Virus record (IMG/VR): IMGVR_UViG_3300034072_000926
Location: 41,621-105,620 of that record
DNA: 64,000 nucleotides
Direction: 5' to 3' (one strand)
Source of the DNA: a virus
Positions within the stretch are counted from its first letter, which is position 1, and every line of letters begins with the position of its first letter. The notes under the pieces were generated by a model. It searched no databases. It was not told the DNA's origin and was given only the letters and a program-made list of their open reading frames with translations. Below are positions 1 to 64,000 of this stretch, one piece after another. The position numbers and the translations under genes were made by a program.

Positions 1-135
1 ATCCACTTCCAATGGGCGAACGCTTCATGACGCGATTTGACAAGAGTCGCTATGAGGATAAGCCCGAGGACAAGAACATCTACTTCTCACCGCAGACGAC
101 TCCGATCTGGAACTACCTGTGCGGCTAAGTTGAAA

Positions 136-648
136 TCACTTAGCTCTAAGGGCACTTCTTTTCTGTCTCGAAGGGGAGTGCCTTTTTTGTGACTTTTTGA
201 TTTGCGAAGCCGCTTGCTTCTTTCGAAGCTGCATTACCTTACAATCAGGCGCATACTTTTCTCGCAGTTCCCATATTGCAGCCTTGATCGCTTTGATTGA
301 AGCAGGGGTCGAAACATAGCATTCAGTATAGCCCGAAAATCTAACTGATGGCGTGTAGCGAAACTGTTTCAATTTCGCGTGAAGTTCTTGTTCCACGTCA
401 AATAGAAGCTTCCTGCTTTCTAGTTTCTGACTGGTCATCAGACTGAAATCGTATCGTTCAACAAACGCATCAGGAAACTTCGTAAATCTCTCCACGATTT
501 TATCCTGACTGGTCATGCCAATCTTTATGAATTTCTCCACGACATAATTGAATGGAATCTCCTTGGACTCTTTCTTATAGGAGGCTTTGGATTTGGTTTT
601 CACTCGATAGACATATAGTCGGTGAGTTCTGATTGGATTATTTGACAT
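136..648 (-). CDS. T5orf172-like (GIY-YIG-related) domain protein
   Basis: ORF track 170 aa; pattern LYVYRV...KIGMTS...RF.....EQELH..L.....P.....GYTECY resembles the T5orf172/MUG113 domain; basic C-terminus. Confidence 0.4.
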   Translation of the reverse strand: MSNNPIRTHRLYVYRVKTKSKASYKKESKEIPFNYVVEKFIKIGMTSQDKIVERFTKFPDAFVERYDFSLMTSQKLESRKLLFDVEQELHAKLKQFRYTPSVRFSGYTECYVSTPASIKAIKAAIWELREKYAPDCKVMQLRKKQAASQIKKSQKRHSPSRQKRSALRAK

Positions 649-1190
649 ATAATAAGACCGGAATGAACGAACTTGTGAGCGAATGTATGACTTGCAGTAG
701 GCATGAAAGCCACACCTTTATCCCCCGCTACAATAGATAGACATTAAAAATCTATATTGTAGTGAGGGAATCAGTGTCTTGCAGTTAGAGGCTGTCAGAG
801 CACACCTTGAAACTGACACCATGTAAGCATGGCACCGGGGTCACGTTGTCGGTCTTAGGTCAGGAATCCTGGAATAGTGGCGGCGTCCTACCAGTCACAT
901 TTCAAGTTGCAATTGGTAGGCAGAAAGGTGGTCGGAGTGGACCAGAGCTTTCATCCTTGGGCTACTTGCGTTGTTTATACTGGCGCCAGACGTAACCTTT
1001 TCAACTCTTTGCAGAGGAGGCCGCCACCCATGGGATGGTTCCTCACCATCCCTGATCTTCCAGTTTGCGCCTAGCCGCTACCATTCCGTCTTCTTCCGGA
1101 CAAGGTTGAGATAACACTAGGTTGTCGTGTGCCTATTTAAAGGCTTGTCATTTTGGATAACGTACCGGACAACCCAGAGTCAATTACTCT

Positions 1191-1943
1191 TTACTTGTTG
1201 TTTGTATAGGGGGCCACTTTCCGAGCAAAGTCGGCGAAGTTTTTCATCTCCTTGACATTGAACGGGAGACGATAGATAGCGAGGGCTGCTCGTATCCCCA
1301 TCACCGCTAGTTCGATATCAAGCGTTCCGAGCCACGTTATGAATCGGTCGCCCTGCTCATAAAAGATGATATTCGGCTTGCCGTATTTCTCGAGCGTTGC
1401 TTTGAGACCCTCGCACACTTCCTTGATAACACGACAGTTCTCTTCAAAGGTGTCCGCAGGACCCCGTGCTTGCCCGCTCAGAACAAGATCACCTGTTAGC
1501 TGTCCGCTGTCGAGATCAAGGTCAAGTTCTTCTATGAGGGCTTCTACATGCTCCTCATAGGTTGTGCCATCGAGGTAGACAGTTGGCCAATGATAAGCCG
1601 TTATGTCCTTTGCAAAATGGACCGTGTATCCAGCTTTACCGCTGAAGATTCGTTCCTCGAGATGTGCGAGACGAACAGTAGTCTTATCATCGGCAAGCAC
1701 TTCAAAGCCGCAATAGCGACGCAAATACTGCCACGCATAGACTTGCATGTCGAGATGCAGGCCGCCGATCCACAGAGCGAGGTTGTTGATACCGTCCTTG
1801 ATGGCTTCGGGATTGCGTTTCCCATCAAGGTCATAGAAAATAATTGAGGCTTGGTGAATCAGTTCCATCTGAAAATCAGGATGGAACGTCTCTTCTGGCC
1901 ATTTGCCATCAAGAATCTGTTGGGCTATCTCTCGATTAGTCAT
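1191..1943 (-). CDS. hypothetical protein (250 aa)
   Basis: long ORF in same-strand gene block; no motif I can place. Confidence 0.45.
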   Translation of the reverse strand: MTNREIAQQILDGKWPEETFHPDFQMELIHQASIIFYDLDGKRNPEAIKDGINNLALWIGGLHLDMQVYAWQYLRRYCGFEVLADDKTTVRLAHLEERIFSGKAGYTVHFAKDITAYHWPTVYLDGTTYEEHVEALIEELDLDLDSGQLTGDLVLSGQARGPADTFEENCRVIKEVCEGLKATLEKYGKPNIIFYEQGDRFITWLGTLDIELAVMGIRAALAIYRLPFNVKEMKNFADFARKVAPYTNNK

Positions 1944-2151
1944 AAGAAACCTCCTGTGCTACCTTTGCTTGTAACACAGGAGGTCTGTTTGTCAACCCAT
2001 TGTAGTGAATTCCATGCCGTGCCTTGTGCCGACATATGGGCGTCGCACATCAGTGCGATGCATATTCAATACAATATCAGTTCCCTTCAGTGCGACCCGA
2101 AGGCTCTTGTCTGATTTTCGGAGAATGTCTGCTTCTATCGTTTTGCCCGTA

Positions 2152-2535
2152 TCAGTCGAGCTTACTGAGCAGGTCTCCGAACATTGCTGTCGTGTCATCT
2201 TCGTTCACCGGTTCCGTATAACCGAGAGTCATACGAAGCATGTCCATGAACACGCTGCGATCCGACTTCTCACCCATCGACCGATCTAACATGCCTTGCA
2301 CCACGTATGCAAGAATTTGGTAATCACTCTTGACCTGATCGCAGCCAAAATTGATTCCATTCGCCGCGAGCATCGTATGCATCTGCTGATGGATGCTGAC
2401 CTGTGGATTGGAAACCTTACGGAAGTCGTTCAGACGAACTACCTTGTCCTCAGTGTTTCCATCGTTTGAGTTAGCAACCTCTCCTTTGTTGTCGTCGCTG
2501 TTCATGATGCGACTTTCCAAACGAATAACATTCAT
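2152..2535 (-). CDS. hypothetical protein (127 aa)
   Basis: ORF track; acidic N-terminus; no recognisable motif. Confidence 0.35.
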   Translation of the reverse strand: MNVIRLESRIMNSDDNKGEVANSNDGNTEDKVVRLNDFRKVSNPQVSIHQQMHTMLAANGINFGCDQVKSDYQILAYVVQGMLDRSMGEKSDRSVFMDMLRMTLGYTEPVNEDDTTAMFGDLLSKLD

Positions 2536-2779
2536 AAGACACGCGGTCCCCCTTCACGCATTTCGACACGGATTTTGCTGGAGCGACCCGGCTTAAACCC
2601 ACAGCGCCAACACCCTCTCAAAAGCGTCTTTGCTGTAAAGGGTAAGCTATGTGTTCACACCTTACACGTCAAGCGGAATATGTAGCAGTAGTGTTGCAAA
2701 ACCGTTGAATTTCTGCAACACAGTCTAATAAACCATTGATAGAACAATGGAATATTTTCAAACAACCGTTAATTATTTT

Positions 2780-2824
2780 GAACAAAAAGGGTTAACAGGG
2801 TCCTTTAGAAACACCTGTTAACCC
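2780..2824 (-). terminator. rho-independent terminator after IF-3 gene
   Basis: perfect 11-bp inverted repeat GGGTTAACAGG(2789-2799)/CCTGTTAACCC(2814-2824); on minus strand followed by TTTTTGTT. Confidence 0.55.
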
Positions 2825-2879
2825 TTGGGGTTGTATGAAACTATAGATTCCTTGCCCGAGCAAGTAAATCTTAGTTAAT

Positions 2880-3410
2880 TTACGTAGTTTTCTTTGCCGC
2901 CGGCGCAACAATCGCAAAGAGCTGTCGCTCACTGCGGGCAACCGGGCGCTCAAACTTGAAATCTGTGAGGAATCCCAAGAAATCATTCATCACGCTGGCA
3001 CCAACATCCAAGTGCGTGATTTCACGGCCCTTGAACTTGATGATGATCTTGACCTTGTCGCCTTCATCCAGGAAACCCTGTGCGCGCTTGGCCTTGACCT
3101 TGAGGTCATTCATGTCTGTGGTAGGGCGAAGCTGAATCTCTTTCAGTTCAACCCTCGACTCCCTGGACTTCTTGGCAGCTTCCTTTGCACGACGACTCTC
3201 GTCATACTTGAACTTGCCATAATCCAGGATTTTGCAGACTGGCATACCGTTAGCCATATTGATAGCTACGAGATCCAGGCCTACCTGACGGGCCCGGTTT
3301 CGAGCGTCGATCAGTGAAACTACACCAATCTGCTCACCAGTGTCAGCAATGAGACGTACTTCTTTTGCGCGGATCTGATCATTCACCGCATACTTAAAAT
3401 TCACAGACAA
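2880..3410 (-). CDS. infC: translation initiation factor IF-3 homolog
   Basis: 176 aa; alignable over full length with bacterial IF3 (IRAKEVRLI..GEQIGVVSL..A...A...GLDLV.I......PVCKILDYGKFKY...R.......KE..KEIQLRP.TD..D..VK......FL.EGDKVKI...F.GRE..H...G..V); both N and C domains present. Confidence 0.88.
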   Translation of the reverse strand: MSVNFKYAVNDQIRAKEVRLIADTGEQIGVVSLIDARNRARQVGLDLVAINMANGMPVCKILDYGKFKYDESRRAKEAAKKSRESRVELKEIQLRPTTDMNDLKVKAKRAQGFLDEGDKVKIIIKFKGREITHLDVGASVMNDFLGFLTDFKFERPVARSERQLFAIVAPAAKKTT

Positions 3411-3432
3411 TCTTTCCCTTTCATGTAATAAG

Positions 3433-3453
3433 TGGACACTACATTGTGTCCAC
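3433..3453. other. intergenic hairpin between clpX and infC
   Basis: GTGGACAC-tacatt-GTGTCCAC perfect 8-bp stem. Confidence 0.3.
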
Positions 3454-3467
3454 TCACTAAGTCAACA

Positions 3468-4718
3468 TCAAGCTACTTTTGGGTTCTCGAAAACCACAAC
3501 AGGCTCTGCTGTTCCTTCAATGACATCCTTCGTTACTCGGATGGTAACTGCGCCTTGATCCTTCAGATCAGGTAGGTCATATTGGACCTGGATGAGACGC
3601 TTCTCAATAACGCTCCTCAGACCACGCGCACCAGTCTTACGGGTAATAGCGTCGACCGCGACAGCCTTGAGTGCTTCGTCGTCAAATTCAAGCGAGATGT
3701 TCTCAAGCTGGAACATCTTAGAGAACTGCTTCACAAGTGCATTCTTTGGTTCAGTGAGAACACGAACCAACTGCTCCTGGTCTAGCTCTTCCAAGCTAGT
3801 GATAACCGGAAGACGACCCACTAGCTCTGGAATCAAACCGAACTTCTGAAGATCTTCTGGCTCTACGCTATTAAGCAATTTGCTTGAGACCTTGCTGTTG
3901 TCTCCCTTAACGGAAGCACCAAAGCCGATGCTACCCTTGCCCTTGTTCATACGCTTGCCGATGATTTCATCCAAGCCCACGAATGCACCGCCAACAATGA
4001 ACAGGATGTTCTTCGTATTCACTACGGCCATCTCTGCATTTGGATGCTTACGGTTACCCTGTAGGGGCACACGAACTTCACTACCCTCGATAATCTTCAG
4101 CAAAGCTTGCTGAACACCCTCGCCTGACACGTCGCGGCTAATGGACGCGCTATCACCCCTACGGGCTTTCTTATCTACTTCGTCGAGGTAGATAATACCA
4201 CGCTCGGCCTTCGCCACATCATTATCGCATACCTGGAGCAAGCGAGAGATGATGGTCTCAACGTCATCACCCACATAACCAGCCTCAGTCAGCGAAGTCG
4301 CGTCAGCAATTGTGAATGGAACGTCGAGCAACTTCGCGATGCTCTTGGCCATGAGGGTCTTACCAGAACCGGTTGGGCCGAGCAGAAGGATGTTGGACTT
4401 TTCAAGCTCAACATCGTCAACCACAGGATTGGCTAGACGCTTGTAGTGATTATGAACCGCAACTGCCATGACCATCTTGGCATCATTTTGACCAATCACA
4501 TACTGGTCAAGAAACTCTCGGATTTGACGAGGGCTAGGAATCTCACCATCTTTGAGAGACATCTTGGTCTCTGCATTAGTGTCTTCCTTGAGGATGTCAG
4601 CACAAAGCTGGACACAGTCATTGCAGATAAAAACATCAGGTCCAGCAATCAGCTTCTGGACATGTTCTTGCTTCTTTCCGCAGAAGCTGCACGTTAGGGA
4701 CTTTTTGTTCTCGCTCAT
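3468..4718 (-). CDS. clpX: ATP-dependent Clp protease ATP-binding subunit ClpX
   Basis: 416 aa; N-terminal C4 zinc finger CSFCGK..CNDC; Walker A LLLGPTGSGKTLMA; full-length ClpX-like (IGF-loop region, sensor motifs). Confidence 0.9.
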   Translation of the reverse strand: MSENKKSLTCSFCGKKQEHVQKLIAGPDVFICNDCVQLCADILKEDTNAETKMSLKDGEIPSPRQIREFLDQYVIGQNDAKMVMAVAVHNHYKRLANPVVDDVELEKSNILLLGPTGSGKTLMAKSIAKLLDVPFTIADATSLTEAGYVGDDVETIISRLLQVCDNDVAKAERGIIYLDEVDKKARRGDSASISRDVSGEGVQQALLKIIEGSEVRVPLQGNRKHPNAEMAVVNTKNILFIVGGAFVGLDEIIGKRMNKGKGSIGFGASVKGDNSKVSSKLLNSVEPEDLQKFGLIPELVGRLPVITSLEELDQEQLVRVLTEPKNALVKQFSKMFQLENISLEFDDEALKAVAVDAITRKTGARGLRSVIEKRLIQVQYDLPDLKDQGAVTIRVTKDVIEGTAEPVVVFENPKVA

Positions 4719-4827
4719 ACCGACCTCGAGTATTCAGGTTTACCTGATATTTAGTTTTGTCGATCAAGGGCACTCGAGGGTAAATCCGGAGGACACCTTA
4801 TTGTATGTCCTCCGGAACTAGATTGCA

Positions 4828-6183
4828 TTATAAACCTGGTCGAACCTGTCGCATACTTTCTACGACCTGCACAATGTCGTTGACAATATCTGGATTCATC
4901 TCCAGTAACTCGATGATTAGATCCTTCGGAGTCCTTGGATCATCCTCAAGAGCCTGTGGTTCAACCTGTTCTGGCTTCCAGGCATTGATAGCGTTCTGCT
5001 GAACAGTTAACTGATCTTCCCACTGTTTTAGTAGCTCGCGCTCATCGTTCAAGCGAGCTTCCATAAGGAGCAATTCCTTATGGGCATTCTCGAGAACATC
5101 CTGGTCGATTGCTAAAATAGCACGGGCTTCGTCGAGTTCACTCTGATCTTTAGCTGATGCTTTCAATTGAGCAATCTCAGCCGTCAATGCTTCAACATCG
5201 AAATCGTCTTTCTCAACTGATTCCTCTTCGAGTTTAAGCTTCGTGTAAATTGGCTTGTAGTCTTCATCCAATTCAAGGAGTTGACCATCTATTGGCTTAA
5301 TAGTCACAGGTGCTTCTTCAACAGACCCGGTATGAGGATAGTTGATCTTATTGAGATCCATTTCATCTTCCTTGATCTGTTCAAGAATCTCCTGAACTGG
5401 AACCAAGGGTTCTGGAATCACAACTGCCTCGACCTTAACAGCTTTGGCCTTATCCTCTTTACGCTTCTGAAGTGAGATGCTACCCATGATGAACATCGCA
5501 ATAGCAAGAGGATCGAACGCAGCCATGATGAGCGAGATAATGATCCTGATTGCCTTCTGAGGATCCATGCCCAGAGCTTCGGCGATGAACTTTGCAACAC
5601 CGAGTTCTCCCTCAACATCACCGGTCTTCATCTTCAGAGGCACGAGCTTCTGAGTGATATCGTTGATTGTTGAGTTGTTAGCGTCAATGGTCTTCTGAAT
5701 CTCAGCAGCTTCTTTTTTCGATTGGTTCGAAGCACGGAGACCCGCACGAGCATTGCCTTCTAGGACTTTATCGGTGATCTTGCTGATCTGTCCCAAACGG
5801 GATTCAAGACGGACGTTCTCGTCTTGCTTCTGTTTCAGTTGGGTCTCGAGTTGAGCAACCTGAATACCAAGGCCAGCTAGTGGCGCCTGTTGTTCAAGAT
5901 GACCCTTACTCAGATAGCCATACACGCCGAGGCTTGTGATGGCCATAAGACATGCAACAAAGAAACAGAGTAGGCCGCGGAAATACCAAGGAGCCGCAGG
6001 GTTTCTCCAGTTGGCGTGAATCCACTTGGCGGTCACAATCTTGCCGACCTCAAGTGATGCGCCCATGATGACCACACCCCAGAAGGTAGCCGCAAAGATG
6101 CTGCCTAGACCTACTAGGGAGAAGTATGCCGCTACAGCAGAGATTGCAGCCGCGACGAAAAAGATGAGAATGATGAATGCCAT
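4828..6183 (-). CDS. membrane protein with long coiled-coil region
   Basis: 451 aa; two N-terminal hydrophobic segments plus a C-terminal TM; central heptad-like Q/E/K-rich region. Confidence 0.5.
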   Translation of the reverse strand: MAFIILIFFVAAAISAVAAYFSLVGLGSIFAATFWGVVIMGASLEVGKIVTAKWIHANWRNPAAPWYFRGLLCFFVACLMAITSLGVYGYLSKGHLEQQAPLAGLGIQVAQLETQLKQKQDENVRLESRLGQISKITDKVLEGNARAGLRASNQSKKEAAEIQKTIDANNSTINDITQKLVPLKMKTGDVEGELGVAKFIAEALGMDPQKAIRIIISLIMAAFDPLAIAMFIMGSISLQKRKEDKAKAVKVEAVVIPEPLVPVQEILEQIKEDEMDLNKINYPHTGSVEEAPVTIKPIDGQLLELDEDYKPIYTKLKLEEESVEKDDFDVEALTAEIAQLKASAKDQSELDEARAILAIDQDVLENAHKELLLMEARLNDERELLKQWEDQLTVQQNAINAWKPEQVEPQALEDDPRTPKDLIIELLEMNPDIVNDIVQVVESMRQVRPGL

Positions 6184-6264
6184 ATGTTGCCTCTAGGGTT
6201 CTAATCGGATATACAGACTGCCAAAGCAGACAGTCTACTTATCTCTAACTAGAACCCCGAGGTT

Positions 6265-6687
6265 TTAGGCGAACAAAGCCTTGAGCTTCTGCCAGAACGA
6301 CAGCTTAGGCTGTGGGGTAAGATCCGTCAGACCATTATAGCGATCCAGGAACTTCCACGAGATGTTCTTAGCACCGAAAGCCTTGAGAGCCTCAAATGCC
6401 ATGTTGGGGTCGAGATCGCTACAGGTGTAGATATCGAACTCGATGAAGGGCTGATCACATTCGTCCCACGTATGAAGAATCATATGAGACGTTGTGATAT
6501 AGACCCCGGCCGTCATGCCACGGTTACCAACTTGTTCGCAATATTCCGCAGAAGCCTCTTTCAAGACTTCCATGTCCATTGCGTGGACGATGTCGGTGAG
6601 CCACTGTTCGACGAAACGTTCGTCCTTCTTCAGCGGCGGATTGTCCACATGAGCGTGGACGATAAGGTGCTTGTGAAGCTTAGCCAT
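6265..6687 (-). CDS. speH: S-adenosylmethionine decarboxylase proenzyme (SpeH/archaeal-type AdoMetDC)
   Basis: 140 aa; GKHLIV.AH motif at N-terminus and TSHMILHTW-E....IEFDIYTC core typical of pyruvoyl AdoMetDC. Confidence 0.65.
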   Translation of the reverse strand: MAKLHKHLIVHAHVDNPPLKKDERFVEQWLTDIVHAMDMEVLKEASAEYCEQVGNRGMTAGVYITTSHMILHTWDECDQPFIEFDIYTCSDLDPNMAFEALKAFGAKNISWKFLDRYNGLTDLTPQPKLSFWQKLKALFA

Positions 6688-6772
6688 ATCAACTCCTAAT
6701 CAAAGATCGCGCTTTGCGAATAGCGTGTCTCAGGAAGATTAGGAGATCCGCTTCTTCCTTCGTTTCACCTGG

Positions 6773-7186
6773 TCAGAAAAACTTTGCCGTAGCGGTGATA
6801 TTTATCGGATTAGGCAATTTAGCCCAACCACCCCGCAGCAGGTCGTTGGAATTGACGGGCTTGAAACCCGCCTCGCGATCCAGCGACCAAGTGCAATGAT
6901 ATGTTTGACCATCCGGACGGACAGTCGATCCATCGACTTCTACGACTAAGCACTCAATACCTGCATCATTGCAGGCATATCCCACTACACGGAAGGTATC
7001 AGCTTCTGGCAGAGGTTGATCGGACTTCGCACCACGCTTGAAGGTAATGTGATGTCCGATAAACTCAGGAAACTTCGGAGGGAACGTCTGAGCCAACTGC
7101 GATCGACTCGACGCGTCCAATGCGAAGGCCATATAACCTCCCTTTGGCTTGCCGATGACCTCACTTGCTTTCAATGTTTCCTCCAA
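6773..7186 (-). CDS. 2H phosphoesterase superfamily protein (LigT/Acb1-like)
   Basis: 137 aa; two H-x-T-x motifs (HHITF and YHCTW) about 50 aa apart, size matches small phage 2H enzymes. Confidence 0.45.
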   Translation of the reverse strand: MEETLKASEVIGKPKGGYMAFALDASSRSQLAQTFPPKFPEFIGHHITFKRGAKSDQPLPEADTFRVVGYACNDAGIECLVVEVDGSTVRPDGQTYHCTWSLDREAGFKPVNSNDLLRGGWAKLPNPINITATAKFF

Positions 7187-7273
7187 AGCTGAGCTGCTCT
7201 TATGTGTATTTTCTCCTGCTCTGTCAATATCGTTTTACCAATCCGATAAATTAACCTGTATCCAATGTGAAAA

Positions 7274-7302
7274 TTGACACTTTGGGTTCCTAAAACATAT
7301 TG
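7274..7302 (+). promoter_or_regulatory. possible sigma70-like promoter upstream of topo II large subunit
   Basis: TTGACA(7274-7279) with 17-nt spacer to CATATT; weak -10. Confidence 0.25.
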
Positions 7303-7326
7303 TCAAACAAAGAACAAGGGTTAACC

Positions 7327-9198
7327 ATGTCCAACAACATTAAGAAACTAACAGATTACCAACACGCTCGCTTGAGGACAGAGATGTATCTGGGTTCGAG
7401 GTCACTCCATACTCAGAACGTCCTGCAATTCGTAGATGGCAAGCCACAGCCTGTTGAGACATCTTGGGTGCCTGCATTATATACAGCATTCCGTGAAGTT
7501 CTCGACAACGCACTCGATGAAGTAGTGGGTCACGGCCACGGCAGTCGCATTGATGTCACATATGATCCTAAGACTCGCGAGGTCAGTGTTCAGGACGATG
7601 GTCGTGGTATCCCTATCGCTTATGATGAATCGCATAAGTGTCACCTCGCAACGCTGGTTATGACTGAAGCTCGTGCTGGTCGTAACTTTGAAGAGCGCGG
7701 CGAAGTCGCGGGAACTAACGGTATCGGTGCATCGGTTGTGAACTTCTGCTCCGAATTTTTCCGTCTTGACATCCATAAGGATGGCGAAAGGTTCCAGCAG
7801 GAATTCACACAGGGTAATGCAGTCTTTGGTGACGAACTACAGGTCGGAAAGCCGAAGATTGTAAAGAAGCAGAATAAGAACGGAACAAAGATCACGTTCA
7901 AGCTGAGCGATGAAGTCTTCCCTGACTTGACTCTCCCTGAGGAGTTCATTCGTTCGCGCGTAACTGAGGTTGCAATCTGCAATCCATTGATCAAGATCTT
8001 CTACAATGGAGAACAGGTCAAGGTCAAGCCGCGACCTGAACAGAGCCTCTTCCCTGGCTTGAAGCCAATGGCCCTAGAAGTGAAGGAAGATACCTTCCGT
8101 AGCCGCTTCTGGATTGTGCCCAATTGGGTCAAGGACGGCGAGCATGTTCATACGATTGTTAACAATATTCCTGCCTTTAACGGCGGTGTTCACATTGATA
8201 TTTTCCGTCGTCTCTTTTATGGCAACCTGATCACGGCTCTAGAGAAGGAAAGCAAGCGTCGCAAGCTGACTCCTAACCGCTCAGATGTTACTGAAGGTGT
8301 TCTGATCTACAACATCACGAACATGAGGGCTCCGAACTTCGATAGTCAGTCCAAGACACGACTGATCAATGAAGAAGTTGGTAAGATCATCAAAAGCCAG
8401 CTAGAAGATCCTGAACTCTACAAGGAGTTCATTAAGAAGAACCGAGAGTGGATTGAGGAAATCTACAAGCGTTGTGCAGAACGCACAATGAAGAAAGACC
8501 TCGGTGATCTCGCGAAGGCTGCAAAGAAGAATCTCCGCACCAAGGTTCCTGGACTGATGGATGCTATTGCGACTGATCGCACATCTTGCATTCTCTTCCT
8601 CGCAGAAGGTGACTCGGCAATTTCGGGTATGAGCTCTGTTCGTAATCCTGAAATCCATGGTGGTCTTGCGCTTTCGGGTAAGGTGCTCAACGTCAATGGC
8701 GAAATGCCTAAGAAGGTCGTCGAGAACAAGGCTCTCGGTGAGATCATGAGCAGCATTGGTTTGGTCGTTGGACAGAAGGCCCATCGCGGTGCTCTGCGCT
8801 ATGGCCAGGTATATGTCGCACATGACATGGATCCCGACGGTCTAAACATCGGTGCGCTTCTGATCAACTTCTTCCACACTTACTGGCCTGAGTTGTTTGC
8901 TGATCCAAAGAACCCGTTTGTTCATATCTTCCGCACCCCGTTCATCATTGCTGAAAAGGGTAAAGCTCGCAAATACTGGTATGCTCATAACTACCAGGAC
9001 TTCAAGCCAGAAGATTACAGCGGTTGGTCGATCACCCGTGCAAAGGGTCTCGGAACTCTCACCCGTGCCGATTGGGAATACTCTCTGAAGAACCCAGAAG
9101 TCTACCCAATTGTGGATGATGGCAAGATGGGTGAGACTTTGGACCTGATCTTCAACGGCAAGCGTTCGGACGATCGCAAGACCTGGATTGGCCTATAA
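7327..9198 (+). CDS. DNA topoisomerase II large subunit (T4 gp39+gp60 fused type, GyrB-like)
   Basis: GHKL ATPase N-terminus (NALDEV, GHGHG, DDGRGIP), TOPRIM (LFLAEGDSA, DMDPDG); probable ATG at 7327 with AAGGG RBS (track starts at TTG 7300). Confidence 0.88.
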   Translation: MSNNIKKLTDYQHARLRTEMYLGSRSLHTQNVLQFVDGKPQPVETSWVPALYTAFREVLDNALDEVVGHGHGSRIDVTYDPKTREVSVQDDGRGIPIAYDESHKCHLATLVMTEARAGRNFEERGEVAGTNGIGASVVNFCSEFFRLDIHKDGERFQQEFTQGNAVFGDELQVGKPKIVKKQNKNGTKITFKLSDEVFPDLTLPEEFIRSRVTEVAICNPLIKIFYNGEQVKVKPRPEQSLFPGLKPMALEVKEDTFRSRFWIVPNWVKDGEHVHTIVNNIPAFNGGVHIDIFRRLFYGNLITALEKESKRRKLTPNRSDVTEGVLIYNITNMRAPNFDSQSKTRLINEEVGKIIKSQLEDPELYKEFIKKNREWIEEIYKRCAERTMKKDLGDLAKAAKKNLRTKVPGLMDAIATDRTSCILFLAEGDSAISGMSSVRNPEIHGGLALSGKVLNVNGEMPKKVVENKALGEIMSSIGLVVGQKAHRGALRYGQVYVAHDMDPDGLNIGALLINFFHTYWPELFADPKNPFVHIFRTPFIIAEKGKARKYWYAHNYQDFKPEDYSGWSITRAKGLGTLTRADWEYSLKNPEVYPIVDDGKMGETLDLIFNGKRSDDRKTWIGL

Positions 9199-9530
9199 TG
9201 ACAGATAACTCTCAGATTAGTCCAGATACTTTCTGGAAAGACGAAGAGGGCATCGAGGAACATTACTGTAATGTCTATGTGGCAATTGACAAGGTCAAGA
9301 GCTCGACCGTTTGGTATGAAGACCTCGACGATAACGTCATCGAATGGCTGAATACAAACGCCGGCAATCGGAGAGCCCACGGTCTTGAATGGTATCAGAA
9401 TCTCGAGTTAGACCGATATGATTGGTCGGTTCGAGGCACTGTCAGGTATAAGGGACAGAGCTGTATCCAGATCTTGATCAAGGATAAGCGAGCTGCAATG
9501 ATGTTCAAGCTGTCATGGGGCGGTTTGTGA
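9198..9530 (+). CDS. FKLxWGG-tail paralog family member
   Basis: 110 aa; C-terminus RAAMMFKLSWGGL; TAATG stop/start overlap with topo II gene. Confidence 0.6.
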   Translation: MTDNSQISPDTFWKDEEGIEEHYCNVYVAIDKVKSSTVWYEDLDDNVIEWLNTNAGNRRAHGLEWYQNLELDRYDWSVRGTVRYKGQSCIQILIKDKRAAMMFKLSWGGL

Positions 9531-9778
9531 ACGTTCAGTGTCGTAACTTCATAAAGAGTAACGATGGTAACAAATTTCTCGGGTGTGTCACAACTGATGC
9601 ACCCGAGACGTTCAAGCTTTGGCTCGCAATGGCTTGTCCTACAAGCCAGCAAGTTCTTATATTTGAACGCAATGATGGAGCCATACGAGAAGAGGGCGGC
9701 TATCGTTGGAGGCTCAATATCGTCCTGAATGATCGGAAAGAAGCCCTTATGTTCAAGCTTCGTTGGTATGGCGCATGA
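9515..9778 (+). CDS. FKLxWGG-tail paralog family member
   Basis: 87 aa; C-terminus EALMFKLRWYGA; overlaps previous stop (ATG 9515 or GTG overlapping TGA). Confidence 0.55.
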   Translation: MGRFVNVQCRNFIKSNDGNKFLGCVTTDAPETFKLWLAMACPTSQQVLIFERNDGAIREEGGYRWRLNIVLNDRKEALMFKLRWYGA

Positions 9779-10047
9779 GCTTCTCTAACTGGTATGCTGT
9801 CTGGTATGAGCCAGAACCCGATGACATTATGGCCTACATCTCTATGGAGAAAATTGCCGTCATAGGCGGTGCCGAAAACAATGGAACCTATGAGGCTTTC
9901 CAGATCAATCAGGGTAATGCCATCCTGTCTAAGTGGTGTAGAGTAAATTGCAAATCGCCGGGCAAACCTGTAAATGTGCGTGGTGAACCTGCGTGGGCCT
10001 TTAAGGACGCCCAAGATGCTTTGCTGTTCAAACTAACTTGGGGTTAA
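9763..10047 (+). CDS. FKLxWGG-tail paralog family member
   Basis: 94 aa; C-terminus DALLFKLTWG. Confidence 0.55.
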   Translation: MVWRMSFSNWYAVWYEPEPDDIMAYISMEKIAVIGGAENNGTYEAFQINQGNAILSKWCRVNCKSPGKPVNVRGEPAWAFKDAQDALLFKLTWG

Positions 10048-10048
10048 G

Positions 10049-10453
10049 ATGTACCACGGCAACAAACAATTCGACCTAGAGACAACAGCTAAATTCTGGC
10101 TACTTCAGATTCGTGGCATTCGTATCAGCTATTATGGCAAGGAAGGCTATTCTGCGATCGATTGGTGTACGGCAAATGTAAAGGGTCATTGGGGTTGGAA
10201 CCATGAACCTGAACTGATCAAAAATAGTGATATCGTTAAGAACATTGACTATCATTTCACTGGCATCTGGCCCAAGGCCGAAGAAGATGATGAAACCAGA
10301 ATGATGAACGCTATGGCTCGTCAATTACAGCAAGACATAGATGATGAAATTTTAGAGAAACTCGGGGTAAAGAGGATTCGTCCCTCAGGTTATTTCTGGT
10401 TCGATAACAATGACGACGCAATGCTGTTCAAGCTGACCTGGGGTGGTGAATGA
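10049..10453 (+). CDS. FKLxWGG-tail paralog family member
   Basis: 134 aa; C-terminus DAMLFKLTWGGE; starts 1 nt after previous stop. Confidence 0.6.
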   Translation: MYHGNKQFDLETTAKFWLLQIRGIRISYYGKEGYSAIDWCTANVKGHWGWNHEPELIKNSDIVKNIDYHFTGIWPKAEEDDETRMMNAMARQLQQDIDDEILEKLGVKRIRPSGYFWFDNNDDAMLFKLTWGGE

Positions 10454-10740
10454 AGGATTACGATTTCGTCACAGTTTATCTCCCCTATGTTGGTGCAGTT
10501 GCCCGTGGAGAGTATAGCCACTTGATCTCTGAGGAAGTGGTTGCATGGCTCAATGAACACGTAGGCAACGGCACCGTTTCATATCGTCACTGGTTGCTCA
10601 ACTACGACAATGACACCTACCAGTGGACCTATAAGGGAACTGATTACTCCTCTGAATCTCATCATACAAAGATAGTCAGAGCATTCTGCTTCAAAGACAT
10701 AGACAAAGCCAGCCTATTCAAATTGGTATGGGGTGGATAA
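10450..10740 (+). CDS. FKLxWGG-tail paralog family member
   Basis: 96 aa; C-terminus KASLFKLVWGG; ATGA overlap with previous gene. Confidence 0.6.
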   Translation: MKDYDFVTVYLPYVGAVARGEYSHLISEEVVAWLNEHVGNGTVSYRHWLLNYDNDTYQWTYKGTDYSSESHHTKIVRAFCFKDIDKASLFKLVWGG

Positions 10741-11186
10741 GTAGATTTATGCAATCTACTCGTGCCAAATATCTAACAGAATATCGTGCTTTACGAAATG
10801 CAATTCACCGTTGTCATAACAGCAAGAATAAGCAATATAAAGACTATGGCGGACGAGGTATAACCGTCTTTGATGAATGGCATACTGATTTTGACGCATT
10901 TATAAAACATATAGGACCTAAGCCTAGTCCTGATTTGACCTTAGAACGTATAGATAATGATAAGGGATATGAGCCTAATAATGTTACATGGGCGACTAGG
11001 TCTGAGCAGCAATACAACAGAAGATCACATAGTTCAGCGGCCCGAATTACAATCAACGGGCAATCTTATACCTTGAATGAATGGTCAAAGATAAGTGGAA
11101 TAAATGCCACTACTTTACGATCAAGATTAAATAAAGGTGTAAGCCAATCTGAATTACTAAATCCAGTTGGTAAAACTGGAGTTTAG
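10728..11186 (+). CDS. HNH/AP2-type homing endonuclease-like protein
   Basis: YGGRGI motif, LERIDNDKGYEPNNVTWATRSEQ motif, C-terminal helix-turn-helix-like tail (NEWSKISGI..TLRSRL); start probably ATG 10749 just after previous stop. Confidence 0.55.
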   Translation: MGWISRFMQSTRAKYLTEYRALRNAIHRCHNSKNKQYKDYGGRGITVFDEWHTDFDAFIKHIGPKPSPDLTLERIDNDKGYEPNNVTWATRSEQQYNRRSHSSAARITINGQSYTLNEWSKISGINATTLRSRLNKGVSQSELLNPVGKTGV

Positions 11187-11187
11187 A

Positions 11188-11484
11188 ATGAAAGTAGCAT
11201 ATAACTTCCTACCTGATTACCAATTCCCTCATTGGATAGATCACAGCACAACACCTGCTAGTGACAACCTCACTCACTTCATGAATGTCAACGAATGGTG
11301 CGGCAAGCAATTCGGGGACCTTGGTGTGAATTGGGGTTATGAGCGCAAGACTGATACCTCATCTGCGCCGAACGGGATGAACCCTGTCAGGGTGCGTCTG
11401 CATTATACCACAATTCATTACAGCTGGCGTTTCAAGAACAAGGAAGATGCTGCTTTGTTCAAACTCACGTGGGGTGGCGCGTGA
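11188..11484 (+). CDS. FKLxWGG-tail paralog family member
   Basis: C-terminus DAALFKLTWGGA; ATG 11188 preceded by GGAG, TAGAATG junction with endonuclease gene (track start 11167). Confidence 0.55.
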   Translation: MKVAYNFLPDYQFPHWIDHSTTPASDNLTHFMNVNEWCGKQFGDLGVNWGYERKTDTSSAPNGMNPVRVRLHYTTIHYSWRFKNKEDAALFKLTWGGA

Positions 11485-11783
11485 AGCTTACAGAATACGA
11501 AACAGTCTCGATCTATGTTCCAGAGAGTCGACGACTAGGCTCGGGTAGCGGACAGAGCTTTAAGCTCAACCCTGACCTTATTGAATGGGCTGATATGATG
11601 TACGGCTACAAGGCTCCCGACATGACTTACTTCGTTGCCAACCTTGACAATGATGCTTATGGTTGGGCGCATGGTGGTATGGCAGCTAGTCCTAATCCTC
11701 TCGATAATCGCCTCTATCGCAAGTTCATGTTCAAGAAGGAATCTGATGCCTTGATGTTCAAATTGACATGGGGTGGCAATTGA
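11481..11783 (+). CDS. FKLxWGG-tail paralog family member
   Basis: C-terminus DALMFKLTWGGN; GTG start overlapping TGA of previous (GTGA). Confidence 0.55.
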   Translation: MKLTEYETVSIYVPESRRLGSGSGQSFKLNPDLIEWADMMYGYKAPDMTYFVANLDNDAYGWAHGGMAASPNPLDNRLYRKFMFKKESDALMFKLTWGGN

Positions 11784-12064
11784 GTGGATATCAGATCAGG
11801 TTCAATATCGAGGACATCTACGAGATTCAAGAACATTTCGGCTTAACGTGGGAATGTCTGACCGTCGGAATGCGTCGAGAGCATGAAAAGGAATGGATAT
11901 TAAATCTCACCAGAGTTATTGACGCGTTAACTCAATGGTGTAAGGATAACGGTATAAGGCAATACTGGTTTGGCTACACTCAGATCGAATTGTGCGTAAC
12001 CTTTCAAGAGAAGAAGGACGCGATGCTATTCAAGTTGAGGTGGCATAATGGTAAGAGAAGTTGA
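11768..12064 (+). CDS. FKLxWGG-tail paralog family member (divergent tail)
   Basis: 98 aa; C-terminus DAMLFKLRWHNGKRS. Confidence 0.5.
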   Translation: MGWQLSGYQIRFNIEDIYEIQEHFGLTWECLTVGMRREHEKEWILNLTRVIDALTQWCKDNGIRQYWFGYTQIELCVTFQEKKDAMLFKLRWHNGKRS

Positions 12065-12251
12065 GACAGGATATGTGGGATTCAACCCACCAGTCTATCA
12101 CAAGTCTGATCGGTATTATCGAATTTGGGAGATCATTGACGAAATGAATCTCCGTCGTACGGTTGCCTTCATGTATCAAGGCAATATGGAATTGGTAGGG
12201 CTAGGCTTCCCTACGAAACAAGAAGCAATGATTTTCAGGTTGAAACTATAA
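12048..12251 (+). CDS. small protein, degenerate family tail
   Basis: 67 aa; C-terminus EAMIFRLKL; overlaps neighbours. Confidence 0.4.
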   Translation: MVREVETGYVGFNPPVYHKSDRYYRIWEIIDEMNLRRTVAFMYQGNMELVGLGFPTKQEAMIFRLKL

Positions 12252-12502
12252 TGGGAACAGTTCACAGAAACGGCATACCGCCCAAGCGTCTTCCTTTCAA
12301 GAAGGTCCAAACCTATTCCGATATGGAGTTCAATGAAGAACTCATCACGAAATGGGCAAGGGAACAACTGGAGAACCACATGCAATATGACATCGTGGTC
12401 TTCAATGGCACGAAAGGGAAGCTCAACCGTTCTATTGAGTTCACAGCCTGGTTTCAGACTAAGATTGATGCTGAACGCTTCCAGAAGAAATGGATGAAGT
12501 GA
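12251..12502 (+). CDS. small protein, weak family tail
   Basis: 83 aa; C-terminus DAERFQKKWMK; TAATG overlap. Confidence 0.4.
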   Translation: MGTVHRNGIPPKRLPFKKVQTYSDMEFNEELITKWAREQLENHMQYDIVVFNGTKGKLNRSIEFTAWFQTKIDAERFQKKWMK

Positions 12503-12795
12503 ACAATCAGATCTACATTGTTGATCGCGTGGATCAGGTCAAGTGGTATATCGACGAAGAGACTGCGATGACCTTCTGTCTACAGATGGATAAGAATCAT
12601 CGAGTCATCCGAAACTGGCTAATGGAAATGACCTCCAACACCGTGGTCATAAGTGGTCAGGGCGTCATGCCTCGTATGGGATCGAGTGATCATCCCAACA
12701 ATGTCTACCAATCCATTTCCCGTGACCAATTCAAACTCTATTTCGCAGACGCAGACGATGCAATGCTGTTCAAACTAACTTGGGGTGGCGAATGA
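12490..12795 (+). CDS. FKLxWGG-tail paralog family member
   Basis: 101 aa; C-terminus DAMLFKLTWGGE. Confidence 0.6.
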   Translation: MDEVNNQIYIVDRVDQVKWYIDEETAMTFCLQMDKNHRVIRNWLMEMTSNTVVISGQGVMPRMGSSDHPNNVYQSISRDQFKLYFADADDAMLFKLTWGGE

Positions 12796-12974
12796 CCACG
12801 TGCAAACTCTACAAGGCTTATCTCCTTAGCGATCGTGTCGAGGGTCCTAATATTCTGACTTTCTATGCCTACCACATGAGTGAGAAAGCAGCCAAGCAGG
12901 CTGCTATTCGTTGGGCTCAAGGTCAACATCCTGGCGCAAGCATCACCCTCGATAAAGTTGACTTGCTCTCATAA
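12792..12974 (+). CDS. small hypothetical protein (no family tail)
   Basis: ATGA overlap with previous gene; 60 aa; lacks the motif. Confidence 0.35.
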   Translation: MTTCKLYKAYLLSDRVEGPNILTFYAYHMSEKAAKQAAIRWAQGQHPGASITLDKVDLLS

Positions 12975-12991
12975 CTCACTATTATGGGCTT

Positions 12992-13348
12992 ATGAAAATA
13001 AGCTTCTGTCCTTGGCGTTCCCTGTCGCACCCTTACAGGGTCCAGTGGGGCTCTGTCTATGATTTAGTAACGCAGCAAAGCTCTGGTCCTAGAAGTTCTG
13101 AGGACTTCGCTCTGCGCGCCGCATGGGTTATTCGTTCTGAGGTTCTCAAATACATCGAAGAGTTACCTGATAGGAAATTCTTGTTCTTCTTTAAGATCAA
13201 GCCTATGGCGGCTGTGGCTTGTCAAGAGGCACGGTATATCGCAGGTCGTGCTGGACGAGTAACAGCCTTCCCTATACCTAAGCCTTTAATGTTCGCTCGC
13301 AAGAGTGACATTATGATGTTTAAGCTTCGTTTCGGCGGTCGTCTGTAA
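12992..13348 (+). CDS. FKLxWGG-tail paralog family member (divergent)
   Basis: 118 aa; C-terminus DIMMFKLRFGGRL. Confidence 0.5.
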   Translation: MKISFCPWRSLSHPYRVQWGSVYDLVTQQSSGPRSSEDFALRAAWVIRSEVLKYIEELPDRKFLFFFKIKPMAAVACQEARYIAGRAGRVTAFPIPKPLMFARKSDIMMFKLRFGGRL

Positions 13349-13713
13349 TGGAATTGTCTGCTAGGGGATTACCGTCGCTTCGCATTACTCAGGGATACCA
13401 TGTCGTGATTCGTGCCCCTGATTATCCAGGCTTACTTCCGCATCAAGAACGTTTCAAACATGGGTTCACAAATGAACTCAAAGATTGGCTCTTAGAGCAT
13501 GTGGGTCAACCTGCGACAAATCTCACATGGGAAAATGGCGAGGGCGATTGGATTCATACTGGCTGCCGTCAAGGCAAAGTAGAATGGGTTAATGCCCATA
13601 CCCCTTCGGTCATCAACAGCATGGACTTCTATTTTAGAGACCGGCGTCGAGCGAGACGTTTCAAGATAGTCTGGGAACGCTATTTTGAGATAGCACTGGG
13701 ACCTTTCACCTAA
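13348..13713 (+). CDS. small protein, degenerate family tail
   Basis: 121 aa; RRARRFKIVWERY near C-terminus; TAATG overlap; shares the W...W..G spacing of the family. Confidence 0.45.
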   Translation: MELSARGLPSLRITQGYHVVIRAPDYPGLLPHQERFKHGFTNELKDWLLEHVGQPATNLTWENGEGDWIHTGCRQGKVEWVNAHTPSVINSMDFYFRDRRRARRFKIVWERYFEIALGPFT

Positions 13714-13717
13714 ATTA

Positions 13718-13747
13718 TTGACGCGCTTCTGGTGTGCTAAGTAAAAT
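13718..13747 (+). promoter_or_regulatory. possible sigma70-like promoter for gp52-like gene
   Basis: TTGACG(13718-13723), 18-nt spacer, TAAAAT(13742-13747). Confidence 0.35.
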
Positions 13748-13771
13748 GCACATAGAAATCAGAGGCCATCA

Positions 13772-15127
13772 ATGACCCAAAATAGCTCAAATTATATCCT
13801 AGACACATCTCGCGAATATTCTATCTACGTATGTGAATCCCGTGCAATTCCTAAGGTCACAGACGGCCTAAAGGATGCTCAGCGCAAAGCGCTCTGGCTC
13901 GTTAAGAGCAAAGCCGAAAAGATCAAGACCGTATCGTTGGCTGGTGAAATGATCTCCAGCGGACTATATCTGCACGGCGACGCATCTGCCGCCGGTGCTA
14001 TCTCGATGTTGGCTGCACCCTATGTCAATAACGTCCCGCTCCTTGATGGTATTGGTTCGTTTGGCACTCGTGTTGCGCCCGTTGATGGCATTGGTGCTCC
14101 TCGCTATACCTATGTGAAGCGTGGTAAGGCTGCGCTAGAACTCATGTTCCCAGACATGGACATCGTCCCCGTAAAGGAGAACTACGATGGATCTACCATC
14201 GAGCCTCAGCATTTTCTTCCACTTATTCCCACGGTTCTGCTCAACGGAGTCAGTGGCATCGCTGTTGGTTGGAGTACTGAAATTCTACCCCGTAGCTTCA
14301 AGAGCCTCATTGATGCTACCATAGCAATTCTTGATGGGAAGACGATCAAGCGTATCCCTCCCAGCTACGAACTCTACAATGTTGGTGTGAAGCACCTTGA
14401 GGAGAACTCTTGGGAGTTCACTGGTAAGTTGGAGATCGTTGATACCTCGACGATCAAGATCACTGAGCTACCTCCTGAACTGACCCTTGAGAAGTTCAAG
14501 GAACGACTCAATACATATGAGGACGAGAACCGAATCTCGACCTATACCGACCGTTCCACTGACACCATCGACATCACGATCAAGATGGCACGTGGCACTG
14601 TTAAGGGCTGGTCGGAATCTCGCGCAATCGAATACTTCAAGCTGAAGCAGAAGAAGAGCGAGCGTATTGTTGTCATCGACTGGAACAACACATCTATCCG
14701 TCAGTATGAGAACGCTGAACAGCTAGTCAAGGACTTTGTTGCTTGGCGTTTGGAATGGTATAAGACCCGCTACGAACACAAGCTGACCAAGGATGATTAC
14801 GAGCTTGGTTTCTGGAAAGGTGTTAAGGCTTGCTTCGATGACAAGCTTCCTGCTCGTTTGGGTTCGATCAAGAGTCGTGCTGATCTAGATGCTGATGTTC
14901 GTGTGGTTGCAGAAGCCAAGAAGGTCATCTTGGATGACAAGCGTATTGATCGCATTGTCAACTTGCCAGCACATCGTTGGACCAAAGATGCTTACGCAGA
15001 TGTGTTGGCTAAGATCAAGGAACTCGAAGCTAACATCAAGGATTACAAGGCCATTTTGAAGGACCCTGAGAGGCGCAAGTCGATCTATAGGGAAGAGCTA
15101 GAAACTCTCAAGAAGGTTAAGTTCTAA
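13772..15127 (+). CDS. DNA topoisomerase II medium subunit (T4 gp52-like, GyrA-like)
   Basis: 451 aa; N-terminal RAIPKVTDGLKDAQRKALW motif of type IIA topoisomerase A subunits; catalytic Tyr region. Confidence 0.85.
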   Translation: MTQNSSNYILDTSREYSIYVCESRAIPKVTDGLKDAQRKALWLVKSKAEKIKTVSLAGEMISSGLYLHGDASAAGAISMLAAPYVNNVPLLDGIGSFGTRVAPVDGIGAPRYTYVKRGKAALELMFPDMDIVPVKENYDGSTIEPQHFLPLIPTVLLNGVSGIAVGWSTEILPRSFKSLIDATIAILDGKTIKRIPPSYELYNVGVKHLEENSWEFTGKLEIVDTSTIKITELPPELTLEKFKERLNTYEDENRISTYTDRSTDTIDITIKMARGTVKGWSESRAIEYFKLKQKKSERIVVIDWNNTSIRQYENAEQLVKDFVAWRLEWYKTRYEHKLTKDDYELGFWKGVKACFDDKLPARLGSIKSRADLDADVRVVAEAKKVILDDKRIDRIVNLPAHRWTKDAYADVLAKIKELEANIKDYKAILKDPERRKSIYREELETLKKVKF

Positions 15128-15130
15128 AGC

Positions 15131-15160
15131 AATGGGGAGGCCAAAGCCTCCCCATTCTCA
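15131..15160. terminator. bidirectional rho-independent terminator between convergent genes
   Basis: AATGGGGAGGC-caaa-GCCTCCCCATT perfect 11-bp stem. Confidence 0.5.
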
Positions 15161-15162
15161 TA

Positions 15163-16560
15163 TCAGTCCCGACGCATGTCCATTTCGACATCGCCACAAT
15201 AGGCAGTCTTGGCCGAAACCTTGTAGGTCTCGAATGTCAGACCATCCATGATCTTTGCCTTTGCCGTGACCGAATCAGTTGAGGTATAGCTATACCGAGT
15301 CGACTGAAGCGGCACGAACAGCTTCTCGTCCAGCTTGCTGACGTCATAGTAATAGAGCCAGAGGTCATCCCGGATAGAGCTCCAGGAATTTGCCGGCGGT
15401 GCTGCGCTCCGTGCATTATACCAGTCTTTGATATCGAAGCACACCGCCTTCCCTGACATCCTGACGAAGCCCGACTTGGCCTTGATCGAGGCCGGCTTGT
15501 TGGCGAGAAGATCATCGAAGGTGTGTTCGACCTTCTCGATAGTGATGTCTCCTTCAACTGGCTTGTTCGACGTTACCGCGTAGGTGCGAACATAGTAATC
15601 GTTGGAGTTCTCACTGATCCCGTTGCTCTTGCCGTTGTTCAGGAACTGGTTGAGCTCCTGTTCGCTTGCTTCCTGGGTTCCAGGGGTGTCAGTCGGGGTG
15701 ATCTCAGCAATCTTCGGCGTGGCAACCGCGAAGTAGCCATTGCGACTGCCAGGATAGGCAAACACATAACGCTTCTTGTCGCCAATCTTGGCCTGGAAGT
15801 TGTTGGCGCTGCCCGATGCCTTGATGAAGTAGAAGACCCCGAGGTATCGACCTTCATCGCCATTCTGGAACACCACGTGGTCGCCGATGTTGAGTTCCTT
15901 GAGGCTGACCTTTTTCGCAGCACGTTCGGTATTCGCTTGAGCTGCCTTGTAGGCGTCGCTCTCGACCGGGACCAGGATGTTCTCACTACCCAGACGACCC
16001 CAGATAAGCTGTTCCTGGATCTCGCCCTTCTCCATCGTGCAGAGCATCAGGATCTGAGCAAAGTTCGCGCTGCTGATCTCGAGCTCGAAACCACGGGGAT
16101 CTTCGATGCGCCACTTCACATTGCCGTTGCCGAAAGAAGCATAACGACGCACTTCGCGCGACAGCTTGAAGCCGACCATCGGCTTGTTCTCATAGGAGAC
16201 GCCGGGAATGGAAGTGTACGACCGTGACGCATGGTCATAGACCTGTGCCCACTTGTCAACGCTTTCCTTGCGCTTCTTTGCCGCAGCATCAGTGCCGTCC
16301 GGCGTCATGAAGCCCAGAGGAGTATTATCCTGCGAGGGACGACTCTGGAATCCCACATAGTGCTGAGCAGGGAACTTGATATCCTTGTTGTCTGCGCCTA
16401 CTTTACTCATAAGGCCCCTTACTGGCTTTGGAGTTTGATATACATTGCATACCGCTTCTCGATCTTTTCGATCGCTTCGAGATACGGTGCTGCGGCTTCT
16501 TCTGCGGCTTTCTTTTTCGCCGCGTTCATTTCCAGTTTGAGTTCCTGGATCTGATTCCAC
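15163..16560 (-). CDS. hypothetical protein (465 aa; true start may be an internal Met)
   Basis: long ORF; basic/Ser-Arg-rich first 50 aa look non-protein-like; no motif recognised. Confidence 0.45.
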   Translation of the reverse strand: MESDPGTQTGNERGEKESRRRSRSTVSRSDRKDREAVCNVYQTPKPVRGLMSKVGADNKDIKFPAQHYVGFQSRPSQDNTPLGFMTPDGTDAAAKKRKESVDKWAQVYDHASRSYTSIPGVSYENKPMVGFKLSREVRRYASFGNGNVKWRIEDPRGFELEISSANFAQILMLCTMEKGEIQEQLIWGRLGSENILVPVESDAYKAAQANTERAAKKVSLKELNIGDHVVFQNGDEGRYLGVFYFIKASGSANNFQAKIGDKKRYVFAYPGSRNGYFAVATPKIAEITPTDTPGTQEASEQELNQFLNNGKSNGISENSNDYYVRTYAVTSNKPVEGDITIEKVEHTFDDLLANKPASIKAKSGFVRMSGKAVCFDIKDWYNARSAAPPANSWSSIRDDLWLYYYDVSKLDEKLFVPLQSTRYSYTSTDSVTAKAKIMDGLTFETYKVSAKTAYCGDVEMDMRRD

Positions 16561-16655
16561 ATGTCCGTGATAGCCGTGCCTTCCGAGAGGATTTCCTGCT
16601 CGGTCGTGCCCGACTTGGACATCAATTGCTTGCGAACGGTGGAGAGAATGCTCAT
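16419..16655 (-). CDS. small coiled-coil protein
   Basis: 78 aa; ATGA start/stop overlap with the upstream gene supports it. Confidence 0.35.
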   Translation of the reverse strand: MSILSTVRKQLMSKSGTTEQEILSEGTAITDMWNQIQELKLEMNAAKKKAAEEAAAPYLEAIEKIEKRYAMYIKLQSQ

Positions 16656-17152
16656 GCGATCTGCACCGTTATACCAGCCTGACGGAGGTAATTAACGGCC
16701 TCGAGGATCTTTCGATTCCACGCTTCGGCGGCAAGGTCCATAGGCTTATCGGGCATCGAGACGCTGACCCACTGGTTCACGCAACTCTCAATGGCATGCT
16801 TGGCTTCAACGAGCCCCATGCCCGTCAGACCGCGCAGTTCCTTGATCGCGTTGATCTTTTGCCACTGAGTAGTCCCATCGACATATAGTCGCAAAGTCTT
16901 CGCATTGGGGAACTTGTTGGACACAATGCCCATAATGAGGCGTGCCTTCCAGTCCTTGCCGAGGATCGGCGCGAGGGCTTCCAGGACTTCGATCGAGGTG
17001 TCTCGGGTATAGAACTGCTTGATAACGCGCAGAAAAGAAGCCGAAACTTCGTCGAGCGCGAAGAACTGATCGTCCTCAGTTTCAGGGTCAATGAGTGCCA
17101 CGGTATCTCCTTTGATTCGCCGCAGCTCTACACTCCTTGCACCGCTTGTCAA
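16652..17152 (-). CDS. protein with ribosomal L7/L12 C-terminal-domain-like region
   Basis: 166 aa; KINAIKELRGLTGMGLVEAKHAIES closely parallels L7/L12 CTD ([25 protein letters not shown]); C-terminus ..AGITVQIA like ..AGAEVEVK. Confidence 0.5.
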   Translation of the reverse strand: MTSGARSVELRRIKGDTVALIDPETEDDQFFALDEVSASFLRVIKQFYTRDTSIEVLEALAPILGKDWKARLIMGIVSNKFPNAKTLRLYVDGTTQWQKINAIKELRGLTGMGLVEAKHAIESCVNQWVSVSMPDKPMDLAAEAWNRKILEAVNYLRQAGITVQIA

Positions 17153-17796
17153 CCTTTCATATAAGTATTGTGCTGAAAAGAATATCTTGTTATTGTGGTT
17201 TAATGCCTTGGACTTTTGAACAGCGCATCCAGAGGGCTTGTCAGGCCCTCTTAGATCGAAGTGAACTTGAGGACTCTCAGGTAGAGACGCTCAAGCGACC
17301 GCTCTTCTTTGGCAAATATGCCATGGGCGTTGGCTTGTCTCTTGCACTAGATCGCTGGGGTGACTGGTTTGAGGTCAAGGATCAGGTTCATTCTCTTTTG
17401 GATGGGCTTGATACTGTGGTTCAGAGCAATCGTAAAACCTATCAATTCAATATATTCTCCAGCGATGTTACGGTTCTGCGTCGATTGATGAAGACGAGTT
17501 TCTTCACCTTCAATCACGTTCGAATCGTTGACAAAACTTGTTGGCATCTTTCTCTCCCGAAGCCCAAGCCCAAGGCTAAGTTCTACGGAGAGTTCGGGTG
17601 GAGGTTCTCTTTCAAGGACCCACACTGGGGTGATGTTAAGGAGAATATTGAATTGTTGGAAGGGTTGTCTGGGACCTACAAGTTAGTCACTCAGCCACGC
17701 ACTTTCATCTACCTCTCTATTCTCTCGGATGTTCTGCTCATAAAACTCGTCGCAAGCGAGCAACTGTTGAGCTTGGATGACCGGCACACCTTGTAG
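17137..17796 (+). CDS. hypothetical protein (219 aa)
   Basis: ORF track; no motif. Confidence 0.4.
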   Translation: MHRLSTFHISIVLKRISCYCGLMPWTFEQRIQRACQALLDRSELEDSQVETLKRPLFFGKYAMGVGLSLALDRWGDWFEVKDQVHSLLDGLDTVVQSNRKTYQFNIFSSDVTVLRRLMKTSFFTFNHVRIVDKTCWHLSLPKPKPKAKFYGEFGWRFSFKDPHWGDVKENIELLEGLSGTYKLVTQPRTFIYLSILSDVLLIKLVASEQLLSLDDRHTL

Positions 17797-17865
17797 GGTT
17801 GGTTGACAACCCTAGTGTCCACCAAGTATATTGAGAGATAGTATCAACAATTCATGAGGTGATGG

Positions 17866-18408
17866 TTGAAATTAACAGGAGTATTGGTGCTCCTCTCGTT
17901 CCTATTGCTGACGCCAAAACCAGCCGAAGCCGGAACACTACCTAAATACCAAACGCTGCATACTGCGGTCCGTTCACTGAACACGCTCATCCCTGAGATC
18001 AGTGCTGCTAATCGGACCGAACAAGAACAGATGTTGTGCCTCGCACTAAACATCTATCATGAGATTCGTGGGGGGACACCGCGTGATCAGTGGGCAGTTG
18101 CTTTTGTGACACTAAACCGAACCAAGCGTAGCGCCTTCAAAGCGCGCAATGTTTGTGATGTCGTTTGGGCACCAGGGCAATTTAGTTGGACTAGGTGGGC
18201 AATGAGGGCACAGTTGCCACGTGAGAATGGATCATGGAAGGAAAGTCAAAGAAAAGCCTTCCTACTTCTCAGTGGTGAGAAAATGAATGACCCTACGAAC
18301 GGCTCGACGCATTTCTATCAGGCAAGGTTGAATCCTGGTTGGGCCCGTCGCTTAGTTAATAAGGTTCGTATCGGAAGCCATATGTTTGCGAGTTTACCAG
18401 GCAGGTAA
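17866..18408 (+). CDS. SleB-like cell wall hydrolase (Hydrolase_2 family) with N-terminal signal peptide; probable endolysin
   Basis: MKLTGVLVLLSFLLLTPKPAEA signal; LALNIYHEIRG, AVAFVTLNR, APGQFSW, THFY motifs of SleB/CwlJ family. Confidence 0.7.
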   Translation: MKLTGVLVLLSFLLLTPKPAEAGTLPKYQTLHTAVRSLNTLIPEISAANRTEQEQMLCLALNIYHEIRGGTPRDQWAVAFVTLNRTKRSAFKARNVCDVVWAPGQFSWTRWAMRAQLPRENGSWKESQRKAFLLLSGEKMNDPTNGSTHFYQARLNPGWARRLVNKVRIGSHMFASLPGR

Positions 18409-18446
18409 ACTGGGTTTGCCCATTAACTCAAATCCCATAGAAAGGT

Positions 18447-18480
18447 AGAGCCCGGCTTTTAGGCCGGGCTCTTTGTTTCT
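18447..18480 (+). terminator. rho-independent terminator
   Basis: AGAGCCCGGC-ttttag-GCCGGGCTCT 10-bp stem followed by TTGTTTCT. Confidence 0.6.
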
Positions 18481-18497
18481 GCAATGTTTAGGAAGAA

Positions 18498-19055
18498 TTA
18501 CCCTAGGTAAATTGCACTATTTGCACCATGCTCGAAGCATTCAACGCTCACGAGACGCACATCAGGGTTAACCGCATAACGACCTAGTTCGCCCTTCTTC
18601 ATCTTCTCAAGAAGTTCGACGGACTTGTCATAGACTAGCTTGGCGGTCAATTCACAACCCACCCCAGGAACGATACGGAGATCGCACAGACGTCCGACAG
18701 AATAAGGAGTCGGTGTGAAACCGCTGCCGTCTTCTTCGCTAGAAGCTTTGCCATTCCAATTTGCATCTAGAGCAAACTTTGCAAAGGTTTCAAATACTTC
18801 ACGCGCAGGATCATCCTCAGCGACCAAGATCGTGTGGTCAAACATATGATCTAGATAAGCCTTAATGGGCTTCATTCCGCCGAAGTCGAAACACCAGTTC
18901 TTTTCATCAAGCGTTTCAGACTCGAAAACAAACTTGAAGCCTAGCGAGTAGCCATGAAGCGTTGAGCAATGGCTGTGATTTGCCTTCCACTGACGGAAGC
19001 AGCAGGAGAGTCCACGGTCAGTGCCGTAGGTTTTGGTCGATTGATACTTTGCCAT
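18498..19055 (-). CDS. queD: 6-pyruvoyl-tetrahydropterin synthase / QueD-like
   Basis: 185 aa; CxxxHGH-type motif (HSHCSTLHGYS), zinc-binding His pattern and size consistent with PTPS/QueD. Confidence 0.65.
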   Translation of the reverse strand: MAKYQSTKTYGTDRGLSCCFRQWKANHSHCSTLHGYSLGFKFVFESETLDEKNWCFDFGGMKPIKAYLDHMFDHTILVAEDDPAREVFETFAKFALDANWNGKASSEEDGSGFTPTPYSVGRLCDLRIVPGVGCELTAKLVYDKSVELLEKMKKGELGRYAVNPDVRLVSVECFEHGANSAIYLG

Positions 19056-19205
19056 TTTATGTTCTCTTTATCTGGCAACCAGAATCTTTAGAGAGGGTTG
19101 AGTTATTGTCCTCTTATGTCATTTATACAGAAACAGGTGATTAGGCGCAATATATGCGTTGATAATTTCCACCTTAAATAGGATGAACCCTAGAAGGAGA
19201 ATCTT

Positions 19206-19700
19206 ATGGAACTCGGTATCACACAGCCACACATGGCATATCGTTTCAGGCTCGCCAAGTGTCAGCGTTCAATTACTCAGAACGTTGAAACGGTCGAGAT
19301 CGAGAACGTGGCCAAAACTATCAAGATCAAAGTCCGTTCCACTATCCTAGGAAATGACTACGCTGATGCTGTCGCGTTCGCTGATAACAGATCATTTGTG
19401 ATCGATGCGCTTGATGGTATGGGCAATCCTTACTTCGTTATCAAGCCTCTCGAACTGGTCTGCACCTCACACCTGACCAGCTTTGAATATGGTAATTCTG
19501 GCACCTTGTATCACTATTATGAATTCAAATACGATTATATGGGCGTATTCGTGTCAGAAGACGAACAGCCGAATGTTCTGCCAATGGCAAGCGATCCCAA
19601 CTTCCCATCTATTGCAGAGGCTATGGCTGAGTTGGAAAAGAAAGTGACTTCCGCGGCCGAACAAGTTAATAAGGATGATCTAGACAAGGGTACGGAATAA
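19206..19700 (+). CDS. hypothetical protein (164 aa)
   Basis: ORF with TTAAATAGG late-like motif about 30 nt upstream and GGAG RBS. Confidence 0.45.
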   Translation: MELGITQPHMAYRFRLAKCQRSITQNVETVEIENVAKTIKIKVRSTILGNDYADAVAFADNRSFVIDALDGMGNPYFVIKPLELVCTSHLTSFEYGNSGTLYHYYEFKYDYMGVFVSEDEQPNVLPMASDPNFPSIAEAMAELEKKVTSAAEQVNKDDLDKGTE

Positions 19701-19704
19701 AGCA

Positions 19705-20076
19705 ATGCGTGGGCTCACTCCTGACGAACGTGAGATGTGGTCGAAAGTAACCAAGGACGTCACACCCCTTGGTTCTACCCCTATGAGCCCCGTAGAGCAG
19801 TCAATCGTGCTTCCAGCAACCACACCGCGCGCAAAACCTTTCCGACCCGTATTGGACTTGCATGGGCTTACTTTGCACGATGCTTATAATCGTTCAGTTT
19901 CCCATATCGCTAATGCGGCCGGAAAGTATCGCTATGTGGTCATTATTACTGGCTTGAGCGGGCAGATCAGAGAAGAGTTTCCTAAGTGGTTCTCTAATCA
20001 CGCACTCGTGAGATCGATTAACTCACTACGAGGCGGAGGAGCCTGGGAAGTATGGCTGAAGAAAAGAGATACGTAG
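19705..20076 (+). CDS. Smr domain protein
   Basis: LDLHGLTLHDA...YVVIITGLSG...RGGGAWEVWL matches Smr (MutS2 C-terminal) signature. Confidence 0.65.
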   Translation: MRGLTPDEREMWSKVTKDVTPLGSTPMSPVEQSIVLPATTPRAKPFRPVLDLHGLTLHDAYNRSVSHIANAAGKYRYVVIITGLSGQIREEFPKWFSNHALVRSINSLRGGGAWEVWLKKRDT

Positions 20077-20321
20077 ACGCTGATGCATTGATCAATAGTC
20101 TACGCAATATACCCAATCCTGGTTACAACACACCTTATTCAAGTGGCGCCCTAGATAGTCAGGTCAATACCCTGATTAGTCAGGCCATGTCTATGGCCTT
20201 CTCGGTATTCATTACCCAACTCGAGAATGCTATTTCGACGACTGCGAGGCCCTATACCCAGTGTATGCTTTGCACTCGCAAGCCACATGACCCGGATCCA
20301 TTTGCTCCAGACGGTCGTTAA
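20052..20321 (+). CDS. hypothetical small protein
   Basis: 89 aa ORF overlapping neighbours; weak. Confidence 0.25.
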   Translation: MAEEKRYVDADALINSLRNIPNPGYNTPYSSGALDSQVNTLISQAMSMAFSVFITQLENAISTTARPYTQCMLCTRKPHDPDPFAPDGR

Positions 20322-20683
20322 ATCCTGATCTCAATATCTCCACCGAAATCTTTAATATCCTTGGCAATTTCCATGCCATATTCGGTGGAGAAATATCCTT
20401 CAGTGCGAAACGCACCATCACTCTCGCCGCGCCAGAACGACTTGTAGCCAAGCAAGTCAATTGCGATGAGCCGCTTGAGTTCCTCAACCTTGAACCCCTT
20501 GCAGAGCTGAGACACTTCGCCCCTGGTCAGATACAAGTCATCAGGAGTTTCTGCCGATAGCTTCTTCATGATCAGCTTCGTGTGGAAAGCCTTGAGGAAA
20601 TTATAGGCCGGGCTGTCTTCGGTAATGACAGCGTAGCTCTTGCCGTCAATGACTTCGATATCATACATAAGGTCTTGCCTCAC
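20318..20683 (-). CDS. hypothetical protein (121 aa)
   Basis: ORF track; no family tail. Confidence 0.4.
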   Translation of the reverse strand: MRQDLMYDIEVIDGKSYAVITEDSPAYNFLKAFHTKLIMKKLSAETPDDLYLTRGEVSQLCKGFKVEELKRLIAIDLLGYKSFWRGESDGAFRTEGYFSTEYGMEIAKDIKDFGGDIEIRI

Positions 20684-20954
20684 AGATTAGATCGTCGTAC
20701 CAGGTCAGTTTCGCAAGCACCGCGTCCTTGGGATTCTTGAACGAGATGTTTCGACCGCTTTTCATATCATCGATGCTATATAGATCAGTGGTATGGTTGT
20801 TCAACCATATTGTTTCCTGCATAGACGGCGAACGATTCAGACCCAATTGGGTCTTGAAACGCAGGTTGCGCTTGCGATGAGGATGACGAAACACCTTGAG
20901 CTTGATGGCATCCTGGCGAGTCATTTTCTTCACGATGTCACTGAGCTTCTTCAT
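20661..20954 (-). CDS. FKLxWGG-tail family member (divergent tail)
   Basis: 97 aa; C-terminal region DAVLAKLTWYDD. Confidence 0.45.
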   Translation of the reverse strand: MKKLSDIVKKMTRQDAIKLKVFRHPHRKRNLRFKTQLGLNRSPSMQETIWLNNHTTDLYSIDDMKSGRNISFKNPKDAVLAKLTWYDDLICEARPYV

Positions 20955-21178
20955 CTTCCACCAAAGGTCAGCTTGAACAACATTGCAGTCTTATGATCCT
21001 TGAATGTCCAGTCCACCCAACAGTGGGTCTGATCATTACAAGCCTTGAACGAGTAGTCATGCCATACTGACAGACCCTTACCAAGCATCCAATGAGCACA
21101 TTCGGGAAAGGCATCAACGACATTACTGCCGATGGGATAGCCGTCCTTGAGCTTAGAGGTCCGAACAGTGACGGTCAT
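20951..21178 (-). CDS. FKLxWGG-tail paralog family member
   Basis: 75 aa; C-terminus TAMLFKLTFGGR; 4-nt overlaps both sides. Confidence 0.55.
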   Translation of the reverse strand: MTVTVRTSKLKDGYPIGSNVVDAFPECAHWMLGKGLSVWHDYSFKACNDQTHCWVDWTFKDHKTAMLFKLTFGGR

Positions 21179-21462
21179 TTTCCGCCGAACCGCAACTTGA
21201 ACAAAGCCGCGAGATCCTTGCTTGGGAAATAGAACTTAGTGACTTCGTATTCACCGTTCTCTGTCGAGCAGGACATATCGAATCCGTGGGCATCGCACCA
21301 ATCAACAACTTCAGGCCCAACCTTGTAGTTGAATGTGTCTCCATATTTGCCACAGGGAACCTTGATCAGGTACGGACGAATATCGAAGACTAGTTCAAAC
21401 TTTCCTTGCCGCTCCTTTTTAAGATTGGCAAGGAAAGCCTCGACTTGCTCTCTGGAAGCCAT
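21175..21462 (-). CDS. FKLxWGG-tail paralog family member
   Basis: C-terminus LAALFKLRFGGK; likely ATG at 21462 forming TAATG with CCA-enzyme stop (track start 21516). Confidence 0.55.
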   Translation of the reverse strand: MASREQVEAFLANLKKERQGKFELVFDIRPYLIKVPCGKYGDTFNYKVGPEVVDWCDAHGFDMSCSTENGEYEVTKFYFPSKDLAALFKLRFGGK

Positions 21463-22616
21463 TATTCGACCTCCAGCAGTTCTTCCTTGGTCTTCGTCCA
21501 GCGACTGAACGTCCAAGCCTGCTTCATCCGATTCAGCTTCTGACCCATTTCCGGACCGGGCTTCATGCCCATATCCAGCAAGTCCTTACCACGAACCGGG
21601 AAGGTCGGGATCTCGAAGTTGCGAGCATAATCGGCCAGCAACGTCTCGCCCTGCACTTCTGCAAAGCTCACGACATGATCCCGAGGGAACTCGTCCCGAG
21701 TCAGCATCACTTCGATCCGCTGTTCGTCCAGGAACACGCCGCGGTTGCGGATCATGTTCCGAACCTTTGCCTCTTCCGGCGAGCTCATCTTCCAGAACTT
21801 GAAGAACTTCTCTTCATCAGTGCTGGCGACCAGCGTAGCCAGTGCGGCCAGCGCATCATCGGCACGGGTCAGTTCAGCGGGGTTGAAGCGGAAGATGCCC
21901 AGTGCCCGATTGACCTGAGTCTTGAAGATCGCGTCCACGATCCGCGTCCGACCCGGCATCTTGGGATCCAGCAGCTTCTGCATTTCCAGCCAGAACCGCT
22001 CAACGCTTACGACGTTCAGCTTGTCCAGAACTTCACCCTCAGCGAAGATATCCAGCGTGTCCTGATCCATCGAAGCATCGAATCGTGCTGCGAAGCGGAA
22101 GTAGCGCAGGATACGCAGGTAGTCCTCTTCAACGCGCTTGCGCGCATCGCCGACGAACCGAACGACCTTGGCTTCCAGATCCGCCCGACCATTGAAGTAG
22201 TCGAAGACTTCGCCCTTCATGTCCATCGACATTGCGTTGATGGTCAGGTCGCGCCGTTCTGCATCGACTTCGAAGCTGCGAGTGAATTCCACCGTTGCAT
22301 GACGACCGTCAGTCTCAGTGTCGATCCGCAGCGTGGTGACTTCGAAGGGTTCGCCATCAACGACCAGCGTAGCCGTGCCGTGCTGGATACCGGTCGGGAT
22401 AAAACCGAACTTGTTGATCTCTGCGATGATCTTCATTTCGTCCGGCGTTGCATCGGTTGCGAAGTCGATATCCTTGGGTTCCACACCCAGCAGCGCATCA
22501 CGAACACAGCCGCCGACGAACCGGACCTCATGACCCGCCATATCGAAGGCTTTCATCAGCTTCTTCGTCTTCGGGGTCATCAGTTTGTCCAGCATGTCGA
22601 TCTCCTTGTTGTTCAT
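21462..22616 (-). CDS. cca: CCA-adding tRNA nucleotidyltransferase
   Basis: 384 aa; FVGGCVRDALLG...DIDFAT head-domain motifs of class II CCA/poly(A) polymerase family. Confidence 0.85.
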   Translation of the reverse strand: MNNKEIDMLDKLMTPKTKKLMKAFDMAGHEVRFVGGCVRDALLGVEPKDIDFATDATPDEMKIIAEINKFGFIPTGIQHGTATLVVDGEPFEVTTLRIDTETDGRHATVEFTRSFEVDAERRDLTINAMSMDMKGEVFDYFNGRADLEAKVVRFVGDARKRVEEDYLRILRYFRFAARFDASMDQDTLDIFAEGEVLDKLNVVSVERFWLEMQKLLDPKMPGRTRIVDAIFKTQVNRALGIFRFNPAELTRADDALAALATLVASTDEEKFFKFWKMSSPEEAKVRNMIRNRGVFLDEQRIEVMLTRDEFPRDHVVSFAEVQGETLLADYARNFEIPTFPVRGKDLLDMGMKPGPEMGQKLNRMKQAWTFSRWTKTKEELLEVE

Positions 22617-22639
22617 GTAACGCTTCTAGCATGAACAGG

Positions 22640-22885
22640 TTAGGAGTCAACCGATATTATTTCTGTATTCCATGACAATTTTGCTAACATTGCGGTTTCT
22701 TTTGAAACTACTAAATGCCAAACAGCCGGCCCAGGCCACATTTCATGCTGGATTTTAACTCTTTCCAAACCCTTACTTCGAGAAGCATTTTCAATATCAA
22801 ATTGCCATTCGGGTTCGTATCTGTCTAACCATTCTAATAATTCTTCAGTTTGGTTCGGCATTGCTTCTATGTAGAGATGGATCAT
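22640..22885 (-). CDS. FKLxWGG-tail family member (divergent tail)
   Basis: 81 aa; C-terminal TAMLAKLSWNTE. Confidence 0.45.
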   Translation of the reverse strand: MIHLYIEAMPNQTEELLEWLDRYEPEWQFDIENASRSKGLERVKIQHEMWPGPAVWHLVVSKETAMLAKLSWNTEIISVDS

Positions 22886-23667
22886 ACCAGATCCTTCGGA
22901 TCTACTGAACTATTTGCGATCTTCGCAAGACGCCGGTCTTCAATGACCTGCCAGCGACGAGCCATTTCAGCACGAACCTCATCGACGGCTTGTTGCCATT
23001 CAGGCTTTACATAGAGCAAGACTGCGATCTTCCACATCAGCAGATTCTTAGCGTCTTTGCGCTTTTCCTTAACCTTGACCTTCTTCTCTTGAAGCCGGGC
23101 AGCTTTCATCTTGCAGTAGACGCGCCATGCCTCTGGATTCTGTCGCAGTTTCAGGAACTTGTTGAACTTCATGTCGCCGCGCAGGTTGTTGCACCCGCTA
23201 CAGGACATCACAACATTGCTCAGGTGATCCGTGCCGCCTTTGCCTTGACACACGATATGCTCAAGGGTTGCTCGACGATTATTGGAAATCGGAGTATCAC
23301 CGGGAAGCCAGGATTTCTGACCACAGAAGTAGCAGAGGCCGCCTTGAAGATGAAACATCTTAGTGGTCTTGCGACGACGAGCATTGGTGAACTTTGTGTA
23401 CCACTCCTCTTTCGCTTCAGGAGTCGTCCACTTTTTACGGACGGCGCGTCCGATTAGTTGAGTGTAGCTGATCCCACCCGAGAGCTTTCCAGGCTTTTTG
23501 CTTTGCACGACGGCAAAGTCGAACGGGAAAGACAATGGGCCAGAAGATCCAATAGTTCCAGTTGATGGAACCGCGGCGCTTGGGGCTGATTCCACACTTG
23601 ACGACGTATGGGATGAGCAAGATGAGACACAGGACGAATACGACGTTTTTGCCTCTGTCGCTACCAC
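22882..23667 (-). CDS. HNH endonuclease
   Basis: 261 aa; CYFCG...ATLEHIVCQGKGGTDHLSNVVMSCSGCNNLRG HNH/zinc motif; Ser-rich N-terminus. Confidence 0.7.
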   Translation of the reverse strand: MVATEAKTSYSSCVSSCSSHTSSSVESAPSAAVPSTGTIGSSGPLSFPFDFAVVQSKKPGKLSGGISYTQLIGRAVRKKWTTPEAKEEWYTKFTNARRRKTTKMFHLQGGLCYFCGQKSWLPGDTPISNNRRATLEHIVCQGKGGTDHLSNVVMSCSGCNNLRGDMKFNKFLKLRQNPEAWRVYCKMKAARLQEKKVKVKEKRKDAKNLLMWKIAVLLYVKPEWQQAVDEVRAEMARRWQVIEDRRLAKIANSSVDPKDLV

Positions 23668-23710
23668 CCGAAAACACTCCCATAACTACCTCCGTTGCTC
23701 ACCGCTTACG

Positions 23711-23932
23711 TTAGAGTCCGCCCCATGTCAACTTGAATAGTGACGCGATGTTAGGGTTGGCGAACATAAAATGGTGCTTGCCTTTGTGCGGTCCACAGTA
23801 GAGATAATCATGACGAATATTGAGGCCTTGCTCGTCAACCCAATCGATCAGGTCGGATATAGGGTGACTATCGCTGACTAGGATTTTGACCATATTTTCT
23901 AGTGGAATCAATACCGCCATTAGAAACCCCAA
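23711..23932 (-). CDS. FKLxWGG-tail paralog family member
   Basis: 73 aa; C-terminus ASLFKLTWGGL. Confidence 0.55.
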   Translation of the reverse strand: MGFLMAVLIPLENMVKILVSDSHPISDLIDWVDEQGLNIRHDYLYCGPHKGKHHFMFANPNIASLFKLTWGGL

Positions 23933-24615
23933 TTCTCACGTTCGTTCTCTTCCCTGAGGAGACGTTCGAGTTCATCATCCTCAAAATCGTCATCATCCTC
24001 GTTCAGACCTTCATGATCTGCGGTCTTACTGATCCACTTCTCTGCATCGAAGTCGTTGATCTCAAAGTCACGATACAGACCAACAACCCTGACATGATAG
24101 AATGTCGAATTCTCGAAACTCTCATAGGTGACCTGCTGGCAATAGAGGCCGAACGCTGCCAAACCCTGAGTCAGAGCAATCGAATCCATCATCTTCATGC
24201 CGACCCTAACATAAAAGTTGATGGTCAGATTGAATCCCGGTCCGTTGACCTCTTCTTCCGAATAGCCGTTGTGTCCATATGTGGTCGAGATGTTATCGTC
24301 AGCCATAACGCTTACGATCTCGGCCTTATAGAAATTGAGACCTGCTCGGTCCTTATCCAGTATGTTGAACGGACAGGCTTGGACCTCGAATGGCTTTTGA
24401 AGCCATGCCTCAAGTTCATCCAGACTATGGAAGTTCTGAACGTCTTGGCGAATAGGCAAATATTGCCTGATTGCAAGACGCAATGACCGATAATCCTGAG
24501 CACGTTTGCCCCAGGACCCATTGATCAGAACAGTCATGTTGTCGAGCAGGCTATTGTAATAGTTCCGCCACATTCGTAGCGGATACTGCTCGTTTGTGAC
24601 TAGGCTGCGTTTCAT
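23920..24615 (-). CDS. hypothetical protein with acidic C-terminus (231 aa)
   Basis: ORF track. Confidence 0.45.
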   Translation of the reverse strand: MKRSLVTNEQYPLRMWRNYYNSLLDNMTVLINGSWGKRAQDYRSLRLAIRQYLPIRQDVQNFHSLDELEAWLQKPFEVQACPFNILDKDRAGLNFYKAEIVSVMADDNISTTYGHNGYSEEEVNGPGFNLTINFYVRVGMKMMDSIALTQGLAAFGLYCQQVTYESFENSTFYHVRVVGLYRDFEINDFDAEKWISKTADHEGLNEDDDDFEDDELERLLREENERENWGF

Positions 24616-25736
24616 CGCACTTCCTTGATCCGATTCATTAACGTGGACTTCTTGCCCTTATATTCGTCATGCTTCTTGACAGTGCCCCTGATCCGAACAC
24701 GCTTACCTTCCTTGCCACGGAATACTGGCTTAGTGGCGAACCACTTGTAGACATTGCCAGAGTGATCATGGAAGCTATGGAGGAAGCATGTATCGAGAGT
24801 CCGAACATTGTCCACGATGACTTCCACTTCAAGCTTCTGATCGATCACGCCTTGGAATTCACTGCTCAGGGGTCCAGTGCGATTGCGCGAATAATACACG
24901 CCTACGATCGAGGCCGCGATGCCAATGCTCCGTTCCTCGAGTGCTTCGCTGTTGGCGACTACATGGCAGTTGTGCTCATAGTCAGAGAGTTCGCCCTCGA
25001 GTCCCCGTGCCCAGTCAAGAGCAGCGTTTGCGAGGTTCCGTGCTGCGCTGGAGGCCAGAGGAAGCTGGCGGCTCATTGAGCCCCATACGCGATCTGAGGT
25101 GCTCTGATATCCAGTCTCACGAGCAACCCGGCGACTCACGAAGCCATTTTCCAGGATGCTTGATGCACAGAGGGTCATGAAGTCCTCAGTATCGATCCAG
25201 CGATAATCCCGAAGCGAAGAGGAGTCGAAATTGCGAACACCACGTGCAAATTCGCCGATACTGGCGACCAGTTCAGCCATCTTGGCCCATTTGTCTGCGT
25301 CTCCGTGACCGAGGAAGTCCTTGAGGCACGAACTGCCAACTTGCTTGAAGCCATGATCTTCATGGAAGACCACGAACGTATCACGCCGACGACGCTTGTG
25401 ACCGCAATGGTCACAGGATGGATCACTGTGGCGATATTCCTCTGGGAGATCGCGAAGACCAGTGGTGCGGACGATATTGCCAGTCTCATTGCCGTGGTCG
25501 ATTCGTGCCACAAACTCCCAGCCGTCCAGCTTGGGTTCGGGGAAGGCAACGAAGACCTCGTTGATACGATGTCCGTAGAATTTGGATTGTTTGTTCTCTT
25601 CCTTGTGGAAGCCCACAACAGTGAGGAAGAGCCGCTCGCCGGTCAGACGCTTTGCGCGCTTGGCGAGAGTCTCGAGCTTGGCCTTAAACCATTCGAAGCC
25701 GTCTGCGGGAATTTCGTAAGTTTTGCCTTCAGCCAC
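24612..25736 (-). CDS. hypothetical protein (374 aa) with CxxC..HxxH cluster
   Basis: ORF track; CDHCGHKRRRR motif. Confidence 0.5.
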   Translation of the reverse strand: MAEGKTYEIPADGFEWFKAKLETLAKRAKRLTGERLFLTVVGFHKEENKQSKFYGHRINEVFVAFPEPKLDGWEFVARIDHGNETGNIVRTTGLRDLPEEYRHSDPSCDHCGHKRRRRDTFVVFHEDHGFKQVGSSCLKDFLGHGDADKWAKMAELVASIGEFARGVRNFDSSSLRDYRWIDTEDFMTLCASSILENGFVSRRVARETGYQSTSDRVWGSMSRQLPLASSAARNLANAALDWARGLEGELSDYEHNCHVVANSEALEERSIGIAASIVGVYYSRNRTGPLSSEFQGVIDQKLEVEVIVDNVRTLDTCFLHSFHDHSGNVYKWFATKPVFRGKEGKRVRIRGTVKKHDEYKGKKSTLMNRIKEVR

Positions 25737-25789
25737 GTTCGATCTCCTGTTGTGTTATTTCGTATCATAACATCAAACAGGATTGAGTC

Positions 25790-25835
25790 AACCAGAAAAG
25801 GTGAAGCCCCTATCAGTTCTACCAATAGGGGCTTT
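25790..25835 (-). terminator. rho-independent terminator after Ig-like protein gene
   Basis: AGCCCCTAT/ATAGGGGCT 9-bp stem; minus strand followed by TCACCTTTTCT. Confidence 0.5.
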
Positions 25836-25839
25836 CTAA

Positions 25840-26811
25840 TTAGTCGTTAGGCGCTAATGCGTTCACATTGAATGTAGCGACAACCGCAGGAGTTCCGTCC
25901 TTTGGAGTAGCAGTTGCGGTGATCTTATAGAGACCTTCCTTATAGCTAGGATGGATAAAGCTCACACGCTGGATGTTCTGAAGGATATCACCCTTTTCGC
26001 TCACATAGGAGTCTGTGATCGTGCCATACGGGCTATTGATCACAATAGTATCATTGCGATTTACTAGGAAGAAGTTACCGATCGCGATCCCATCCTTCTC
26101 AAAAGCAATTGAGATATCATAGAGATCGGTCAGCTTATGATTGCCTGGATTCTGCTTTAGACCAAAAGCAAAGCGCAGGTTCCAATCTTCCTTGATCTGA
26201 TTGCCAGAAGCATTCACTGCCTTAGACAATAGCTGGAAGGTATAGGTTCCGCTCACTGAGTCAGGATTGCCCGAAGACGAACCCCTGAAGCCTGGACCAA
26301 CTGCAACCTCAATACGACCGTCAGTTGCAACCTGCATCTTGTTGATAGGATTAGTATTACCAAGAAGCATGTAGGAAGTGCTTGGCTTGCGGAACTGGGT
26401 TCCAAGCGAGCTATTTGCAGTTGAGGTAGGAGCCACAACAGTTGCGGCCTCGATTGGGTTCTCGACAGTTTCGATCGTGAAGGCAGAGTTACCCGTTGCA
26501 TTCCAGCTTGCCTGTTCGCCAGTGCTAGTAGTCAGAACTCGACCCTTGAAGCCGTCGACCTGAACGATCTGACCAACGCTATTCATAACATTGACGCTCA
26601 TTTCACCAGGGGCTAGATCTTCAGCGGGCTTTGCGACAAGCTTGGACCTCACTTCTTCACCATCGACGTTGATGATGAATTCACGGGTTGCAGTCTGCTT
26701 TACGAGGTAACCCTCAACTTCGCTGCCGTCCACAATAGTCTTGCAACGGATCGCGTCTGGTCCAAAGAACTTCTTACTTACAGGACGTCCCATATCATTC
26801 TCCTTAATCAA
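25840..26811 (-). CDS. virion-associated protein with Ig-like repeats (paralog A)
   Basis: 323 aa; N-terminus MGRPVSKKFFG shared with next gene; Ser/Thr/Gly-rich beta-rich C-terminal region. Confidence 0.5.
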   Translation of the reverse strand: MIKENDMGRPVSKKFFGPDAIRCKTIVDGSEVEGYLVKQTATREFIINVDGEEVRSKLVAKPAEDLAPGEMSVNVMNSVGQIVQVDGFKGRVLTTSTGEQASWNATGNSAFTIETVENPIEAATVVAPTSTANSSLGTQFRKPSTSYMLLGNTNPINKMQVATDGRIEVAVGPGFRGSSSGNPDSVSGTYTFQLLSKAVNASGNQIKEDWNLRFAFGLKQNPGNHKLTDLYDISIAFEKDGIAIGNFFLVNRNDTIVINSPYGTITDSYVSEKGDILQNIQRVSFIHPSYKEGLYKITATATPKDGTPAVVATFNVNALAPND

Positions 26812-26847
26812 AGAAATAGGGTAGTGTTTCCACTACCCTATTGTCTA

Positions 26848-27519
26848 TTAGGCTACGGTCAGAGTGCCTGCATTCGAGGTGACCGAAGTTGCACCAGCTG
26901 CGCTAACAACGCAACGATACTGGTTGCCGTTCAGGCCAGTCGAGTTAGCAATGTTCAGGGTAGCTGCGGTTGCACCAGTGTAAACGCCGCCGTTCGAGAC
27001 GTTGGCGAAAGCTGCTGCGCCGACTTTGACCTGCCACTGGTAGGTCAGAGTTGCACCCTGGGTAGCAGTTGCAGCGACCACGAAAGTGGTAGCTGCTGGA
27101 GCGGTAACGCTGCGGTTGGTTGGCTGAGTAGTGATCGTGATCACTGGAGCAGGTAGCGAGAACGAGTCGCCAGTTGCTTCAGCTTCGACCTTGCCACCAG
27201 CTGCGGCAGCGAAGTCCCACTTTACCGTGGTGCCATCGTCTAGGGTTGCGGTGCGACCCTTGATGCTCTTCATAGCCTTGACAGTGCCACCGGTGTTACG
27301 AGCAAAAACGACCATTTCGCCGTCTTCAAGTTCGCCAGCTTCCTTGACAACTAGATTGCAGCGACCCTTGGTTCCGTCGACCATAACGTCGAAGGTGTGA
27401 GTGCCGGTCTGCTTAACGATGTAGCCGTAACCTTCGGCTTCGCCTTCGACCTTAGCGAGGACCTTGAACGAGGAACCTGCTTCGTCACCGAAGAACTTCT
27501 TATTGAGTGGACGTCCCAT
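26848..27519 (-). CDS. virion-associated protein with Hoc-like Ig domain (paralog B)
   Basis: 223 aa; N-terminus MGRPLNKKFFG; C-terminal ITITTQP...LTYQWQ...YRCVVS...LTVA is an I-set Ig-like pattern. Confidence 0.5.
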   Translation of the reverse strand: MGRPLNKKFFGDEAGSSFKVLAKVEGEAEGYGYIVKQTGTHTFDVMVDGTKGRCNLVVKEAGELEDGEMVVFARNTGGTVKAMKSIKGRTATLDDGTTVKWDFAAAAGGKVEAEATGDSFSLPAPVITITTQPTNRSVTAPAATTFVVAATATQGATLTYQWQVKVGAAAFANVSNGGVYTGATAATLNIANSTGLNGNQYRCVVSAAGATSVTSNAGTLTVA

Positions 27520-27548
27520 GTGAATCTCCTAAATAGGCGTGGGTTTTA

Positions 27549-27557
27549 CCTATTTAG
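27549..27557 (-). promoter_or_regulatory. late-promoter-like CTAAATAGG about 30 nt upstream of start
   Basis: plus-strand CCTATTTAG; also pairs with CTAAATAGG at 27529-27537 (9-bp inverted repeat). Confidence 0.4.
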
Positions 27558-27568
27558 TGGAAAATGGG

Positions 27569-28159
27569 CTATATGGACAACTTCATGAGCATTATTCGAC
27601 CTGGCGAGTCAGCGAGAGGAACGTCGAGGATTGACGCAACGTGTGGAATGCCGCGCATCAATTGCTCGTAGTCGACCATTCCATTTTCTTCCAGATTGAA
27701 TCTGAACTTGTCGATCGTTGGCCAGTAATTGATCTTGTTTGCAGACAAGCTGCCAGGATGAGTGCCAATACCATCAAGGTAGGCCATGAAGACAAAGGCC
27801 ACCTTCCACTGATCATGCTTGTCGATGAGTTCCCAGATCGAATATGAAAGCTTCTGTGCTGCGCGAGTAAGACGCCCGCGCTCGTAGCCTGTCATATGTT
27901 CGTATGACAGATTAGCCAGCCCTGTTGCGGCCTTGTGGCTGTTCGAGACGTTGCGGAGGACTCTCGTCTGCTTCACAACGTCTCGATAGAGAGATTCAAG
28001 CTCGTTCAAAGCGATCCCAGATCGGCTTGAGATCCTCACGAACTTGTGTGACAATCTCGCCCAGGAAGTTAGTGCCCAGCCAGGTCGTGCGATCCAGCGC
28101 ACGAGGATCATTGGAATCCAGACCAATGCCCCAGATGTTGTCCCAGGGGCTTGCCTCAA
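27569..28159 (-). CDS. hypothetical protein (start uncertain; track ORF overlaps NADAR gene by 163 nt)
   Basis: true start is probably an internal Met (e.g. MTGYERG near 27871). Confidence 0.3.
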   Translation of the reverse strand: MRQAPGTTSGALVWIPMILVRWIARPGWALTSWARLSHKFVRISSRSGIALNELESLYRDVVKQTRVLRNVSNSHKAATGLANLSYEHMTGYERGRLTRAAQKLSYSIWELIDKHDQWKVAFVFMAYLDGIGTHPGSLSANKINYWPTIDKFRFNLEENGMVDYEQLMRGIPHVASILDVPLADSPGRIMLMKLSI

Positions 28160-28553
28160 CTAGCGTGGTTCCATCCGTGCTGAACAGCCATTCCAGATAG
28201 TCCTGGTTCTGAGTGAACTTGGCCATATTGCCGCGATAGACAATGACCTTCATGTTTGCTTCCCAGATGGCTTTGTCGAAGCCCTTGACTAGTCGACCGG
28301 TGGCCTTCTGGACCTTGGGATTGTCGCTAGCCATGATGATCTTCAGTGCATCAGCATCGCCGAACAAGCGAGCCTTCTCTGCCATCATCCACTGCTCTGC
28401 GCAGTTGTATTCGACTTCGCCGATTACGAACGGACTAGGCGCCCACTGGCTTGCCATACCACCGTAAAAGAAAGTAAACTTTTCGCTCATCACCAACCTC
28501 CCGGAACCATCAAATCTGTAGTTTGGGGTGGACCCTTTTGAGTCCTGTCCCAA
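27996..28553 (-). CDS. NADAR (YbiA-like) domain protein
   Basis: 185 aa; FFYGG..S.W..SPF..G..Y...EQWMMAEKA..F.D......I....P...K..GR.V.......W......VM.....KF.QN......L..T....LVEASPWD.IWGIG pattern. Confidence 0.7.
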   Translation of the reverse strand: MGQDSKGSTPNYRFDGSGRLVMSEKFTFFYGGMASQWAPSPFVIGEVEYNCAEQWMMAEKARLFGDADALKIIMASDNPKVQKATGRLVKGFDKAIWEANMKVIVYRGNMAKFTQNQDYLEWLFSTDGTTLVEASPWDNIWGIGLDSNDPRALDRTTWLGTNFLGEIVTQVREDLKPIWDRFERA

Positions 28554-28684
28554 GCAATAATGTCGCGAATATGTGCCAGGATTTCTTCTGGCACAATTTG
28601 ATTGCGCTTCGGCTTGCCATACTTCAAAGCGAGAGCATCTCGCTGTTTTTCTAGCTCTTGCCGAGTCTTAATCATTCGCACCAT
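28490..28684 (-). CDS. small hypothetical protein
   Basis: 64 aa ORF between NADAR and nuclease genes. Confidence 0.25.
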   Translation of the reverse strand: MVRMIKTRQELEKQRDALALKYGKPKRNQIVPEEILAHIRDIIAWDRTQKGPPQTTDLMVPGGW

Positions 28685-29097
28685 CCTGCTCGTTTGCCGC
28701 CAATATACGGTCTTGCATAACCCCTAGTGATCATCATGTCAGCCAATTTCTGACCACCGACGAAAACATCAGCGTCCACTCGACCGCCATACTTATCCCA
28801 CTTGAGATTGGTCAATGTGACCTGACGCCCTGCGGCAACAATCACGCGGGTTGTGAATGCCTTGGCGGCCAGCGCATTGCGCTTCTCGCTCTCACACTTG
28901 CCGCGCATCTCAGGGGTGTCTATGCCCCTTACACGAACGCCGATGCGGCTAAGTTCCGGCGGCAATCCCGGCATATTGATGTAGAAGGTATCACCATCAT
29001 ATACGCCGGTCACGGCATAATTGTAGGACGGTGCAGCGGTTGCCGGAGTTGCGACCAAAGCCGCAATAGCAAAAAGGGTGCTACGAATAAGTTTCAT
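28672..29097 (-). CDS. staphylococcal-nuclease-like (SNase/thermonuclease) secreted nuclease
   Basis: signal peptide MKLIRSTLFAIAALVATPATA; DGDT, RVRGIDTPE, DKYGGR motifs. Confidence 0.75.
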   Translation of the reverse strand: MKLIRSTLFAIAALVATPATAAPSYNYAVTGVYDGDTFYINMPGLPPELSRIGVRVRGIDTPEMRGKCESEKRNALAAKAFTTRVIVAAGRQVTLTNLKWDKYGGRVDADVFVGGQKLADMMITRGYARPYIGGKRAGWCE

Positions 29098-29136
29098 AAC
29101 ACCCTTTTTACATATTTAGATTAGAACGTCAAGCCC

Positions 29137-30342
29137 TTATCGGGCGTTCAGTTCCTTCTGACGCTGCGCTGCGGAGATCAGACCTTTACGCAGGTTCTCC
29201 TGTGCGGCGACCAGGCGCTGTTCGCCTTCGGCGCGCTTTTGCTTGCCCTCAGCGACCAGGTCGATGGACTCGTTGATCGTCTCGAGCAGCTTTGCGTGAG
29301 CATGTTCGGCCGCTTCGACATCGTAGATGCCGCGTTCCATGGCCTTGCGAGCCACCCGATTGCTCTCGTTGAGCTGGTCAGCCGATTGCTTGATCAGGTC
29401 GTTGGTGAAGTCCGTCGCGGCATTAGTTGCCTTGCCGGCTTCGGCAGCACGCCATGCAGCAATCTGCACCGCCATCGTGCGCTTCCACATCGAGACGTTA
29501 TTGAGGATCTGGCTCTGGATCTTCTGTGCCAGGCCCTTGTCGATTGCCTGCACGATACGGATGCTCGGCAGCGCCCGGATGGTGTCATCGCGAGTCAGCA
29601 GCAGGTCATACCGACGACGTTCCAGTTCGTCGCGGGTTTCGGTCATATCCCGCAGTTCCTGCGCGTCGGCCATATCACCGCTTGCATTGGCCTTGGCTTC
29701 CAGTGCCGGAATATGAACGGTGTTGACTTCGTTCATCAGCCATTCGATGGCAGCAATCTGCTCATCCAGATTGTCCAGCATCCCCAGGGTGGCCTGGTAG
29801 AGCTTGTCCATCGCGACCATGTCCTTGAGCATCTGGACACGATGGCCTTCCAGCACGTTCGAGGCTTGGATGATCTGGCCCTCGACGGTCTTGTATTTGT
29901 CGAGGAACTTCTGCAGAACACCGGCGCCGCCCAGCAGCTTTGCGAAGAAGCCGGGCTTCTTTGCTGTCGACAGTGCGCCGAAGTCCAGACCCTTCATGTC
30001 GCGGACCATGGCATTCAGTGCATCGCCGGCCGGACCTGCGTCCTTGGTGCGAACACCCTGCAGAAGCTGTTCCGAGACCTGCGTGGCATTCTTCTGCGCT
30101 TCGACGCCGAAAGTGATGATAGAGCCGCTGTCCTTGAGGTTGATTTTGCTGGCCAGTTCCCTGACACGAGCATCGGACACCTTCGGAGCCGTCCGGCCGA
30201 TTTGTTCATTCAGGGAGACGATTTCCTGTTCCCCGATCCCCGGAACGACCAGTGCATTCTGTGCTGTCGGCATAGGGAGAAGTTCGCCAGTCAGAGACGG
30301 GGTCTCCACGGCGGTAGTGGTCTTGGTCGGATCGCTTGCCAT
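29137..30342 (-). CDS. TelA-like (toxic anion resistance) family protein
   Basis: 401 aa; architecture and central KYKTVEGQIIQASNVLEGHRVQMLKDMVAMDKLYQATLGMLDNLDEQIAAIEWL region resemble TelA/KlaB. Confidence 0.55.
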   Translation of the reverse strand: MASDPTKTTTAVETPSLTGELLPMPTAQNALVVPGIGEQEIVSLNEQIGRTAPKVSDARVRELASKINLKDSGSIITFGVEAQKNATQVSEQLLQGVRTKDAGPAGDALNAMVRDMKGLDFGALSTAKKPGFFAKLLGGAGVLQKFLDKYKTVEGQIIQASNVLEGHRVQMLKDMVAMDKLYQATLGMLDNLDEQIAAIEWLMNEVNTVHIPALEAKANASGDMADAQELRDMTETRDELERRRYDLLLTRDDTIRALPSIRIVQAIDKGLAQKIQSQILNNVSMWKRTMAVQIAAWRAAEAGKATNAATDFTNDLIKQSADQLNESNRVARKAMERGIYDVEAAEHAHAKLLETINESIDLVAEGKQKRAEGEQRLVAAQENLRKGLISAAQRQKELNAR

Positions 30343-30347
30343 TTGTA

Positions 30348-31064
30348 TTAGATTCCCTCGTTGCTGAGACGGCTCTTCATCACCGTCATATTCACGTCAA
30401 AATCCATGACGTCGTTGGACAGAAGCTTGTCGAGCAGCTTCTGAAAGTTGTCGTCGATGGTGTCCAACATATCGTCGAACTGTGCCATCTGCTTCTGCGC
30501 CTCAATATTTCGAGCGCCGGTCTTGCTCAGTTGGGCATAACCTCGAACCAGCTTGATCGTCTCATCCAGGTAGCTGTTGAGCCAGCTCTGTGCGAGAAGA
30601 ACGTCCTTGGGATCGATACGGAAATCCTCAATGATCTTCCGACCGATTGCATCAATATGCTTGATGCGCCGAATAGTGTTGGGAGCCTTGATCTGGGTTG
30701 CTTCTATGAGGATGCGGTCCAGCTTGTCGGTTCCAGTCTTGATCGCTTCCACGACCAGCTTGGGGTCGACCCCGGAGGTCCCTGCCTCAATGTCGTCCAT
30801 ACGCTTGTAGAGATCCTTGATCTCCTGTGCGGTTGCAGCCTTACGACCGGGCCAGAAATACCAGATGCCCAGGCCAGTTGCAGCGCTCAGCGGAGCAGCT
30901 AGTGCAAGGTCACCGATGAAGGAAAGTGGGAAAGCAGCCATGCCGCTTACGAACACACATGCGGCGCCTCCGAGGGCAGCAACTTTACTCACTACGTCTT
31001 TTGTCATTGTTTCCTCGCTTAACACTGGATCCCTTATAGCAAGAATTACCAGTATGTCTACCAA
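30348..31064 (-). CDS. membrane protein (2-3 TM) in TelA/flotillin block
   Basis: 238 aa; hydrophobic segments near N-terminus and in GGAACVFVSGMAAFPLSFIGDLALAAPLSAATGLGIWYFW. Confidence 0.45.
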   Translation of the reverse strand: MVDILVILAIRDPVLSEETMTKDVVSKVAALGGAACVFVSGMAAFPLSFIGDLALAAPLSAATGLGIWYFWPGRKAATAQEIKDLYKRMDDIEAGTSGVDPKLVVEAIKTGTDKLDRILIEATQIKAPNTIRRIKHIDAIGRKIIEDFRIDPKDVLLAQSWLNSYLDETIKLVRGYAQLSKTGARNIEAQKQMAQFDDMLDTIDDNFQKLLDKLLSNDVMDFDVNMTVMKSRLSNEGI

Positions 31065-31118
31065 AGAAAAGAAAAGGGCGACATTGCTGCCGCCCCTTTC
31101 CCAATTGTTCCGAAAAAC

Positions 31119-32870
31119 TTAGAGTTCGTCGGGATTGATACCAGCCAGCTTCTGCAGCTCTGCCTTTTCCTGTGCCGAAATTGCTTCGGCCGAACCACGG
31201 GCCTTACGGACCGGAGCAGTCCTCACCGGCGCAGGAGCACCAACAACTTCCAGCGAACCATCTTCGTTCAGCGGAGCAGCGGCAGCTTCGACCAGACCGT
31301 TCAGACCACGGCTCAGGTCAACACCCAGTTCGCGAGCCATTTCGTCAATGACCGGAACCTGCAGTCGGTAACCCAGCATCGAGTTGGTCAGGTCAGTTGC
31401 GAGATTGCCAGTGGTCTGAGTGCCACTGATTGCGCCTTCGCCGGCCTGGCCACCAAGGCCGCCCAGACCACCCATCTGCACAACGCGGATGCTGTCGACC
31501 TTCTCCATCGGCTTGGTCATCTTTTCCATGATGGTCGGCATGGATTCGATAAGCGCCTTGCGGAGGTTGTAAGCCATCTGCGCCGGAGTGACGACGTTAG
31601 CAGCTTCGTTGAGGGCGCGCTGACCTTCGGATTCAACTTCATAACGCTTTGCGTCAGCGTCGATGAGTCGTTCCTTGGCCTTAGCCTGCGAGTCGGCAGC
31701 TTCGAGCTCAGCAGCAGCCATAACGCGGATACGAGTTGCTTCCTGTTCAGCTGCCTGCTCTGCCTGGATGACCGCAACGCGCTTTGCACGTTCTGCCGAA
31801 GCCTCAGCTTCAACGGTCTTCACTGCTTCAGTTGCACGAACCTGTTCTGCACGAGCATTGTCTGCTGCTGCGCGGGCCTTCGATTCCTGCTCCGACTTCT
31901 CAGCAACAGCAATACGCGACTGCTGGCTTGCAATCTCGAGAGCCTGAGCTGCCTCAGTCTCAGAGACCTTGATTGCGCGCTCCTTAGCAACGCGAGCCTG
32001 TTCGGTCGTCTTGGCGGCTTCGATTTCGGCCAGGTCCGATTCACGCTTGCGCTCTGCACGGGTCTGAGCCAGTTCAGCTTCCTGAGCTGCACGACGGGTT
32101 TCGACTTCACGCTGCTGTTCGAGGGTAGCGAACTCGTTCTGCTGCTTGATTTCCAGCGAACGCTTGTTGGCTTCGAAGTTCTTCTGCTCAATCGCAACGC
32201 GGTTGTCAGCTTCGATTTCGTTACGCTCCTTACGACGCGTCTCAGTGACCTGAGTCAGCTTCGCAAGACCTTCAGCGTCGAAGGCGTTGTTGGGGTTGAA
32301 GAACTTAACGTCCGTCTGGTCAAGACCAGTCAGCGAGACCGATTCCAGTTCCAGGCCGTTCTTCTTCAGGTCTTCCGCAACAGTGTTCTGAACCTTCTGA
32401 ACGAAGTCACCGCGCTTTTCATGCAGGTCCTGCATGTCCATCGAAGCAGCCGCAGCGCGCAGGGCGTCGACGAACTTACCTTCGACCAGACCAGCAAGCT
32501 GATCAGGTGCCATCGTGCGACGGCCAAGGGTCTGTGCCGCAGTGGCAATTGCAGTAGCATCAGGCGCGACGCGAACATAGAACTCTGCACGAACGTCGAC
32601 GCGCAGCCGGTCCTTGGTGATCAGCGAAGCTTCGCCACCGCCACGCTGAACAGTGAGGCGCAGGGTCTGCATATTGATCGGGATAGTTTCGTGCAGGATA
32701 GGAAGCACGATTGCACCGCCGTCCTTCACAACCTTTTCGCCGCCGAAACCGGTGCGGACGAAAGCCAGTTCCTTCGATGCACGATGGAACATCTTGGTCA
32801 TGATTAGGCCGAGGACGATAATTCCAAGGACAATCACGCCTGTAACAATTAGGCCAAACTGAAGACTCAT
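31119..32870 (-). CDS. flotillin-like SPFH/band-7 protein (YqiK-like)
   Basis: 583 aa; N-terminal TM, SPFH domain, long E/A/R/K-rich coiled-coil (flotillin repeats). Confidence 0.8.
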   Translation of the reverse strand: MSLQFGLIVTGVIVLGIIVLGLIMTKMFHRASKELAFVRTGFGGEKVVKDGGAIVLPILHETIPINMQTLRLTVQRGGGEASLITKDRLRVDVRAEFYVRVAPDATAIATAAQTLGRRTMAPDQLAGLVEGKFVDALRAAAASMDMQDLHEKRGDFVQKVQNTVAEDLKKNGLELESVSLTGLDQTDVKFFNPNNAFDAEGLAKLTQVTETRRKERNEIEADNRVAIEQKNFEANKRSLEIKQQNEFATLEQQREVETRRAAQEAELAQTRAERKRESDLAEIEAAKTTEQARVAKERAIKVSETEAAQALEIASQQSRIAVAEKSEQESKARAAADNARAEQVRATEAVKTVEAEASAERAKRVAVIQAEQAAEQEATRIRVMAAAELEAADSQAKAKERLIDADAKRYEVESEGQRALNEAANVVTPAQMAYNLRKALIESMPTIMEKMTKPMEKVDSIRVVQMGGLGGLGGQAGEGAISGTQTTGNLATDLTNSMLGYRLQVPVIDEMARELGVDLSRGLNGLVEAAAAPLNEDGSLEVVGAPAPVRTAPVRKARGSAEAISAQEKAELQKLAGINPDEL

Positions 32871-32891
32871 TACATTCTCCTACTGAGTCGG

Positions 32892-33536
32892 TTAAATCTT
32901 ACGCACATTGAAGGCGTAGGAATTCTTGCTGTTAGGACCGATTAACACCGCGCTTTCTCCCACATCAATATTCTCGTCACCTGTGGCGAAAACAAAAATG
33001 TAGTGGTCCTGACCATGCTGGTCGGTAACACGGAGTGATCCACTCACTTCGCTGGTTGCTGGTCCCATAACCAATACCCCGACCTGTCCCGTGAGACTCT
33101 CAATCGTAACGGCCGAGGTAATGTCCTGAGGCATTATGCGTGAGAACGCCGTAGAGCCCCAACGAACAAAGGGTAGGGTGAGAGCAGTCACGACCGGGAT
33201 ACTCAAGCCAAGGGGCGCGAGCGAACCAGAGAACCCACTGTAAGCCCATTGTGCGCTATACCCGAGAGCAGTGAATACAGTGCTGAAAATAACAATGAAC
33301 ACCATCGCGGGAACATGACCCGGATTGATCCAATTGAAGAATCCACCATCTACCTCGAGGTAGTCTGGGATGCCATTGTTATTGAGGTCGGCGGTGAAAT
33401 CGACATCACTATGGAAGATCGAAAGGCCGAGGATCAGACCGATGATCTCTACAAGGAATATCGCGGCCAATAGACAACCTGTGACCATGAAGGGCAGGTT
33501 AGCTGGGTCGGTGATGAATAAGATTAGGTCGTTCAT
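32892..33536 (-). CDS. YqiJ/NfeD-like inner membrane protein
   Basis: 214 aa; multiple TM segments plus C-terminal OB-fold-like region; sits immediately upstream of the flotillin gene, as in yqiJK operons. Confidence 0.55.
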   Translation of the reverse strand: MNDLILFITDPANLPFMVTGCLLAAIFLVEIIGLILGLSIFHSDVDFTADLNNNGIPDYLEVDGGFFNWINPGHVPAMVFIVIFSTVFTALGYSAQWAYSGFSGSLAPLGLSIPVVTALTLPFVRWGSTAFSRIMPQDITSAVTIESLTGQVGVLVMGPATSEVSGSLRVTDQHGQDHYIFVFATGDENIDVGESAVLIGPNSKNSYAFNVRKI

Positions 33537-33571
33537 ATCTCGGGCATAACGACCCGATGACTATAACGTCA

Positions 33572-33871
33572 TTATTCTTTTGGTGGGAGAGCGTCTGCTA
33601 GTCTAGCAAGAACCTGGCCATGGCAAGGCGAGGGATGACACCAGCATCCAAGCTTCTTGCCCTTTAATTCATGGAGTGCAGCCATAAGGGTTGGCTGTTC
33701 AACGATCCAATCGGCAAATTGCTGGATAACTTCTTCACGGGTGCCATCACGACCAACGATAAATGGATTGCCCCACTTAGTCTTACGGTCAATGCGAACG
33801 TCAAAGTGATCCACCTTGAGGTTGACCACTGTGGTTGAGGGCGGGGGCCAGGAAAAGAGTTCGTCTGCCAT
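33572..33871 (-). CDS. DUF4326-like protein
   Basis: 99 aa; KWGNPF and LGCWCHP.PCHG motifs. Confidence 0.5.
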   Translation of the reverse strand: MADELFSWPPPSTTVVNLKVDHFDVRIDRKTKWGNPFIVGRDGTREEVIQQFADWIVEQPTLMAALHELKGKKLGCWCHPSPCHGQVLARLADALPPKE

Positions 33872-34031
33872 ACTTCTACTTATCGAGCAGACATGAGTAA
33901 CCCAGGAGGTTTTTAATCCTCCTGGGTCATTCCGACCTTCGGCATTTGAGAGACTACCGAGGGCTGTGATTTATATAATGTGGGGAGAAGTGAGTTGCAA
34001 GACTTGCAATTGCAATAAGCAACTTAATCTG

Positions 34032-34104
34032 TGCTGTCTATGGGACTTGAACCCATGACCTCTTCATTACCAATGAAGTGCTACTACCACTGAGCTAAGA
34101 CAGC
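34032..34104 (-). tRNA. tRNA-Thr (anticodon GGU)
   Basis: 73 nt cloverleaf with 7-bp acceptor stem GCTGTCT/AGACAGC, anticodon stem CTTCA/TGAAG, loop TTGGTAA, T-arm ATGGG-TTCAAGT-CCCAT; CCA not encoded. Confidence 0.8.
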
Positions 34105-34138
34105 ATGTTCCGATGTTCTCTTTATAACACCGACACTC

Positions 34139-34146
34139 TTATTTAG
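34139..34146 (-). promoter_or_regulatory. late-promoter-like CTAAATAA upstream of tRNA
   Basis: about 35 nt upstream of the tRNA 5-prime end on the minus strand. Confidence 0.3.
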
Positions 34147-34150
34147 CAAT

Positions 34151-34492
34151 TTATTTCAGGAGAAGATTTAGGGCTTTTGTCATATCATCGAAGGAAGCTG
34201 GCTTCTCAATGAGATTAAAACCATGATAGCAAGACGAGAGACGATGGAGTTCACCGGTGCAGATCAAACCCGGCGTGAGGGTCTTCCTCATCATATCAGC
34301 AACGGGTTCAGAAGTGCCATCAAGTAATGTCACGTCGAGGATCACTCCGGAGAAGCGATTCACTCTGATCAGTTCCATGGCCTCTTTAACAGTCCCGACC
34401 ATGGCCGCGACGTCCACTCCCTCTTCTTTGCAGACTTCTTCCCAATATAATTGCAGGAAGGCCTCGTCTTCGACGATAAGGACAGTGGACAT
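34151..34492 (-). CDS. stand-alone response-regulator receiver (REC/CheY-like) domain protein
   Basis: 113 aa; VLIVEDE start, acidic pocket, phosphoacceptor-like D in ILDVTLLDG, conserved T and K positions. Confidence 0.6.
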   Translation of the reverse strand: MSTVLIVEDEAFLQLYWEEVCKEEGVDVAAMVGTVKEAMELIRVNRFSGVILDVTLLDGTSEPVADMMRKTLTPGLICTGELHRLSSCYHGFNLIEKPASFDDMTKALNLLLK

Positions 34493-34500
34493 GATAACTC

Positions 34501-35019
34501 CTAGAAACTGAGTTTCGCCAGCATAACCTGATCGACCGTCCCCTTGTCGAGGATCATTGCACTCGCTGGTTTGCCGACACGGACAAGATCCGTTGCGGTA
34601 TTGCCTTGGGCACTCTTGAAGAGCTTTGCGTAGATAGTGCCCTTGTCACTGATCTTCTTCACAGTGCCCATTACCATATCCACTCGGGCACCTTCTGTGC
34701 CGCGCGGGAAGATAATCGTATGACCAATCTCGATGGTGCGACCCATGAGATCATTGAAGCGGGGTGTCTCAGGATCTTCGGCAAAATGAGTGCCGCCCTT
34801 CCAATTCGGAAGGTGTTCTAGCTCGCTGCCTTTGATCCAGAATCCTCGACGCGTTCCGACGGCCAATTGATAATCATGCGCGCTGTAATATTTGGACCGG
34901 ACACTCATGACGCGTCCGACGGTGCCTTCTCGAAGGCCAGCAATAACCCGCACGAATTGCGGACCATCTTCCATACTAGCAATAAGGGACATCGCTGCCT
35001 GGTAGTTATTGAGATTCAT
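34501..35019 (-). CDS. hypothetical protein (172 aa), C-terminus VMLAKLSF
   Basis: ORF track; the C-terminus faintly resembles the paralog family tail. Confidence 0.45.
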   Translation of the reverse strand: MNLNNYQAAMSLIASMEDGPQFVRVIAGLREGTVGRVMSVRSKYYSAHDYQLAVGTRRGFWIKGSELEHLPNWKGGTHFAEDPETPRFNDLMGRTIEIGHTIIFPRGTEGARVDMVMGTVKKISDKGTIYAKLFKSAQGNTATDLVRVGKPASAMILDKGTVDQVMLAKLSF

Positions 35020-35274
35020 TTGCGACCCTCAAGAAAAGTTTCGATCTGTAGCAGCGACCTTCGGATAACCCCTCAGGCATTTTATTATTGCAACTAAAAT
35101 GCGCGTTGCACGTTTTAGCATGTTGCGTTGCAAACTATTACAAGATATGGCATTAGTAAAGTGCTACCCGATAAAAAATCTAGGTTTTCTGTAGGTTACC
35201 ACCTATAGCCTGGGAGAAGTCACAGAAAAGCGCAGGTTATTCCAAATAACCCACGCCCTTCTTGATTAACTATA

Positions 35275-35466
35275 TCAGTCCAGCAAATCTTCATCAAACT
35301 GAAGTCGGAAACGAAAAGCCTCATCAATTCCCGAGAAGCTGAGTTCGAGAGAGTCGTCATCTGCGTTAACGATTGCGCTCTGATCGACATGCTCATCCGC
35401 AAGCCACTTTACAACCTTATCCTTAGATGCGGCATCCACCCACAACGTCCATGTGCTTGCGACCAT
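35275..35466 (-). CDS. small acidic hypothetical protein
   Basis: 63 aa. Confidence 0.3.
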   Translation of the reverse strand: MVASTWTLWVDAASKDKVVKWLADEHVDQSAIVNADDDSLELSFSGIDEAFRFRLQFDEDLLD

Positions 35467-35569
35467 TTGTACCTCGTTTGTTTTGCTAAGAACTGATATC
35501 TAACGCCCAGAGCGTTCTTTTTCAATATATTCCTTAACAATATAGGTTAAGGTCAGGTGCATCAGCCAT

Positions 35570-35639
35570 GAGAAAAGGTGGCCCGTCCTGTTGTTCGGTG
35601 GAGCCATACCGCACCTAGGGAGTTGATCCCCTAGGGATT
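35570..35639. repeat. copy A of ~70-nt direct repeat with internal hairpin
   Basis: about 88% identical to 37054-37122; hairpin CCTAGGG/CCCTAGG. Confidence 0.6.
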
Positions 35640-35699
35640 GTGAGGCATAGGAGTCTACCGAAGCTTCTTCCTAACCTCGCTGCCGTTAGGCAGAAAATA

Positions 35700-36011
35700 T
35701 CAACAGCCGAGAGAGATTTTCTCAGCCTTTAGTTCATCAACTAGATCATTAAGACAGTCGACTTCACTATCGAAGATATCAGGAAAATCGGAAATAATAC
35801 CTTGAATTTCGTAGATGACTTCAATGAGGTGATCTACATCCTCACATCGTCCAGAATAGCGAGCAACATCCTCATACGGGAGCTCAGCATCAGCGCCTTC
35901 AGGATCATACCCGATCTTGGCACGAGACTCTTCTACTGCCTTCTTAACAGCAGGGCAAACCTGCCCACTAACCATATTAGCGAGCAGGAGAACCAAGGCA
36001 ACATCTGTCAT
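35700..36011 (-). CDS. hypothetical protein (103 aa)
   Basis: ORF track. Confidence 0.4.
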   Translation of the reverse strand: MTDVALVLLLANMVSGQVCPAVKKAVEESRAKIGYDPEGADAELPYEDVARYSGRCEDVDHLIEVIYEIQGIISDFPDIFDSEVDCLNDLVDELKAEKISLGC

Positions 36012-36202
36012 TAGACTTCCTTTGCCTTAAATGCTTCTGCTTTCTGCTCCATGCTCTTGAGCAAATTAAACAGCTTAGTGCCAGCAGCAATCATCTTGCC
36101 GTAAGCGGGATGGTCAGTGTTCTTGTGCATCCAATCCTCAAATTCTAATAGTTGTTCTTGAGACATGCTGGTGATCAGCGCATCTGCTTTATGTGTAGCC
36201 AT
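36011..36202 (-). CDS. small hypothetical protein (63 aa)
   Basis: ATGA-type overlap with the downstream gene. Confidence 0.35.
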   Translation of the reverse strand: MATHKADALITSMSQEQLLEFEDWMHKNTDHPAYGKMIAAGTKLFNLLKSMEQKAEAFKAKEV

Positions 36203-36291
36203 TGTATGTTCTCCTTAGCGACGGCGTCAATTACAGAATAATCCGATTGGCGCCTCCAGTCCATCGCTTGCTCAATAAATACAGTAGGTAA

Positions 36292-37077
36292 GTGGGAGGA
36301 TCCGACCCCTCCCACAACCCGGCTTGGAGCATCCAGGCTGTCCCTTACTGGTATTTATTGGAGCCCATTATGCGCCATCAGCACGACTACTATGGATTCG
36401 TCTATCTCTGGCGAGACTCTGAAACTAATCGATTCTATATCGGCAGTCATTACGGTAGCACAACCGACTCCTATATTGCGAGTTCCAAGTGGTTGAAATC
36501 CGCATATAAGAAGCGTCCTCATACCTTTAGGCGACGTATCCTTCAATACCTCACAACAGACGACAAGAAGCTGCTTCATCAAATAGAACAGGCTTGGCTT
36601 GATTTGATCAAGGATGAAGAATTAGGTAAGCGTTATTATAATCTTAAGAAATTCGCAGCCGGTGGGAATGGTTCTGCTAATAAAGGTAAAACTAGAATTT
36701 CTTGGAGGAAAGGCTTGTCTAATGAAATGATCCAACTTCGTAAAGATGGTCTATTCTGTGTCATGTCTTGTGACAAGCCTAAGCCAAGAAACCAGAGGGT
36801 TACGAAGCCTAAAAAGGTAACTATTCCAAGGAAACCTACACCGATCATTGATAAGGACTGTGAACTTTGTGGAACAACTTTCCAAACAAAGAGAGCCGGT
36901 CGATTCTGTAGCAAATCTTGTTCAAACAAAAATAACGGAAAGAATGTAGACCGAGCAGCAAATGGTCGCAAAGGTTCCGAGAAGATGCGAGAGATTGCTA
37001 CAAATCGTATTAGACATTACGATTCAGACGGATCATGGACTTGGATGTATAAAGAGAAAAGTGACCCGTCCTGTTGA
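36292..37077 (+). CDS. GIY-YIG homing endonuclease (Seg-like) with C-terminal zinc finger
   Basis: YGFVYLWRD...RFYIGSH GIY-YIG motif; CELCG...CSKSC; real start probably Met at about 36370. Confidence 0.75.
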   Translation: MGGSDPSHNPAWSIQAVPYWYLLEPIMRHQHDYYGFVYLWRDSETNRFYIGSHYGSTTDSYIASSKWLKSAYKKRPHTFRRRILQYLTTDDKKLLHQIEQAWLDLIKDEELGKRYYNLKKFAAGGNGSANKGKTRISWRKGLSNEMIQLRKDGLFCVMSCDKPKPRNQRVTKPKKVTIPRKPTPIIDKDCELCGTTFQTKRAGRFCSKSCSNKNNGKNVDRAANGRKGSEKMREIATNRIRHYDSDGSWTWMYKEKSDPSC

Positions 37078-37122
37078 TCGGTGGAGTCATACCGCACCTA
37101 AGGAGTTGATTGCCTTAGGAAT
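37054..37122. repeat. copy B of ~70-nt direct repeat with internal hairpin
   Basis: hairpin CCTAAGG/CCTTAGG (compensatory relative to copy A), followed by AATTTT. Confidence 0.6.
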
Positions 37123-37421
37123 TTTGCCAATTAGGCAGCCAGAGCTACTTCATTGGCGACAACTTCGTTGTCATTGACAGTTACGTCGTTGGTCTTTTAA
37201 GGAAACCACTCCTGTTATCTCTCGCAGCCGTTTGCGCACACGTCGATCCTAAGTTCAGGCCCATCATAACCGCTCTTTACAGAGCCGAGTCACTTCTTAG
37301 GGCAGTGACTCTCAGTTATGGTGGACCTGCCGGGTACCGCCCCCGGGTCCGTTGATTGCTATTAAGCTTTGGTCATCAATAACAACACCACTATAACAAT
37401 GGTGTTACGGGCTGTCAAGCC

Positions 37422-37721
37422 TTAATTAGCAGTCGCTGCCCTATATTGTTCGGCGGCGTCTTCCTTAGGTAGAGCACCAGCAACAATATGGGATTCACGA
37501 ATCGAAACAGTTGCGTCATTATCTGCCGCAGCCATCCAAGGCGTGAACATCACACGAACCTGCGTTGGGTTCTCTGGATTCTCAGCCAAGACCATAGCGA
37601 GTGGATTCTTGACCTTGACTTCTGAAGGGGTGAATTCGACAACCAGCGCGATGATCTCTTCGCCCGTCGATAGCTTCATAGTCATAATGGTAGGCTCTGT
37701 GGCCTTCTTCTCATGTAGCAT
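37422..37721 (-). CDS. hypothetical protein (99 aa)
   Basis: ORF track. Confidence 0.4.
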   Translation of the reverse strand: MLHEKKATEPTIMTMKLSTGEEIIALVVEFTPSEVKVKNPLAMVLAENPENPTQVRVMFTPWMAAADNDATVSIRESHIVAGALPKEDAAEQYRAATAN

Positions 37722-37730
37722 AGTAGGTCC

Positions 37731-38240
37731 TTATGGATGCTTTTGATTCAGTAGAGCTCGATGGAAGCCCTTATAATTGTCCAGAGTCATATAGCCTATG
37801 AACTTGCTGCCTGCGAACATTGGATAGCGTTCAAATTCACCAACCCTCAACACCGAGTCACCAAACCTCACAAATTCATCATCGGCGATCAGAAATGAAT
37901 CACCAGTGTTGACTTCTATCTTCCATTCTTTGTCGCCATATCCTGCACCGCCAATGAATGCAGGCGCACTATCCCATACCCTGACTTCGTAGGTCGGCTT
38001 GGGCAATGATTTGGCTTCTTCGTCGGCTGCAATTGCTTGAGCTAGACGAGCCTTGACATACATGTCTCGGTCTTCGACGGCACGAGCACTCTTGAGAGCG
38101 TCTCGAATCCATAGAGGCTGAGACAATGCGTCAATCTCATCATGTGTCATCTTGAACACATTATCTACGAGTTCCTGAAGTTGTGGCTTTTTCTTGGCCA
38201 CAATCTTCAGAAATTCTAATGGGCTTTTGCCGGATCTCAT
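37731..38240 (-). CDS. hypothetical protein (169 aa)
   Basis: ORF track; 4-nt overlap with glutaredoxin gene. Confidence 0.45.
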   Translation of the reverse strand: MRSGKSPLEFLKIVAKKKPQLQELVDNVFKMTHDEIDALSQPLWIRDALKSARAVEDRDMYVKARLAQAIAADEEAKSLPKPTYEVRVWDSAPAFIGGAGYGDKEWKIEVNTGDSFLIADDEFVRFGDSVLRVGEFERYPMFAGSKFIGYMTLDNYKGFHRALLNQKHP

Positions 38241-38476
38241 GCAGACTTCTTGAAGTAAGCATCAAGATCGGTGAAACCGCCGATATACTGCTCACCTAGC
38301 CAGATCTGAGGAACCGTGCGAGGGGCTGCACCAGTAACTGCGGTCACTCGTTCGATGAGTTCTTCACGCAGGTCGATAGCCGAGAGTTCAGTATATTCAA
38401 TACCCTTCTGAGTCAGAAGACGCTTTGCTGAGACGCAGTGTGGGCAGTTGGGCTTGGAGTAAACGATTGCAGTCAT
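38237..38476 (-). CDS. glutaredoxin (NrdH/T4 NrdC-like redoxin)
   Basis: 79 aa; CPHC active site near N-terminus, TVPQIW motif; adjacent to the RNR genes. Confidence 0.7.
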   Translation of the reverse strand: MTAIVYSKPNCPHCVSAKRLLTQKGIEYTELSAIDLREELIERVTAVTGAAPRTVPQIWLGEQYIGGFTDLDAYFKKSA

Positions 38477-38477
38477 T

Positions 38478-38744
38478 TCAATATCCTTCGATTATAATCT
38501 TGTTTTCTTCAACGATAATTTTGCAGTTCTTCTGAACGTGTCCAGTTTTTGCAAAGACTTCGACCATTGCTTCATAGGATCCTTCCTCAATATCATGTTC
38601 ACATGATATCACACCGGGAGTGAATCCTACTGGGACTTCATAGGGATTCTTGGCATCAAGATAGATCCTATGGGTAAGCTTGACCGAAGTTTCCACCTCG
38701 GTCAGCTTGTAGACATCCCCATCAATTGTGATACGAAACTTCAT
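38478..38744 (-). CDS. hypothetical protein (88 aa)
   Basis: ORF track. Confidence 0.4.
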   Translation of the reverse strand: MKFRITIDGDVYKLTEVETSVKLTHRIYLDAKNPYEVPVGFTPGVISCEHDIEEGSYEAMVEVFAKTGHVQKNCKIIVEENKIIIEGY

Positions 38745-39875
38745 TTAGAGCCTGAACGTGCTGAAGTCGTCGTCTTGTGCGTCTTGCTTAACGCCGCCAA
38801 CCACGTAGCTGGAGATTTCAGTTTCCTGTGGGGCAACCTGAACCGACTTCGAGGCAATCCAAGAAGAAGTCCAAGGCAGTGGGTTGCGAGCAGGAATCTT
38901 AAACGGCGCAGTCAAACCGACGCCGCGCATACGAGTGCCAGCAATGTAGTCCACATACTCATTCAAGAGAGCCTCGTTAAGACCGATGATGCTGCCATCC
39001 TTGAACAGATACTTGGCCCAAGCCTTTTCCTGTGCAATAGCGCTCATATACATCGAGATAGCCTGTGCTTCAGTTTCCTGTGCAATCTGAACGAAGTCTG
39101 GATCATCGGACTTCAAGATGTTGCGAAGCAGGTTCTGAGTAGCAGCAAGATGCAGGTTCTCGTCACGCGCAATGAACTTGATGATCTTTGCGTTACCTTC
39201 CATGCGCTTGTTTTCTGCAAATGCCCAGGAGCAAGCGAACGACACGTAGAAACGAACACCCTCAAGGATGTTGACACTCATCATAGTCAGCCACAGCTTC
39301 TTCTTCAGCTCATAGAGGTCAACCTTGACTTCCTTGCCATTGACCTTGTGAGTGCCGACACCCAATAGGTCATACCACTTCGACGACTCAATGAGATCAT
39401 CATAGTTGGCCGAGATGTCCTTGGCGCAATCGACGATTTCCTCGATGTGACCCATCGAATCGAAGACTTCTGAGGGGTTCGGATAGACGTTACGAATGAT
39501 GTGAGTGTAGGAACGGCTATGAATCGTTTCATAGAATGCCCAAGTCTGTGTCCATGTTTCCATTTCAGGAAGACTGGTGATCGAGCCAAAAGCCTGTGTT
39601 GGACTACGACCCTGAACCGAGTCGAGAAGGATCTGACGCTTTAGGTTTGAGGTAAAGATGTGCTTTTCATGATCGGACAGCTTTACAAAGTCGCCGCGAT
39701 CAGTATTGAGATCCACTTCCTCTGGTCGCCAGAAAAAGCCCAGCTGCTGGCTGGTTAGATGTTCCAGTTCAGGATACTTGACCTGGTCAAAACGCTGAAT
39801 GTTCACTGGACCAGCAGGGTCGAAGAACATCCTAGCAGTTAGATGATTAGGTGCATTTAGGTTGAAGACGCTCAT
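38745..39875 (-). CDS. nrdB: ribonucleotide reductase class Ia beta subunit
   Basis: 376 aa; di-iron ligand regions (EGVRFYVSFACSWAFAE, ARDENLHL), full-length NrdB-like. Confidence 0.9.
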   Translation of the reverse strand: MSVFNLNAPNHLTARMFFDPAGPVNIQRFDQVKYPELEHLTSQQLGFFWRPEEVDLNTDRGDFVKLSDHEKHIFTSNLKRQILLDSVQGRSPTQAFGSITSLPEMETWTQTWAFYETIHSRSYTHIIRNVYPNPSEVFDSMGHIEEIVDCAKDISANYDDLIESSKWYDLLGVGTHKVNGKEVKVDLYELKKKLWLTMMSVNILEGVRFYVSFACSWAFAENKRMEGNAKIIKFIARDENLHLAATQNLLRNILKSDDPDFVQIAQETEAQAISMYMSAIAQEKAWAKYLFKDGSIIGLNEALLNEYVDYIAGTRMRGVGLTAPFKIPARNPLPWTSSWIASKSVQVAPQETEISSYVVGGVKQDAQDDDFSTFRL

Positions 39876-40105
39876 TCGTCGGCCCCTTTCAATTTTTCGA
39901 TTTCATTTTCAATATTGCGGAGACGAATGCTGATGTAGATTGACAAACAGTTTGCCAGACCTTCACGCCCGTTATTTGTCACGATAGACGGAATCATCTG
40001 GTTATCCACTGCCACAGTAAAGGGCAGATGCAGTTGACCAGCCTTGTAAATCATCTGTTTCAAATATTCTCGCTCTTCCTCGAGAGCTTTGATTTGGGCG
40101 TTCAT
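39872..40105 (-). CDS. small coiled-coil protein (77 aa)
   Basis: 4-nt overlap with nrdB. Confidence 0.35.
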   Translation of the reverse strand: MNAQIKALEEEREYLKQMIYKAGQLHLPFTVAVDNQMIPSIVTNNGREGLANCLSIYISIRLRNIENEIEKLKGADE

Positions 40106-40202
40106 CGCCTTCTCCTTATTCCAGTATAATACGGAACTCTGGCTGCAAAAGTCTATTTTAGGTAGAACGACCCAGGGGTGATAAGCCCCTGGGTCTGGAC
40201 TT

Positions 40203-42509
40203 TTAGAGCTTGCAGGAATCGCAATCTTCGTCGTCTAGAATCTCTTCTAGTTCTTCATCACTCTTTGTCTCGTTGACGACGAGGGTGACGTCTTCCTGAC
40301 CGTCATAAGTGTTGAAGTAATAGAGGTTCTTGCCGCCATACTTGTAGAAGTTCAACAAGTCAGTGATCATGTCCTTCATGGAAATCTCACGATTCTCATA
40401 ATGGTCAGGATTGTAGCTGGTGTTGACACTTGCGCTCTGATCCAGATACTTGTTAAGAACACAAGCAACCTTCAGATAACCGGCAGGCCCGCGCTGATCC
40501 CAAAGTAGTTCATACTTGTTCTTCAGCTTGCCAATCTCAGGCACAACCTGCTTGAGCACGCCATGCTTGGAGACCTTCTCAGAAACCAGCGCACGAACAG
40601 GTTCAATGCCATTGGTCGAGTTGGACAACTGAGCAGAAGTCTCTGCGGGCATCAGAGCCATCAGAGTGGTATTGCGGATACCATTCTTGATCAGCTGAGC
40701 ACGGAGATCTTCCCAAGGCATACGAGTCGTTGGTTCGACTAGTTCATCCAGATCACGCTTGTAGGTGTCAATGGGCATAACACCTTGGCTATACTTGGAC
40801 TTGTAAGAACCTGGGCAGGCTCCCTTTTCCAAAGCCAGATCGGCTGAAGCCTTGATCAGGTAGTAGGACATGCCTTCCATGTATTCGTCGACCAGTGGAA
40901 GAGCAGCATCGTCATACTTCAGACCATTCTTCGCAAGGAAGTAGGCCAGGTTGATGATACCAACGCCGAGAGGACGAAGTTCCTTCGTAGCAAGTTCTGC
41001 GGCCTTGACTGGGTAATTCTGGTAGCTGAGAATTTCATCAAGGAAGCGAACAACCAGCTTTGCAGGCTTTTCGAAATCATGAGGTGTCTTGACACGACCC
41101 CAGTTGAGTGCGCTGAGGGTGCAAAGGCTGATGCGACCATTGGGATCGTCGAAGTGCTGCATTGGAACCGTAGGAAGTGTGATTTCCTGGCAGAGGTTGC
41201 TCTGCGTGATCGGAGCCAACTCAGGGATATACGAACCATGCGAGTTTGCGTGGTCAATGTTCATGAGGTAGATACGACCAGTTTCCTTACGCTCGGTCAT
41301 GAACGTAATAAACACATCGAGGGCCTTCATTGACTTCTTACGAATCTTTGGATCAGCTTCGTAATGAGTGTAGAGGCGATCAAACTCGTCCTGATCAGCA
41401 TAGAACGCATCAAGGAGACCCGGAACATCCTTAGGTGAGAAGAACGTAATGTCTCCACCTTCCACAAGACGCTTATACATCATGCGGTTAAACAGGAAGC
41501 TATAGTCGAGGTGACGAATACGATTCTGTTCAGTGCCCTTGTTGTTCTTCAGAACAATCAGGTCCTCAAATTCGTAATGCCAAAGCGGGAAGTGGACAGT
41601 AGCCGCACCACCGCGAACACCGCCTTGCGAACAGCTCTTAACTGCTGCCTGCATCCAGCGAACAAACGGCAAAAGACCAGTATGTTCAGCATCGCCATTG
41701 CGGATCTTCGAACCAAGAGCACGAACACGACCCATGTCAATACCAAGCCCTGCCTTCTGGCTGATATACTTGACAACGCTGCTATTTGTGGCAACGAGAG
41801 AATCAAGAGAGTCGTCAGTCGAAATGGTAACACACGAGCTGAACTGCTTCTGTGGCGTCCTCAGACCTGCCATGATGGGCGTAGGCAGGCTGATGTCGAA
41901 CTGGCTTACTGCATCGTAGAAATCCTTGATGTAGTCCATGCGGGTATCCTTGGGATACGCCATGAAGCCAATCGCGCTGATCAGAACCAGAGCAATCTGC
42001 GGGGTTTCAAAGAACTGACCGGTAACGCGGTCCTTGACGAGATACTTGCCGCGCCACTGTTCCATGCCAGCGTAGGCAATCAAGTCGTCTCGCGTATGCT
42101 TGACGATCTTCTCAAGCTTCTTCCACTCTTCGTCGTTGAAGTTGTCGAGCAGTTCCTGAGTGTAATGACCCTCAGCGACATTCTTCTCAACAACCTGCTT
42201 AACAGTCCAAGGCTCATAACGGCCATAGACTTCCTTACGAAGCTGGTAGCTAGCCAGACGACTAGCAACGAACTGGTAGTTTGGAGTTTCCTCGCTGATC
42301 AGTTCGCTTGCGCTCTTAACGAGCAGTTCGTGAATCTTGGTGCTCAAGACTCCGTCTTCTAGCTGAAGCTGGGCGCGGAGTTCTACCTCGGAAGGTGAAA
42401 CACCGGCAAGGTCTTCGCAGGCCCAGAAGACAACCTTATGAATCTTTTCGAGGTCTAATGCCTCTTTGCGGCCGTCACGCTTGACAACCATAATTGGTGT
42501 GTTGCCCAT
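40203..42509 (-). CDS. nrdA: ribonucleotide reductase class Ia alpha subunit
   Basis: ATP-cone VVKRDGRKE..D..KI; catalytic Cys/Asn/Glu regions; C-terminal CxxC tail; start set at MGNTPIM (42509) rather than track start 42557, because CTAAATAT sits 32 nt upstream of it. Confidence 0.9.
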   Translation of the reverse strand: MGNTPIMVVKRDGRKEALDLEKIHKVVFWACEDLAGVSPSEVELRAQLQLEDGVLSTKIHELLVKSASELISEETPNYQFVASRLASYQLRKEVYGRYEPWTVKQVVEKNVAEGHYTQELLDNFNDEEWKKLEKIVKHTRDDLIAYAGMEQWRGKYLVKDRVTGQFFETPQIALVLISAIGFMAYPKDTRMDYIKDFYDAVSQFDISLPTPIMAGLRTPQKQFSSCVTISTDDSLDSLVATNSSVVKYISQKAGLGIDMGRVRALGSKIRNGDAEHTGLLPFVRWMQAAVKSCSQGGVRGGAATVHFPLWHYEFEDLIVLKNNKGTEQNRIRHLDYSFLFNRMMYKRLVEGGDITFFSPKDVPGLLDAFYADQDEFDRLYTHYEADPKIRKKSMKALDVFITFMTERKETGRIYLMNIDHANSHGSYIPELAPITQSNLCQEITLPTVPMQHFDDPNGRISLCTLSALNWGRVKTPHDFEKPAKLVVRFLDEILSYQNYPVKAAELATKELRPLGVGIINLAYFLAKNGLKYDDAALPLVDEYMEGMSYYLIKASADLALEKGACPGSYKSKYSQGVMPIDTYKRDLDELVEPTTRMPWEDLRAQLIKNGIRNTTLMALMPAETSAQLSNSTNGIEPVRALVSEKVSKHGVLKQVVPEIGKLKNKYELLWDQRGPAGYLKVACVLNKYLDQSASVNTSYNPDHYENREISMKDMITDLLNFYKYGGKNLYYFNTYDGQEDVTLVVNETKSDEELEEILDDEDCDSCKL

Positions 42510-42540
42510 ATTTTTCCTTGTTCTCTTTTTCTTAGGGCAG

Positions 42541-42548
42541 ATATTTAG
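42541..42548 (-). promoter_or_regulatory. late-promoter-like CTAAATAT upstream of nrdA
   Basis: plus-strand ATATTTAG. Confidence 0.35.
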
Positions 42549-42600
42549 TGAGTCCAAAATTTCATTCTGTGGCGCGTTTAAGTGCTCTTAGAACTGCTAA

Positions 42601-43065
42601 TTAGACTTCCTGGTGTCCGCCCTCAGGGTTAACACGGTAGCTCACCAAATATGCACAATCTACCCTCTCAATGTCAAAATTGATAACACTGGCATGGAGG
42701 TAATTTAGCGCCCATTTGTTATCAACCAGGAGAACCATCGTTTGAAACGATTCCTTTGAATTGCGGACATAATGTAGGCGCAAACGCTCAGGAGACCAAC
42801 CCGCTAGGATGAGGGTCTGTTCCATGAGATATGCCTTTGCTGTATCGTCGAAATCACCCTGGCTGAGAAGTTCCCAAGGTGTTGGCCAAGCAGTCGTGTC
42901 GTCATAGTCTAGGACGTAGTTAGATGTAGGTGCCTGAGATACCCATACTGAAACAGCTTTTAGCTGGTCCATTTCTTCCAAATCGTTTAGGTTTTGACGG
43001 AAATCTCTCCAAGAAGTGAGTCGCTCACTAGGAGACAGTAGGAAGGGATTCATAGAACTCTCCAT
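42601..43065 (-). CDS. hypothetical protein (154 aa)
   Basis: ORF track. Confidence 0.45.
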   Translation of the reverse strand: MESSMNPFLLSPSERLTSWRDFRQNLNDLEEMDQLKAVSVWVSQAPTSNYVLDYDDTTAWPTPWELLSQGDFDDTAKAYLMEQTLILAGWSPERLRLHYVRNSKESFQTMVLLVDNKWALNYLHASVINFDIERVDCAYLVSYRVNPEGGHQEV

Positions 43066-43073
43066 TAAGGAAT

Positions 43074-43724
43074 TTAGACTGCTTGGGTAGGTGGCGAAGG
43101 ATCTACCTCAGGGGCAGACCATTCTCGTCCACTCAGCGATAGCGTTAGCTCAAGACCAAAATTGTTCCTAAACGCTAGCCAAGTAATACCTGTGTCAGCA
43201 CCGGTCAGATCATAACGAGTTAACTGGAAATGACCAGTTGTGCTCGTAGGAAGATTTGCCGATCCGCCTGGCCAGTTCAAAGAACACATCGAGCCAGAAG
43301 TTAAGTTGACAACAGATTGATCTGGATCACTAGGATGAACGCAGACCGTCATAATGCCCATAAGCTTGACCGAACCACCGTTGCCATAGAGGCTAAAATC
43401 GTAAGTAGCAAAGTCACGTTCGTTATGGACGAAAAGTGGGAAGACGCTGGTCATGTTGCTGTTCGAGCCACACACCGCAGACACAAGAGGTCCGTGATAG
43501 TAGACATCGCCGCCAATGCCACGCTGAATATCAAGTTCAGTTAGAAGCTTGATATTCTGATAGGGATAGGATTTCCTGCCAGACACGCTGGGATGAGTCT
43601 GTGCGCCGATGAAAACTTCACCAGTGTCAGTAGTCATTCCAATCTCGCCATCTTCTAGAGCATTAGGGAGTTCCCCGCTAGTGCCCCTTCGATGTTGGAT
43701 CCTGGAGATCTGATAAACAGCCAT
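43074..43724 (-). CDS. hypothetical protein (~217 aa)
   Basis: ATG at 43724 (track uses upstream TTG); AATAAATA late-like motif about 25 nt upstream. Confidence 0.45.
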   Translation of the reverse strand: MAVYQISRIQHRRGTSGELPNALEDGEIGMTTDTGEVFIGAQTHPSVSGRKSYPYQNIKLLTELDIQRGIGGDVYYHGPLVSAVCGSNSNMTSVFPLFVHNERDFATYDFSLYGNGGSVKLMGIMTVCVHPSDPDQSVVNLTSGSMCSLNWPGGSANLPTSTTGHFQLTRYDLTGADTGITWLAFRNNFGLELTLSLSGREWSAPEVDPSPPTQAV

Positions 43725-43796
43725 TCTGTCCTCCAATTTACCCTATATTTATTCTCCGCCGCTTGACTTAATCCTATTTCGTGCTAAAGATATCAT

Positions 43797-44195
43797 ATGA
43801 GCGATATTATTGTGCCACCGATCGGAACTAAGGTTGAAGTCCTCAGCCGTTATACTCTTCCTTGGATGAACGAGTATCGTCGTCCAACCGTTGGAGTAGT
43901 GGCCCATAGCAATTCATGGGACAAGCCAGGCACCTTCCGCCTCATTGGAACGGGAGGTATTGGCGAGGCTGTTGTCTCTCTGGATCGTCTCGAATACCTC
44001 AAGATTATCAAAGATTCAACAACGTCGACCACGGCAGCCAAAAGCGAAGTCTCGAGTTTCGAGATCAAAGGCAGTCAGGGCGATATCTATATCGTAACCT
44101 TAGACGGCGACAAGGCAAAATGCACATGTCCAGCTGGAAGCCATGGTCGAGTCTGTAAGCATATCAAGATGGCTCGGGAAGAGCACCATTCTTGA
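43797..44195 (+). CDS. SWIM-type zinc finger protein
   Basis: 132 aa; C-terminal CTCPAGSHGRVCKHI (CxCx(n)CxH). Confidence 0.5.
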   Translation: MSDIIVPPIGTKVEVLSRYTLPWMNEYRRPTVGVVAHSNSWDKPGTFRLIGTGGIGEAVVSLDRLEYLKIIKDSTTSTTAAKSEVSSFEIKGSQGDIYIVTLDGDKAKCTCPAGSHGRVCKHIKMAREEHHS

Positions 44196-44859
44196 AGAAG
44201 ATGTCGAGGCGACCTAGCCATTCATTGATAGCCGCCTCAAATTCCTCACCCTCAAAGACATATTCAGCATAGCTCAAGTCTCGAGCGACCATAAAGATCA
44301 CTCCGCGCTTGATGTTCGTGCCAAACAGCTCGTTATGGGCGAGCGCATACGCGGCAAGCTGACAAGCATAATTGTTAATCTTGTCCTTGCTCTTCATCTT
44401 ATTGGTCGTCTTGTAGTCCATGATGGCTGGTTCGCCATTATGAATTCCAATCAAGTCAGCCGTGCCTGCATACAAGCCTGGAAAGTAGAGCATCTCTTCC
44501 ATTGCCCATACTTCGCTAACATTGATTAGACCACGTTCGATGATAACGTCTGCCATGTTGGTTGCCATCTTACGCACAACATTGGAACCACCTGGACGTT
44601 CTTCGCCCATCATGTAGTTCTCCAAATGAGTGTGCATCAGAGAGCCTAGACCCGCAGCTTCGTCACGGATCTGGTCTGCTTTCTTGTCACCAACCCAGGC
44701 GCGCCATTCCAAGAGACCAGATTTGTCCTCTGTGGCGCCAAGGATTGTGGTAACACTTGCGTGAGCCATACCCTTATCGCAGATATAATGCCTAGTGCCG
44801 TTCTCCTGCGTAACTCGCTCTAGGGTAGGATATTTGTAAAGATCGTTTTTTGGTATCAT
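44164..44859 (-). CDS. PD-(D/E)xK family nuclease (Cas4/YqaJ-like)
   Basis: 231 aa; GTADLIGI...IMDYKT core motif; convergent 32-nt overlap with the SWIM gene. Confidence 0.5.
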   Translation of the reverse strand: MIPKNDLYKYPTLERVTQENGTRHYICDKGMAHASVTTILGATEDKSGLLEWRAWVGDKKADQIRDEAAGLGSLMHTHLENYMMGEERPGGSNVVRKMATNMADVIIERGLINVSEVWAMEEMLYFPGLYAGTADLIGIHNGEPAIMDYKTTNKMKSKDKINNYACQLAAYALAHNELFGTNIKRGVIFMVARDLSYAEYVFEGEEFEAAINEWLGRLDIFFKNGALPEPS

Positions 44860-44963
44860 GTCTTTTTCTTTCTAGATATACGGATTCTGGATGTGATTGT
44901 CTATATCCGATCTAGCCCAGACATGGGTGAAGCGGGGAATTGTCTCCCCGCTTCGTATTTACC

Positions 44964-46595
44964 TCAACGATAAGAAGTGCGAGTCGTGACCTTCTTCTTT
45001 CCTACAGCCTGACGAGCAGCAATCCTGAACTCATCCAAGCTACCATATTCCATTTCAGCTTGCTGAATGATGGCTTCGTGAATTGTTTCATTGTCATCGA
45101 AATGCTTCTGACAAACTGCACGAATAGCCTGGAAGACCGATGCCTGTGGATTGTTCTTCAGAGTTTCCTTCACAATACGCAGAGCAGCAGCCAACTGACC
45201 ATTAGTTAAGCCGTGTTGGCCGGCCGCACTAGCCTCTTCCAGTTCCTCCTGCTCAAGTGCTTCAGCGAGCCCCTTAGATAGGGCCTCAAGACGTGCGCGG
45301 GTTTCATGCACGCTTGGCGTGCCTTGGTTCACATAGGACCCTTGCTGAACGCCTGCGAGCTTCGCAACTTCCTGAACCTGCTGGGCAAAGAAGACGTCTT
45401 CGGTCGTGTCTTCTTCAACGACTTCGTCCTCTTCGACTTCTTCGTGGAACTGACGATATTCACCAGTTGGCATAACGTCAATGCCTAGCACATAGGCGCC
45501 TTCAGCAATCTCAATAGGATGTTCGCCACTTGCGACCTTAGTTGCAATCACGCGAGCATCGCCGTAAGTCGTGAAGCCTTCCTGGACTAGTTGAACCCTA
45601 GTGCCAGCTGTTGCCCACTTTGGCTGTTCGACTGTGCCGATATTTTCCATGATCTGGGTGTGAACCACCACTGCAAAGTTGTTAGCCTCCATGATGGCCT
45701 CCTCTAGTTCTTCTGTTTCATTAAGTTCTGGATCTCCTGCAAGGCCTTGCAGATCGCAATCACCTGTAGTGAGATCATCAATGCTTTCGTCCATTTGTTC
45801 ATCGAACTGGTCCTCAGTATCGGTCAAAAGCGCATCAGTTTCCATCATGTAATGGAGGGCCTGAGCTTTGAACTCTTCTTCTGACAAAGTGGAAAATTCC
45901 TGCATGTAAGGTGTTGCCTGATAGTGCCCATAGGCTCTTTCAAGAATAGTCTCAACTGGCAAACCTTCATCCATACCACCCCACTCTAGACATTCTAGAA
46001 GGTCACCTTTGTATAGACCATTTCCGATGTCAGCAAGACCTTCGGCGAGACTTTCAGAAATCTTTTTCGCAATCATAAGTGGACTCTTTACCCCTTGGGT
46101 CACATAACCCTTCCTCTTGAATTCAGCGAAGGTCTTTTCATTTGTTAGCATCGCACTGCTATTCGAGGCAGAGAATGCAATGACCTGGAAGTGTTCCATA
46201 TCAAACTCAGTCACGCCGCCATACATCACAGTTGGCTTGAACGTAACTTCTTTGAAAGCCTTGATTGCTTCATCCTTAGTCGAATAGCCAAGCATGACCT
46301 TGTCTTCGTCAAACTTCGAACCATCGACAGTTAGCTGATGAACCACATAGACCTTGGCGCCCTTCTTTGGATTCTTCCTCAGATAGCAATCAAGGTGTTC
46401 GCCGTCAGGACTATGGGTTCCCTTGATATAACCGTAATGTGCTGGGACTTTGATTGCCCATTCATCACCGGTCTTCTTGTTCTTGCCCCTGCGATAACCA
46501 CCAGCAGGGACTTCAATGGAAATATCTAGTCCTTCGAAGTGCTGACGGCTATGAAGCTTCGCCTCATTGAGCTGTTTGAAAAATTCCATACTCAC
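44964..46595 (-). CDS. large acidic protein with N-terminal inorganic-pyrophosphatase-like domain
   Basis: 543 aa; IEVPAGGYRRGKN...AHYGYI.GT.SPDGEHLDCYL parallels family I PPase motifs; acidic central region. Confidence 0.45.
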   Translation of the reverse strand: MSMEFFKQLNEAKLHSRQHFEGLDISIEVPAGGYRRGKNKKTGDEWAIKVPAHYGYIKGTHSPDGEHLDCYLRKNPKKGAKVYVVHQLTVDGSKFDEDKVMLGYSTKDEAIKAFKEVTFKPTVMYGGVTEFDMEHFQVIAFSASNSSAMLTNEKTFAEFKRKGYVTQGVKSPLMIAKKISESLAEGLADIGNGLYKGDLLECLEWGGMDEGLPVETILERAYGHYQATPYMQEFSTLSEEEFKAQALHYMMETDALLTDTEDQFDEQMDESIDDLTTGDCDLQGLAGDPELNETEELEEAIMEANNFAVVVHTQIMENIGTVEQPKWATAGTRVQLVQEGFTTYGDARVIATKVASGEHPIEIAEGAYVLGIDVMPTGEYRQFHEEVEEDEVVEEDTTEDVFFAQQVQEVAKLAGVQQGSYVNQGTPSVHETRARLEALSKGLAEALEQEELEEASAAGQHGLTNGQLAAALRIVKETLKNNPQASVFQAIRAVCQKHFDDNETIHEAIIQQAEMEYGSLDEFRIAARQAVGKKKVTTRTSYR

Positions 46596-46954
46596 CAGAA
46601 GATCCTCCAGAAGAAAGTGTTACCAGTGCTGGTATTCTTTAGCGGGGTCACCTGATAGCCGAGATCAACGAAGTTCTTCTGCACGATATCAATCTGTTCC
46701 TTAAGGCTACGATTATCAAGGTCAGCAAAGAGAACGCCGTAATAGTCACGAGCATCAATCTTTGCTTCATTGAGGGGATCATAGCTCAATGGATCAGTCA
46801 TTGGGCTGACAATGCTCTTGCCAACTTCTACAGAGAGTTCGCCAGCTTCAATAGCCTGATAGATAGCTTCCTCAAGAGCACGAATCTCAGCATGAATTGC
46901 TAGATTGTTCCTCGAGCCTGCACGGGCTTCTGCGGCCGTGGGGAATGTGTTCAT
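46592..46954 (-). CDS. hypothetical protein (120 aa)
   Basis: ORF track; 4-nt overlaps. Confidence 0.4.
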   Translation of the reverse strand: MNTFPTAAEARAGSRNNLAIHAEIRALEEAIYQAIEAGELSVEVGKSIVSPMTDPLSYDPLNEAKIDARDYYGVLFADLDNRSLKEQIDIVQKNFVDLGYQVTPLKNTSTGNTFFWRIFW

Positions 46955-47319
46955 AGTTCATCACCTTTTCGGTCAATCGAGCGGAGAGCAGCAGAACGAA
47001 CAGCTTTATCGTCCTTTTCTGCTTGCTTCTGATCCACTTGTCGTCCAGCGGTTGGATTGTCGATGAATACGCTCATTTGTCCAGTTTCTGGATCAGGCGT
47101 AACATTGATACCCTGAACACCCTTAAGAGCCTGGTTCACCAATTCAGGCGAAGCGGCGGTTCCTTCCAGGTCAGGGTTAGCGGACAATAGGTCAACAACC
47201 TGCTGAACCGTAATAGTTTCAGCACCTTGGGCTTTAAGCGATGCCACGACGTCGAGGATAGCGTTCTTGGCAACATCCAAGACTCCCATATCTTCGACTA
47301 CAATTTCATTCCAACGCAT
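46951..47319 (-). CDS. hypothetical protein (122 aa), N-terminus MRWNEIVVEDM
   Basis: ORF track. Confidence 0.4.
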   Translation of the reverse strand: MRWNEIVVEDMGVLDVAKNAILDVVASLKAQGAETITVQQVVDLLSANPDLEGTAASPELVNQALKGVQGINVTPDPETGQMSVFIDNPTAGRQVDQKQAEKDDKAVRSAALRSIDRKGDEL

Positions 47320-47395
47320 TAGTGCCTCCTAAATTGTCCACTATTTACACTTTAGTCATGGTAAAGCCCCGACGTTTCCGCCGGGGCCCTATCTA

Positions 47396-49711
47396 TTACT
47401 TGTTCAGCTTAGGATTGATCGAGATCTTCTTAGCTGGGGTAGGATTGATCGAGATCTTCTTCGCAGGAGTTGGGTTAATGGAAACCTTCTTCGCAGGAGT
47501 TGGATTGATCGAGACCTTCTTCGATGGAGCAGGGGTTACCTGTGCGACCAGGTCATCCATTTCCTTGTTGCCCTGGTTCATCATGTTGGCCTTAACGCCG
47601 GTCATGACCTTGTCCAGTGCTGGGCTTGCGGCAGCAGGAGCAGCGGATCCCATTGCAGCAGCAGCGCCCATACCAAGAGCAGCCTTCTTCAGCTTGTCCT
47701 TGAAACCTTCGTCAACCTTCTCTTCGGTCGACTCTTCCTTTGGTTCTTCGGCATCCTTCTTGGCAAATGGATTACCCTTTGGCTTTTCGGCAGCTTCTGG
47801 AGCCTTTGAACCACCAACTTCATCAGCCTTTGGCTCTGCGGCCTTTTCGCCACCCTCGGTCTTTGCAGCACCGGCTGGGTTGCTCTTCAGCTTCTGATAG
47901 TCGGTCGAGAATGGCTCGCCCTTATACTGGCCCATAGTGTCTACTGGCCAATGAGCAGCGTTGATGTTCTCGTTAACTGCTTCGTCGCCGTTCAGTTCGC
48001 TCGATGCAGCGGCAGCAAATTCACCAGCGTTCTTTGGAGTCTTGCCATCCTGCTTCATCTTGTTCAGCATCTTGTTCGCAACATTGCGCTCCTGACCAGT
48101 CATACCAGTCATTGCACTCTGAACGCTCTGGTTAGCAGCAGACTTGTTGGTGCCCATCTTGCCTGCCATCTTTGCCATTGCCGAACCGGCGACCTTCTGG
48201 TCCTGAGTCGAAAGAGCAGTGAATTCACGAAGCTTACGAACACTGTAGGCTGCTGGGCTTGCACCGAATTCTGCAGTGAAAGCTTCAACCAGTGCTAGAG
48301 TTGCGTTCTCATCGCCTTCCATCAGACCGGCCTTAGAAGCCATCAGATTCGAAAACTCACGAACGAACTTTGCAGCATTGCCCTTTCCTTCGCTCTGGAT
48401 CGAAGCTTCAATCAGCCGAGCGACCGAACGAGCAGCTAGAGTTGCCTCAGAAACTTCTTCGTCACCCTTTGCCTTCTCACGACGTGCCGACTTACGAGCA
48501 GCAAAGCGATCTGCCTTGTCGTCGTCTTCGTCGTTACCCTTGCGGAAGGTCTTGCCTTCGTCTAGCTCATCCTCGCCTTTACCCTTTTCCTTGCGGGCAG
48601 ACTTACGAGCAGCAAAACGTTCAGCCTTGTCATCTTCGTCGTCATTCTTGCGGAAAGTCTTACCTTCGTTGGTCTGCTTTGCCTGAGCAACAGCATCCTG
48701 GTATGCCTTTTCCTGTTCGTAATCATCCATCGACAACTGGCTCGAACCAGCTACGCGGTGATAATCGTAACCCTTCTTTGCAATAGCACCAACGCTACCG
48801 ACAGAAGCTAGAGCGGCCGCACCAAGAGCAGCATTCTTTAGGCCCCTAGTGAACTTGCCTTCAACGATGTCTAGGTCTGCACTCTGGGTGAAGGTTGGTT
48901 CGGCGAGCTGTGCCATTGCAGCGGCACCATGCTTCTTCTTACCAATCCAACCTGCCAGCTTAACTGGATCAGCGGCTGCCTTCTTTGCAACGCTCGATGC
49001 GAAGCTCTTGAAATGATCTTCTGGCATGCCCATTGCTGCTTCGTTGAGAACCCAATCAATCAGGCTTTCTAGCGACTCAGTTTCAAGTAGCCTGCGACCA
49101 GCAGCTTCTAGGATGATGGATTCGTTCAGGGCCTTACCGCCTTCAACGCTTTCCTTCTTTGCACGACCGAGTGGTTCTTCAACTGGACCAGCGGCAGCAT
49201 CAGCTGCACCGAAATCGTCCATTGCACCATCGAGGTCAGCCGACATATCGTCACCGGCTGGTTCTGCGAATGGATCAGCCGCTGGTGCTTCTGCACCAAC
49301 ATCAGCTGCCATATCATTAGCTGGAAGCTTACCTTCAAGACGCATAATGGAATTGCCCATTTCGTCCTTTGCACGACGAACAGTGTTCATCGCGTTGGTG
49401 ATTGCTTCCTGTGCAGAAGCTTCGAAGGTGTGAGCGCCGTCCTGGCCGAAGGTTGCCTTCATCTTGTCGACGAGTGGGAAGAGATCCTGTGCGTTCATCT
49501 TTGCCAGGTCTTCTGCCATGTTCTGCAGCTTGTGCATCATGTCCTGAGCGGCAAGGATGAGTTCAGCCTGATCCAGGTCGTTCTCAAGTAGGGTGGCCAT
49601 GCCAGATGGCTGAGCTGCTTCTTCCAGCTTACGAGCAGCCACTAGACGAGCCTGCACGTTTGCAACCTCCTCCTTGATCGCCTGAAGCTTTTCAAACTTA
49701 GTCTTGTTCAT
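47396..49711 (-). CDS. large Ala/Lys-rich, low-complexity protein with internal repeats (possible scaffold/internal head protein)
   Basis: 771 aa; C-terminal 4x KK(V/I)SINPTPA; internal ~37-aa duplication (GKTFRK..DEDD.KA.RFAARKSAR.EK.KG). Confidence 0.55.
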   Translation of the reverse strand: MNKTKFEKLQAIKEEVANVQARLVAARKLEEAAQPSGMATLLENDLDQAELILAAQDMMHKLQNMAEDLAKMNAQDLFPLVDKMKATFGQDGAHTFEASAQEAITNAMNTVRRAKDEMGNSIMRLEGKLPANDMAADVGAEAPAADPFAEPAGDDMSADLDGAMDDFGAADAAAGPVEEPLGRAKKESVEGGKALNESIILEAAGRRLLETESLESLIDWVLNEAAMGMPEDHFKSFASSVAKKAAADPVKLAGWIGKKKHGAAAMAQLAEPTFTQSADLDIVEGKFTRGLKNAALGAAALASVGSVGAIAKKGYDYHRVAGSSQLSMDDYEQEKAYQDAVAQAKQTNEGKTFRKNDDEDDKAERFAARKSARKEKGKGEDELDEGKTFRKGNDEDDDKADRFAARKSARREKAKGDEEVSEATLAARSVARLIEASIQSEGKGNAAKFVREFSNLMASKAGLMEGDENATLALVEAFTAEFGASPAAYSVRKLREFTALSTQDQKVAGSAMAKMAGKMGTNKSAANQSVQSAMTGMTGQERNVANKMLNKMKQDGKTPKNAGEFAAAASSELNGDEAVNENINAAHWPVDTMGQYKGEPFSTDYQKLKSNPAGAAKTEGGEKAAEPKADEVGGSKAPEAAEKPKGNPFAKKDAEEPKEESTEEKVDEGFKDKLKKAALGMGAAAAMGSAAPAAASPALDKVMTGVKANMMNQGNKEMDDLVAQVTPAPSKKVSINPTPAKKVSINPTPAKKISINPTPAKKISINPKLNK
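47405..47530. repeat. tandem 30-bp repeat (about 4 units)
   Basis: GATTGATCGAGATCTTCTT-type units; encode the KKxSINPTPA repeats on the minus strand. Confidence 0.6.
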
Positions 49712-49723
49712 ACGATTTGCTCC

Positions 49724-50026
49724 TTAAGCGGAAGTCTTGTTTCGCTTGATACGCTTTGGCGCTACTTCGGAAAGGAAAATGCCAAGAGCTTCCTGAATGA
49801 GAACAGCCTCATTGTATTGAGGATTTTCATTGTAGGAATTGAAAGCAGATTCAGAGATGATCTTGCTTCGCTGTTGGCCATATGCCTCATGAAGGCTCTG
49901 GAGTTCTGCTAGGCTTTCAAAAGCCGAGAAATCAATCGTTACCCCGTGGGTAGATTCTAGGACATTCAAGATCCTAGACAAACGATAGCTTGAGCTCGTT
50001 TTGAGGTCATCGATGACCATAAGCAT
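49724..50026 (-). CDS. hypothetical protein (100 aa)
   Basis: CTAAATAT about 29 nt upstream (plus-strand 50055-50062). Confidence 0.4.
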   Translation of the reverse strand: MLMVIDDLKTSSSYRLSRILNVLESTHGVTIDFSAFESLAELQSLHEAYGQQRSKIISESAFNSYNENPQYNEAVLIQEALGIFLSEVAPKRIKRNKTSA

Positions 50027-50122
50027 CCTTCCAGTTAGCGCGCTGCGTTAGTCTCATATTTAGCGCGGACGTCTGTCAGTCAGCAGGAAACAACTAGCAT
50101 AATGCCAGTCGTTTCCCAATAA

Positions 50123-50851
50123 TTAACGGATGGATTCTAGAATGCTCTTGATCTGATCCTGAGCCGCAAGCGCATTGGCCTTTGCGACATTGAAACGATC
50201 CTTGAACACATTGGCGGCAGCAGTTTCGCCTAGGTTAATCGACTGCTGATAACGAGACTTGTGCTTACCAGTCTCAATGCGATTACGATTGTAATCTTCT
50301 TCCAGTTCTAGAACTTCCTGAACTTTTGCAGAGTCAAGACCCTGGCCCTTGTTCATCAGCTTCATAATTGCGGTTGCAGCTTCCTTGATAACCAGGTCAC
50401 TAACAACGTCTTTACGGCTTGCATCAACAACCGAGAAGCGATTTACTTCCTTGCCATTGCTTTCCTGGATGGATACCAATACAGTGAATGGACCATTACT
50501 AGCTGCCGGGGCGGGTGCAAAGTGAGAAGCTTCAACGAGAGGCTGACGCTGTGGCTGAGTTGGTTCATCGCCACCGAGTGCGCTCATCTTCTCGAGCAAG
50601 GTCTTCATTGCGTCAACTTCTTCGCGACTTGTGCCGAAGCTTGGCATGTAGGGCTGTGCAGGAGGGGCCTGACGGCTCTCATATAGTGGACGCTGAGTTC
50701 CAGCATGGCCACCAGTGTAATGGGCTTGCTGAGGTTGCTGAACGGCAGGAACATTTGAGCCGCCGCCATTGCCACCATTCATAATCTGCAGAAGGCGAGC
50801 CATTTCAGCTTTTTCTTGATTGCTTGGGCCCATCGGAATTAGATTTGACAT
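50123..50851 (-). CDS. hypothetical protein (242 aa)
   Basis: ORF track; Gly/Gln/Pro-rich N-terminal half. Confidence 0.45.
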   Translation of the reverse strand: MSNLIPMGPSNQEKAEMARLLQIMNGGNGGGSNVPAVQQPQQAHYTGGHAGTQRPLYESRQAPPAQPYMPSFGTSREEVDAMKTLLEKMSALGGDEPTQPQRQPLVEASHFAPAPAASNGPFTVLVSIQESNGKEVNRFSVVDASRKDVVSDLVIKEAATAIMKLMNKGQGLDSAKVQEVLELEEDYNRNRIETGKHKSRYQQSINLGETAAANVFKDRFNVAKANALAAQDQIKSILESIR

Positions 50852-50852
50852 A

Positions 50853-51083
50853 TTATCTCCAAAGGTCGTCGAGTTTGCTTACCACATAGTAGATGTTTCC
50901 ATCACGTTGGGTTCTTTCCAGAACGCCACGGCTGACCATCTTGCGGGCAACTTCACGTTGACGTTCATCTAGCTCTTTACGCTGGATGAATTGCCCCTCC
51001 TGAGATTCAATCAAATCAATCAGACCCTGCTCCTCTTGGGAAACAGGGATCTGAAGTCCGCCGCGAATCTCATGGAAGCGCAT
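50853..51083 (-). CDS. hypothetical protein (76 aa)
   Basis: ORF track. Confidence 0.4.
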   Translation of the reverse strand: MRFHEIRGGLQIPVSQEEQGLIDLIESQEGQFIQRKELDERQREVARKMVSRGVLERTQRDGNIYYVVSKLDDLWR

Positions 51084-51086
51084 GGT

Positions 51087-52412
51087 TTACTTCTTACGGC
51101 GTTCGCCGAGGTAATCGCGACCCATCATCTGCACCTGATTAGTCAGGTCTTGCAGCTTCTGGATCAGGCTCTTGTATTCGGAGAGACGAATGTCTGCCAG
51201 CATGGTCTGAATGTTGTTCAGGCCGTCTTCAATCTGGCTCATTGCGTCGCTCTGTGTAGGAGCCATTGGCATTGCACCCGGCATACCCATTGGCTCAACT
51301 GGATCAGTACCAAGGGCACCTGGGATACCGGCGTCTGCAGGAATCTCTGCATCAAGGTCGCTGCCCATATCTACTGGTTCTGCGCCCGCAGGAGCAATCT
51401 CTGGAGCATCTAGGTCTCCAAGCTCTTCGGGTTCCCCACCGACTGGACCCGCAGCCAAAACACCCTCTGGATCAATCTCAGGGGCATCAGCAACTTCAAT
51501 ACCTGCAATGTCGTCATCCATCAGAGGCAGACCTGCGAGTTCGCGCAGGCGGAAGAGTGGGTTTACTTTGTTCATACCAATTACTCCTTCGTCTAGGCGG
51601 CTCACTTCAGTCTCAGCTACCATTTCAAGCTGGCCGTTCATAATAACGCCGATTGTTCCGTTTGGTCCATGTGGGATCTTGACCTGGCCGGTTACACCGC
51701 CAACGTTCACATCCTCACCAATTGCGAATTCGATCTCCTCGTCGAAACGAGGCTTGTGCTTGGCACCACGACCGTGCTTGTCTACCTTACGAGCGTCGAC
51801 GCCATCTTTGTGGTAGCCGGCCTTACCAGCAACCGGCATAGCAGCAAGTGGATTGCGCTGCTTCATAGTTGCCATCTTTTCACGAGCTTCACGCTCACGC
51901 TTCTTTGAATTCTTGCTCATCTTCTCTTCAATCTCAATGGAATCACGAACTGTTGGCTTGCGGAGGATCTCCGACAGAGCGCGACCAGTGCGATAAGCAC
52001 CTTCACGATCATTGCACTCAATGCGGTAGTTTACAGGACTGGTTGCCTGATAAGCAACTTCATTCTCGTCCAACCAATCCAGAACGCGATCACGGGTTTG
52101 TTCAGTAACTTCGACCGCATAGGTGAAGCCTTCATCAACGCGAGTCATAACACCGAAGGTTTCGTCCAGTGCCTTGCCTTCGCGGATGCTTTCCCATTGT
52201 GCGTTCAGGAGATCGTTGCTCATTGCAGCCTCATTCTTTAACTTGATACCATATTTACCTAAAAGAGAATTCACTCGAACAGTATTCCTGCTCTTGATCG
52301 CATCGACCAATGCCATAAGGATATTGCCTTCGATTTGTGCCTCCAGGTCATTAGCAGTTTTCTCATCCACACCCTTGCTTACAAGGTAGTCGGTCAAGTC
52401 GAACTTATCCAT
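51087..52412 (-). CDS. hypothetical protein (441 aa) with Pro/Asp/Ala-rich C-terminal region
   Basis: ORF track; possibly a morphogenesis protein. Confidence 0.5.
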   Translation of the reverse strand: MDKFDLTDYLVSKGVDEKTANDLEAQIEGNILMALVDAIKSRNTVRVNSLLGKYGIKLKNEAAMSNDLLNAQWESIREGKALDETFGVMTRVDEGFTYAVEVTEQTRDRVLDWLDENEVAYQATSPVNYRIECNDREGAYRTGRALSEILRKPTVRDSIEIEEKMSKNSKKREREAREKMATMKQRNPLAAMPVAGKAGYHKDGVDARKVDKHGRGAKHKPRFDEEIEFAIGEDVNVGGVTGQVKIPHGPNGTIGVIMNGQLEMVAETEVSRLDEGVIGMNKVNPLFRLRELAGLPLMDDDIAGIEVADAPEIDPEGVLAAGPVGGEPEELGDLDAPEIAPAGAEPVDMGSDLDAEIPADAGIPGALGTDPVEPMGMPGAMPMAPTQSDAMSQIEDGLNNIQTMLADIRLSEYKSLIQKLQDLTNQVQMMGRDYLGERRKK

Positions 52413-52721
52413 TCTTCTTTCCCTTCTTTACGTGAATACGGGTCTTGATCTTAGGACCACGATTCTCTTGGATGATCTGCTCAAATTGAAGAGACCATAG
52501 GTATGAAGCCTGTTCACGGATATTTCCAGCGACAGGCGTAATAAGAGGCTCATCGCCAAACAGCTCAGAAAGAGTCATTGGTTGCTCACAGGTTCAAAGT
52601 TGGATCCGTGGTATTTAGCTTATCGTGCAATCTGCGGAGCAATGTAGCTAGTTAAAGCAACATACCCAAAAAACGCACTTTACGGTAAATAACGGTAACG
52701 GTTCGCGTAGGGAGACTACAT

Positions 52722-52967
52722 ATGGGTGATCTATTCAAAAGTGTAGTCGAAATGATCGCGAAGGGCGAAGCAGGAGCTCTGACGGCTATTCTCCTAGCTA
52801 TCATTGGTGTCTTGGGTTGGTATTGTTTTCGCCTGATGAAGCAACTGGAAAAGAAGGACGAGAAGATCTATAAGATCATCGACGACTATTCCAAGAACAA
52901 CATCACTATCACTGACGCTCTAAACGGCCTCAAGACGGTGCTTATTGAGATTAAGGCAAAGCTCTAA
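52722..52967 (+). CDS. small single-TM protein
   Basis: 81 aa; LTAILLAIIGVLGWYCF TM; TAATG overlap with the PAS gene. Confidence 0.4.
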   Translation: MGDLFKSVVEMIAKGEAGALTAILLAIIGVLGWYCFRLMKQLEKKDEKIYKIIDDYSKNNITITDALNGLKTVLIEIKAKL

Positions 52968-54628
52968 TGTGGTTTAAAGATCGGAAGGAAAAGAAGAAGC
53001 AGCGTGAAGCTGTTTTGAAAGCGGCGCTTGACTCTAGCGAAGCCCTTGAAAAGGCCGCTAAAGGCACGATGAACCTTGCCGAAGATGTAACCAAAACCCT
53101 TCAAAGCAAAATTGACGACTATGCTCGGCAGATTGACCAAACGTCTAGTCTGCTGAGCGACGCTCTCATTCTAGTTGATGACCACGGAGTCATCGAAAGT
53201 TTCAATCCAGCGGCTGAAAAGATGTTTGGTATTGCTAGGAGACATATCAGGGGGAAGAGCATTTCTAAGCTCTTCGAATTCCCCAAAGATACTATCATCG
53301 ACCCAGTGTTCATGGATGAACTAACCGTAAAGGTCAATGAGAATGATCCTGCAGCCACTGTCCATTATGAAGACTTCATGGGCATCCGTAAAGATGGCAT
53401 GACTTTCCATGTGGACGTCAGTGCCAGCAAATTCACCAGGAACAACTCGAAAGTCCATTACATCATCCTAGTCCACGATGTGACCCACAAGGTGGCGAAT
53501 AGCAAAATGGTCGAAGATCTTGCTCAGAGGAACATGGAACTCCTTGCTACCATTGATGCATCAAATACCGGATTCATTATCCTAAGCCCTGATGGTAGCG
53601 ACTTCAAGATCAACTTCGTCAACATGGGCTTTAGTCGTCTCACTGGGTATTCTAGGACTCAGATCAAGAATATGAGCCTTATGGATCTTCTTGGCATCGA
53701 GCAAACTTTCTGGTCGGTTCGTCGTAGCCTTCTTGAACAGAAAGAAGCACGTCACGAAGTCCAGCTAGAGATCGGAACATGTCAGACTATCTGGTTTGAC
53801 ATTCAGATCACACCAGTGTTCAACGATGGTATCTGTAGTCAGTGGATCTTAGTGTTCTATGACACTACTGCACTAAAGAAAGCATATCACGATCTCAGGA
53901 AGAGCGAATCACATTTCAAGGCGTTTAGTGATGCAAGTTCCGAGTCCATGCTTATCCACAACTTTGGTCAGGTCATTGATTGGAACGATCGCCTCAACGC
54001 ATTGACTGGCTATACAGATGAAGAGATTGAGAAACTCATGCCTCTTGATCTTGTCCATCCTCTCGAACGTGAGAAGATCAGAGAAGAGGTTCATTTAACT
54101 GGTAACAATAGCTATGAAACGCTATTCATGACCAAACAAGGCGATGTTCGTGAGGTTGCAATCAACAGTCGTTCCATTGAATGGGATAACACTGATGCAA
54201 GGATTTCAATTGTTCGAGATGTAACCGAATACAAGGATATCGAGACTCAGTTGAAGACTGCAAGGGAGCGTTATCGCACGGTCATCGATAACACGATCGA
54301 TATGGTCATTTGCTTCAATAGCGATTTCGAGATTACCTTCTCGAATCAGACCTTCCGTGACTACTATGAAGTAGAGCTAGAAGACATCAATGGGTTCTCA
54401 CTCTTGGAGATCATCCCTGAGACTGACCATAAGAAGTTCAAGGAATATATGATGGAGATCGCCCCTGGGAATGATGTTCGTCGAGGTATTCACCGTGTCC
54501 AGCGTCATGGAGACATTAGGATGCAGGATTGGATCGACCGTGGCATCTTTGATGAAGATGGAAATCTCATTGAAATTCAGAGTGTTGCTCGAGACGTAAC
54601 TAGCCTTTTGCCTCCACCTACTACTTGA
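52967..54628 (+). CDS. four-PAS-domain protein without recognisable output domain
   Basis: 553 aa; four repeats of about 110 aa each with a PAS-like core (..D..G.I...N......G........G........). Confidence 0.65.
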   Translation: MWFKDRKEKKKQREAVLKAALDSSEALEKAAKGTMNLAEDVTKTLQSKIDDYARQIDQTSSLLSDALILVDDHGVIESFNPAAEKMFGIARRHIRGKSISKLFEFPKDTIIDPVFMDELTVKVNENDPAATVHYEDFMGIRKDGMTFHVDVSASKFTRNNSKVHYIILVHDVTHKVANSKMVEDLAQRNMELLATIDASNTGFIILSPDGSDFKINFVNMGFSRLTGYSRTQIKNMSLMDLLGIEQTFWSVRRSLLEQKEARHEVQLEIGTCQTIWFDIQITPVFNDGICSQWILVFYDTTALKKAYHDLRKSESHFKAFSDASSESMLIHNFGQVIDWNDRLNALTGYTDEEIEKLMPLDLVHPLEREKIREEVHLTGNNSYETLFMTKQGDVREVAINSRSIEWDNTDARISIVRDVTEYKDIETQLKTARERYRTVIDNTIDMVICFNSDFEITFSNQTFRDYYEVELEDINGFSLLEIIPETDHKKFKEYMMEIAPGNDVRRGIHRVQRHGDIRMQDWIDRGIFDEDGNLIEIQSVARDVTSLLPPPTT

Positions 54629-54845
54629 CAAAAGGTTATAAGACTTTACTCTAAAGCCTAAGGAGTAAGTCATGTCATCACAAATCCCAGCCTACCGATT
54701 CAAGATCATCCACAAGGATGACAATGTAACCGTGCGATGTAATGACATATTGCTCGCTGCTATCAAAGAAGCGAAGAAATCATCCTGATACAAGAAAACG
54801 CCAGTGTTTCCACTGGCGTTCCTCGTTTTCGGACTTTCTAAAAAC

Positions 54846-55163
54846 TTAGAAAGTGAATGCCGAAATCACAACTGCGAAACCGCAAGCAGCGGTAACTTCG
54901 TTCGAGAACGCAGTCAGGTCGCCGAAGATTTCGTTGTGCTCAACAGCGAAGTTGAGAACAGTTGCCGATGGGGTGCCCATAACAACAGGCTGTGCGCGGA
55001 TCGAGATTGCTTCGATCAGCTTGTCCATCTTAACCGAGTGCTGCTCTTCGTCGCCAACTAGGGTGGTCAGACCGCCCGAAGCAACAGTAGCAGTGAACAT
55101 TGGCAGGCCGCCAGACAGGAACTGATCTGGGGTCTTTGCGAAGCCGTGAACCTTCTGAGTCAT
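54846..55163 (-). CDS. hypothetical protein (105 aa)
   Basis: canonical TATAAATA 36 nt upstream. Confidence 0.45.
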   Translation of the reverse strand: MTQKVHGFAKTPDQFLSGGLPMFTATVASGGLTTLVGDEEQHSVKMDKLIEAISIRAQPVVMGTPSATVLNFAVEHNEIFGDLTAFSNEVTAACGFAVVISAFTF

Positions 55164-55198
55164 TGTAAAATCTCCTAAAAGAGAGTTTCTGTTAACTC

Positions 55199-55206
55199 TA
55201 TTTATA
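55199..55206 (-). promoter_or_regulatory. T4-type late promoter TATAAATA
   Basis: plus-strand TATTTATA; 36 nt upstream of the ATG at 55163. Confidence 0.45.
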
Positions 55207-55219
55207 CAATCACAGAGTT

Positions 55220-55423
55220 CTAACGACGGATAATAGCAGGGGCTACTTCAGAGGTCTTCTTGCGCTTCTTCTTACGTTCAGCAGCATCGTAGATACCCTT
55301 GTGGCCATTCGGATCAAAGCCAGCACCAATCCCACCAACACTGGTCGCTACATTGCCTGATGCCGATGCGCCGGCGGTTGCCGTTTCGAGAATAGGGGTC
55401 GCTACGATTTCTGTCCAACGCAT
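55220..55423 (-). CDS. small protein (67 aa), N-terminus MRWTEIVATP
   Basis: shares its N-terminal 7 residues with the 46951..47319 product. Confidence 0.3.
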   Translation of the reverse strand: MRWTEIVATPILETATAGASASGNVATSVGGIGAGFDPNGHKGIYDAAERKKKRKKTSEVAPAIIRR

Positions 55424-56328
55424 TATTTCACCTGTAATCCGAGATCCTTGAATGAGTCAGGTATTTCAACCTTCAAGCTATTTAAGCGCTCATGATAGAT
55501 ATTACGGATTGTGTTGCAGTCCTCCCAGGTGTAAATGCGACGACAGGTCATCCAGAGACCTTCAATGGTTTTCATTTCAGAACCATTAAGATAAGGACGT
55601 TCACCGAACAACAGTTCTGGCATTAACGCAGGATCATTTATAACTTCTCGGGTGGCAGGAAGAGCTGACGGGAAGATTTGAAGAAACTCATCCTTCGAGA
55701 CTTCCTTGAAGTCCTGAACTCGACCCTTGCCGTCCTTACGCATAGGACGATAGCGATAGCGCCATACACAACCACGATCATGAAAGAACGTTGGACCCAC
55801 TCGAGCAATGACTTTACCATCGTCTTCTAACACCCAATCACTGTTGAAGGCCACAATAGCCTTGATCATTTCTGTTCGGTACAACCCCTTATAGTTTGAA
55901 GTATCTTGCGGCTGTCGATACCAGGGTATACTGGCCAAAGTCAGGGCCGGAGAGAAGTAGGAGAACTCCTGCCACTCGAAGTTGCCGAACATGAAGTCAA
56001 TCTGCACATATCCGTTGTCAGGATTGCCGTCAATAGGGACCGCCGTGAAGATCTGATTATTACCAGGACGAGGCTTAACGTGGTCCTCTCCCAAGAAGGC
56101 GATCAGCTGACTAGCGACCTTTGCCTGGTCATAACGAGTAATCTCGAGGTTGAGATCAATGTCGCCGGAGTCAGGATTCTTTCCTGCACTACCCAGCATA
56201 GCTTCGCGTAACTCAGAGGTTTTGTTGAGGGTGTAGTCGGGCCACTTCTTTTCTAGCCAGAACAACGTGTGTTCTATCTCTTGTCGAAGGATCCGTCGGG
56301 TAACTCCCTCGAATGCTTTACCGCCCAT
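55423..56328 (-). CDS. hypothetical protein (301 aa)
   Basis: ORF track. Confidence 0.45.
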   Translation of the reverse strand: MGGKAFEGVTRRILRQEIEHTLFWLEKKWPDYTLNKTSELREAMLGSAGKNPDSGDIDLNLEITRYDQAKVASQLIAFLGEDHVKPRPGNNQIFTAVPIDGNPDNGYVQIDFMFGNFEWQEFSYFSPALTLASIPWYRQPQDTSNYKGLYRTEMIKAIVAFNSDWVLEDDGKVIARVGPTFFHDRGCVWRYRYRPMRKDGKGRVQDFKEVSKDEFLQIFPSALPATREVINDPALMPELLFGERPYLNGSEMKTIEGLWMTCRRIYTWEDCNTIRNIYHERLNSLKVEIPDSFKDLGLQVK

Positions 56329-57517
56329 CTTCGATTCTCTTTCTCGTATCGTAGAACATGTTCAGAGTTCGTTGGTGCAAATCCTCATGCAGATAACTGA
56401 TCCTGTTGGCTTCGGATAAGTCAAACATATTCGGGTTAAGGACCAACTTATGTCTCGATGCTTTGTATCTCTCTAATAGCACATCCAGGCGCTCAAGTCG
56501 CTTTGCTTTTGGCCAATCCTTTGTCCGGCTCAAGAAACTCGGTCGATTAGGACGCCGACCACCTACAATCCAGTATTTCACAAGATGTGTAAACTTGTTT
56601 AGTTCGGCGAAGCGTGGATTGTTCATCTTGAACTTCAATCCAGAAGATTCAACAACCATTCCTTCGTGTAGGGAATACCAACTACTATGTCCGAGATTTA
56701 TATATCGGAGATGATGGTTAGTGATGACCTGGTGTGCTATCCGTTCTTTAATGGATTTAATGACATTATGATAATGGGTTTTGATTACGATGCGTTCTGT
56801 CTTGATCTGTTCTTTTAGTTCAGACCATTTACGACCATTAGTCTTAGGATGAGTCCTAGCGAGACTGGCTTCCAATATGTCTTGATAAGTGAACTCATCA
56901 ACATTGCTCATTCGCTGAGAGAACGAAATAAGCAACTGATATGCAGCGGTTATAGTGTCATTGAGCTCGCTAGTTCTGTTCTCGTTAACCTTTTGATTCA
57001 CCGCGAAGCCACAAATAGTCGGATTATTAATCTCGCTGAGTGTCCTACCATCTAGAGAGACTTGGGTTTTCGGTAGAAGATTCGTTCGGAACGTCTTGAT
57101 CAATTTCTCAGTTTCGCGGGAGACCATGAAGTTCGAATATGTAATAACGATCTTGAATCTAGAATGCTCCCAAGTATGATAAGGAACACTATTAGGGAGT
57201 TCGCCCTGGATGATCTCTGCCCCGAAGGTGTTTCCCTTTTCGATGAGACCGAGACTTATGAGTTCGCTGACAAGCATCATCGAGCAATGATGAGCGTGAT
57301 GATATGTCTGAGCCCAACACTCGTCCGGCCATTCTGCTAGACTATAACAGGGAGGCGCACCCTTGCGCTTGGAAAAGAATCGACCCTCCTCATCAAGACC
57401 AAACTCAAGCGAGGAGCCATCTAGCTTCTCACTGATTGTCCAGCCGCGATTGAACGAATCCAGTAGTGTCTGGATCGGGAGATCTTCTATGTGAGGTAGA
57501 CTGGTCATGCCCTGCAT
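56318..57517 (-). CDS. hypothetical protein (399 aa)
   Basis: ORF track. Confidence 0.45.
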   Translation of the reverse strand: MQGMTSLPHIEDLPIQTLLDSFNRGWTISEKLDGSSLEFGLDEEGRFFSKRKGAPPCYSLAEWPDECWAQTYHHAHHCSMMLVSELISLGLIEKGNTFGAEIIQGELPNSVPYHTWEHSRFKIVITYSNFMVSRETEKLIKTFRTNLLPKTQVSLDGRTLSEINNPTICGFAVNQKVNENRTSELNDTITAAYQLLISFSQRMSNVDEFTYQDILEASLARTHPKTNGRKWSELKEQIKTERIVIKTHYHNVIKSIKERIAHQVITNHHLRYINLGHSSWYSLHEGMVVESSGLKFKMNNPRFAELNKFTHLVKYWIVGGRRPNRPSFLSRTKDWPKAKRLERLDVLLERYKASRHKLVLNPNMFDLSEANRISYLHEDLHQRTLNMFYDTRKRIEDGR

Positions 57518-57546
57518 TTAGCATAGGCATGACCTCAGGTCAATTT

Positions 57547-58470
57547 TTAGGTGCGGCTGCGGAGAAGTGCAAAACCGATCATCGACAGGATTTTTCTCTC
57601 CTTGTCGGTAAATTCGCTAGGCTTCCTAGTCATGCTGGCTTTACGCAATAAAGCGGAAACGGTCTGTGGGCTGATACCCATAGCGTCCAGACCACGCATC
57701 ATTTCTTTCGTGTCGTATTGACCGCTTGGCTTCTTGCCGCCTTCGTTCTTTCCGAGGTCAGCATTCATATTGATGCCACCGCGACCACCCTTCATGATAC
57801 CAGCTTGAGCAGCCTGTGCGATTGCATCGGCTTTGTCATTTGCTGGTCCATTGTAGAGATAATTGTCGTTGATACGGGCTGCACTGGCGTTCATCATAAT
57901 GTCGACGACATCATCGGGTAGCGGGACAGTCTCATCGTAGTCTTCCGCTTCGTTGGTCTTCTTACCGACTTCGCCATAGTCGCTCAGCTTTGTGTTGAGA
58001 TCCTTAGGAAGAGGACGACCATCCTCTTCTTGTTCAGCGCCAGTCTTGATTGTCTTTTCGATTGGCTTTTCTTCAGCATTAGGCTCTGCAGGTTCATCAG
58101 ACCCTTGACGCAAATTCGCCTTGTGCATCACAAAGTCAATGTCTTCGTCCGTGAAGCCAATCCTGTGAGTCATGAAACGATCCATGTCCTCAAGGGTGCC
58201 TTCTCGATCTGTCTGGCCTAGCCAAGTGAGCCACTGCTTTTTGAGGTCACTGGCAAGCTTCTTGCGTTCCTTGTCGCCAAGACGACGCTTGATCTTATTC
58301 TTGAGATTTCCCACCCAACCTTCGTTGACAGGAGTTTCGCAAGACTCAAGGAGATTAAGGACTTGTCGCATCCTTTCGCTGTCATTTGACATTCTTTTTC
58401 TTCTCCTCATCCTTACGGAATTCACGAATCTTGCGATTAAATTTGTCTGGGTCACGATTCTTGATAGCAC
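57547..58470 (-). CDS. hypothetical protein (about 280-307 aa; start uncertain)
   Basis: ORF track; 5-prime end overlaps the next ORF. Confidence 0.4.
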   Translation of the reverse strand: MLSRIVTQTNLIARFVNSVRMRRRKRMSNDSERMRQVLNLLESCETPVNEGWVGNLKNKIKRRLGDKERKKLASDLKKQWLTWLGQTDREGTLEDMDRFMTHRIGFTDEDIDFVMHKANLRQGSDEPAEPNAEEKPIEKTIKTGAEQEEDGRPLPKDLNTKLSDYGEVGKKTNEAEDYDETVPLPDDVVDIMMNASAARINDNYLYNGPANDKADAIAQAAQAGIMKGGRGGINMNADLGKNEGGKKPSGQYDTKEMMRGLDAMGISPQTVSALLRKASMTRKPSEFTDKERKILSMIGFALLRSRT

Positions 58471-58654
58471 CTAATAGGCGACGTTGCAACTCATCAGCTT
58501 CCTCTTCAGAGAAAGTTTCCGAAATCAAGTTCATGAGATTAACCGCACTAGCGATCACATTAGTCGCTCGTGCTTCTAAGATTTGGTGCCTATCCCTCTG
58601 AGGGACGAAGAGATCGAGCTCTTCGATTAAGCTTTTTACGCGAGCGTCTTTCAT
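58382..58654 (-). CDS. small hypothetical protein (90 aa)
   Basis: ORF track. Confidence 0.3.
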   Translation of the reverse strand: MKDARVKSLIEELDLFVPQRDRHQILEARATNVIASAVNLMNLISETFSEEEADELQRRLLGAIKNRDPDKFNRKIREFRKDEEKKKNVK

Positions 58655-58660
58655 CGGCCC

Positions 58661-58942
58661 TTACTCCTTGGAGAATCCAGAATAGCGTTCCAATAGTCGC
58701 TCTAACATATTGGCAGCGAGTGCTAAACCCTCTTCGACGCCACGAGCGTAGTCCAGATTGTCGTCCGACTCACTGTAACTGCGAAGTTTGAAAATCATAT
58801 CATTAACATCTTCTAAAAGATATGGAGAGTCATCGAGGTCAGGGACCTCGATGGTCTCCAGAATCATGTCGTCCTCCTGGGACATCGTGGTGCTTTCAGT
58901 TAACCTGAAATACCTCCTAATGTCATCGGGTTGACTGTCCAT
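58661..58942 (-). CDS. acidic hypothetical protein (93 aa)
   Basis: CTAAATAGGG about 27 nt upstream (plus-strand 58968-58977). Confidence 0.4.
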   Translation of the reverse strand: MDSQPDDIRRYFRLTESTTMSQEDDMILETIEVPDLDDSPYLLEDVNDMIFKLRSYSESDDNLDYARGVEEGLALAANMLERLLERYSGFSKE

Positions 58943-58982
58943 TCATGACTCTCCTAACTGGCGCGCACCCTATTTAGCAGAA

Positions 58983-60503
58983 TCACTTATTGAGCTTCTT
59001 TGCAAAAGCACGGAGTGCGGCTCCATCCATCTGCATCTTTCCAGCTGCTGACGGAACAGGAACTGGGTTCCTTTGCAGAACAGGATTCAATGCTGCATCA
59101 CCTTTTGGCAATGTAGGATCCTTCTCAGGTGAGAAGGAAGTGCCAATTGACTTAGGAACAACGGTCGAAACATTGCCCTTTAGACCAGCTGCAATGGGCG
59201 ACATGCCTGAACTGCGACCCTCGGCCATTTCCTGCGGAGCATCAGTGATCCTCAGTGTATTGGGATCAATCTTAAGGAAGATCTTCTGACCAACACCAGA
59301 TGACGAACGAGTCTTAAGGAACTGAATCTGATATTCGCCACGTTCTTTCATAGCCGCAGTTGTGAGGATCGCCATCACGTTATCCGCGGTGTTGATCTTC
59401 GAGATACCGCCTGCAATGTGGCTTGCGTCGAAGTCTTGTTCCTGAATAGAAGCACGGTTGAGCTGCGATGCAGTCGCACAAAGGATGTTCCATTCGACTG
59501 CAAGAGCACGAAGTTCTTCAGATGTGAACTTGTCCTTAATGAACTGGTCACTGACGTTAATCTTACCACTGTTCGGGTGCATCAGGTCAAGGTAGTCGAC
59601 CACGATAGCATCAGGGCGCGCACCTGTCTGAATCTCAAATTCCTGCAGGTATGCACGAATGTCATTCGCCGTGGTGCCGGCCATCGGCAGCTTCTTAATT
59701 TGAAGCTTGCCCCACTTGTGAGCCTTGCCACCACTCTTACGCATCATACCAAGGCGCATCGCAACTTCGTCGATGTCCTTAAAGATCTGCTTCGTCGGCA
59801 TCTCGGTGATCATTGCGTCATAGCGAAGACCAACGAGTTCTTCAGAAAGTTCCATCGTGATGTAGATCACGCTCAAGCCCATCTGCACCCAGTTAAGCGC
59901 AAGGTTCTGTAAGAACAGTGATTTACCCGTACCAGGTCCACCGCAGAAGAAGCTGATTTCACCTCGGTTGAAACCACCATAAAGCTTGGAGTCAATGTCC
60001 TTCCAGCCAGTTGGTGTGGTATCAGTCTTATCCCTCATGCGTTCTAGACGCTCTTTGGGATCCATGAAATAGTCGGTGCCTAGTTCAGTCTGTAGACTGA
60101 TCAGCATGTTCTCTTTTGAACGGCGTTCTAGTTCAGCATAGTCGCCCTTGGAGATCAACTGAGGACCTTCAAAGACAAGAGCTTCCATGGCCTTATGACG
60201 ACAGAAATCTGCAATCGTGTTCAGGAACCATTCAACGTGATTCGACTGAACATTTGGGATAATTGGCGTATCAATCCCAGTCTCTGCCGTGACCTGTTCA
60301 GGTGTAGGTAGAGCACGGTATTCGTTTGTGAACTTCTGGATATAGCGAACTGCCGGACGTAGGCGCTCATTCCAGTATTCGGGCTTTACGATATTCTGAC
60401 AACGAACATAGGCGCTGTTGTCAGTAAGCATGAACTGAATGAGGACCTTCTGGACCTCTTCGCTATATTCCTTGAGCTCTGTTTGTTCTTTTCTCTGGCT
60501 CAC
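58983..60503 (-). CDS. replicative DNA helicase (DnaB family, T4 gp41-like)
   Basis: 506 aa; Walker A FFCGGPGTGKS, RecA-like core, N-terminal helical domain. Confidence 0.85.
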   Translation of the reverse strand: MSQRKEQTELKEYSEEVQKVLIQFMLTDNSAYVRCQNIVKPEYWNERLRPAVRYIQKFTNEYRALPTPEQVTAETGIDTPIIPNVQSNHVEWFLNTIADFCRHKAMEALVFEGPQLISKGDYAELERRSKENMLISLQTELGTDYFMDPKERLERMRDKTDTTPTGWKDIDSKLYGGFNRGEISFFCGGPGTGKSLFLQNLALNWVQMGLSVIYITMELSEELVGLRYDAMITEMPTKQIFKDIDEVAMRLGMMRKSGGKAHKWGKLQIKKLPMAGTTANDIRAYLQEFEIQTGARPDAIVVDYLDLMHPNSGKINVSDQFIKDKFTSEELRALAVEWNILCATASQLNRASIQEQDFDASHIAGGISKINTADNVMAILTTAAMKERGEYQIQFLKTRSSSGVGQKIFLKIDPNTLRITDAPQEMAEGRSSGMSPIAAGLKGNVSTVVPKSIGTSFSPEKDPTLPKGDAALNPVLQRNPVPVPSAAGKMQMDGAALRAFAKKLNK

Positions 60504-60519
60504 AGGACCTCCTGGTCTC

Positions 60520-61551
60520 TTATACTAAGCGTTGCCGCCTTACACCTATTTCTAGCTTATTCTTTGTCATTGCATCAATAATTGACCACACCGTATAGAG
60601 TTTTCCGTAAGCTTTTACCGCATCTGCGGCGTCCTTGATGCCAGTGTCCCAACGAGGAAAGGACACATACCATCCCTCACTGAGGGCAGTATCAACAAGC
60701 TTACCGCCTTGTTCTACGCGGTCGGGAACAACAATGATTTTCTTGCCAGTTTGATTAAGCCAACGTGCTTGGTCAGGCATGACCTTGTCACCAAGCATCG
60801 CAATACCATTTATCGCGATACCATCGAAGGGTCCTTCACAGACGAATAGAAATTCCCAGTCCTTCTTGATCGCTTCGGTGTTGAAGAGATAACGAGGCTG
60901 GACTTCACTAAAGTATCGCATTGGTGACGAATTGTCGATCACACGAGCAGTCCAACCGACGACTTCATGTTCCCAGAAGAAGGGAATGATAACTCGACGA
61001 TTCAATCCATTTGTCTTCTCAGGTGTCCAATAGAAGTCTGCCCCTAAGAGGACTTCATCACCACGAGTTGACAAGTAGGCAAGAGCATCGAGGAAGTCTG
61101 GATCGGTTAGTTCATGCTCGAGCCAGAACGTGATTGGTTTGGCACCCTTAGGCAAAGGCACTGGCTTGAACTCTAGTCGCTCGAGAAGTTCACGAGGGGC
61201 CATGGAGACCAACTCACCCTTCTCAAGCATGTTCTTCCTCAGTTCCTCAACATAGAAACCAAGCCAATCAAGTTCTTCCTTAGGCATACCCAGCCACTGG
61301 AAGTAATCTTTCCACTTTGTAGTGAATCGACTTCCAGGTGTCCAAGCAGTCTTAAAGCCACAGTTGAAGCAGGAGATTGTTGTTCGACCGTCGAAGTCAA
61401 ACATCAATCCTCCACGCTTCTTAGTATCAGGTCGGGACTGTCCGTTATGAATGCAGCATGGACCATTGAATCTCATCCACCTACTAGGAGTGGATTGCGC
61501 TCCAGATATATGCTTGATTAGGGCATCGTAGACGAGAGTCAAAGGGTTCAT
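60520..61551 (-). CDS. DNA primase (T4 gp61-like; zinc ribbon + TOPRIM)
   Basis: 343 aa; CC..C..C zinc ribbon (PCCIHNG...SCFNCG); TOPRIM-like CEGPFDGIAI and VVPDRVEQG; lies beside the helicase as in T4. Confidence 0.65.
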   Translation of the reverse strand: MNPLTLVYDALIKHISGAQSTPSRWMRFNGPCCIHNGQSRPDTKKRGGLMFDFDGRTTISCFNCGFKTAWTPGSRFTTKWKDYFQWLGMPKEELDWLGFYVEELRKNMLEKGELVSMAPRELLERLEFKPVPLPKGAKPITFWLEHELTDPDFLDALAYLSTRGDEVLLGADFYWTPEKTNGLNRRVIIPFFWEHEVVGWTARVIDNSSPMRYFSEVQPRYLFNTEAIKKDWEFLFVCEGPFDGIAINGIAMLGDKVMPDQARWLNQTGKKIIVVPDRVEQGGKLVDTALSEGWYVSFPRWDTGIKDAADAVKAYGKLYTVWSIIDAMTKNKLEIGVRRQRLV

Positions 61552-63302
61552 TAGAGTTCAAACAATCCATCGTTCATGATAGCCAGCTTTGGCTTGTTTT
61601 CGGCCAGGGTTGCAGCTTCTGCTTCCTTCCTAGCCTTCGTGACCTGCTTGTGTTCCTTGATGTCACCCAACTCGAAAGTTGAATAGTCAAGAACGCCACG
61701 TTCTGCATTGTCACTTGCAAGATAGTTCAGGATCTTACGATTCTTCTCAAGGTAGTCGTTGTAGTTCTCAACCTTGAAAGCTTCCTCGATGACACCCTTG
61801 AGCTCAAGCAACTGGGCCGGAACCTTCGCGGGATCATTCGAGTCGTAGAGTTCCTGAGACTCATAAACGCCTTCTAGGTGAACCTGGACGTTATGATTCA
61901 TCAGCATTGCATAGGTAACAACGTCCCATGTCGAAGTGAACTTAGGGTCCACGTTGACACAGATATCACCCATTGTGAGGCGCTTGCCGATTTCAGTCTC
62001 AACAAAGCGAGAACCTTCGACACCCTTGAGACGTTCGTCGAACATGTCCTTCAGAACATCAAGGAAGGGACGATCAGCTTCCGAGCCCTTAGCAGGGAGA
62101 GGAATCTTCTGTCCGTTCTCATCCAACTTATAGACAATCCTGTCCTTACCTGTCGATATCATTTCGTGACCGATTTGTTCAATACCGTCCTTATCGAAAT
62201 AGGTATTGGTAGGCAGGTAGTGACGACCGTCTAGCTTCTCACCCTGAATTGACCAGCTGTCCTTGTTCAGGTTATAGCCGAGGAAGACCTTGCCATAAGC
62301 TGCTAGGGTGAAGGGTGACGAAACGTCATAGGAGATCGTGAAGTTCGGATTGATCTGTTCACGAACCTGACGCTGGATGGTGGTATAGATGCAACCGTGC
62401 TGGAACTTGCCAACACCAAGAAAGTGCATCCAGTCCTTGTCCTGCAGGAGACCGTCATCCCTCATATTGAGGATACGACCCAAGCCCATCTCAAAGTTTT
62501 CCTTGTGATGGCTTGCAAGCGACCAACCCTCAAAGGGATAGTGCTTGACGTTCTCATACCAAATCTTAGATTCGGTTGGATTACGACCCTGAACAACATT
62601 TAGGAACTTCGTTGCGCCAGGAACTCGGTTAGCCACGAAGTAATCGTTGTTGATGATCGTCTGCAACATACAGGCGTAATAGAGACGATCATTGATGTCA
62701 TTGACGTTGCCACCATTCTTGATAATAAGGGCATCGAGTGCCGCCTTATTATTGAAATCCGGAGACTGGAAGGTTTCCATCTTCGGAGTACCATCTTCGT
62801 TGAAGATCTTCTTCTTGTTGGCGTCAATGGCTTGCAAGAAGCCAGTCGTCGATTCAAGACGCTCAAGGTGACGGTCGATGTTACCAAGACCAATACCACC
62901 AGTTGGGAAGTCGAGGACCATTGACCAATCACAGTTGGCTTCCATCCAGCGCATCATCTTCTCGCGGGTCTTATCGCCCTCGAACTTGATCGCGCCTGTC
63001 TGGATCTGAAATCCACCAGAGTCGCCCAACACCGTGAACATGCCAGGTGTGCGATCACGACCAGTAACCATGTCCTTGCGATGCGTGACTGCATTGCCCT
63101 TAGCAGCCTGTCCGGCCGAATATAGAGCGCTGTTCAGATAGAACAGGTTCGTGTTCGAATCAAAGAAATTCAAATCACTACGAGGGATAGGTGGCTCCCT
63201 CTTTGGGTTTTCCGCATTCACGTAGCGGACATACATTTCTGAGATAGCCGGTGTGAACCGAGCATAATCTCGATATCTCTTGGAATAGTCAATACCGGAC
63301 AT
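61551..63302 (-). CDS. tRNA-guanine-transglycosylase superfamily protein (possible DpdA-like DNA transglycosylase)
   Basis: 583 aa; VLGDSGGFQ motif matching the TGT DSGGFQ active-site region, followed by a MVLDFP segment resembling TGT DIVMIFDEC. Confidence 0.45.
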   Translation of the reverse strand: MSGIDYSKRYRDYARFTPAISEMYVRYVNAENPKREPPIPRSDLNFFDSNTNLFYLNSALYSAGQAAKGNAVTHRKDMVTGRDRTPGMFTVLGDSGGFQIQTGAIKFEGDKTREKMMRWMEANCDWSMVLDFPTGGIGLGNIDRHLERLESTTGFLQAIDANKKKIFNEDGTPKMETFQSPDFNNKAALDALIIKNGGNVNDINDRLYYACMLQTIINNDYFVANRVPGATKFLNVVQGRNPTESKIWYENVKHYPFEGWSLASHHKENFEMGLGRILNMRDDGLLQDKDWMHFLGVGKFQHGCIYTTIQRQVREQINPNFTISYDVSSPFTLAAYGKVFLGYNLNKDSWSIQGEKLDGRHYLPTNTYFDKDGIEQIGHEMISTGKDRIVYKLDENGQKIPLPAKGSEADRPFLDVLKDMFDERLKGVEGSRFVETEIGKRLTMGDICVNVDPKFTSTWDVVTYAMLMNHNVQVHLEGVYESQELYDSNDPAKVPAQLLELKGVIEEAFKVENYNDYLEKNRKILNYLASDNAERGVLDYSTFELGDIKEHKQVTKARKEAEAATLAENKPKLAIMNDGLFEL

Positions 63303-63342
63303 TAACTGCCTCTCTTATAGGGTTAACCTCACTATAGGCTAA

Positions 63343-63351
63343 CCTATTTAG
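63343..63351 (-). promoter_or_regulatory. late-promoter-like CTAAATAGG
   Basis: about 41 nt upstream of the ATG at 63302. Confidence 0.35.
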
Positions 63352-63355
63352 GCAG

Positions 63356-63907
63356 TCAATTTCTAAACACCAGTTTGGTAATTTTACCTTCGTCGGCAGG
63401 TAGAACATATGGGTTGAATTCCAGCTGTTCATACTTGTTGATCAAGTAGACACGAACCCACATGAAGTTGCCTTCAAAGGTAAAAGCTTCGGTAGAAGTC
63501 TGATGATCATATTCCCTGACTTCGATATCGAACCAGTTAAGTTCGGTTGGAACACTAGGCTCCAAACTCCCTTGGATCTTGAAGTGGCCAGAGAAGTTAT
63601 CGAGGAATGCAACAAGGGTATGGACCCCTGAGGTGTTGTTTCGCTGGAGCGAGCCCTCTAGAGCGCTTGAAACGCGGATAGATGTATCAAGACCGTCAAT
63701 CTCTGCATTGGTCAATGACAGAGCTTCGTAGGGGATTTCCACACTAGGCTGGGGATCGAAGATAGGACCCTGTGCTAGTTCAAAGAAACCAGTCTGACTT
63801 TCAAAGGTGTCCATGTAGAGCATGTGAGTGCTACCATCAACATTGGTGACTTGAACGCTATAGGAATAGGTCTGGAGAAACCAATCGGCCGTAACATCAG
63901 GCAACAA
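63356..63907 (-). CDS. hypothetical protein (183 aa)
   Basis: ORF track. Confidence 0.4.
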   Translation of the reverse strand: MLPDVTADWFLQTYSYSVQVTNVDGSTHMLYMDTFESQTGFFELAQGPIFDPQPSVEIPYEALSLTNAEIDGLDTSIRVSSALEGSLQRNNTSGVHTLVAFLDNFSGHFKIQGSLEPSVPTELNWFDIEVREYDHQTSTEAFTFEGNFMWVRVYLINKYEQLEFNPYVLPADEGKITKLVFRN

Positions 63908-64000
63908 GATTAGCTTGCAGATACCCTTTGCTTCGTCGATGACTTTGAGCTCCTGTTGGAAAAGAAGCTGACTTGTCTTCTGGTCAAAGAAATTGACCTT

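What the first reader, a model, noticed from the sequence alone, without database searches (positions are those of the whole stretch)
2880..3410. Full-length translation initiation factor IF-3 homolog in a phage
The 176-aa product aligns with bacterial InfC across both the N domain and the C domain (start-codon and initiator-tRNA discrimination), with high identity in the core motifs. Phage-encoded initiation factors are rare. A phage IF3 could bias start-site selection, which matters here because the genome visibly uses many GTG/TTG and overlapping starts, or it could replace host IF3 during takeover.
Basis: partly seen in the sequence, partly recalled or inferred. Interest (0 to 1): 0.6.

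Follow-up and report, generated by a model that had tools for sequence, protein, structure and literature searches.

The report
Jumbo-phage copy of initiation factor IF3
The window really does carry a complete, well-conserved copy of the bacterial translation initiation factor IF3 inside a huge (~465 kb) phage genome, but this gene is already annotated and discussed in the related Agrobacterium and Sinorhizobium jumbo phages, so it is a new example of a known and still untested phage feature.

Summary
Observation confirmed. An ORF at 2880-3410 on the minus strand encodes a two-domain IF3: IF3_N plus IF3_C, with a TIGR00168 infC score of 174 bits against a cutoff of 60. The AlphaFold model superposes on 30S-bound IF3 (TM 0.81). 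The real start is probably the conserved GTG at 3404, giving 174 aa, not the TTG at 3410.

The window is a T4-like jumbo phage. The exact protein sits on a 465 kb JGI contig. The gene order topo II / AdoMet decarboxylase / ClpX / IF3 recurs in Atu_ph07 (gp001-005), Phosso, AP-J-162 and 460-640 kb metagenomic contigs.

The gene is under strong purifying selection (dN/dS about 0.07-0.09). It has no close bacterial donor; the best bacterial matches are 40-50% identical and come from many phyla. It belongs to a phage-type subfamily with a linker two residues longer and mostly K at E. coli position R131. It lacks the bacterial AUU/AUC start and the infC-rpmI-rplT operon context.

Most residues linked to 30S binding and fidelity are kept, so the decoy reading is not favoured.

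Phage IF3 has already been reported (Al-Shayeb 2020, Iyer 2021, the AP-J-162 paper).

Verdict: a new member of a known kind, with modest interest.

The parts
2880..3404 (-). IF3 (infC-like) coding sequence. 174 aa from the conserved GTG at 3404..3402, with the stop TAA at 2882..2880. The N domain is about residues 7-76 and the C domain about residues 85-168 (174-aa numbering). They are joined by a Lys/Arg-rich linker helix.
   Evidence: GTG start. AF2 model pLDDT 84.7 with a linker helix at 62-82. Foldseek 5lmn_X TM 0.81/0.84.
3405..3410 (-). They are probably 5' UTR, not coding.
   Evidence: The TTG is CTG in L002-L004. It lies only about 2-4 nt after the SD-like element.
3415..3420 (-). Shine-Dalgarno-like AAGGGA, 10 nt upstream of the GTG. 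The geometry matches the AAGGAG found 9-10 nt upstream of the GTG in Phosso and Atu_ph07.
   Evidence: Sequence read. Relatives.
3426..3459 (-). 14-bp hairpin in the 63-nt spacer between the clpX stop and the IF3 start. It could be a weak terminator, an attenuator or a processing site. It is not followed by a proper U-tract, so read-through from clpX is likely.
   Evidence: centroid -20.5 kcal/mol, z = -2.76.
2780..2826 (-). Strong hairpin (perfect 13-bp lower stem plus upper stem) followed by UUUUUGUU. It is a probable intrinsic terminator 55-100 nt after the IF3 stop. A second hairpin lies at 2839-2876.
   Evidence: region MFE -36.1 kcal/mol, z = -5.63, 0 of 200 shuffles as stable. The simple terminator scan missed it.
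3468..4718 (-). ClpX-like AAA+ unfoldase (zf-C4_ClpX + AAA_2 + ClpB_D2-small) immediately upstream on the same strand. It is a conserved neighbour of IF3 in this phage lineage.
   Evidence: Adjacency in L001-L004, L006, Phosso and Atu_ph07 (Phosso and Atu_ph07 annotations), the 90%-identical P0002 relative, L094 and L095.
7300..9198 (+). T4 gp39-type topoisomerase II large subunit, divergently oriented. It is part of the conserved topo II / AdoMet_dc / ClpX / IF3 block that identifies the lineage.

Best explanation
The gene encodes a functional phage-borne orthologue of bacterial IF3. It has been vertically inherited for a long time within the Atu_ph07/Phosso/AP-J-162-like (Polybotosvirus-like) jumbo phages.

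Shown here:
- complete two-domain architecture and fold;
- retention of most residues tied to 30S binding and fidelity;
- strong purifying selection;
- conserved position next to clpX;
- a GTG start, and no bacterial operon context.

Inferred mechanism:
- The protein is made from a clpX-IF3 transcript that ends at the downstream terminator.
- It binds the host 30S platform and P-site region through its C domain and contacts initiator tRNA through its N domain.
- It carries out the canonical IF3 activities: subunit anti-association and recycling, faster and proofread start-codon/initiator-tRNA selection.
- This supplements or replaces host IF3, so that a large pool of initiation-competent 30S subunits is maintained during a long, protein-expensive jumbo-phage infection.

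Because its start is GTG rather than the AUU/AUC typical of bacterial infC, its synthesis should escape IF3 autoregulation. An active phage IF3 would, by the same logic, repress host infC translation, so the phage factor could progressively take over. This last step is inference from the established AUU-based autoregulation of infC.

IF3 sits within a wider phage translation toolkit. The window carries a tmRNA, a tRNA-Thr, a CCA-adding enzyme and an L7/L12-like ORF. Relatives carry S21 a few kb downstream of IF3.
For: Homology and architecture:
-.
- AF2 pLDDT 84.7.
- Foldseek top full-length hits are all IF3 on 30S subunits. 5lmn_X gives TM 0.81/0.84 and rmsd 2.4 A over 167 columns.

Residues, in E. 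coli numbering:
- Y75, K72, F73, R99, D106, K110, G132, R133, E134, H137 and R168 are identical.
- R112K, R129K and R131K are conservative changes.
- K at position 131 also occurs in the bona fide IF3 of PDB chain 5me0_Y, motif RFKGR.

Selection:
- dN/dS is 0.071 (window vs L001) and 0.086 (L003 vs L004). All unsaturated pairs are at or below 0.14.

Lineage conservation:
- About 70 metagenomic homologues are at least 55% identical, many on 434-481 kb contigs.
- ClpX-IF3 adjacency is seen in 10 independent relatives. These include cultured Atu_ph07 and Phosso and a 639 kb contig.

Not a recent host capture:
- The best of 571 GTDB bacterial matches are only 40-50% identical over the full length (up to 55% over shorter partial alignments) and are spread over Myxococcota, Actinomycetota, Bacillota, Alphaproteobacteria and Planctomycetota.
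- L20 lies 92-666 nt downstream of infC in 42 of 68 bacterial loci but is absent from all phage loci.

Start codon:
- GTG in 7 of 7 lineage members.
- ATT/ATC after GGAGG is visible in many bacterial loci.

Toolkit: and S21.
Against: - No functional data exist for any phage IF3. The Sharanji paper says so explicitly.
- Several C-domain positions differ from E. coli: K97Q, Y107L, R116G, R147D. All of these also vary among the 80 bacterial IF3s sampled. For example, position 107 is L or I in 55 of 80, and position 116 is G in 9 of 80.
- The phage-type subfamily has systematic peculiarities that could mean altered rather than canonical activity. The linker is 2 residues longer in 116 of 120 homologues against 0 of 80 bacteria. 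K131 occurs in 104 of 122 phage-type sequences against R in 80 of 80 bacteria.
- The host is unknown, so compatibility with its ribosome cannot be assessed.
- The 'escape from autoregulation / takeover' step is pure inference.
Confidence: 0.65

Rival explanations
1. Retuned specificity factor. The phage-type IF3 binds 30S subunits but has altered proofreading. Discrimination of start codon, initiator tRNA or leaderless mRNA would be relaxed or shifted, or high factor concentrations would be tolerated. Initiation would then be biased toward phage mRNAs.
For: Subfamily-wide changes lie exactly in the 129-RFRGR-133 motif. The phage forms are KFKGR or RFKGR. K131 occurs in 104 of 122 phage-type sequences, against R131 in 80 of 80 bacteria.

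PMC11775629 reports three relevant points:
- R131 contacts the +4 mRNA base.
- R131P relaxes fidelity.
- Replacing RFRGR by the mitochondrial KKGK motif relaxes start-codon discrimination and removes the inhibition of leaderless mRNAs.

The linker is 2 residues longer in the whole subfamily. Linker shortening is reported to perturb start-site decoding (PMC8266586).
Against: - R to K is conservative.
- RFKGR occurs naturally in the IF3 of PDB chain 5me0_Y.
- Position 129 is freely variable in bacteria (M, Q, L).
- Start-codon usage in the window looks ordinary.
- No leaderless or unusual initiation signals were looked for or seen.
Confidence: 0.2
2. Ribosome-rescue or anti-shutdown role. The factor mainly acts in ribosome recycling, in splitting hibernating or stalled ribosomes, or in countering host defences that disable translation. 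It would work alongside the phage tmRNA. It would not act in start selection.
For: [quoted passage not shown]
- The window encodes a full alpha-type tmRNA and a CCA-adding enzyme.
- IF3's anti-association activity is part of its canonical function (PMC8266586).
Against: - This is not distinguishable from the main explanation with sequence data.
- IF3 and the tmRNA are 34 kb apart, so there is no operon link.
- The N domain, which is needed for initiator tRNA selection, is as well conserved as the C domain: 51.6% against 38.1% identity to E. coli.
Confidence: 0.1
3. Decoy or inhibitor. The protein occupies the IF3 site on host 30S subunits non-productively to shut off host translation.
For: The only support is the generic precedent of phage proteins that target host ribosomes early in infection (cited).
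Against: - Both domains and the key functional residues are under purifying selection.
- A decoy would also block phage translation, because phage mRNAs here use ordinary SD-led starts.
- The C-domain binding residues are not lost.
Confidence: 0.03
4. Passenger gene or artefact. The gene is a recently captured host gene with no adaptive role, or it is bacterial DNA mis-assembled into a phage contig.
For: Some 'phage' records that match IF3 in INPHARED are short, unannotated fragments and are probably host DNA (for example 2-7 kb records).
Against: - Conserved synteny with phage genes occurs in cultured, complete genomes.
- dN/dS is about 0.07-0.09.
- There is no bacterial relative above about 50% full-length identity.
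- There is no rpmI/rplT downstream.
- The GC content of the gene (50.5%) matches that of the window (48.9%).
Confidence: 0.02

Closest known systems
IF3 of Agrobacterium phage Atu_ph07 (gp001, YP_009611666.1), Sinorhizobium phage Phosso (XYS97678.1) and Sinorhizobium phage AP-J-162 (gp547)
   Same: - Same gene in the same place. ClpX lies immediately upstream and divergent T4-type topoisomerase II lies beyond it. S21 and L7/L12-like genes are nearby.
- GTG-AAT start.
- Linker 2 residues longer than in bacteria.
- K at E. coli position 131.
- Genomes of about 465-490 kb.

   Different: - Only 48% (Phosso) and 43% (Atu_ph07) protein identity.
- No nucleotide-level match to any deposited phage.
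- The window belongs to a separate, so far uncultured branch whose members are 72-90% identical to it (L001-L004, L094).
- The motif is KFKGR here and RFKGR in the cultured phages.
Bacterial InfC / IF3 (TIGR00168; E. coli IF3, PDB 8jsg, 5lmn)
   Same: - Two-domain architecture, fold, length and a Lys-rich linker.
- Conserved DYGKF-Y, KEI-(F/L)RP, GDKVK and F-GRE motifs.
- 41.8% identity to E. coli IF3.

   Different: - GTG start instead of the AUU/AUC autoregulatory start.
- No thrS-infC-rpmI-rplT context.
- Linker 2 residues longer.
- Substitutions K97Q, R116G, R131K and R147D.
IF3 of RaK2-like / Asteriusvirus-type jumbo phages of Enterobacteria (for example RaK2 ORF153, K64-1, Sharanji)
   Same: - Phage-encoded IF3 with the same 2-residue-longer linker.
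- It groups with the window's subfamily in an NJ tree.
- It also lies next to a Clp-system gene (a ClpS-like ORF154) and about 2 kb from gp39 topoisomerase II.
   Different: - 38% identity.
- Much more derived C domain: motif KTVGRG, with R99T, P100F, E134G and H137P.
- The neighbour is ClpS-like rather than ClpX.
IF3 genes of other huge phages (Al-Shayeb et al. 2020; IMG/VR contigs L007, L008, L010)
   Same: IF3 on 127-619 kb viral contigs. It is proposed to help redirect host translation.
   Different: These have the bacterial-type 20-residue linker and an RFRGR or QFRGR motif. They do not group with the long-linker subfamily, so they are probably independent acquisitions.

Membership tests
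Bacterial-type translation initiation factor IF3 (InfC, TIGR00168) | N-terminal IF3_N domain (PF05198) | tested here: met
   residues 9-78, model 1-70 of 70, 93.1 bits (cutoff 26.9).
Bacterial-type translation initiation factor IF3 (InfC, TIGR00168) | C-terminal IF3_C domain (PF00707) | tested here: met
   residues 87-170, model 1-85 of 86, 84 bits (cutoff 34.8).
Bacterial-type translation initiation factor IF3 (InfC, TIGR00168) | Full-length equivalog HMM score above the curated cutoff | tested here: met
   173.9 bits against 60, covering model positions 5-170 of 170.
Bacterial-type translation initiation factor IF3 (InfC, TIGR00168) | Two alpha/beta domains joined by a long basic linker helix (fold) | tested here: met
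   pLDDT 84.7, linker helix at 62-82; 5lmn_X TM 0.81/0.84. The single domains match 1tif (TMt 0.84) and 1tig (TMt 0.88). The linker is 22 residues against 20 in bacteria.
Bacterial-type translation initiation factor IF3 (InfC, TIGR00168) | Residues implicated in 30S binding and fidelity. By E. coli numbering these are Y75, R99, D106, Y107, K110, R112, R116, R129, R131, R133, R147 and R168. The list comes from mutagenesis literature recalled from memory. The RFRGR motif comes from PMC11775629. | tested here: inconclusive
- Identical at Y75, R99, D106, K110, R133 and R168.
- Conservative Lys at positions 112, 129 and 131.
- Different at 107 (L), 116 (G) and 147 (D), all of which also vary among the 80 bacterial IF3s.

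This is compatible with function, but sequence alone cannot prove binding.
Bacterial-type translation initiation factor IF3 (InfC, TIGR00168) | Atypical AUU/AUC-class start codon that mediates autoregulation | tested here: not met
   GTG start in the window and in 6 of 6 relatives of the lineage. Bacterial loci frequently show GGAGG followed by ATT/ATC. This is a regulatory feature, not a feature of the protein.
Bacterial-type translation initiation factor IF3 (InfC, TIGR00168) | thrS-infC-rpmI-rplT operon context | tested here: not met
   L20 lies 92-666 nt downstream in 42 of 68 bacterial loci. There is no L20 or L35 hit in the window or in any phage locus. Here the neighbour is clpX.
Bacterial-type translation initiation factor IF3 (InfC, TIGR00168) | 30S binding, subunit anti-association, and discrimination of initiator tRNA and start codon | not testable with these tools
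   Requires biochemistry or genetics.
Phage-type IF3 of Atu_ph07/Phosso/AP-J-162-like jumbo phages | Located directly downstream of clpX in the topo II / ClpX / IF3 block | tested here: met
   Relatives. Noted for AP-J-162 in PMC11242549.
Phage-type IF3 of Atu_ph07/Phosso/AP-J-162-like jumbo phages | Linker 2 residues longer, Q at E. coli position 97, and K at position 131 | tested here: met
   the window has a 22-residue linker, Q and KFKGRE. The long linker is present in 116 of 120 homologues and in 0 of 80 bacteria.
Phage-type IF3 of Atu_ph07/Phosso/AP-J-162-like jumbo phages | Groups with the phage-type sequences in a tree, apart from bacterial IF3 | tested here: inconclusive
   In the NJ tree the long-linker set is nearly a clade (Jaccard 0.99, with one extra sequence). 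The exact bipartition appears in only 16 of 100 bootstraps, although the mean best Jaccard is 0.98. No likelihood tree was run.
Phage-type IF3 of Atu_ph07/Phosso/AP-J-162-like jumbo phages | Resides on a genome of about 430-490 kb | tested here: met
   the identical protein P0001 is on a 465,259 bp JGI contig. Close homologues are on 462-481 kb contigs.

The most novel reading that the evidence does not exclude
The long-linker, K131, GTG-initiated 'phage-type' IF3 is an anciently acquired, specialised family. It is shared by Polybotosvirus-like and RaK2-like jumbo phages and is persistently linked to Clp-system genes (ClpX or ClpS).

On this reading it does not simply top up host IF3. It replaces it in three ways:
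- Its synthesis escapes AUU-based autoregulation.
- Its activity represses host infC.
- Its altered RFRGR motif and linker retune start-site and initiator proofreading in favour of phage messages, possibly while the adjacent ClpX removes host factors.
Probability: 0.15. Interest if true: 0.65.

Novelty: new member of a known kind. Interest (0 to 1): 0.3.

Why it matters
Phage-encoded IF3 is one of the clearest signs that huge phages reach into the initiation step of host translation, yet no phage IF3 has been tested experimentally.

This window adds an uncultured branch to the Atu_ph07/Phosso lineage. The comparison made here yields concrete, testable features:
- a conserved GTG start, which predicts escape from infC autoregulation;
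- a subfamily-specific longer linker and a K131 motif;
- a fixed ClpX-IF3 gene pair.

Cultured relatives exist (Atu_ph07, Phosso, AP-J-162), so knock-outs and ribosome profiling are feasible. That makes the general question of how jumbo phages redirect ribosomes directly approachable. The finding itself will not surprise specialists.

Tried and rejected
- Megablast of window 1-12000 against 50,697 phage records gave no hit. The phage is therefore not a deposited one.
- The exact look-up of P0001 in the contig index failed. P0002's contig had no retrievable DNA. IMG/VR loci and L094/L095 were used instead.
- The listing of cluster members gave almost no taxonomy for 10 mid-distance homologues, so no donor or host inference was possible from it.
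- The consensus promoter/terminator scan found nothing significant around the gene and missed the obvious hairpins. Folding was used instead.
- Literature searches for the E. coli IF3 arginine-scanning and Y107/K110 mutagenesis papers found nothing usable. Those residue roles therefore rest on memory and on PMC11775629.
- I considered the idea that K131 proves relaxed fidelity and downgraded it, because RFKGR occurs in the IF3 of PDB chain 5me0_Y.
- I considered the idea that Y107L marks loss of 30S binding and rejected it, because L or I is the commonest residue there among the 80 bacterial IF3s.
- Exact monophyly of the long-linker family was not robustly supported by the NJ bootstrap.
Full report
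**1. Is it there?**

Yes. The ORF listing gives an ORF at 2880..3410 on the minus strand, 176 aa from a TTG.
- It matches Pfam IF3_N (residues 9-78, E 1.2e-26) and IF3_C (87-170, E 7.1e-24), both end to end.
- It matches the NCBIfam equivalog model TIGR00168 infC at 173.9 bits against a cutoff of 60.
- It matches PHROG 9787 'translation initiation factor' at 8e-52.
- phmmer against PDB sequences aligns residues 9-173 to E. coli IF3 residues 15-179 (E 1.5e-36). It also hits the IF3 chains of 5me0 and 5lmn.
- Identity to E. coli IF3 is 41.8% overall, 51.6% in the N domain and 38.1% in the C domain.
- An AlphaFold2 model built on 55 homologues has mean pLDDT 84.7. It shows the expected N domain, long linker helix and beta-alpha-beta-alpha-beta-beta C domain.
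- The best full-length Foldseek hits are IF3 chains in 30S initiation complexes. 5lmn_X gives TM 0.81/0.84 and rmsd 2.4 A.

This is far beyond chance.

**2. Start codon**

- The TTG at 3410 is CTG in three close relatives (L002-L004).
- The GTG two codons downstream, followed by AAT, is conserved in the window, L001-L004, Phosso and Atu_ph07.
- An AAGGAG-like Shine-Dalgarno sequence lies 9-10 nt upstream of that GTG in the same loci.
- JGI's call for the identical protein is 174 aa (P0001).

I therefore place the start at 3404.

This matters for regulation. Many of the 80 bacterial infC loci fetched show GGAGG followed by an in-frame ATT or ATC. That fits the well-known AUU-dependent autoregulation of infC. 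The phage gene has an ordinary GTG.

**3. What is the window?**

It is phage-like.
- Split T4-type topoisomerase II (7300-9198 and 13772-15127), NrdA, a DnaB-like helicase, a primase and virion structural proteins.
- NrdB, homing-endonuclease-like ORFs and an Mtd_N tail-fibre-type domain.

The exact IF3 protein is on a 465,259 bp JGI contig. Close homologues (72-90% identical) lie on 462-481 kb viral contigs. Nothing in INPHARED matches at the nucleotide level.

By protein, the nearest cultured phages are Sinorhizobium phage Phosso (48%) and Agrobacterium phage Atu_ph07 (43%). Both already annotate the gene as IF-3.

**4. Context**

The block topo II large subunit / small ORFs / AdoMet decarboxylase / membrane ORF / ClpX / IF3 is collinear in all of the following:
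- the window;
- the 90%-identical relative carrying P0002;
- L001-L004;
- L094, on a 481 kb contig.

Reduced versions of the block occur elsewhere.
- Topo II / ClpX / IF3 holds in Phosso, in Atu_ph07 (gp005 to gp001) and in a 639 kb contig, L095.
- L006 shows only ClpX-IF3 adjacency; no topoisomerase hit was found there.

Ribosomal protein S21 lies 3-7 kb downstream of IF3 in relatives. In the window that position falls off the left edge.

In RaK2, IF3 sits beside a ClpS-like ORF and 2 kb from gp39 topoisomerase II.

By contrast, ribosomal protein L20 follows infC within 92-666 nt in 42 of 68 bacterial loci and is never present in the phage loci.

RNA folding shows two features:
- a 14-bp hairpin in the 63-nt clpX-IF3 spacer (z = -2.8);
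- a very stable hairpin plus U-tract 55-100 nt after the IF3 stop (region z = -5.6).

I read this as a clpX-IF3 transcript ending at 2780-2826. This is an inference.

**5. Evolution**

- Pairwise Nei-Gojobori dN/dS is 0.071 (window vs L001), 0.086 (L003 vs L004) and at most 0.14 for the other unsaturated pairs. This indicates strong purifying selection.
- A scan of one genome per GTDB species returned 571 bacterial relatives. The best are only 40-50% identical over the full length (up to 55% over shorter partial alignments). They are scattered over Myxococcota, Actinomycetota, Bacillota, Alphaproteobacteria, Planctomycetota and others. There is no recent donor.
- In an alignment of 211 sequences, 116 of the 120 best database hits have a linker two residues longer than E. 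coli IF3. So do Phosso, Atu_ph07 and RaK2. None of the 80 bacterial proteins do.
- The same set mostly has K at E. coli R131 (104 of 122), whereas all 80 bacteria have R. It mostly has Q at K97 (113 of 120).
- In an NJ tree the long-linker set is essentially one clade (Jaccard 0.99). The exact split has weak bootstrap support (16 of 100; mean Jaccard 0.98).
- Three other huge-phage IF3s from IMG/VR (L007, L008, L010) have bacterial-type linkers and motifs. They look like independent captures.

**6. Functional residues**

Using the HMMER alignment to E. coli IF3 and the larger alignments:
- Y75, K72, F73, R99, D106, K110, G132, R133, E134, H137 and R168 are identical and nearly invariant across the phage clade.
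- R112, R129 and R131 are Lys.
- Y107 is Leu, R116 is Gly, R147 is Asp and K97 is Gln.

Each non-conservative difference also occurs in the bacterial panel:
- position 107 is L or I in 55 of 80;
- position 116 is G in 9 of 80;
- position 147 is D in 18 of 80;
- position 97 is Q in 12 of 80.

It is not met.

The most suggestive difference is in the 129-RFRGR-133 motif. PMC11775629 reports the following:
- The motif contacts the start codon, with R131 at the +4 base.
- R131P relaxes fidelity.
- A mitochondrial KKGK swap relaxes start-codon discrimination and relieves inhibition of leaderless mRNA.

The window has KFKGR. However, the bona fide IF3 of PDB chain 5me0_Y has RFKGR, and position 129 is M, Q or L in many bacteria. 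The motif is therefore within the natural range at each position taken singly. I keep 'retuned fidelity' as a rival, not as the lead explanation.

**7. Mechanism proposed**

*Shown:* an intact, selected IF3 with phage-specific regulation signals and a fixed genomic partner (ClpX).

*Inferred:* it binds host 30S subunits and performs canonical IF3 functions, namely anti-association/recycling and kinetic proofreading of the start codon and initiator tRNA (functions as summarised in PMC8266586). This keeps initiation capacity high during infection.

*Further inferred:*
- With a GTG start, its synthesis is not throttled by IF3 levels.
- An active phage IF3 would repress host infC translation through the host's own AUU-based feedback, so the phage factor gradually substitutes for the host one.

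The gene belongs to a broader translation toolkit in the window:
- an alpha-type two-piece tmRNA (37060-37422, 103 bits);
- tRNA-Thr;
- a CCA-adding enzyme and a QueD/PTPS-like protein;
- an ORF with an L7/L12 C-domain match.

This mirrors what is described for AP-J-162: IF-3 gp547, L7/L12 gp556, S21 gp532 and one tmRNA (PMC11242549).

**8.

The claim that the genome 'visibly uses many GTG/TTG' starts does not hold up.
- The mechanical longest-ORF starts among 80 non-overlapping ORFs are 55 ATG, 11 GTG and 14 TTG.
- Choosing the start with the best Shine-Dalgarno sequence gives 61/13/6.
- Among those with a strong SD the counts are 35/8/1.

These proportions are ordinary for bacteria and phages. 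The method is crude, being a heuristic rather than a trained gene finder.

From established knowledge, IF3 accepts AUG, GUG and UUG on SD-led mRNAs. It rejects AUU/ACG-type codons and disfavors leaderless mRNAs. GTG/TTG usage is therefore not a specific reason to carry IF3.

**9. Novelty**

Phage IF3 is already on record.
- Al-Shayeb et al. [quoted passage not shown]
- Iyer et al. 2021 cite the Atu_ph07 protein.
- The Sharanji paper states that the function in phages is unknown.
- The AP-J-162 paper notes that clpX lies next to IF-3 and topoisomerase.
- tblastn finds IF3 in 102 of 50,697 phage records, mostly RaK2-like and Asteriusvirus-type jumbo phages.

The window's gene is thus a new, uncultured member of a known kind.

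What this analysis adds:
- the corrected start;
- the evidence for long-term purifying selection and against recent capture;
- the subfamily signature (longer linker, K131, Q97);
- the contrast with bacterial regulation (GTG start, no rpmI-rplT);
- the breadth of the IF3-Clp linkage.

**10. Verdict**

- Observation: confirmed.
- Interpretation: partly supported.
- Best explanation: a functional phage IF3 that supplements or replaces host IF3, confidence about 0.65.
- Interest: 0.3.
- Most novel reading not excluded: a specialised takeover factor that escapes autoregulation and has retuned fidelity, acting with ClpX. Probability about 0.15, interest if true about 0.65.

Noticed in passing
window 37060-37422 (-): A full-length alphaproteobacterial-type two-piece (permuted) tmRNA. 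Rfam RF01849 scores 103.1 bits (gathering 50, E 4.9e-27), and RF04321 tmRNA_permuted scores 98.9 bits. ARAGORN did not report it. It points to an alphaproteobacterial host, which fits the Agrobacterium and Sinorhizobium phage relatives. AP-J-162 is reported to have one tmRNA and Atu_ph07 none. A SegE-type GIY-YIG homing-endonuclease-like ORF (36292-37077, +) overlaps its 3' end by about 18 nt.
   Followed up: partly
window 16652-17152 (-): A 166-aa ORF with a partial match to the ribosomal protein L7/L12 C-terminal domain (PF00542, 30.5 bits against a cutoff of 25.9, model positions 11-37 of 67). It lies just beyond the topoisomerase II genes. AP-J-162 has a '50S ribosomal protein L7/L12' (gp556) close to its topoisomerase genes (gp551, gp553).
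   Followed up: partly
L013 (RaK2) 4508-5047; window 3468-4718; L011, L012, L094, L095: There is a recurrent IF3-Clp linkage. ClpX lies immediately upstream of IF3 throughout the Atu_ph07/Phosso-like lineage, including a 639 kb contig. In the distant RaK2, a ClpS-like adaptor ORF lies immediately downstream of IF3. A functional connection, for example ClpX acting on host translation factors, is unexplored.
   Followed up: partly
P0002 contig (no DNA retrieved, locus coordinates 10002-10265); L094 11500-11760; L011 14371-14522+: A ribosomal protein S21 gene lies 3-7 kb downstream of IF3 in relatives. In two of them it is followed by a weak Phage_ABA_S-domain hit. In the window this position falls just beyond the left edge.
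   Followed up: no
window 21462-22616 (-), 18498-19055 (-), 34031-34104 (-): Further tRNA-related functions are present: a CCA-adding enzyme (PolyA_pol head + tRNA_NucTran2_2), a PTPS/QueD-like protein and a tRNA-Thr(GGT).
   Followed up: no
window 136-648 (-), 22882-23667 (-), 36292-37077 (+): Three homing-endonuclease-like ORFs are present: T5orf172/PHROG 681 endonuclease, HNH, and SegE GIY-YIG. Relatives L094 and the P0002 contig carry no same-strand ORF at the position of 136-648. This suggests a mobile insertion between the IF3 block and the S21 block.
   Followed up: no
window 27996-28553 (-), 29137-30342 (-), 30348-31064 (-), 32892-33536 (-), 6265-6687 (-): A cluster of auxiliary genes that are unusual for phages: a NADAR domain (154.6 bits), TelA toxic-anion-resistance protein (270 bits), a Halogen_Hydrol/XpaC-like protein, and a YqiJ-like membrane protein. 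A pyruvoyl-type AdoMet decarboxylase lies next to the ClpX-IF3 block. Phosso has a glutathionylspermidine synthase nearby.
   Followed up: no
L013 (RaK2 IF3, 3983-4492): The RaK2-type phage IF3 is much more derived in the C domain. Its motif is KTVGRG instead of RFRGRE, and it has R99T, P100F and H137P. If any phage IF3 has changed or lost canonical 30S or start-codon contacts, this group is the better candidate than the window's protein.
   Followed up: no

Follow-up and report, generated by a model that had tools for sequence, protein, structure and literature searches.

Phage-encoded proteins that carry a domain of the ribosomal stalk protein bL12 were reported by Mizuno et al. (2019, Nat Commun; PMC6375957), with examples in the Salmonella phage FSL SP-076 (AGF88397), Ralstonia phage RSB3 and N4-like roseophages. 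In these proteins the bL12 domain sits within otherwise unrelated polypeptides and retains its factor-binding residues, and an interface with translation factors was proposed as their role (PMC6375957). Phage bL12-domain proteins are routinely mentioned as auxiliary genes (PMC11934525). In bL12 itself, helices 4 and 5 of the C-terminal domain (CTD) form a conserved, positively charged site that binds IF2, EF-Tu, EF-G and RF3 (PMC6753160). Proteins with this GTPase-docking stalk domain are widespread among phages. Here we describe such a protein encoded in the window, the whole 64,000-nucleotide stretch of viral DNA that was analysed. Residues 67-149 are a complete but diverged homologue of the bL12 CTD, as profile, profile-profile and predicted-fold comparisons confirmed, and residues 1-66 form a separate domain. 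The present finding is a correct domain annotation, to which we add a function that we infer from sequence.

In the program-made list of open reading frames (ORFs) of the window, the gene appears as a minus-strand ORF at 16652..17152 with a TTG start, encoding 166 aa. The ORF exists, but its TTG start, which the sequence-only reading had adopted, gives way to the GTG at 17101, the most likely start of a 149-aa protein. A strong Shine-Dalgarno sequence (AAAGGAG, 17113-17107) lies 5 nt ahead of this GTG when the minus strand is read, all homologues have their N-termini at an equivalent M-[AP]-L-[IL]-[DN]-P (M-[AP]-L-[IL]-D-P in the four closest database homologues), and the same gene in GCA_902726455.1 (P0001; contig CACUZI010000001.1, 389,450 bp) was called as 149 aa; on these grounds we placed the gene as given in Table 1. 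P0001 is 99% identical to the window protein, with one residue different. The TTG at 17152 forms the first three letters of a TTGACA hexamer (17152-17147); a weak TAGAGC comes 16 nt after it, and the two may constitute a candidate promoter for a triad of genes that begins here. A consensus scan for promoters and terminators gave no significant signal and called no full promoter in the 17102-17152 leader, so that TTGACA is a -35 element by inference only. All residue numbers below refer to the 149-aa protein; adding 17 converts them to the 166-aa numbering.

Table 1. Coordinates in the window of the L12-like gene, its parts and the other genes discussed (E, strand; H, helix; numbers after these letters are residues).
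Feature	Coordinates	Strand	Remarks
IF3 (IF3_N + IF3_C)	2880-3410	-	immediately downstream of the ClpX homologue
ClpX homologue (ClpX zinc finger + AAA_2)	3468-4718	-	same strand as IF3
p415, 415 aa	15163..16410	-	third gene of the co-directional triad
p78, 78-aa helical protein	16419..16655	-	downstream of the L12-like gene; its ATG overlaps the L12-like stop (ATGA)
L12-like two-domain gene	16652..17101	-	GTG start 17101, stop codon 16652-16654, 149 aa
Short linker and bL12 CTD homologue, residues 67-149	16655..16903	-	E69-74, H82-93, H97-106, E112-115, H125-141, E145-148
Helix 4-turn-helix 5 motif, residues 81-106	16784..16861	-	QKINAIKELRGLTGMGLVEAKHAIES; equivalent to E. coli bL12 64-89
N-terminal domain, residues 1-66	16904..17101	-	AlphaFold pLDDT 83-93
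5' leader, wrongly inside the 166-aa ORF	17102..17152	-	carries the Shine-Dalgarno sequence and the TTGACA hexamer
SleB-type cell-wall hydrolase	17866-18408	+	signal-peptide-like N-terminus
QueD-like 6-pyruvoyl-tetrahydropterin synthase (PTPS)	18498-19055	-	
Smr-domain protein	19705-20076	+	
PolyA_pol/CCA-adding-type nucleotidyltransferase	21462-22616		
Flotillin/SPFH protein	31119-32870	-	
tRNA-Thr	34031-34104		
InPase-domain protein	44964-46595	-	
Multi-PAS protein	52967-54628	+	

The sequence-only reading had placed an L7/L12-like module at about residues 100-166 of the longer ORF. The module is present, and it starts earlier, near residue 67 of 149 (about 84 in the 166-aa numbering). As a single sequence, the protein matched Pfam Ribosomal_L12 (PF00542) at 30.5-30.8 bits against a gathering cut-off of 25.9 (E=4.7e-7), with 27 residues aligned to profile positions 11-37 only, and it is this short alignment that would speak for a chance resemblance or a non-functional ORF. 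However, the match spans the whole domain when profile and structure evidence are taken together. PF00542 was passed by all 43 of the family members tested (best E=1.1e-12), the top 12 phmmer matches among all PDB sequences were bL12 chains, and a profile of 43 family sequences found Thermotoga bL12 (1dd3) in the PDB at E=1e-10, aligning with bL12 residues 57-120, which is the whole CTD including strand 1. An hhalign comparison of a 67-sequence family alignment with four sequences taken to represent bL12 gave Prob 97.7% and E=2.5e-12. This alignment begins at residue 76 and extends to the final strand (LRQAGITVQI versus LEEAGAEVEV) and so reaches the '..AG..V.I' ending whose likeness to L7/L12 had been pointed out in the sequence-only reading. 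The gene is moreover kept across many phage genomes with patterns resembling those of purifying selection; we consider chance resemblance excluded, and what probability we would still grant to it or to a non-functional ORF is negligible.

The predicted fold agrees with the profiles. A first AlphaFold model built on four sequences (pLDDT 68) had the order b-a-a-b-a-b at residues 69-148 (a, helix; b, strand), and a Foldseek search of the PDB with this model ranked bL12 on top (1dd3, 1ctf at TMt 0.65), with ClpS next. The model built on the 67-sequence alignment, with a mean pLDDT of 88, has the two-layer b-a-a-b-a-b fold of the CTD. Among the BFVD predicted viral structures, the best Foldseek match was A0A6J7WGF4 (E=7.8e-8, 138 columns, full length), below which came other phage proteins named 'bL12 C-terminal domain-containing'. 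Foldseek, which the sequence-only reading had named as a check, thus ranked bL12 first rather than returning a ClpS fold only. Sequence identity is 27% to bL12 and 9-11% to ClpS. Identity is higher in the 25-residue motif singled out earlier: 14 of its 25 positions are identical to E. coli bL12, by a hand count on the alignment of the sequence-only reading made with no tool, and tblastn gave 54% over 26 aa.

Conservation across the phage family as a whole peaks at the residues of the GTPase-docking helices 4 and 5. In the weighted 67-sequence alignment, K82, I83, A85, I86, K87, R90, G94, G96, L97, E99, A100, K101, V104 and E105 are invariant or nearly so. By the phmmer, family-profile and hhalign alignments, they correspond in order to K65, V66, V68, I69, K70, R73, G77, G79, L80, E82, A83, K84, V87 and E88 of E. 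coli bL12. K82, I83, I86, K87, R90, G96, L97, E99, A100, K101 and E105 are conserved in the family at 84-100%. Elsewhere, conserved positions are found in the core of the CTD (L139, G143 and V146) and in the N-terminal domain (S20, Y31 and G48). Helices 4 and 5 of bL12 have reportedly been probed by residue-level mutagenesis, by Kothe et al. 2004 and Helgstrand et al. 2007, and isolated bL12 has been reported to stimulate the GTPase of EF-G (Savelsbergh et al. 2000). Within the huge-phage clade (clade A), identity is 75% in the N-terminal domain, 68% in helices 4/5 and about 33% in the rest of the CTD; between clades it falls to 15% and 20% in the N-terminal domain and the rest of the CTD, respectively, and is 60% in helices 4/5. 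Since the N-terminal domain diverges strongly between the clades while helices 4/5 remain similar, the protein may be an adaptor with two interaction surfaces, and the identity pattern fits a putative universal host partner on one of them and a putative lineage-specific partner on the other. Part of the conservation of helices 4/5 is structural, since they also make up the core of the fold.

In the AlphaFold model, the N-terminal domain consists of an acidic tail (residues 1-9) followed by a three-helix bundle (H10-30, H33-47 and H49-60), and it carries a conserved motif, L-x-x-x-L-G-K-D-W. The linker to the CTD, judged from both sequence and model, is about 8 residues long (SNKFPNAK) and lacks the Ala/Gly/Pro-rich hinge of bL12. 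A separate protein, P0148 (637 aa), has repeats ending in 'LIPLLGYDWK' that lie just below the cut-off of the Pfam HA (helicase-associated) profile, and it matches the phage N-terminal motif 'LAPILGKDWK' six times. An origin of the domain from the bL12 N-terminal domain (NTD) was tested because the HMMER alignment of the family profile with E. coli bL12 is collinear back to bL12 residue 20 (VELISAMEEKFG versus VEVIEALKEVLG), the Mycoplasma bL12 alignment from the phmmer search of the PDB also extends collinearly into bL12 helix 2, and one family member touched the Ribosomal_L12_N profile (PF16320). That last match (1 of 43 members, E=0.036) is at chance level. In the PDB, a profile of the N-terminal domain alone reached no bL12 chain at E<=10 and gave no other significant match, the top one being a HEAT repeat at E=0.08, also at chance level, and hhalign of the domain against bL12 gave Prob 0.5%. 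A diverged bL12 NTD is ruled out by the N-terminal-only profile search and hhalign, and the domain appears to be phage-specific, no relation to the NTD by which bL12 binds uL10 having been detected. The sequence-only reading had already called the N-terminal part unrelated to the L12 NTD, which holds, whereas the length it gave, about 100 aa, shrinks to about 66 aa because the L12-like domain starts near residue 67.

These results bear on the reading that the phage protein replaces the stalk, acting as a surrogate bL12 in host ribosomes with its N-terminal domain on the C-terminal helix of uL10 or on another ribosomal site. The collinear alignment back to bL12 residue 20 and the presence of a phage IF3 would suit such a role, and a phage bL12-domain protein was detected in purified 70S ribosomes by mass spectrometry; in the same study, however, a tagged phage protein was unusable for ribosome purification (Mizuno, PMC6375957). 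The tests of the N-terminal domain described above failed, as did that of the hinge, since the linker offers nothing like the Ala/Pro-rich segment that lets the bL12 CTD reach the factors, and stalk replacement is disfavoured for these reasons. The rplL equivalog profile TIGR00855 (NCBIfam) likewise stayed at 24.1 bits against a cut-off of 84.4, with only residues 74-107 aligned. We therefore regard stalk replacement as unlikely, and its consequence, that phage-modified ribosomes would recruit factors differently, as unlikely to the same degree. With TIGR00855 below its cut-off and both dimerisation domain and hinge absent, the phage protein, judged by its sequence, does not qualify as a genuine bL12.

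When 1.84 billion representatives were searched exhaustively with a profile, 1325 proteins matched at E<=1e-3, and among the best 150 of these 1325 matches were about 40 full-length relatives of 130-170 aa. The protein is a member of a phage-only family whose proteins are 130-170 aa long. This family occurs in huge phages (389-470 kb) and on phage contigs of about 50-145 kb, with a second clade on contigs of about 20-144 kb; some members are already labelled 'L7/L12 C-terminal' in UniProt and JGI. The window agrees closely with the 389-kb phage contig, every neighbouring protein that was compared being 99.5-100% identical. A tblastn search of about 50,700 phage records returned only Sinorhizobium phage Phosso at E<=0.01. 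This phage (469 kb) is the nearest cultured relative, its gp509 (XYS97666.1, hypothetical protein) being 35% identical to the window protein; it was found only at the protein level, and megablast gave no nucleotide match to positions 14000-20000 in GenBank phages. Among bacterial proteins, P0015, P0023, P0050, P0164 and P0214 carry 3-6 tandem bL12 CTDs or helix 4/5 hairpins (DUF6793 + PF00542). P0015 combines six L12 CTDs with LRV/HEAT repeats, and in P0050 a PNP_UDP_1 domain (PADLOC 'PN-superfamily effector') and pentapeptide repeats are fused to three L12 CTDs. A literature search gave nothing informative on DUF6793, on L7/L12 in conflict systems or on L7/L12 of huge phages.

The locus is ordered Smr, QueD-like PTPS, SleB-type hydrolase and a 197-aa protein of no assigned function, which run divergently from the L12-like gene, p78 and p415, and this last triad converges on the gene for the A subunit of topoisomerase II. 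For p78, p415 and the upstream 197-aa protein, searches of Pfam, PHROGs, NCBIfam, PADLOC and the PDB yielded only unknown-function PHROGs; p78 itself had no Pfam or PHROG match. p78 has a conserved motif, EMNxAKKKAAEEAAxPYLEA, and is kept in the huge-phage clade only. The N-terminal domain of p415 (about 200 aa) is widespread in large lytic phages, with 342 GenBank phage records that include Pakpunavirus, Bastille-like Bacillus phages, Lak phages, and rV5-like and other jumbo phages; it is annotated as hypothetical throughout (PHROGs 30990/6266/2475/14061). The gene order of the locus is shared by Phosso, four IMG/VR contigs (104-462 kb) and one 83-kb contig. In the Phosso locus the PTPS and Smr genes are retained and the SleB-type hydrolase has no match. 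Next to the L12-like gene, the conserved neighbours are subunits of DNA topoisomerase II, PTPS, SleB-type hydrolase, Smr and unknowns, and among syntenic relatives the L12-like protein evolves faster (42-59% identity) than its neighbours, for example the topoisomerase A subunit (83-89%). In the second clade, the gene is surrounded by small genes of early type, upstream of a DNA ligase gene, and a 113-aa protein is encoded after it. This protein and the 78-aa protein of the huge-phage clade are unrelated, so a partner gene conserved across the family is rejected.

The sequence-only reading had also seen a theme of translation manipulation. IF3, the CCA-type enzyme and tRNA-Thr are all encoded in the window, but they lie 4.5-17 kb away and are not co-operonic with the L12-like gene; the theme is real at the level of the genome and not of the L12-like locus. 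The window further holds unusual phage cargo, namely the flotillin/SPFH, multi-PAS and InPase-domain proteins of Table 1.

A neighbourhood of DNA metabolism or early genes in both clades is in keeping with a use outside translation, in which the bL12/ClpS-like domain would be a generic protein-protein module whose helices 4/5 bind something other than a translational GTPase. Examples would be an adaptor for the phage ClpX or another protease, a partner of the co-transcribed p78 or p415, or a decoy against a host defence sensor. Bacteria do fuse tandem L12-CTD units to effector domains of the defence type, as in P0050, and the phage encodes ClpX. However, ClpS works with ClpA, not with ClpX. 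The ClpS Pfam profile gave no match at E<=10 and, with the low identity to ClpS relative to bL12 given above, a ClpS-like adaptor is ruled out by identity and profiles. In addition, the downstream partner genes differ between the clades, and the residues conserved are exactly those with which bL12 binds factors, including the surface lysines and the arginine. We therefore hold a non-translational use to be improbable, though it deserves some weight, and since many non-ribosomal proteins of bacteria carry the helix-hairpin unit in tandem, the motif may serve non-GTPase interactions.

Our preferred reading, which we consider an even call, is that the soluble two-domain protein would be an adaptor or decoy for translational GTPases that acts off the stalk, with GTPase docking deduced from the conservation of residues. 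The helix 4/5 face of the CTD, positively charged as in bL12, would dock a host translational GTPase (IF2, EF-Tu, EF-G or RF3), and the N-terminal bundle, in place of the dimerisation/uL10-binding domain and hinge of bL12, would hold a second, lineage-specific partner. The outcome would be either competition with the host stalk for factors or the bringing of a factor to a site defined by the phage. The contacts between the bL12 CTD and the factors are weak and transient, and a free, monomeric CTD may for this reason compete poorly if the N-terminal domain does not oligomerise. That the local neighbourhood is one of DNA metabolism, not translation, also counts against an adaptor or decoy.

In a more specific version of the preferred reading, the protein would be a 'free stalk arm' that captures a host GTPase with helix 4/5 and delivers it through the N-terminal domain to a phage-defined partner; we consider this version quite unlikely. 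The captured GTPase would most plausibly be the abundant EF-Tu or EF-G. Three outcomes can be envisaged: ribosomes might be biased to phage messages together with the phage IF3, host translation might be shut off by factor sequestration or futile GTPase activation, or EF-Tu might be shielded from the abortive-infection systems that target it. If this version were true, the protein would represent a new class of viral translation-factor hijacker. More generally, if EF-Tu, EF-G or IF2 were sequestered, activated or re-targeted, this would be a new viral route over host translation, beside IF3, bS21 and tRNAs. The family is a good test case for GTPase hijack because its members are compact (about 150 aa), have two separable conserved surfaces and include a cultivable representative, gp509 of Phosso, whose host is S. 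meliloti.

Compared with bL12 (PF00542; PDB 1ctf, 1dd3 and 8yeq), the phage protein shares homology over the whole CTD and the same helix 4/5 residues, and it differs as follows: First, it has neither the N-terminal dimerisation/uL10-binding domain nor the flexible hinge. Second, strand 2 and helix C of its CTD are separated by an insertion, and helix C is longer. Third, its CTD is basic (pI 8.9), whereas that of bL12 is acidic. Finally, the gene is encoded by a phage and lies outside any rplJ-rplL context. The likeness to the N-degron adaptor ClpS is structural only, the conserved residues here being bL12-specific. The bacterial tandem L12-CTD/DUF6793 proteins of Myxococcota and Actinobacteria share the unit KIxAIKxxRxxTGxGLxEAKxxVE with the phage family, but they are cellular, have 3-6 units that are often the helix hairpin only, lack the phage N-terminal domain and carry other partner domains (LRV/HEAT, PNP effector, pentapeptide repeats); they are often mis-named 'ribosomal protein L7/L12'. 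Within the phage family, A0A6J7WGF4 ('Ribosomal protein L7/L12, C-terminal'; uncultured Caudovirales phage, 132 aa) has the same two-domain architecture over its full length, and both it and Phosso gp509 are only 24-35% identical to the window protein.

The closest class is that of Mizuno et al., in which, as here, a phage genome encodes a bL12 CTD combined with sequence foreign to bL12. Since phage bL12 domains within unrelated sequence have been on record since 2019 (PMC6375957), the sequence-only reading had implied more novelty than the idea has. What is added here is a corrected gene model, the definition of a distinct family with two domains, the N-terminal one a conserved three-helix domain, the occurrence of this family in huge phages, the two-surface conservation pattern and a cultivable model in Phosso gp509. 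The present family is different from those described in 2019 and has its own distinct N-terminal domain, and it reaches huge phages, whereas the cultivated examples of 2019 were all under 80 kb (PMC6375957).

Follow-up and report, generated by a model that had tools for sequence, protein, structure and literature searches.

Our results indicate that four of five small minus-strand open reading frames (ORFs) are very probably genes of an uncurated, essentially phage-borne family of small-domain proteins, which is organized in tandem arrays and for which a ferredoxin-like fold is predicted; the fifth is a probable divergent member. Tentatively, we propose that the paralogs could be diversified, early small intracellular binding proteins that serve in host takeover or counter-defence. 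Taking the family, its fold, its arrays and the binding-protein proposal together, this is the best overall explanation of the data, and we assign to it a probability of roughly 0.6. The window, that is, the whole stretch of viral DNA that was analyzed, comprises 64,000 nucleotides.

Five minus-strand ORFs with a common C-terminal motif

Reading the sequence directly, we found five minus-strand ORFs at the positions, and with the end peptides, that the initial annotation had given. Each is named below by its first coordinate.

20661..20954, minus strand: family member, 97 aa, tail KDAVLAKLTWYDD, then a 9-residue extension
20951..21178, minus strand: family member, 75 aa, tail KTAMLFKLTFGGR
21175..21462, minus strand: family member, 95 aa, tail DLAALFKLRFGGK; a TAATG overlap joins its start to the stop of the CCA-adding enzyme gene
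22640..22885, minus strand: probable divergent member, 81 aa, tail ETAMLAKLSWNTEIISVDS, with a C-terminal extension
23711..23920, minus strand: family member, 69 aa, tail NIASLFKLTWGGL; start at the ATG at 23920

For ORF 23711, the stop and the tail ASLFKLTWGGL stood as described, but the start, which had been placed at a TTG at 23932, is likelier to be the ATG at 23920, given the TAATG overlap with the upstream gene and the predictions of public gene callers; the member is identical to P0010, which these callers give as 69 aa. The motif A-x-[LM]-F-K-L-x-[WF] is carried near the stop by all five ORFs, with A replacing F before K in 20661 and 22640, which also have extensions of 9-12 residues past the tail. 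All five have a tryptophan in the predicted helix α1 (LIDWVD, AHWMLG, VVDWCD, LLEWLD, TIWLNN), and four a phenylalanine in strand β3, the corresponding residue in 22640 being valine.

The tail is conserved as protein sequence

Matches to the regular expression [LMIVF][AFLVIM]KL[TSRK][WFY] were counted in the 717 window ORFs of at least 40 aa and in 500 residue shuffles. The window yielded 15 matches, every one within 12 residues of the stop, and the shuffled ORFs gave on average 0.6 matches (maximum 4), or 0.10 (maximum 2) near an end; this control (15 versus a mean of 0.6) rules out a chance motif. The codons of the tail differ synonymously (TTCAAGCTG, TTCAAACTA, TTCAAATTG, TTCAAGTTG and others), so it is the protein that is conserved and there is no DNA repeat, which rules out such a repeat as the origin of the tail.

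It might still be argued that the tail is conserved for a role of the DNA: the segment could be a junction at which recombination or duplication takes place, or it could supply the following gene with its ribosome-binding site and start. Of 71 tails of the form WGGx-stop, 55 have the next start embedded in NTGA, preceded by GGNGG at a distance of 4-5 nt; the C-terminus of the family is bimodal, lying 1 or 3 residues beyond the tryptophan, and for several of the downstream ORFs a start with 'MGW' inside TWGG can be read. All this fits a DNA role, and in the W-G-G-x-stop tails the Gly-Gly codons (GGNGG) may indeed double as the Shine-Dalgarno sequence of the overlapping next gene. Such a role could explain the optional G-G-x extension only, and as an account of the whole tail it is highly improbable: the D-A-x-L-F-K-L-x-W core shows synonymous codon variation, dN/dS between orthologs is far below 1, and the tail also occurs in single copy or internally, as in the first domains of two-domain proteins and in the L021 and L033 genes.

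Homology extends beyond the tail

A profile built solely from sequences outside the window detected four of the five ORFs, with E values from 2e-11 to 1e-6, which supports the claim of paralogy between the minus-strand ORFs and the family on the plus strand (for 22640, this is only probable). ORF 21175 was found at E 2e-11, 23711 at 3e-11, 20951 at 1.4e-8 (1e-10 over its full length in iteration 2; hhalign 97%), and 20661 at 1e-6 (3e-9 in iteration 2; hhalign 96%, the alignment spanning the α1 tryptophan to the tail). In pairwise comparisons, 20661 is 48% identical over 46 aa to a sequence of contig L017 (8932-9234), and 20951 and the 23711 member share 32% identity along 65 aa (E 8e-6). ORF 22640 is probably a family member as well; it reached E 0.079 with the external profile and 0.024 in iteration 2, where it aligned from α1 to the tail, its hhalign probability of 75% applies to 18 tail residues only, and it is 30% identical over 67 aa to the member at 9198 (E 0.009). 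As a lone query against 5.8 billion proteins, it matched only itself.

The outcome was mixed when the tail was removed. A tail-less profile from the plus-strand members of the window linked none of the five minus-strand ORFs to them (E 4-9), whereas a tail-less profile from 86 outside sequences matched 21175 (E 1.3e-6) and 23711 (E 3e-3) and left 20951, 20661 and 22640 unmatched (E of 1 or more). With the tail kept, the alignments of 20661, 20951, 21175 and 23711 reach back to the α1 tryptophan.

The unlinked strands in the within-window search, the three ORFs with nothing significant once the tail is removed, and the restriction of the hhalign match of 22640 to the tail are what one would expect if otherwise unrelated small proteins had only a short C-terminal motif in common, by convergence or chance. 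We find this scarcely credible, and for four ORFs it is largely refuted. Among 257 external members, the α1 tryptophan is conserved in 98%, a tryptophan in β2 in 79% and the β3 phenylalanine in 91%, and most of 981 database matches span α1 to α2. The two tail-less external matches and the 65-aa alignment between 20951 and 23711 argue against convergence too, as does the AlphaFold2 (AF2) prediction, in which the tail would lie within a compact domain.

Plus-strand array and number of copies

The plus-strand members form an array between two topoisomerase II genes.

7300-9198, plus strand: topoisomerase II large subunit gene, flanking the array
9198..13713, plus strand: array of 13 family members between the large and medium subunit genes
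10728-11186: non-family ORF, 152 aa, interrupting the array
13772-15127, plus strand: topoisomerase II medium subunit gene, flanking the array
35275..35466, minus strand: possible degenerate member, 63 aa, tail DEAFRFRLQF

Fourteen window ORFs were detected by the external profile at E<1e-5 and five more (12992, 12251, 12048, 22640 and 35275) more weakly, which bears out the earlier estimate of about 19 copies per 64 kb at two loci and on both strands. ORF 35275 matched the window plus-strand profile at E 0.008 and the external profile at 0.003 (HMM positions 25-79), with no match to the iteration-2 profile. A further distant relative had been suspected at 34501..35019 on the minus strand. Its product does end in VMLAKLSF, but it matched in none of the profile searches (hhalign probability 1.2%), has no profile similarity to the family beyond six C-terminal residues, and matches PHROG 2251; the suggestion was therefore abandoned.

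Neighbouring genes of the minus-strand ORFs

The interleaving of the five ORFs with genes for a CCA-adding enzyme and an HNH endonuclease was confirmed by Pfam matches to both.

21462..22616, minus strand: CCA-adding enzyme/tRNA nucleotidyltransferase (PF01743, E 1.4e-33; PF13735, E 1.8e-6), not a family member
22882..23667, minus strand: HNH endonuclease (PF01844, E 6e-5; PF14279, E 1e-5), interrupting the array
25834-25804, minus strand: terminator with a 14-bp stem, from a consensus scan, standing before the promoter
25791-25764, minus strand: sigma-70-like promoter TTGACT-16-TG-TATGAT, from a consensus scan, preceding the gene block 25736 to 20318

At the junctions read from the sequence, the described 4-nt and TAATG overlaps with neighbours, including the CCA-adding enzyme gene, are present: ATGA at 20951/20954, 21175/21178, 22882/22885 and 24612/24615, and TAATG at 21462 (stop of the CCA-adding enzyme gene and start of the 21175 member) and 23920. 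The stop junction of 20661 reads ATGTATGA. The CCA-adding enzyme gene is a conserved anchor of the minus-strand array site, being syntenic in Phosso, Atu_ph07 and a 416-kb contig. The HNH gene is likely a mobile insertion; in Phosso, a related HNH gene is located at another place, and the array beside the nucleotidyltransferase gene is uninterrupted. The block from 25736 to 20318, in which genes overlap continuously, holds the five ORFs and would be driven by the promoter at 25791-25764; consensus promoter matches are not enriched in the region (3 found versus 8.3 expected).

Distribution and evolution of the family

In metagenomes, the family numbers 981 representatives (clusters at 50% identity). 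It is new to protein-family resources and never described: Pfam, PHROGs and NCBIfam gave nothing credible for the window members or for 87 family representatives, the members found in databases are all named 'hypothetical protein', the papers on Atu_ph07 and AP-J-162 and that of Iyer et al. do not mention the family, and a full-text literature search on the motif returned irrelevant papers only. Against deposited phages, megablast with positions 20000-25000 gave no match, and tblastn with single members (the 23711 member, P0016) gave nothing or noise at E of 1 or more; related loci were located by a scan with a back-translated tail pattern. One match, the 876-aa repeat protein P0015, was rejected, as it covers the α1 segment only and looks like an unrelated helical repeat.

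Arrays reach 34 genes in 13 kb, and the analyzed parts of the 416-kb contig carry at least 44 family genes. The paralog investment is large, as had been pointed out, yet typical of this group of phages, other contigs having 17-34 copies per array. Both array sites, one between the topoisomerase II genes and the other between the Smr and CCA-adding enzyme genes, are kept in Phosso-like jumbo phages, and the number of copies between the topoisomerase genes is 0, 4 or 13 in related jumbo phages. For the plus-strand members, L029, L027 and L016 have orthologs (45-82% identical) at matching positions and in unchanged order, and paralogs kept as orthologs are under purifying selection (dN/dS 0.08-0.25). 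The best paralogs of 20951, 21175 and 23711 are one another, which rules out a recent block duplication from the plus-strand array to the minus strand. These mutual best paralogs, the positional orthologs and the presence of both sites in Phosso and the 416-kb contig indicate that the loci are old and have grown by local duplication. Genes within the tandem arrays are translationally coupled, and the arrays occupy fixed places between conserved core genes. From one related jumbo phage to another, arrays grow or shrink, with single paralogs persisting as orthologs, and two-domain family proteins exist in which the first tail is internal.

Jumbo phage genomes consist mostly of genes of unknown function, and here about 19 genes in 64 kb encode a single domain that has no model in family resources. 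A family profile would annotate many ORFs currently counted as unique, and would mark hyperplastic sites. For AP-J-162, 304 unique ORFs were reported in the corresponding paper, some of which may belong to the family.

Predicted fold

The protein is predicted to consist of a single small domain with a core of about 55 residues, arranged β1-α1-β2-β3-α2 in a ferredoxin-like two-layer sandwich from which β4 is usually absent. Structure prediction covered two of the five ORFs: AF2 gave b1-a1-b2-b3-a2 for the 23711 member (pLDDT 82, pTM 0.65), and b1-a1-[low-confidence insert]-b3-a2-b4 for 22640 (pLDDT 71.5), a model biased by the family alignment used as input. In these predictions the tail D-A-x-L-F-K-L-x-W corresponds to helix α2, and the residue pattern suggests that this helix probably forms a hydrophobic core with the α1 tryptophan, the tryptophan at the start of β2 and the β3 phenylalanine. 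Most of the circumference of the helix is hydrophobic, with one lysine conserved in 93%, and the helix is far more conserved than the remaining domain; the C-terminus lies almost always 1-3 residues beyond it. Variable parts are the N-terminal extension, the stretch from α1 to β3 and the net charge; positions outside the core hold less than 0.5 bit each, and pI ranges from 4.7 to 10.3 (family median 6.4), many members being strongly acidic.

Foldseek searches against PDB and BFVD gave no match at E<1e-3, all BFVD hits were uncharacterized phage proteins, and a sequence-profile search of PDB returned noise. A Gly-Gly tail of the ubiquitin-like or MoaD/ThiS type was rejected, since the predicted fold is ferredoxin-like and not β-grasp, and G-G is followed by one more residue; the second glycine position is occupied in 47% of members.

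Possible functions

In the proposal that we tentatively favour, the paralogs would be small binding proteins of the cytoplasm, expressed early under host-type promoters; a conserved scaffold would present a variable surface and each paralog would bind a different host or defence target, so that an array would constitute an arsenal for host takeover or counter-defence. Since the arrays can be deleted and the proteins are small and soluble, they offer a tractable target for learning what use huge phages make of their surplus coding capacity.

Several observations count against binding proteins of this kind. None of the homologs found carries a functional annotation, the argument for early expression is one consensus promoter match of a class that is not enriched (3 versus 8.3), and an arms race would not be expected to leave orthologs under purifying selection. 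The hydrophobic tail helix and its lysine fit a shared interface, for oligomerization or a common partner, at least equally well.

It is a rather unlikely possibility that the C-terminal helix is such a shared interface, by which the small domains assemble mutually or dock on one hub, for example a host machine or a phage-encoded one such as ClpX. If true, the arrays would encode combinatorial modular adaptors and not independent effectors, which would represent a new kind of phage apparatus for host manipulation or counter-defence.

That the members are small RNA or DNA binders with an RRM- or KH-like ferredoxin-like sheet, modulating tRNA, mRNA or translation, is unlikely. The CCA-adding enzyme, a phage IF3 and tRNA genes nearby are in keeping with this idea, but none of 87 members matched Pfam RRM or KH models, the RNP1 and RNP2 consensus motifs that go with an RRM match were likewise not found, the wide pI range with its many strongly acidic members speaks against it, and the tRNA connection does not hold generally, the other array site being between topoisomerase genes.

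Small-molecule binders resembling ACT or PII domains, for example oligomeric sponges for immune signalling nucleotides or metabolites, are quite unlikely. The family is unrelated in sequence to the ACT and PII families; structural scores are at the generic level of a very common fold, no PDB Foldseek match falls below E 0.1, there is no conserved polar or glycine-rich ligand loop (all non-core positions hold too little information), and a small number of ligands would hardly account for dozens of paralogs as divergent as these.

Very unlikely, finally, is a common docking or degradation signal by which the C-terminal helix would send the small domains to one machine, such as the phage ClpX.

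3468-4718: phage ClpX gene, in the window

The pronounced conservation of the helix so close to the C-terminus would suit a signal, and in relatives the ClpX and ClpS genes lie close to this locus as well, but this adjacency merely reflects the shared synteny of the genome region. Against a signal, the helix is packed into the domain in the AF2 prediction and would not be free, and proteins with two domains carry the first tail internally. Degrons of the ssrA type end in LAA, which the terminal residues of the family do not resemble.

Comparison with known systems

The closest structural comparison is with ACT/ferredoxin-like domains, such as the ACT domain of TyrA from Bacillus anthracis (PDB 5v0s/5uyy) and the AHAS small subunit IlvN. 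Sequence identity is 11-12%, neither the window members nor the 87 representatives match the Pfam ACT clan, and the Foldseek similarity is not significant. Most family members are predicted to be without the final β4, one being predicted in the extension of 22640, and conservation of a ligand loop is absent. ACT domains are regulatory modules of enzymes, whereas the family consists of stand-alone phage proteins in tandem arrays.

T4-like phages contain hyperplastic regions, that is, clusters of small non-essential early genes between core genes, for example beside the topoisomerase gene 39, most of which are unrelated ORFans. The arrays resemble these regions in their position between conserved replication genes, their small overlapping ORFs, a host-type promoter, interspersed homing endonucleases and copy numbers that vary between relatives. 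They differ in that one homologous domain fills them, up to 34 times.

A lineage-specific expansion in a jumbo phage is known from Bacillus phage G, which has about 35 zinc-ribbon paralogs (Iyer et al. 2021, PMC7824862). In both cases, dozens of copies of one small domain are present per jumbo phage genome and function is at best guessed, but the fold and family are different, and the family described here occurs in many large phage contigs (981 clusters), at conserved syntenic sites with orthologs, and is thus not limited to one lineage.

True members at the same two sites are found in Sinorhizobium phage Phosso (PV764938; XYS97656-XYS97659, XYS97672) and related IMG/VR contigs, with tails such as DAMLFKLTWL, AALFRLTWL and DAMLFKLEF. 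Phosso carries 4 + 4 copies, compared with 13 + 5 here, and its tails usually stop one residue past the tryptophan instead of continuing with G-G-x.

Five minus-strand ORFs and their neighbours

The five minus-strand ORFs described in the initial annotation, named here by their lower window coordinates (20661, 20951, 21175, 22640 and 23711), are all present, and the C-terminal peptides quoted for them are exact. Only the start of 23711 has to be moved, most likely to the ATG at 23920, which yields a protein of 69 aa and is the start called in public assemblies. The tight overlaps reported with neighbouring genes, including the gene for the CCA-adding enzyme, were confirmed as ATGA or TAATG junctions, and the following were read directly from the sequence.

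24612/24615, minus strand: ATGA overlap
22882/22885, minus strand: ATGA overlap
21175/21178, minus strand: ATGA overlap
20951/20954, minus strand: ATGA overlap
23920, minus strand: TAATG overlap
21462, minus strand: TAATG overlap with the CCA-enzyme gene
After 20661, minus strand: ATGTATGA junction

The two genes said to be interleaved with these ORFs also kept their identities: the CCA-adding tRNA nucleotidyltransferase carries a PolyA_pol head domain (E = 1.4e-33) together with tRNA_NucTran2_2, and the HNH endonuclease was borne out in the Pfam search.

The shared C-terminal tail, D-A-x-L-F-K-L-x-W, is conserved as protein. Among 717 ORFs of at least 40 aa, a strict regular expression for the tail core found 15 matches, every one within 12 residues of the stop, as against a mean of 0.6 matches, 0.1 of them near an end, in residue-shuffled ORFs. 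Since the codons of the tail copies differ synonymously, a DNA repeat was rejected.

Membership beyond the tail

Whether the two strands are linked beyond this short tail, which the initial annotation had made decisive for a single family, depends on the profile used. With a profile of the plus-strand members in the window (array 9198-13713), tail included, four of the five minus-strand genes were found at E = 1.7e-6 to 1.1e-4 and 22640 at E = 0.46; with the tail cut off, none of the five was linked (E = 4-9). The external profile, an HMM built only from sequences outside the window, detected 21175 (E = 2e-11), 23711 (3e-11), 20951 (1.4e-8) and 20661 (1e-6) in alignments that reach back to the first helix, alpha1, and gave E = 0.079 for 22640. 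When the tail was removed from both this profile and its targets, 21175 (E = 1.3e-6) and 23711 (E = 3e-3) were still found, but 20951, 20661 and 22640 were not.

Comparison by hhalign gave 97% for 20951, 96% for 20661 and 75%, through the tail only, for 22640, and a second-iteration profile recovered 20951 over its full length (E = 1e-10), 20661 (E = 3e-9) and 22640 (E = 0.024, in an alignment that starts at alpha1 and runs through the tail). In BLAST, 23711 shares 32% identity with 20951 over 65 residues (E = 8e-6) and 31% with 21175 over 49 residues. On these profile and pairwise comparisons, we regard 20661, 20951, 21175 and 23711 as secure members and 22640 as a probable, divergent one, so that the grouping of all five ORFs as one family stands for four and is probable for the fifth. 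ORF 34501-35019, which had been suggested as a further distant relative, was rejected, as it had no match to the external profile and scored 1% in hhalign. Two genes adjoin it, and a third ORF lies nearby.

33572-33871, minus strand: DUF4326 protein
34151-34492, minus strand: stand-alone protein with a receiver domain of the response-regulator type, slightly short of the Pfam cut-off
35275-35466, minus strand: ORF of 63 aa ending in a degenerate tail (DEAFRFRLQF), matched by two profiles at E = 0.003-0.008

The last of these has the beta-alpha-beta-beta-alpha sequence pattern of the family and was not matched by the iteration-2 profile; it is a possible extra, degenerate member.

Family size, conservation and predicted structure

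Searched exhaustively with HMMER, a set of 1.84 billion cluster representatives yielded 981 proteins at E<=1e-3, mostly of 60-120 aa, and most matches span profile positions ~22-75, well past the tail. In an alignment of 87 diverse representatives, the Trp of the first helix and the Phe of the tail are invariant. Among 257 external members, conservation reaches 98% for the alpha1 Trp, 79% for the Trp at the start of beta2 and 91% for the beta3 Phe, and in the tail 96% for Ala, 97% for Phe, 93% for Lys, 93% for Leu and 85% for Trp; nearly all other positions carry less than 0.5 bit. Net charge differs widely, with some members strongly acidic and others strongly basic (pI 4.7-10.3). No fused known domain was found in any match, the only multi-domain forms being tandem duplications of the family's own domain, and no secretion or membrane signals were seen by eye in the sequences. 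Every match is named 'hypothetical protein' at its source. Because none of the 87 representatives matched a Pfam, PHROG or NCBIfam model or a PDB sequence, and papers on related isolates make no mention of it, the family appears to be undescribed. One metagenomic protein of 876 aa (P0015) matched the family profile at E = 5e-12 solely through an alpha1-like segment, FEDWCAQHGG, repeated many times; the protein is probably a helical repeat with no relation to the family, and it calls for care in profile searches.

AlphaFold2, given a family alignment of 26 sequences, predicted a compact and confident model for 23711 (pLDDT 82, pTM 0.65) with the order beta1-alpha1-beta2-beta3-alpha2, in which the conserved Trp lies in alpha1 and the tail forms alpha2. 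The model of 22640 has the same layout at lower confidence (pLDDT 71.5), with a disordered insert and a C-terminal extension that adds beta4, and is not independent evidence because the family alignment was used as input. Foldseek returned nothing below E = 1e-3 from the PDB or viral predicted structures; the viral matches above that value were all uncharacterized phage proteins, one of them from Agrobacterium phage Atu_ph07. Membership of the ACT, RRM and ubiquitin-like families was rejected, their defining sequence features having been tested for and not found.

In the tail helix (family HMM positions 72-79), six of the eight wheel positions are hydrophobic, and a 93%-conserved Lys lies between Phe and Leu. 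Judged from the alignment, this conservation exceeds the needs of a one-sided core helix. The helix might instead be a shared docking or oligomerisation element, with which its hydrophobic character around most of the circumference and the conserved Lys are consistent.

Array sites and their evolution

The phage of the window is a T4-related jumbo phage. In the topoisomerase II large subunit it shares 71% identity with Sinorhizobium phage Phosso (469 kb) and 61% with Atu_ph07 (490 kb); assembly GCA_902726455.1 and a 465-kb contig carry genes identical to those of the window. The following phage genes lie immediately upstream of the topoisomerase pair, and of these the IF3 and ClpX genes are syntenic with Phosso and Atu_ph07.

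2880-3410, minus strand: translation initiation factor IF3
3468-4718, minus strand: ClpX-type unfoldase with a zinc finger
6265-6687, minus strand: S-adenosylmethionine decarboxylase

Family arrays occupy two conserved sites, one between the genes for the topoisomerase II large and medium subunits and the other between the genes for Smr and the CCA enzyme. Phosso has four members at each site, and both sites of a 416-kb IMG/VR contig hold arrays, with at least 44 members in the pieces analysed. Atu_ph07 has no members in the syntenic 24.5 kb, where the topoisomerase genes abut. The topoisomerase II inter-gene site is an accordion-like hyperplastic site.

Copies at the topoisomerase II inter-gene site
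Atu_ph07 locus, 4513-4524: 0 copies
Phosso locus, 21866-22923: 4 copies
Window, 9198-13772: 13 copies

Other large viral contigs hold larger arrays (L030, 34 members in 13 kb; L011, 24; L025, 23; L019, 19; L008, 17). The back-translated tail pattern occurred in 26 stretches of IMG/VR versus one in bacterial and archaeal genomes (596 Gb), on a Novosphingobium contig in a region that resembles a prophage. Three contigs (L029, L027 and L016) carry positional orthologs of the plus-strand members in conserved order (45-82% identity). Between paralogs of the window, either identity is 28-33% or the tail alone is shared. For ortholog pairs with unsaturated dS, dN/dS is 0.08-0.25. It follows that the arrays are old, have grown by local duplication and vary in size between relatives, and that individual paralogs are kept under purifying selection. 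Nothing pointed to one locus having arisen from the other by block duplication; 34501 apart, the initial interpretation was largely right, with four members certain and one probable.

The plus-strand array is interrupted by a 152-aa non-family ORF (10728-11186, plus strand), the product of which resembles, by eye, a homing-endonuclease-type DNA-binding protein and matched nothing in Pfam at E<=0.01. A GIY-YIG endonuclease gene and two small genes near Smr (L003 5467-6324 and 14200-14707) are not shared between two near-identical assemblies of the phage (L003 and L004), which suggests that mobile endonucleases are still being gained and lost.

Expression signals and gene coupling

Two signals immediately precede the leading gene of a block that runs down to 20318, with its genes overlapping or almost touching.

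25834-25804, minus strand: terminator with a 14-bp stem, directly upstream of the promoter
25791-25764, minus strand: near-consensus sigma-70 promoter (TTGACT, 16-nt spacer, TG, TATGAT)

From this single consensus match we infer that the block may be transcribed early by the host polymerase.

Across the family, the protein ends one residue past the tail Trp in 69 cases and three residues past it in another 69. Among the 71 tails that read W-G-G-x-stop, the stop codon overlaps the following start codon as ATGA, GTGA or TTGA in 55, and most of the others sampled have TAATG. These overlaps place GGNGG 4-5 nt upstream of the next start (in the window, for example, at 21165-21190, 20941-20966 and 10440-10453). 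Given this spacing and the stop/start overlap, the Gly-Gly codons look as if they also supply the downstream gene with its Shine-Dalgarno sequence, which best explains the optional Gly-Gly-x extension. Longest-ORF starts reading 'MGW/MGR...' at 9515, 10728, 11469, 11768 and 12780 (plus strand) fall inside the T-W-G-G codons of the previous gene, where ACA TGG GGT GG in a shifted frame reads ATG GGG TGG; such starts may be artefacts, since an NTGA start a few codons further on is just as possible.

Proposed role and comparison with known systems

The family domain is small and stand-alone, anchored at a few conserved hydrophobic positions and free in sequence elsewhere, and its arrays are massive, translationally coupled and almost confined to phages, with paralogs retained gene by gene. 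We tentatively propose, at a probability of about 0.35, that the members are early intracellular binding proteins. They would be made early and act inside the cell as binders, a common scaffold presenting a paralog-specific surface, and the array would supply a set of effectors for host takeover or counter-defence. RNA binding, for which the RRM-like fold and the tRNA-related neighbour genes speak, is argued against by the spread of charge and the absence of RNP motifs. Small-molecule sponges of the ACT or PII type would share with the models a likeness at the fold level only.

As effectors or otherwise, the proteins form a large unannotated family that dominates both array loci, which matters for phage genomics. 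T4-like phages carry small accessory genes in hyperplastic regions between core genes, and the arrays of the window occupy a like niche. The family is new and very large; its genomic niche is of a known type. Jumbo phages also have lineage-specific expansions of small domains, such as the ~35 zinc ribbons of phage G (PMC7824862), an expansion of the same kind as that in the window.
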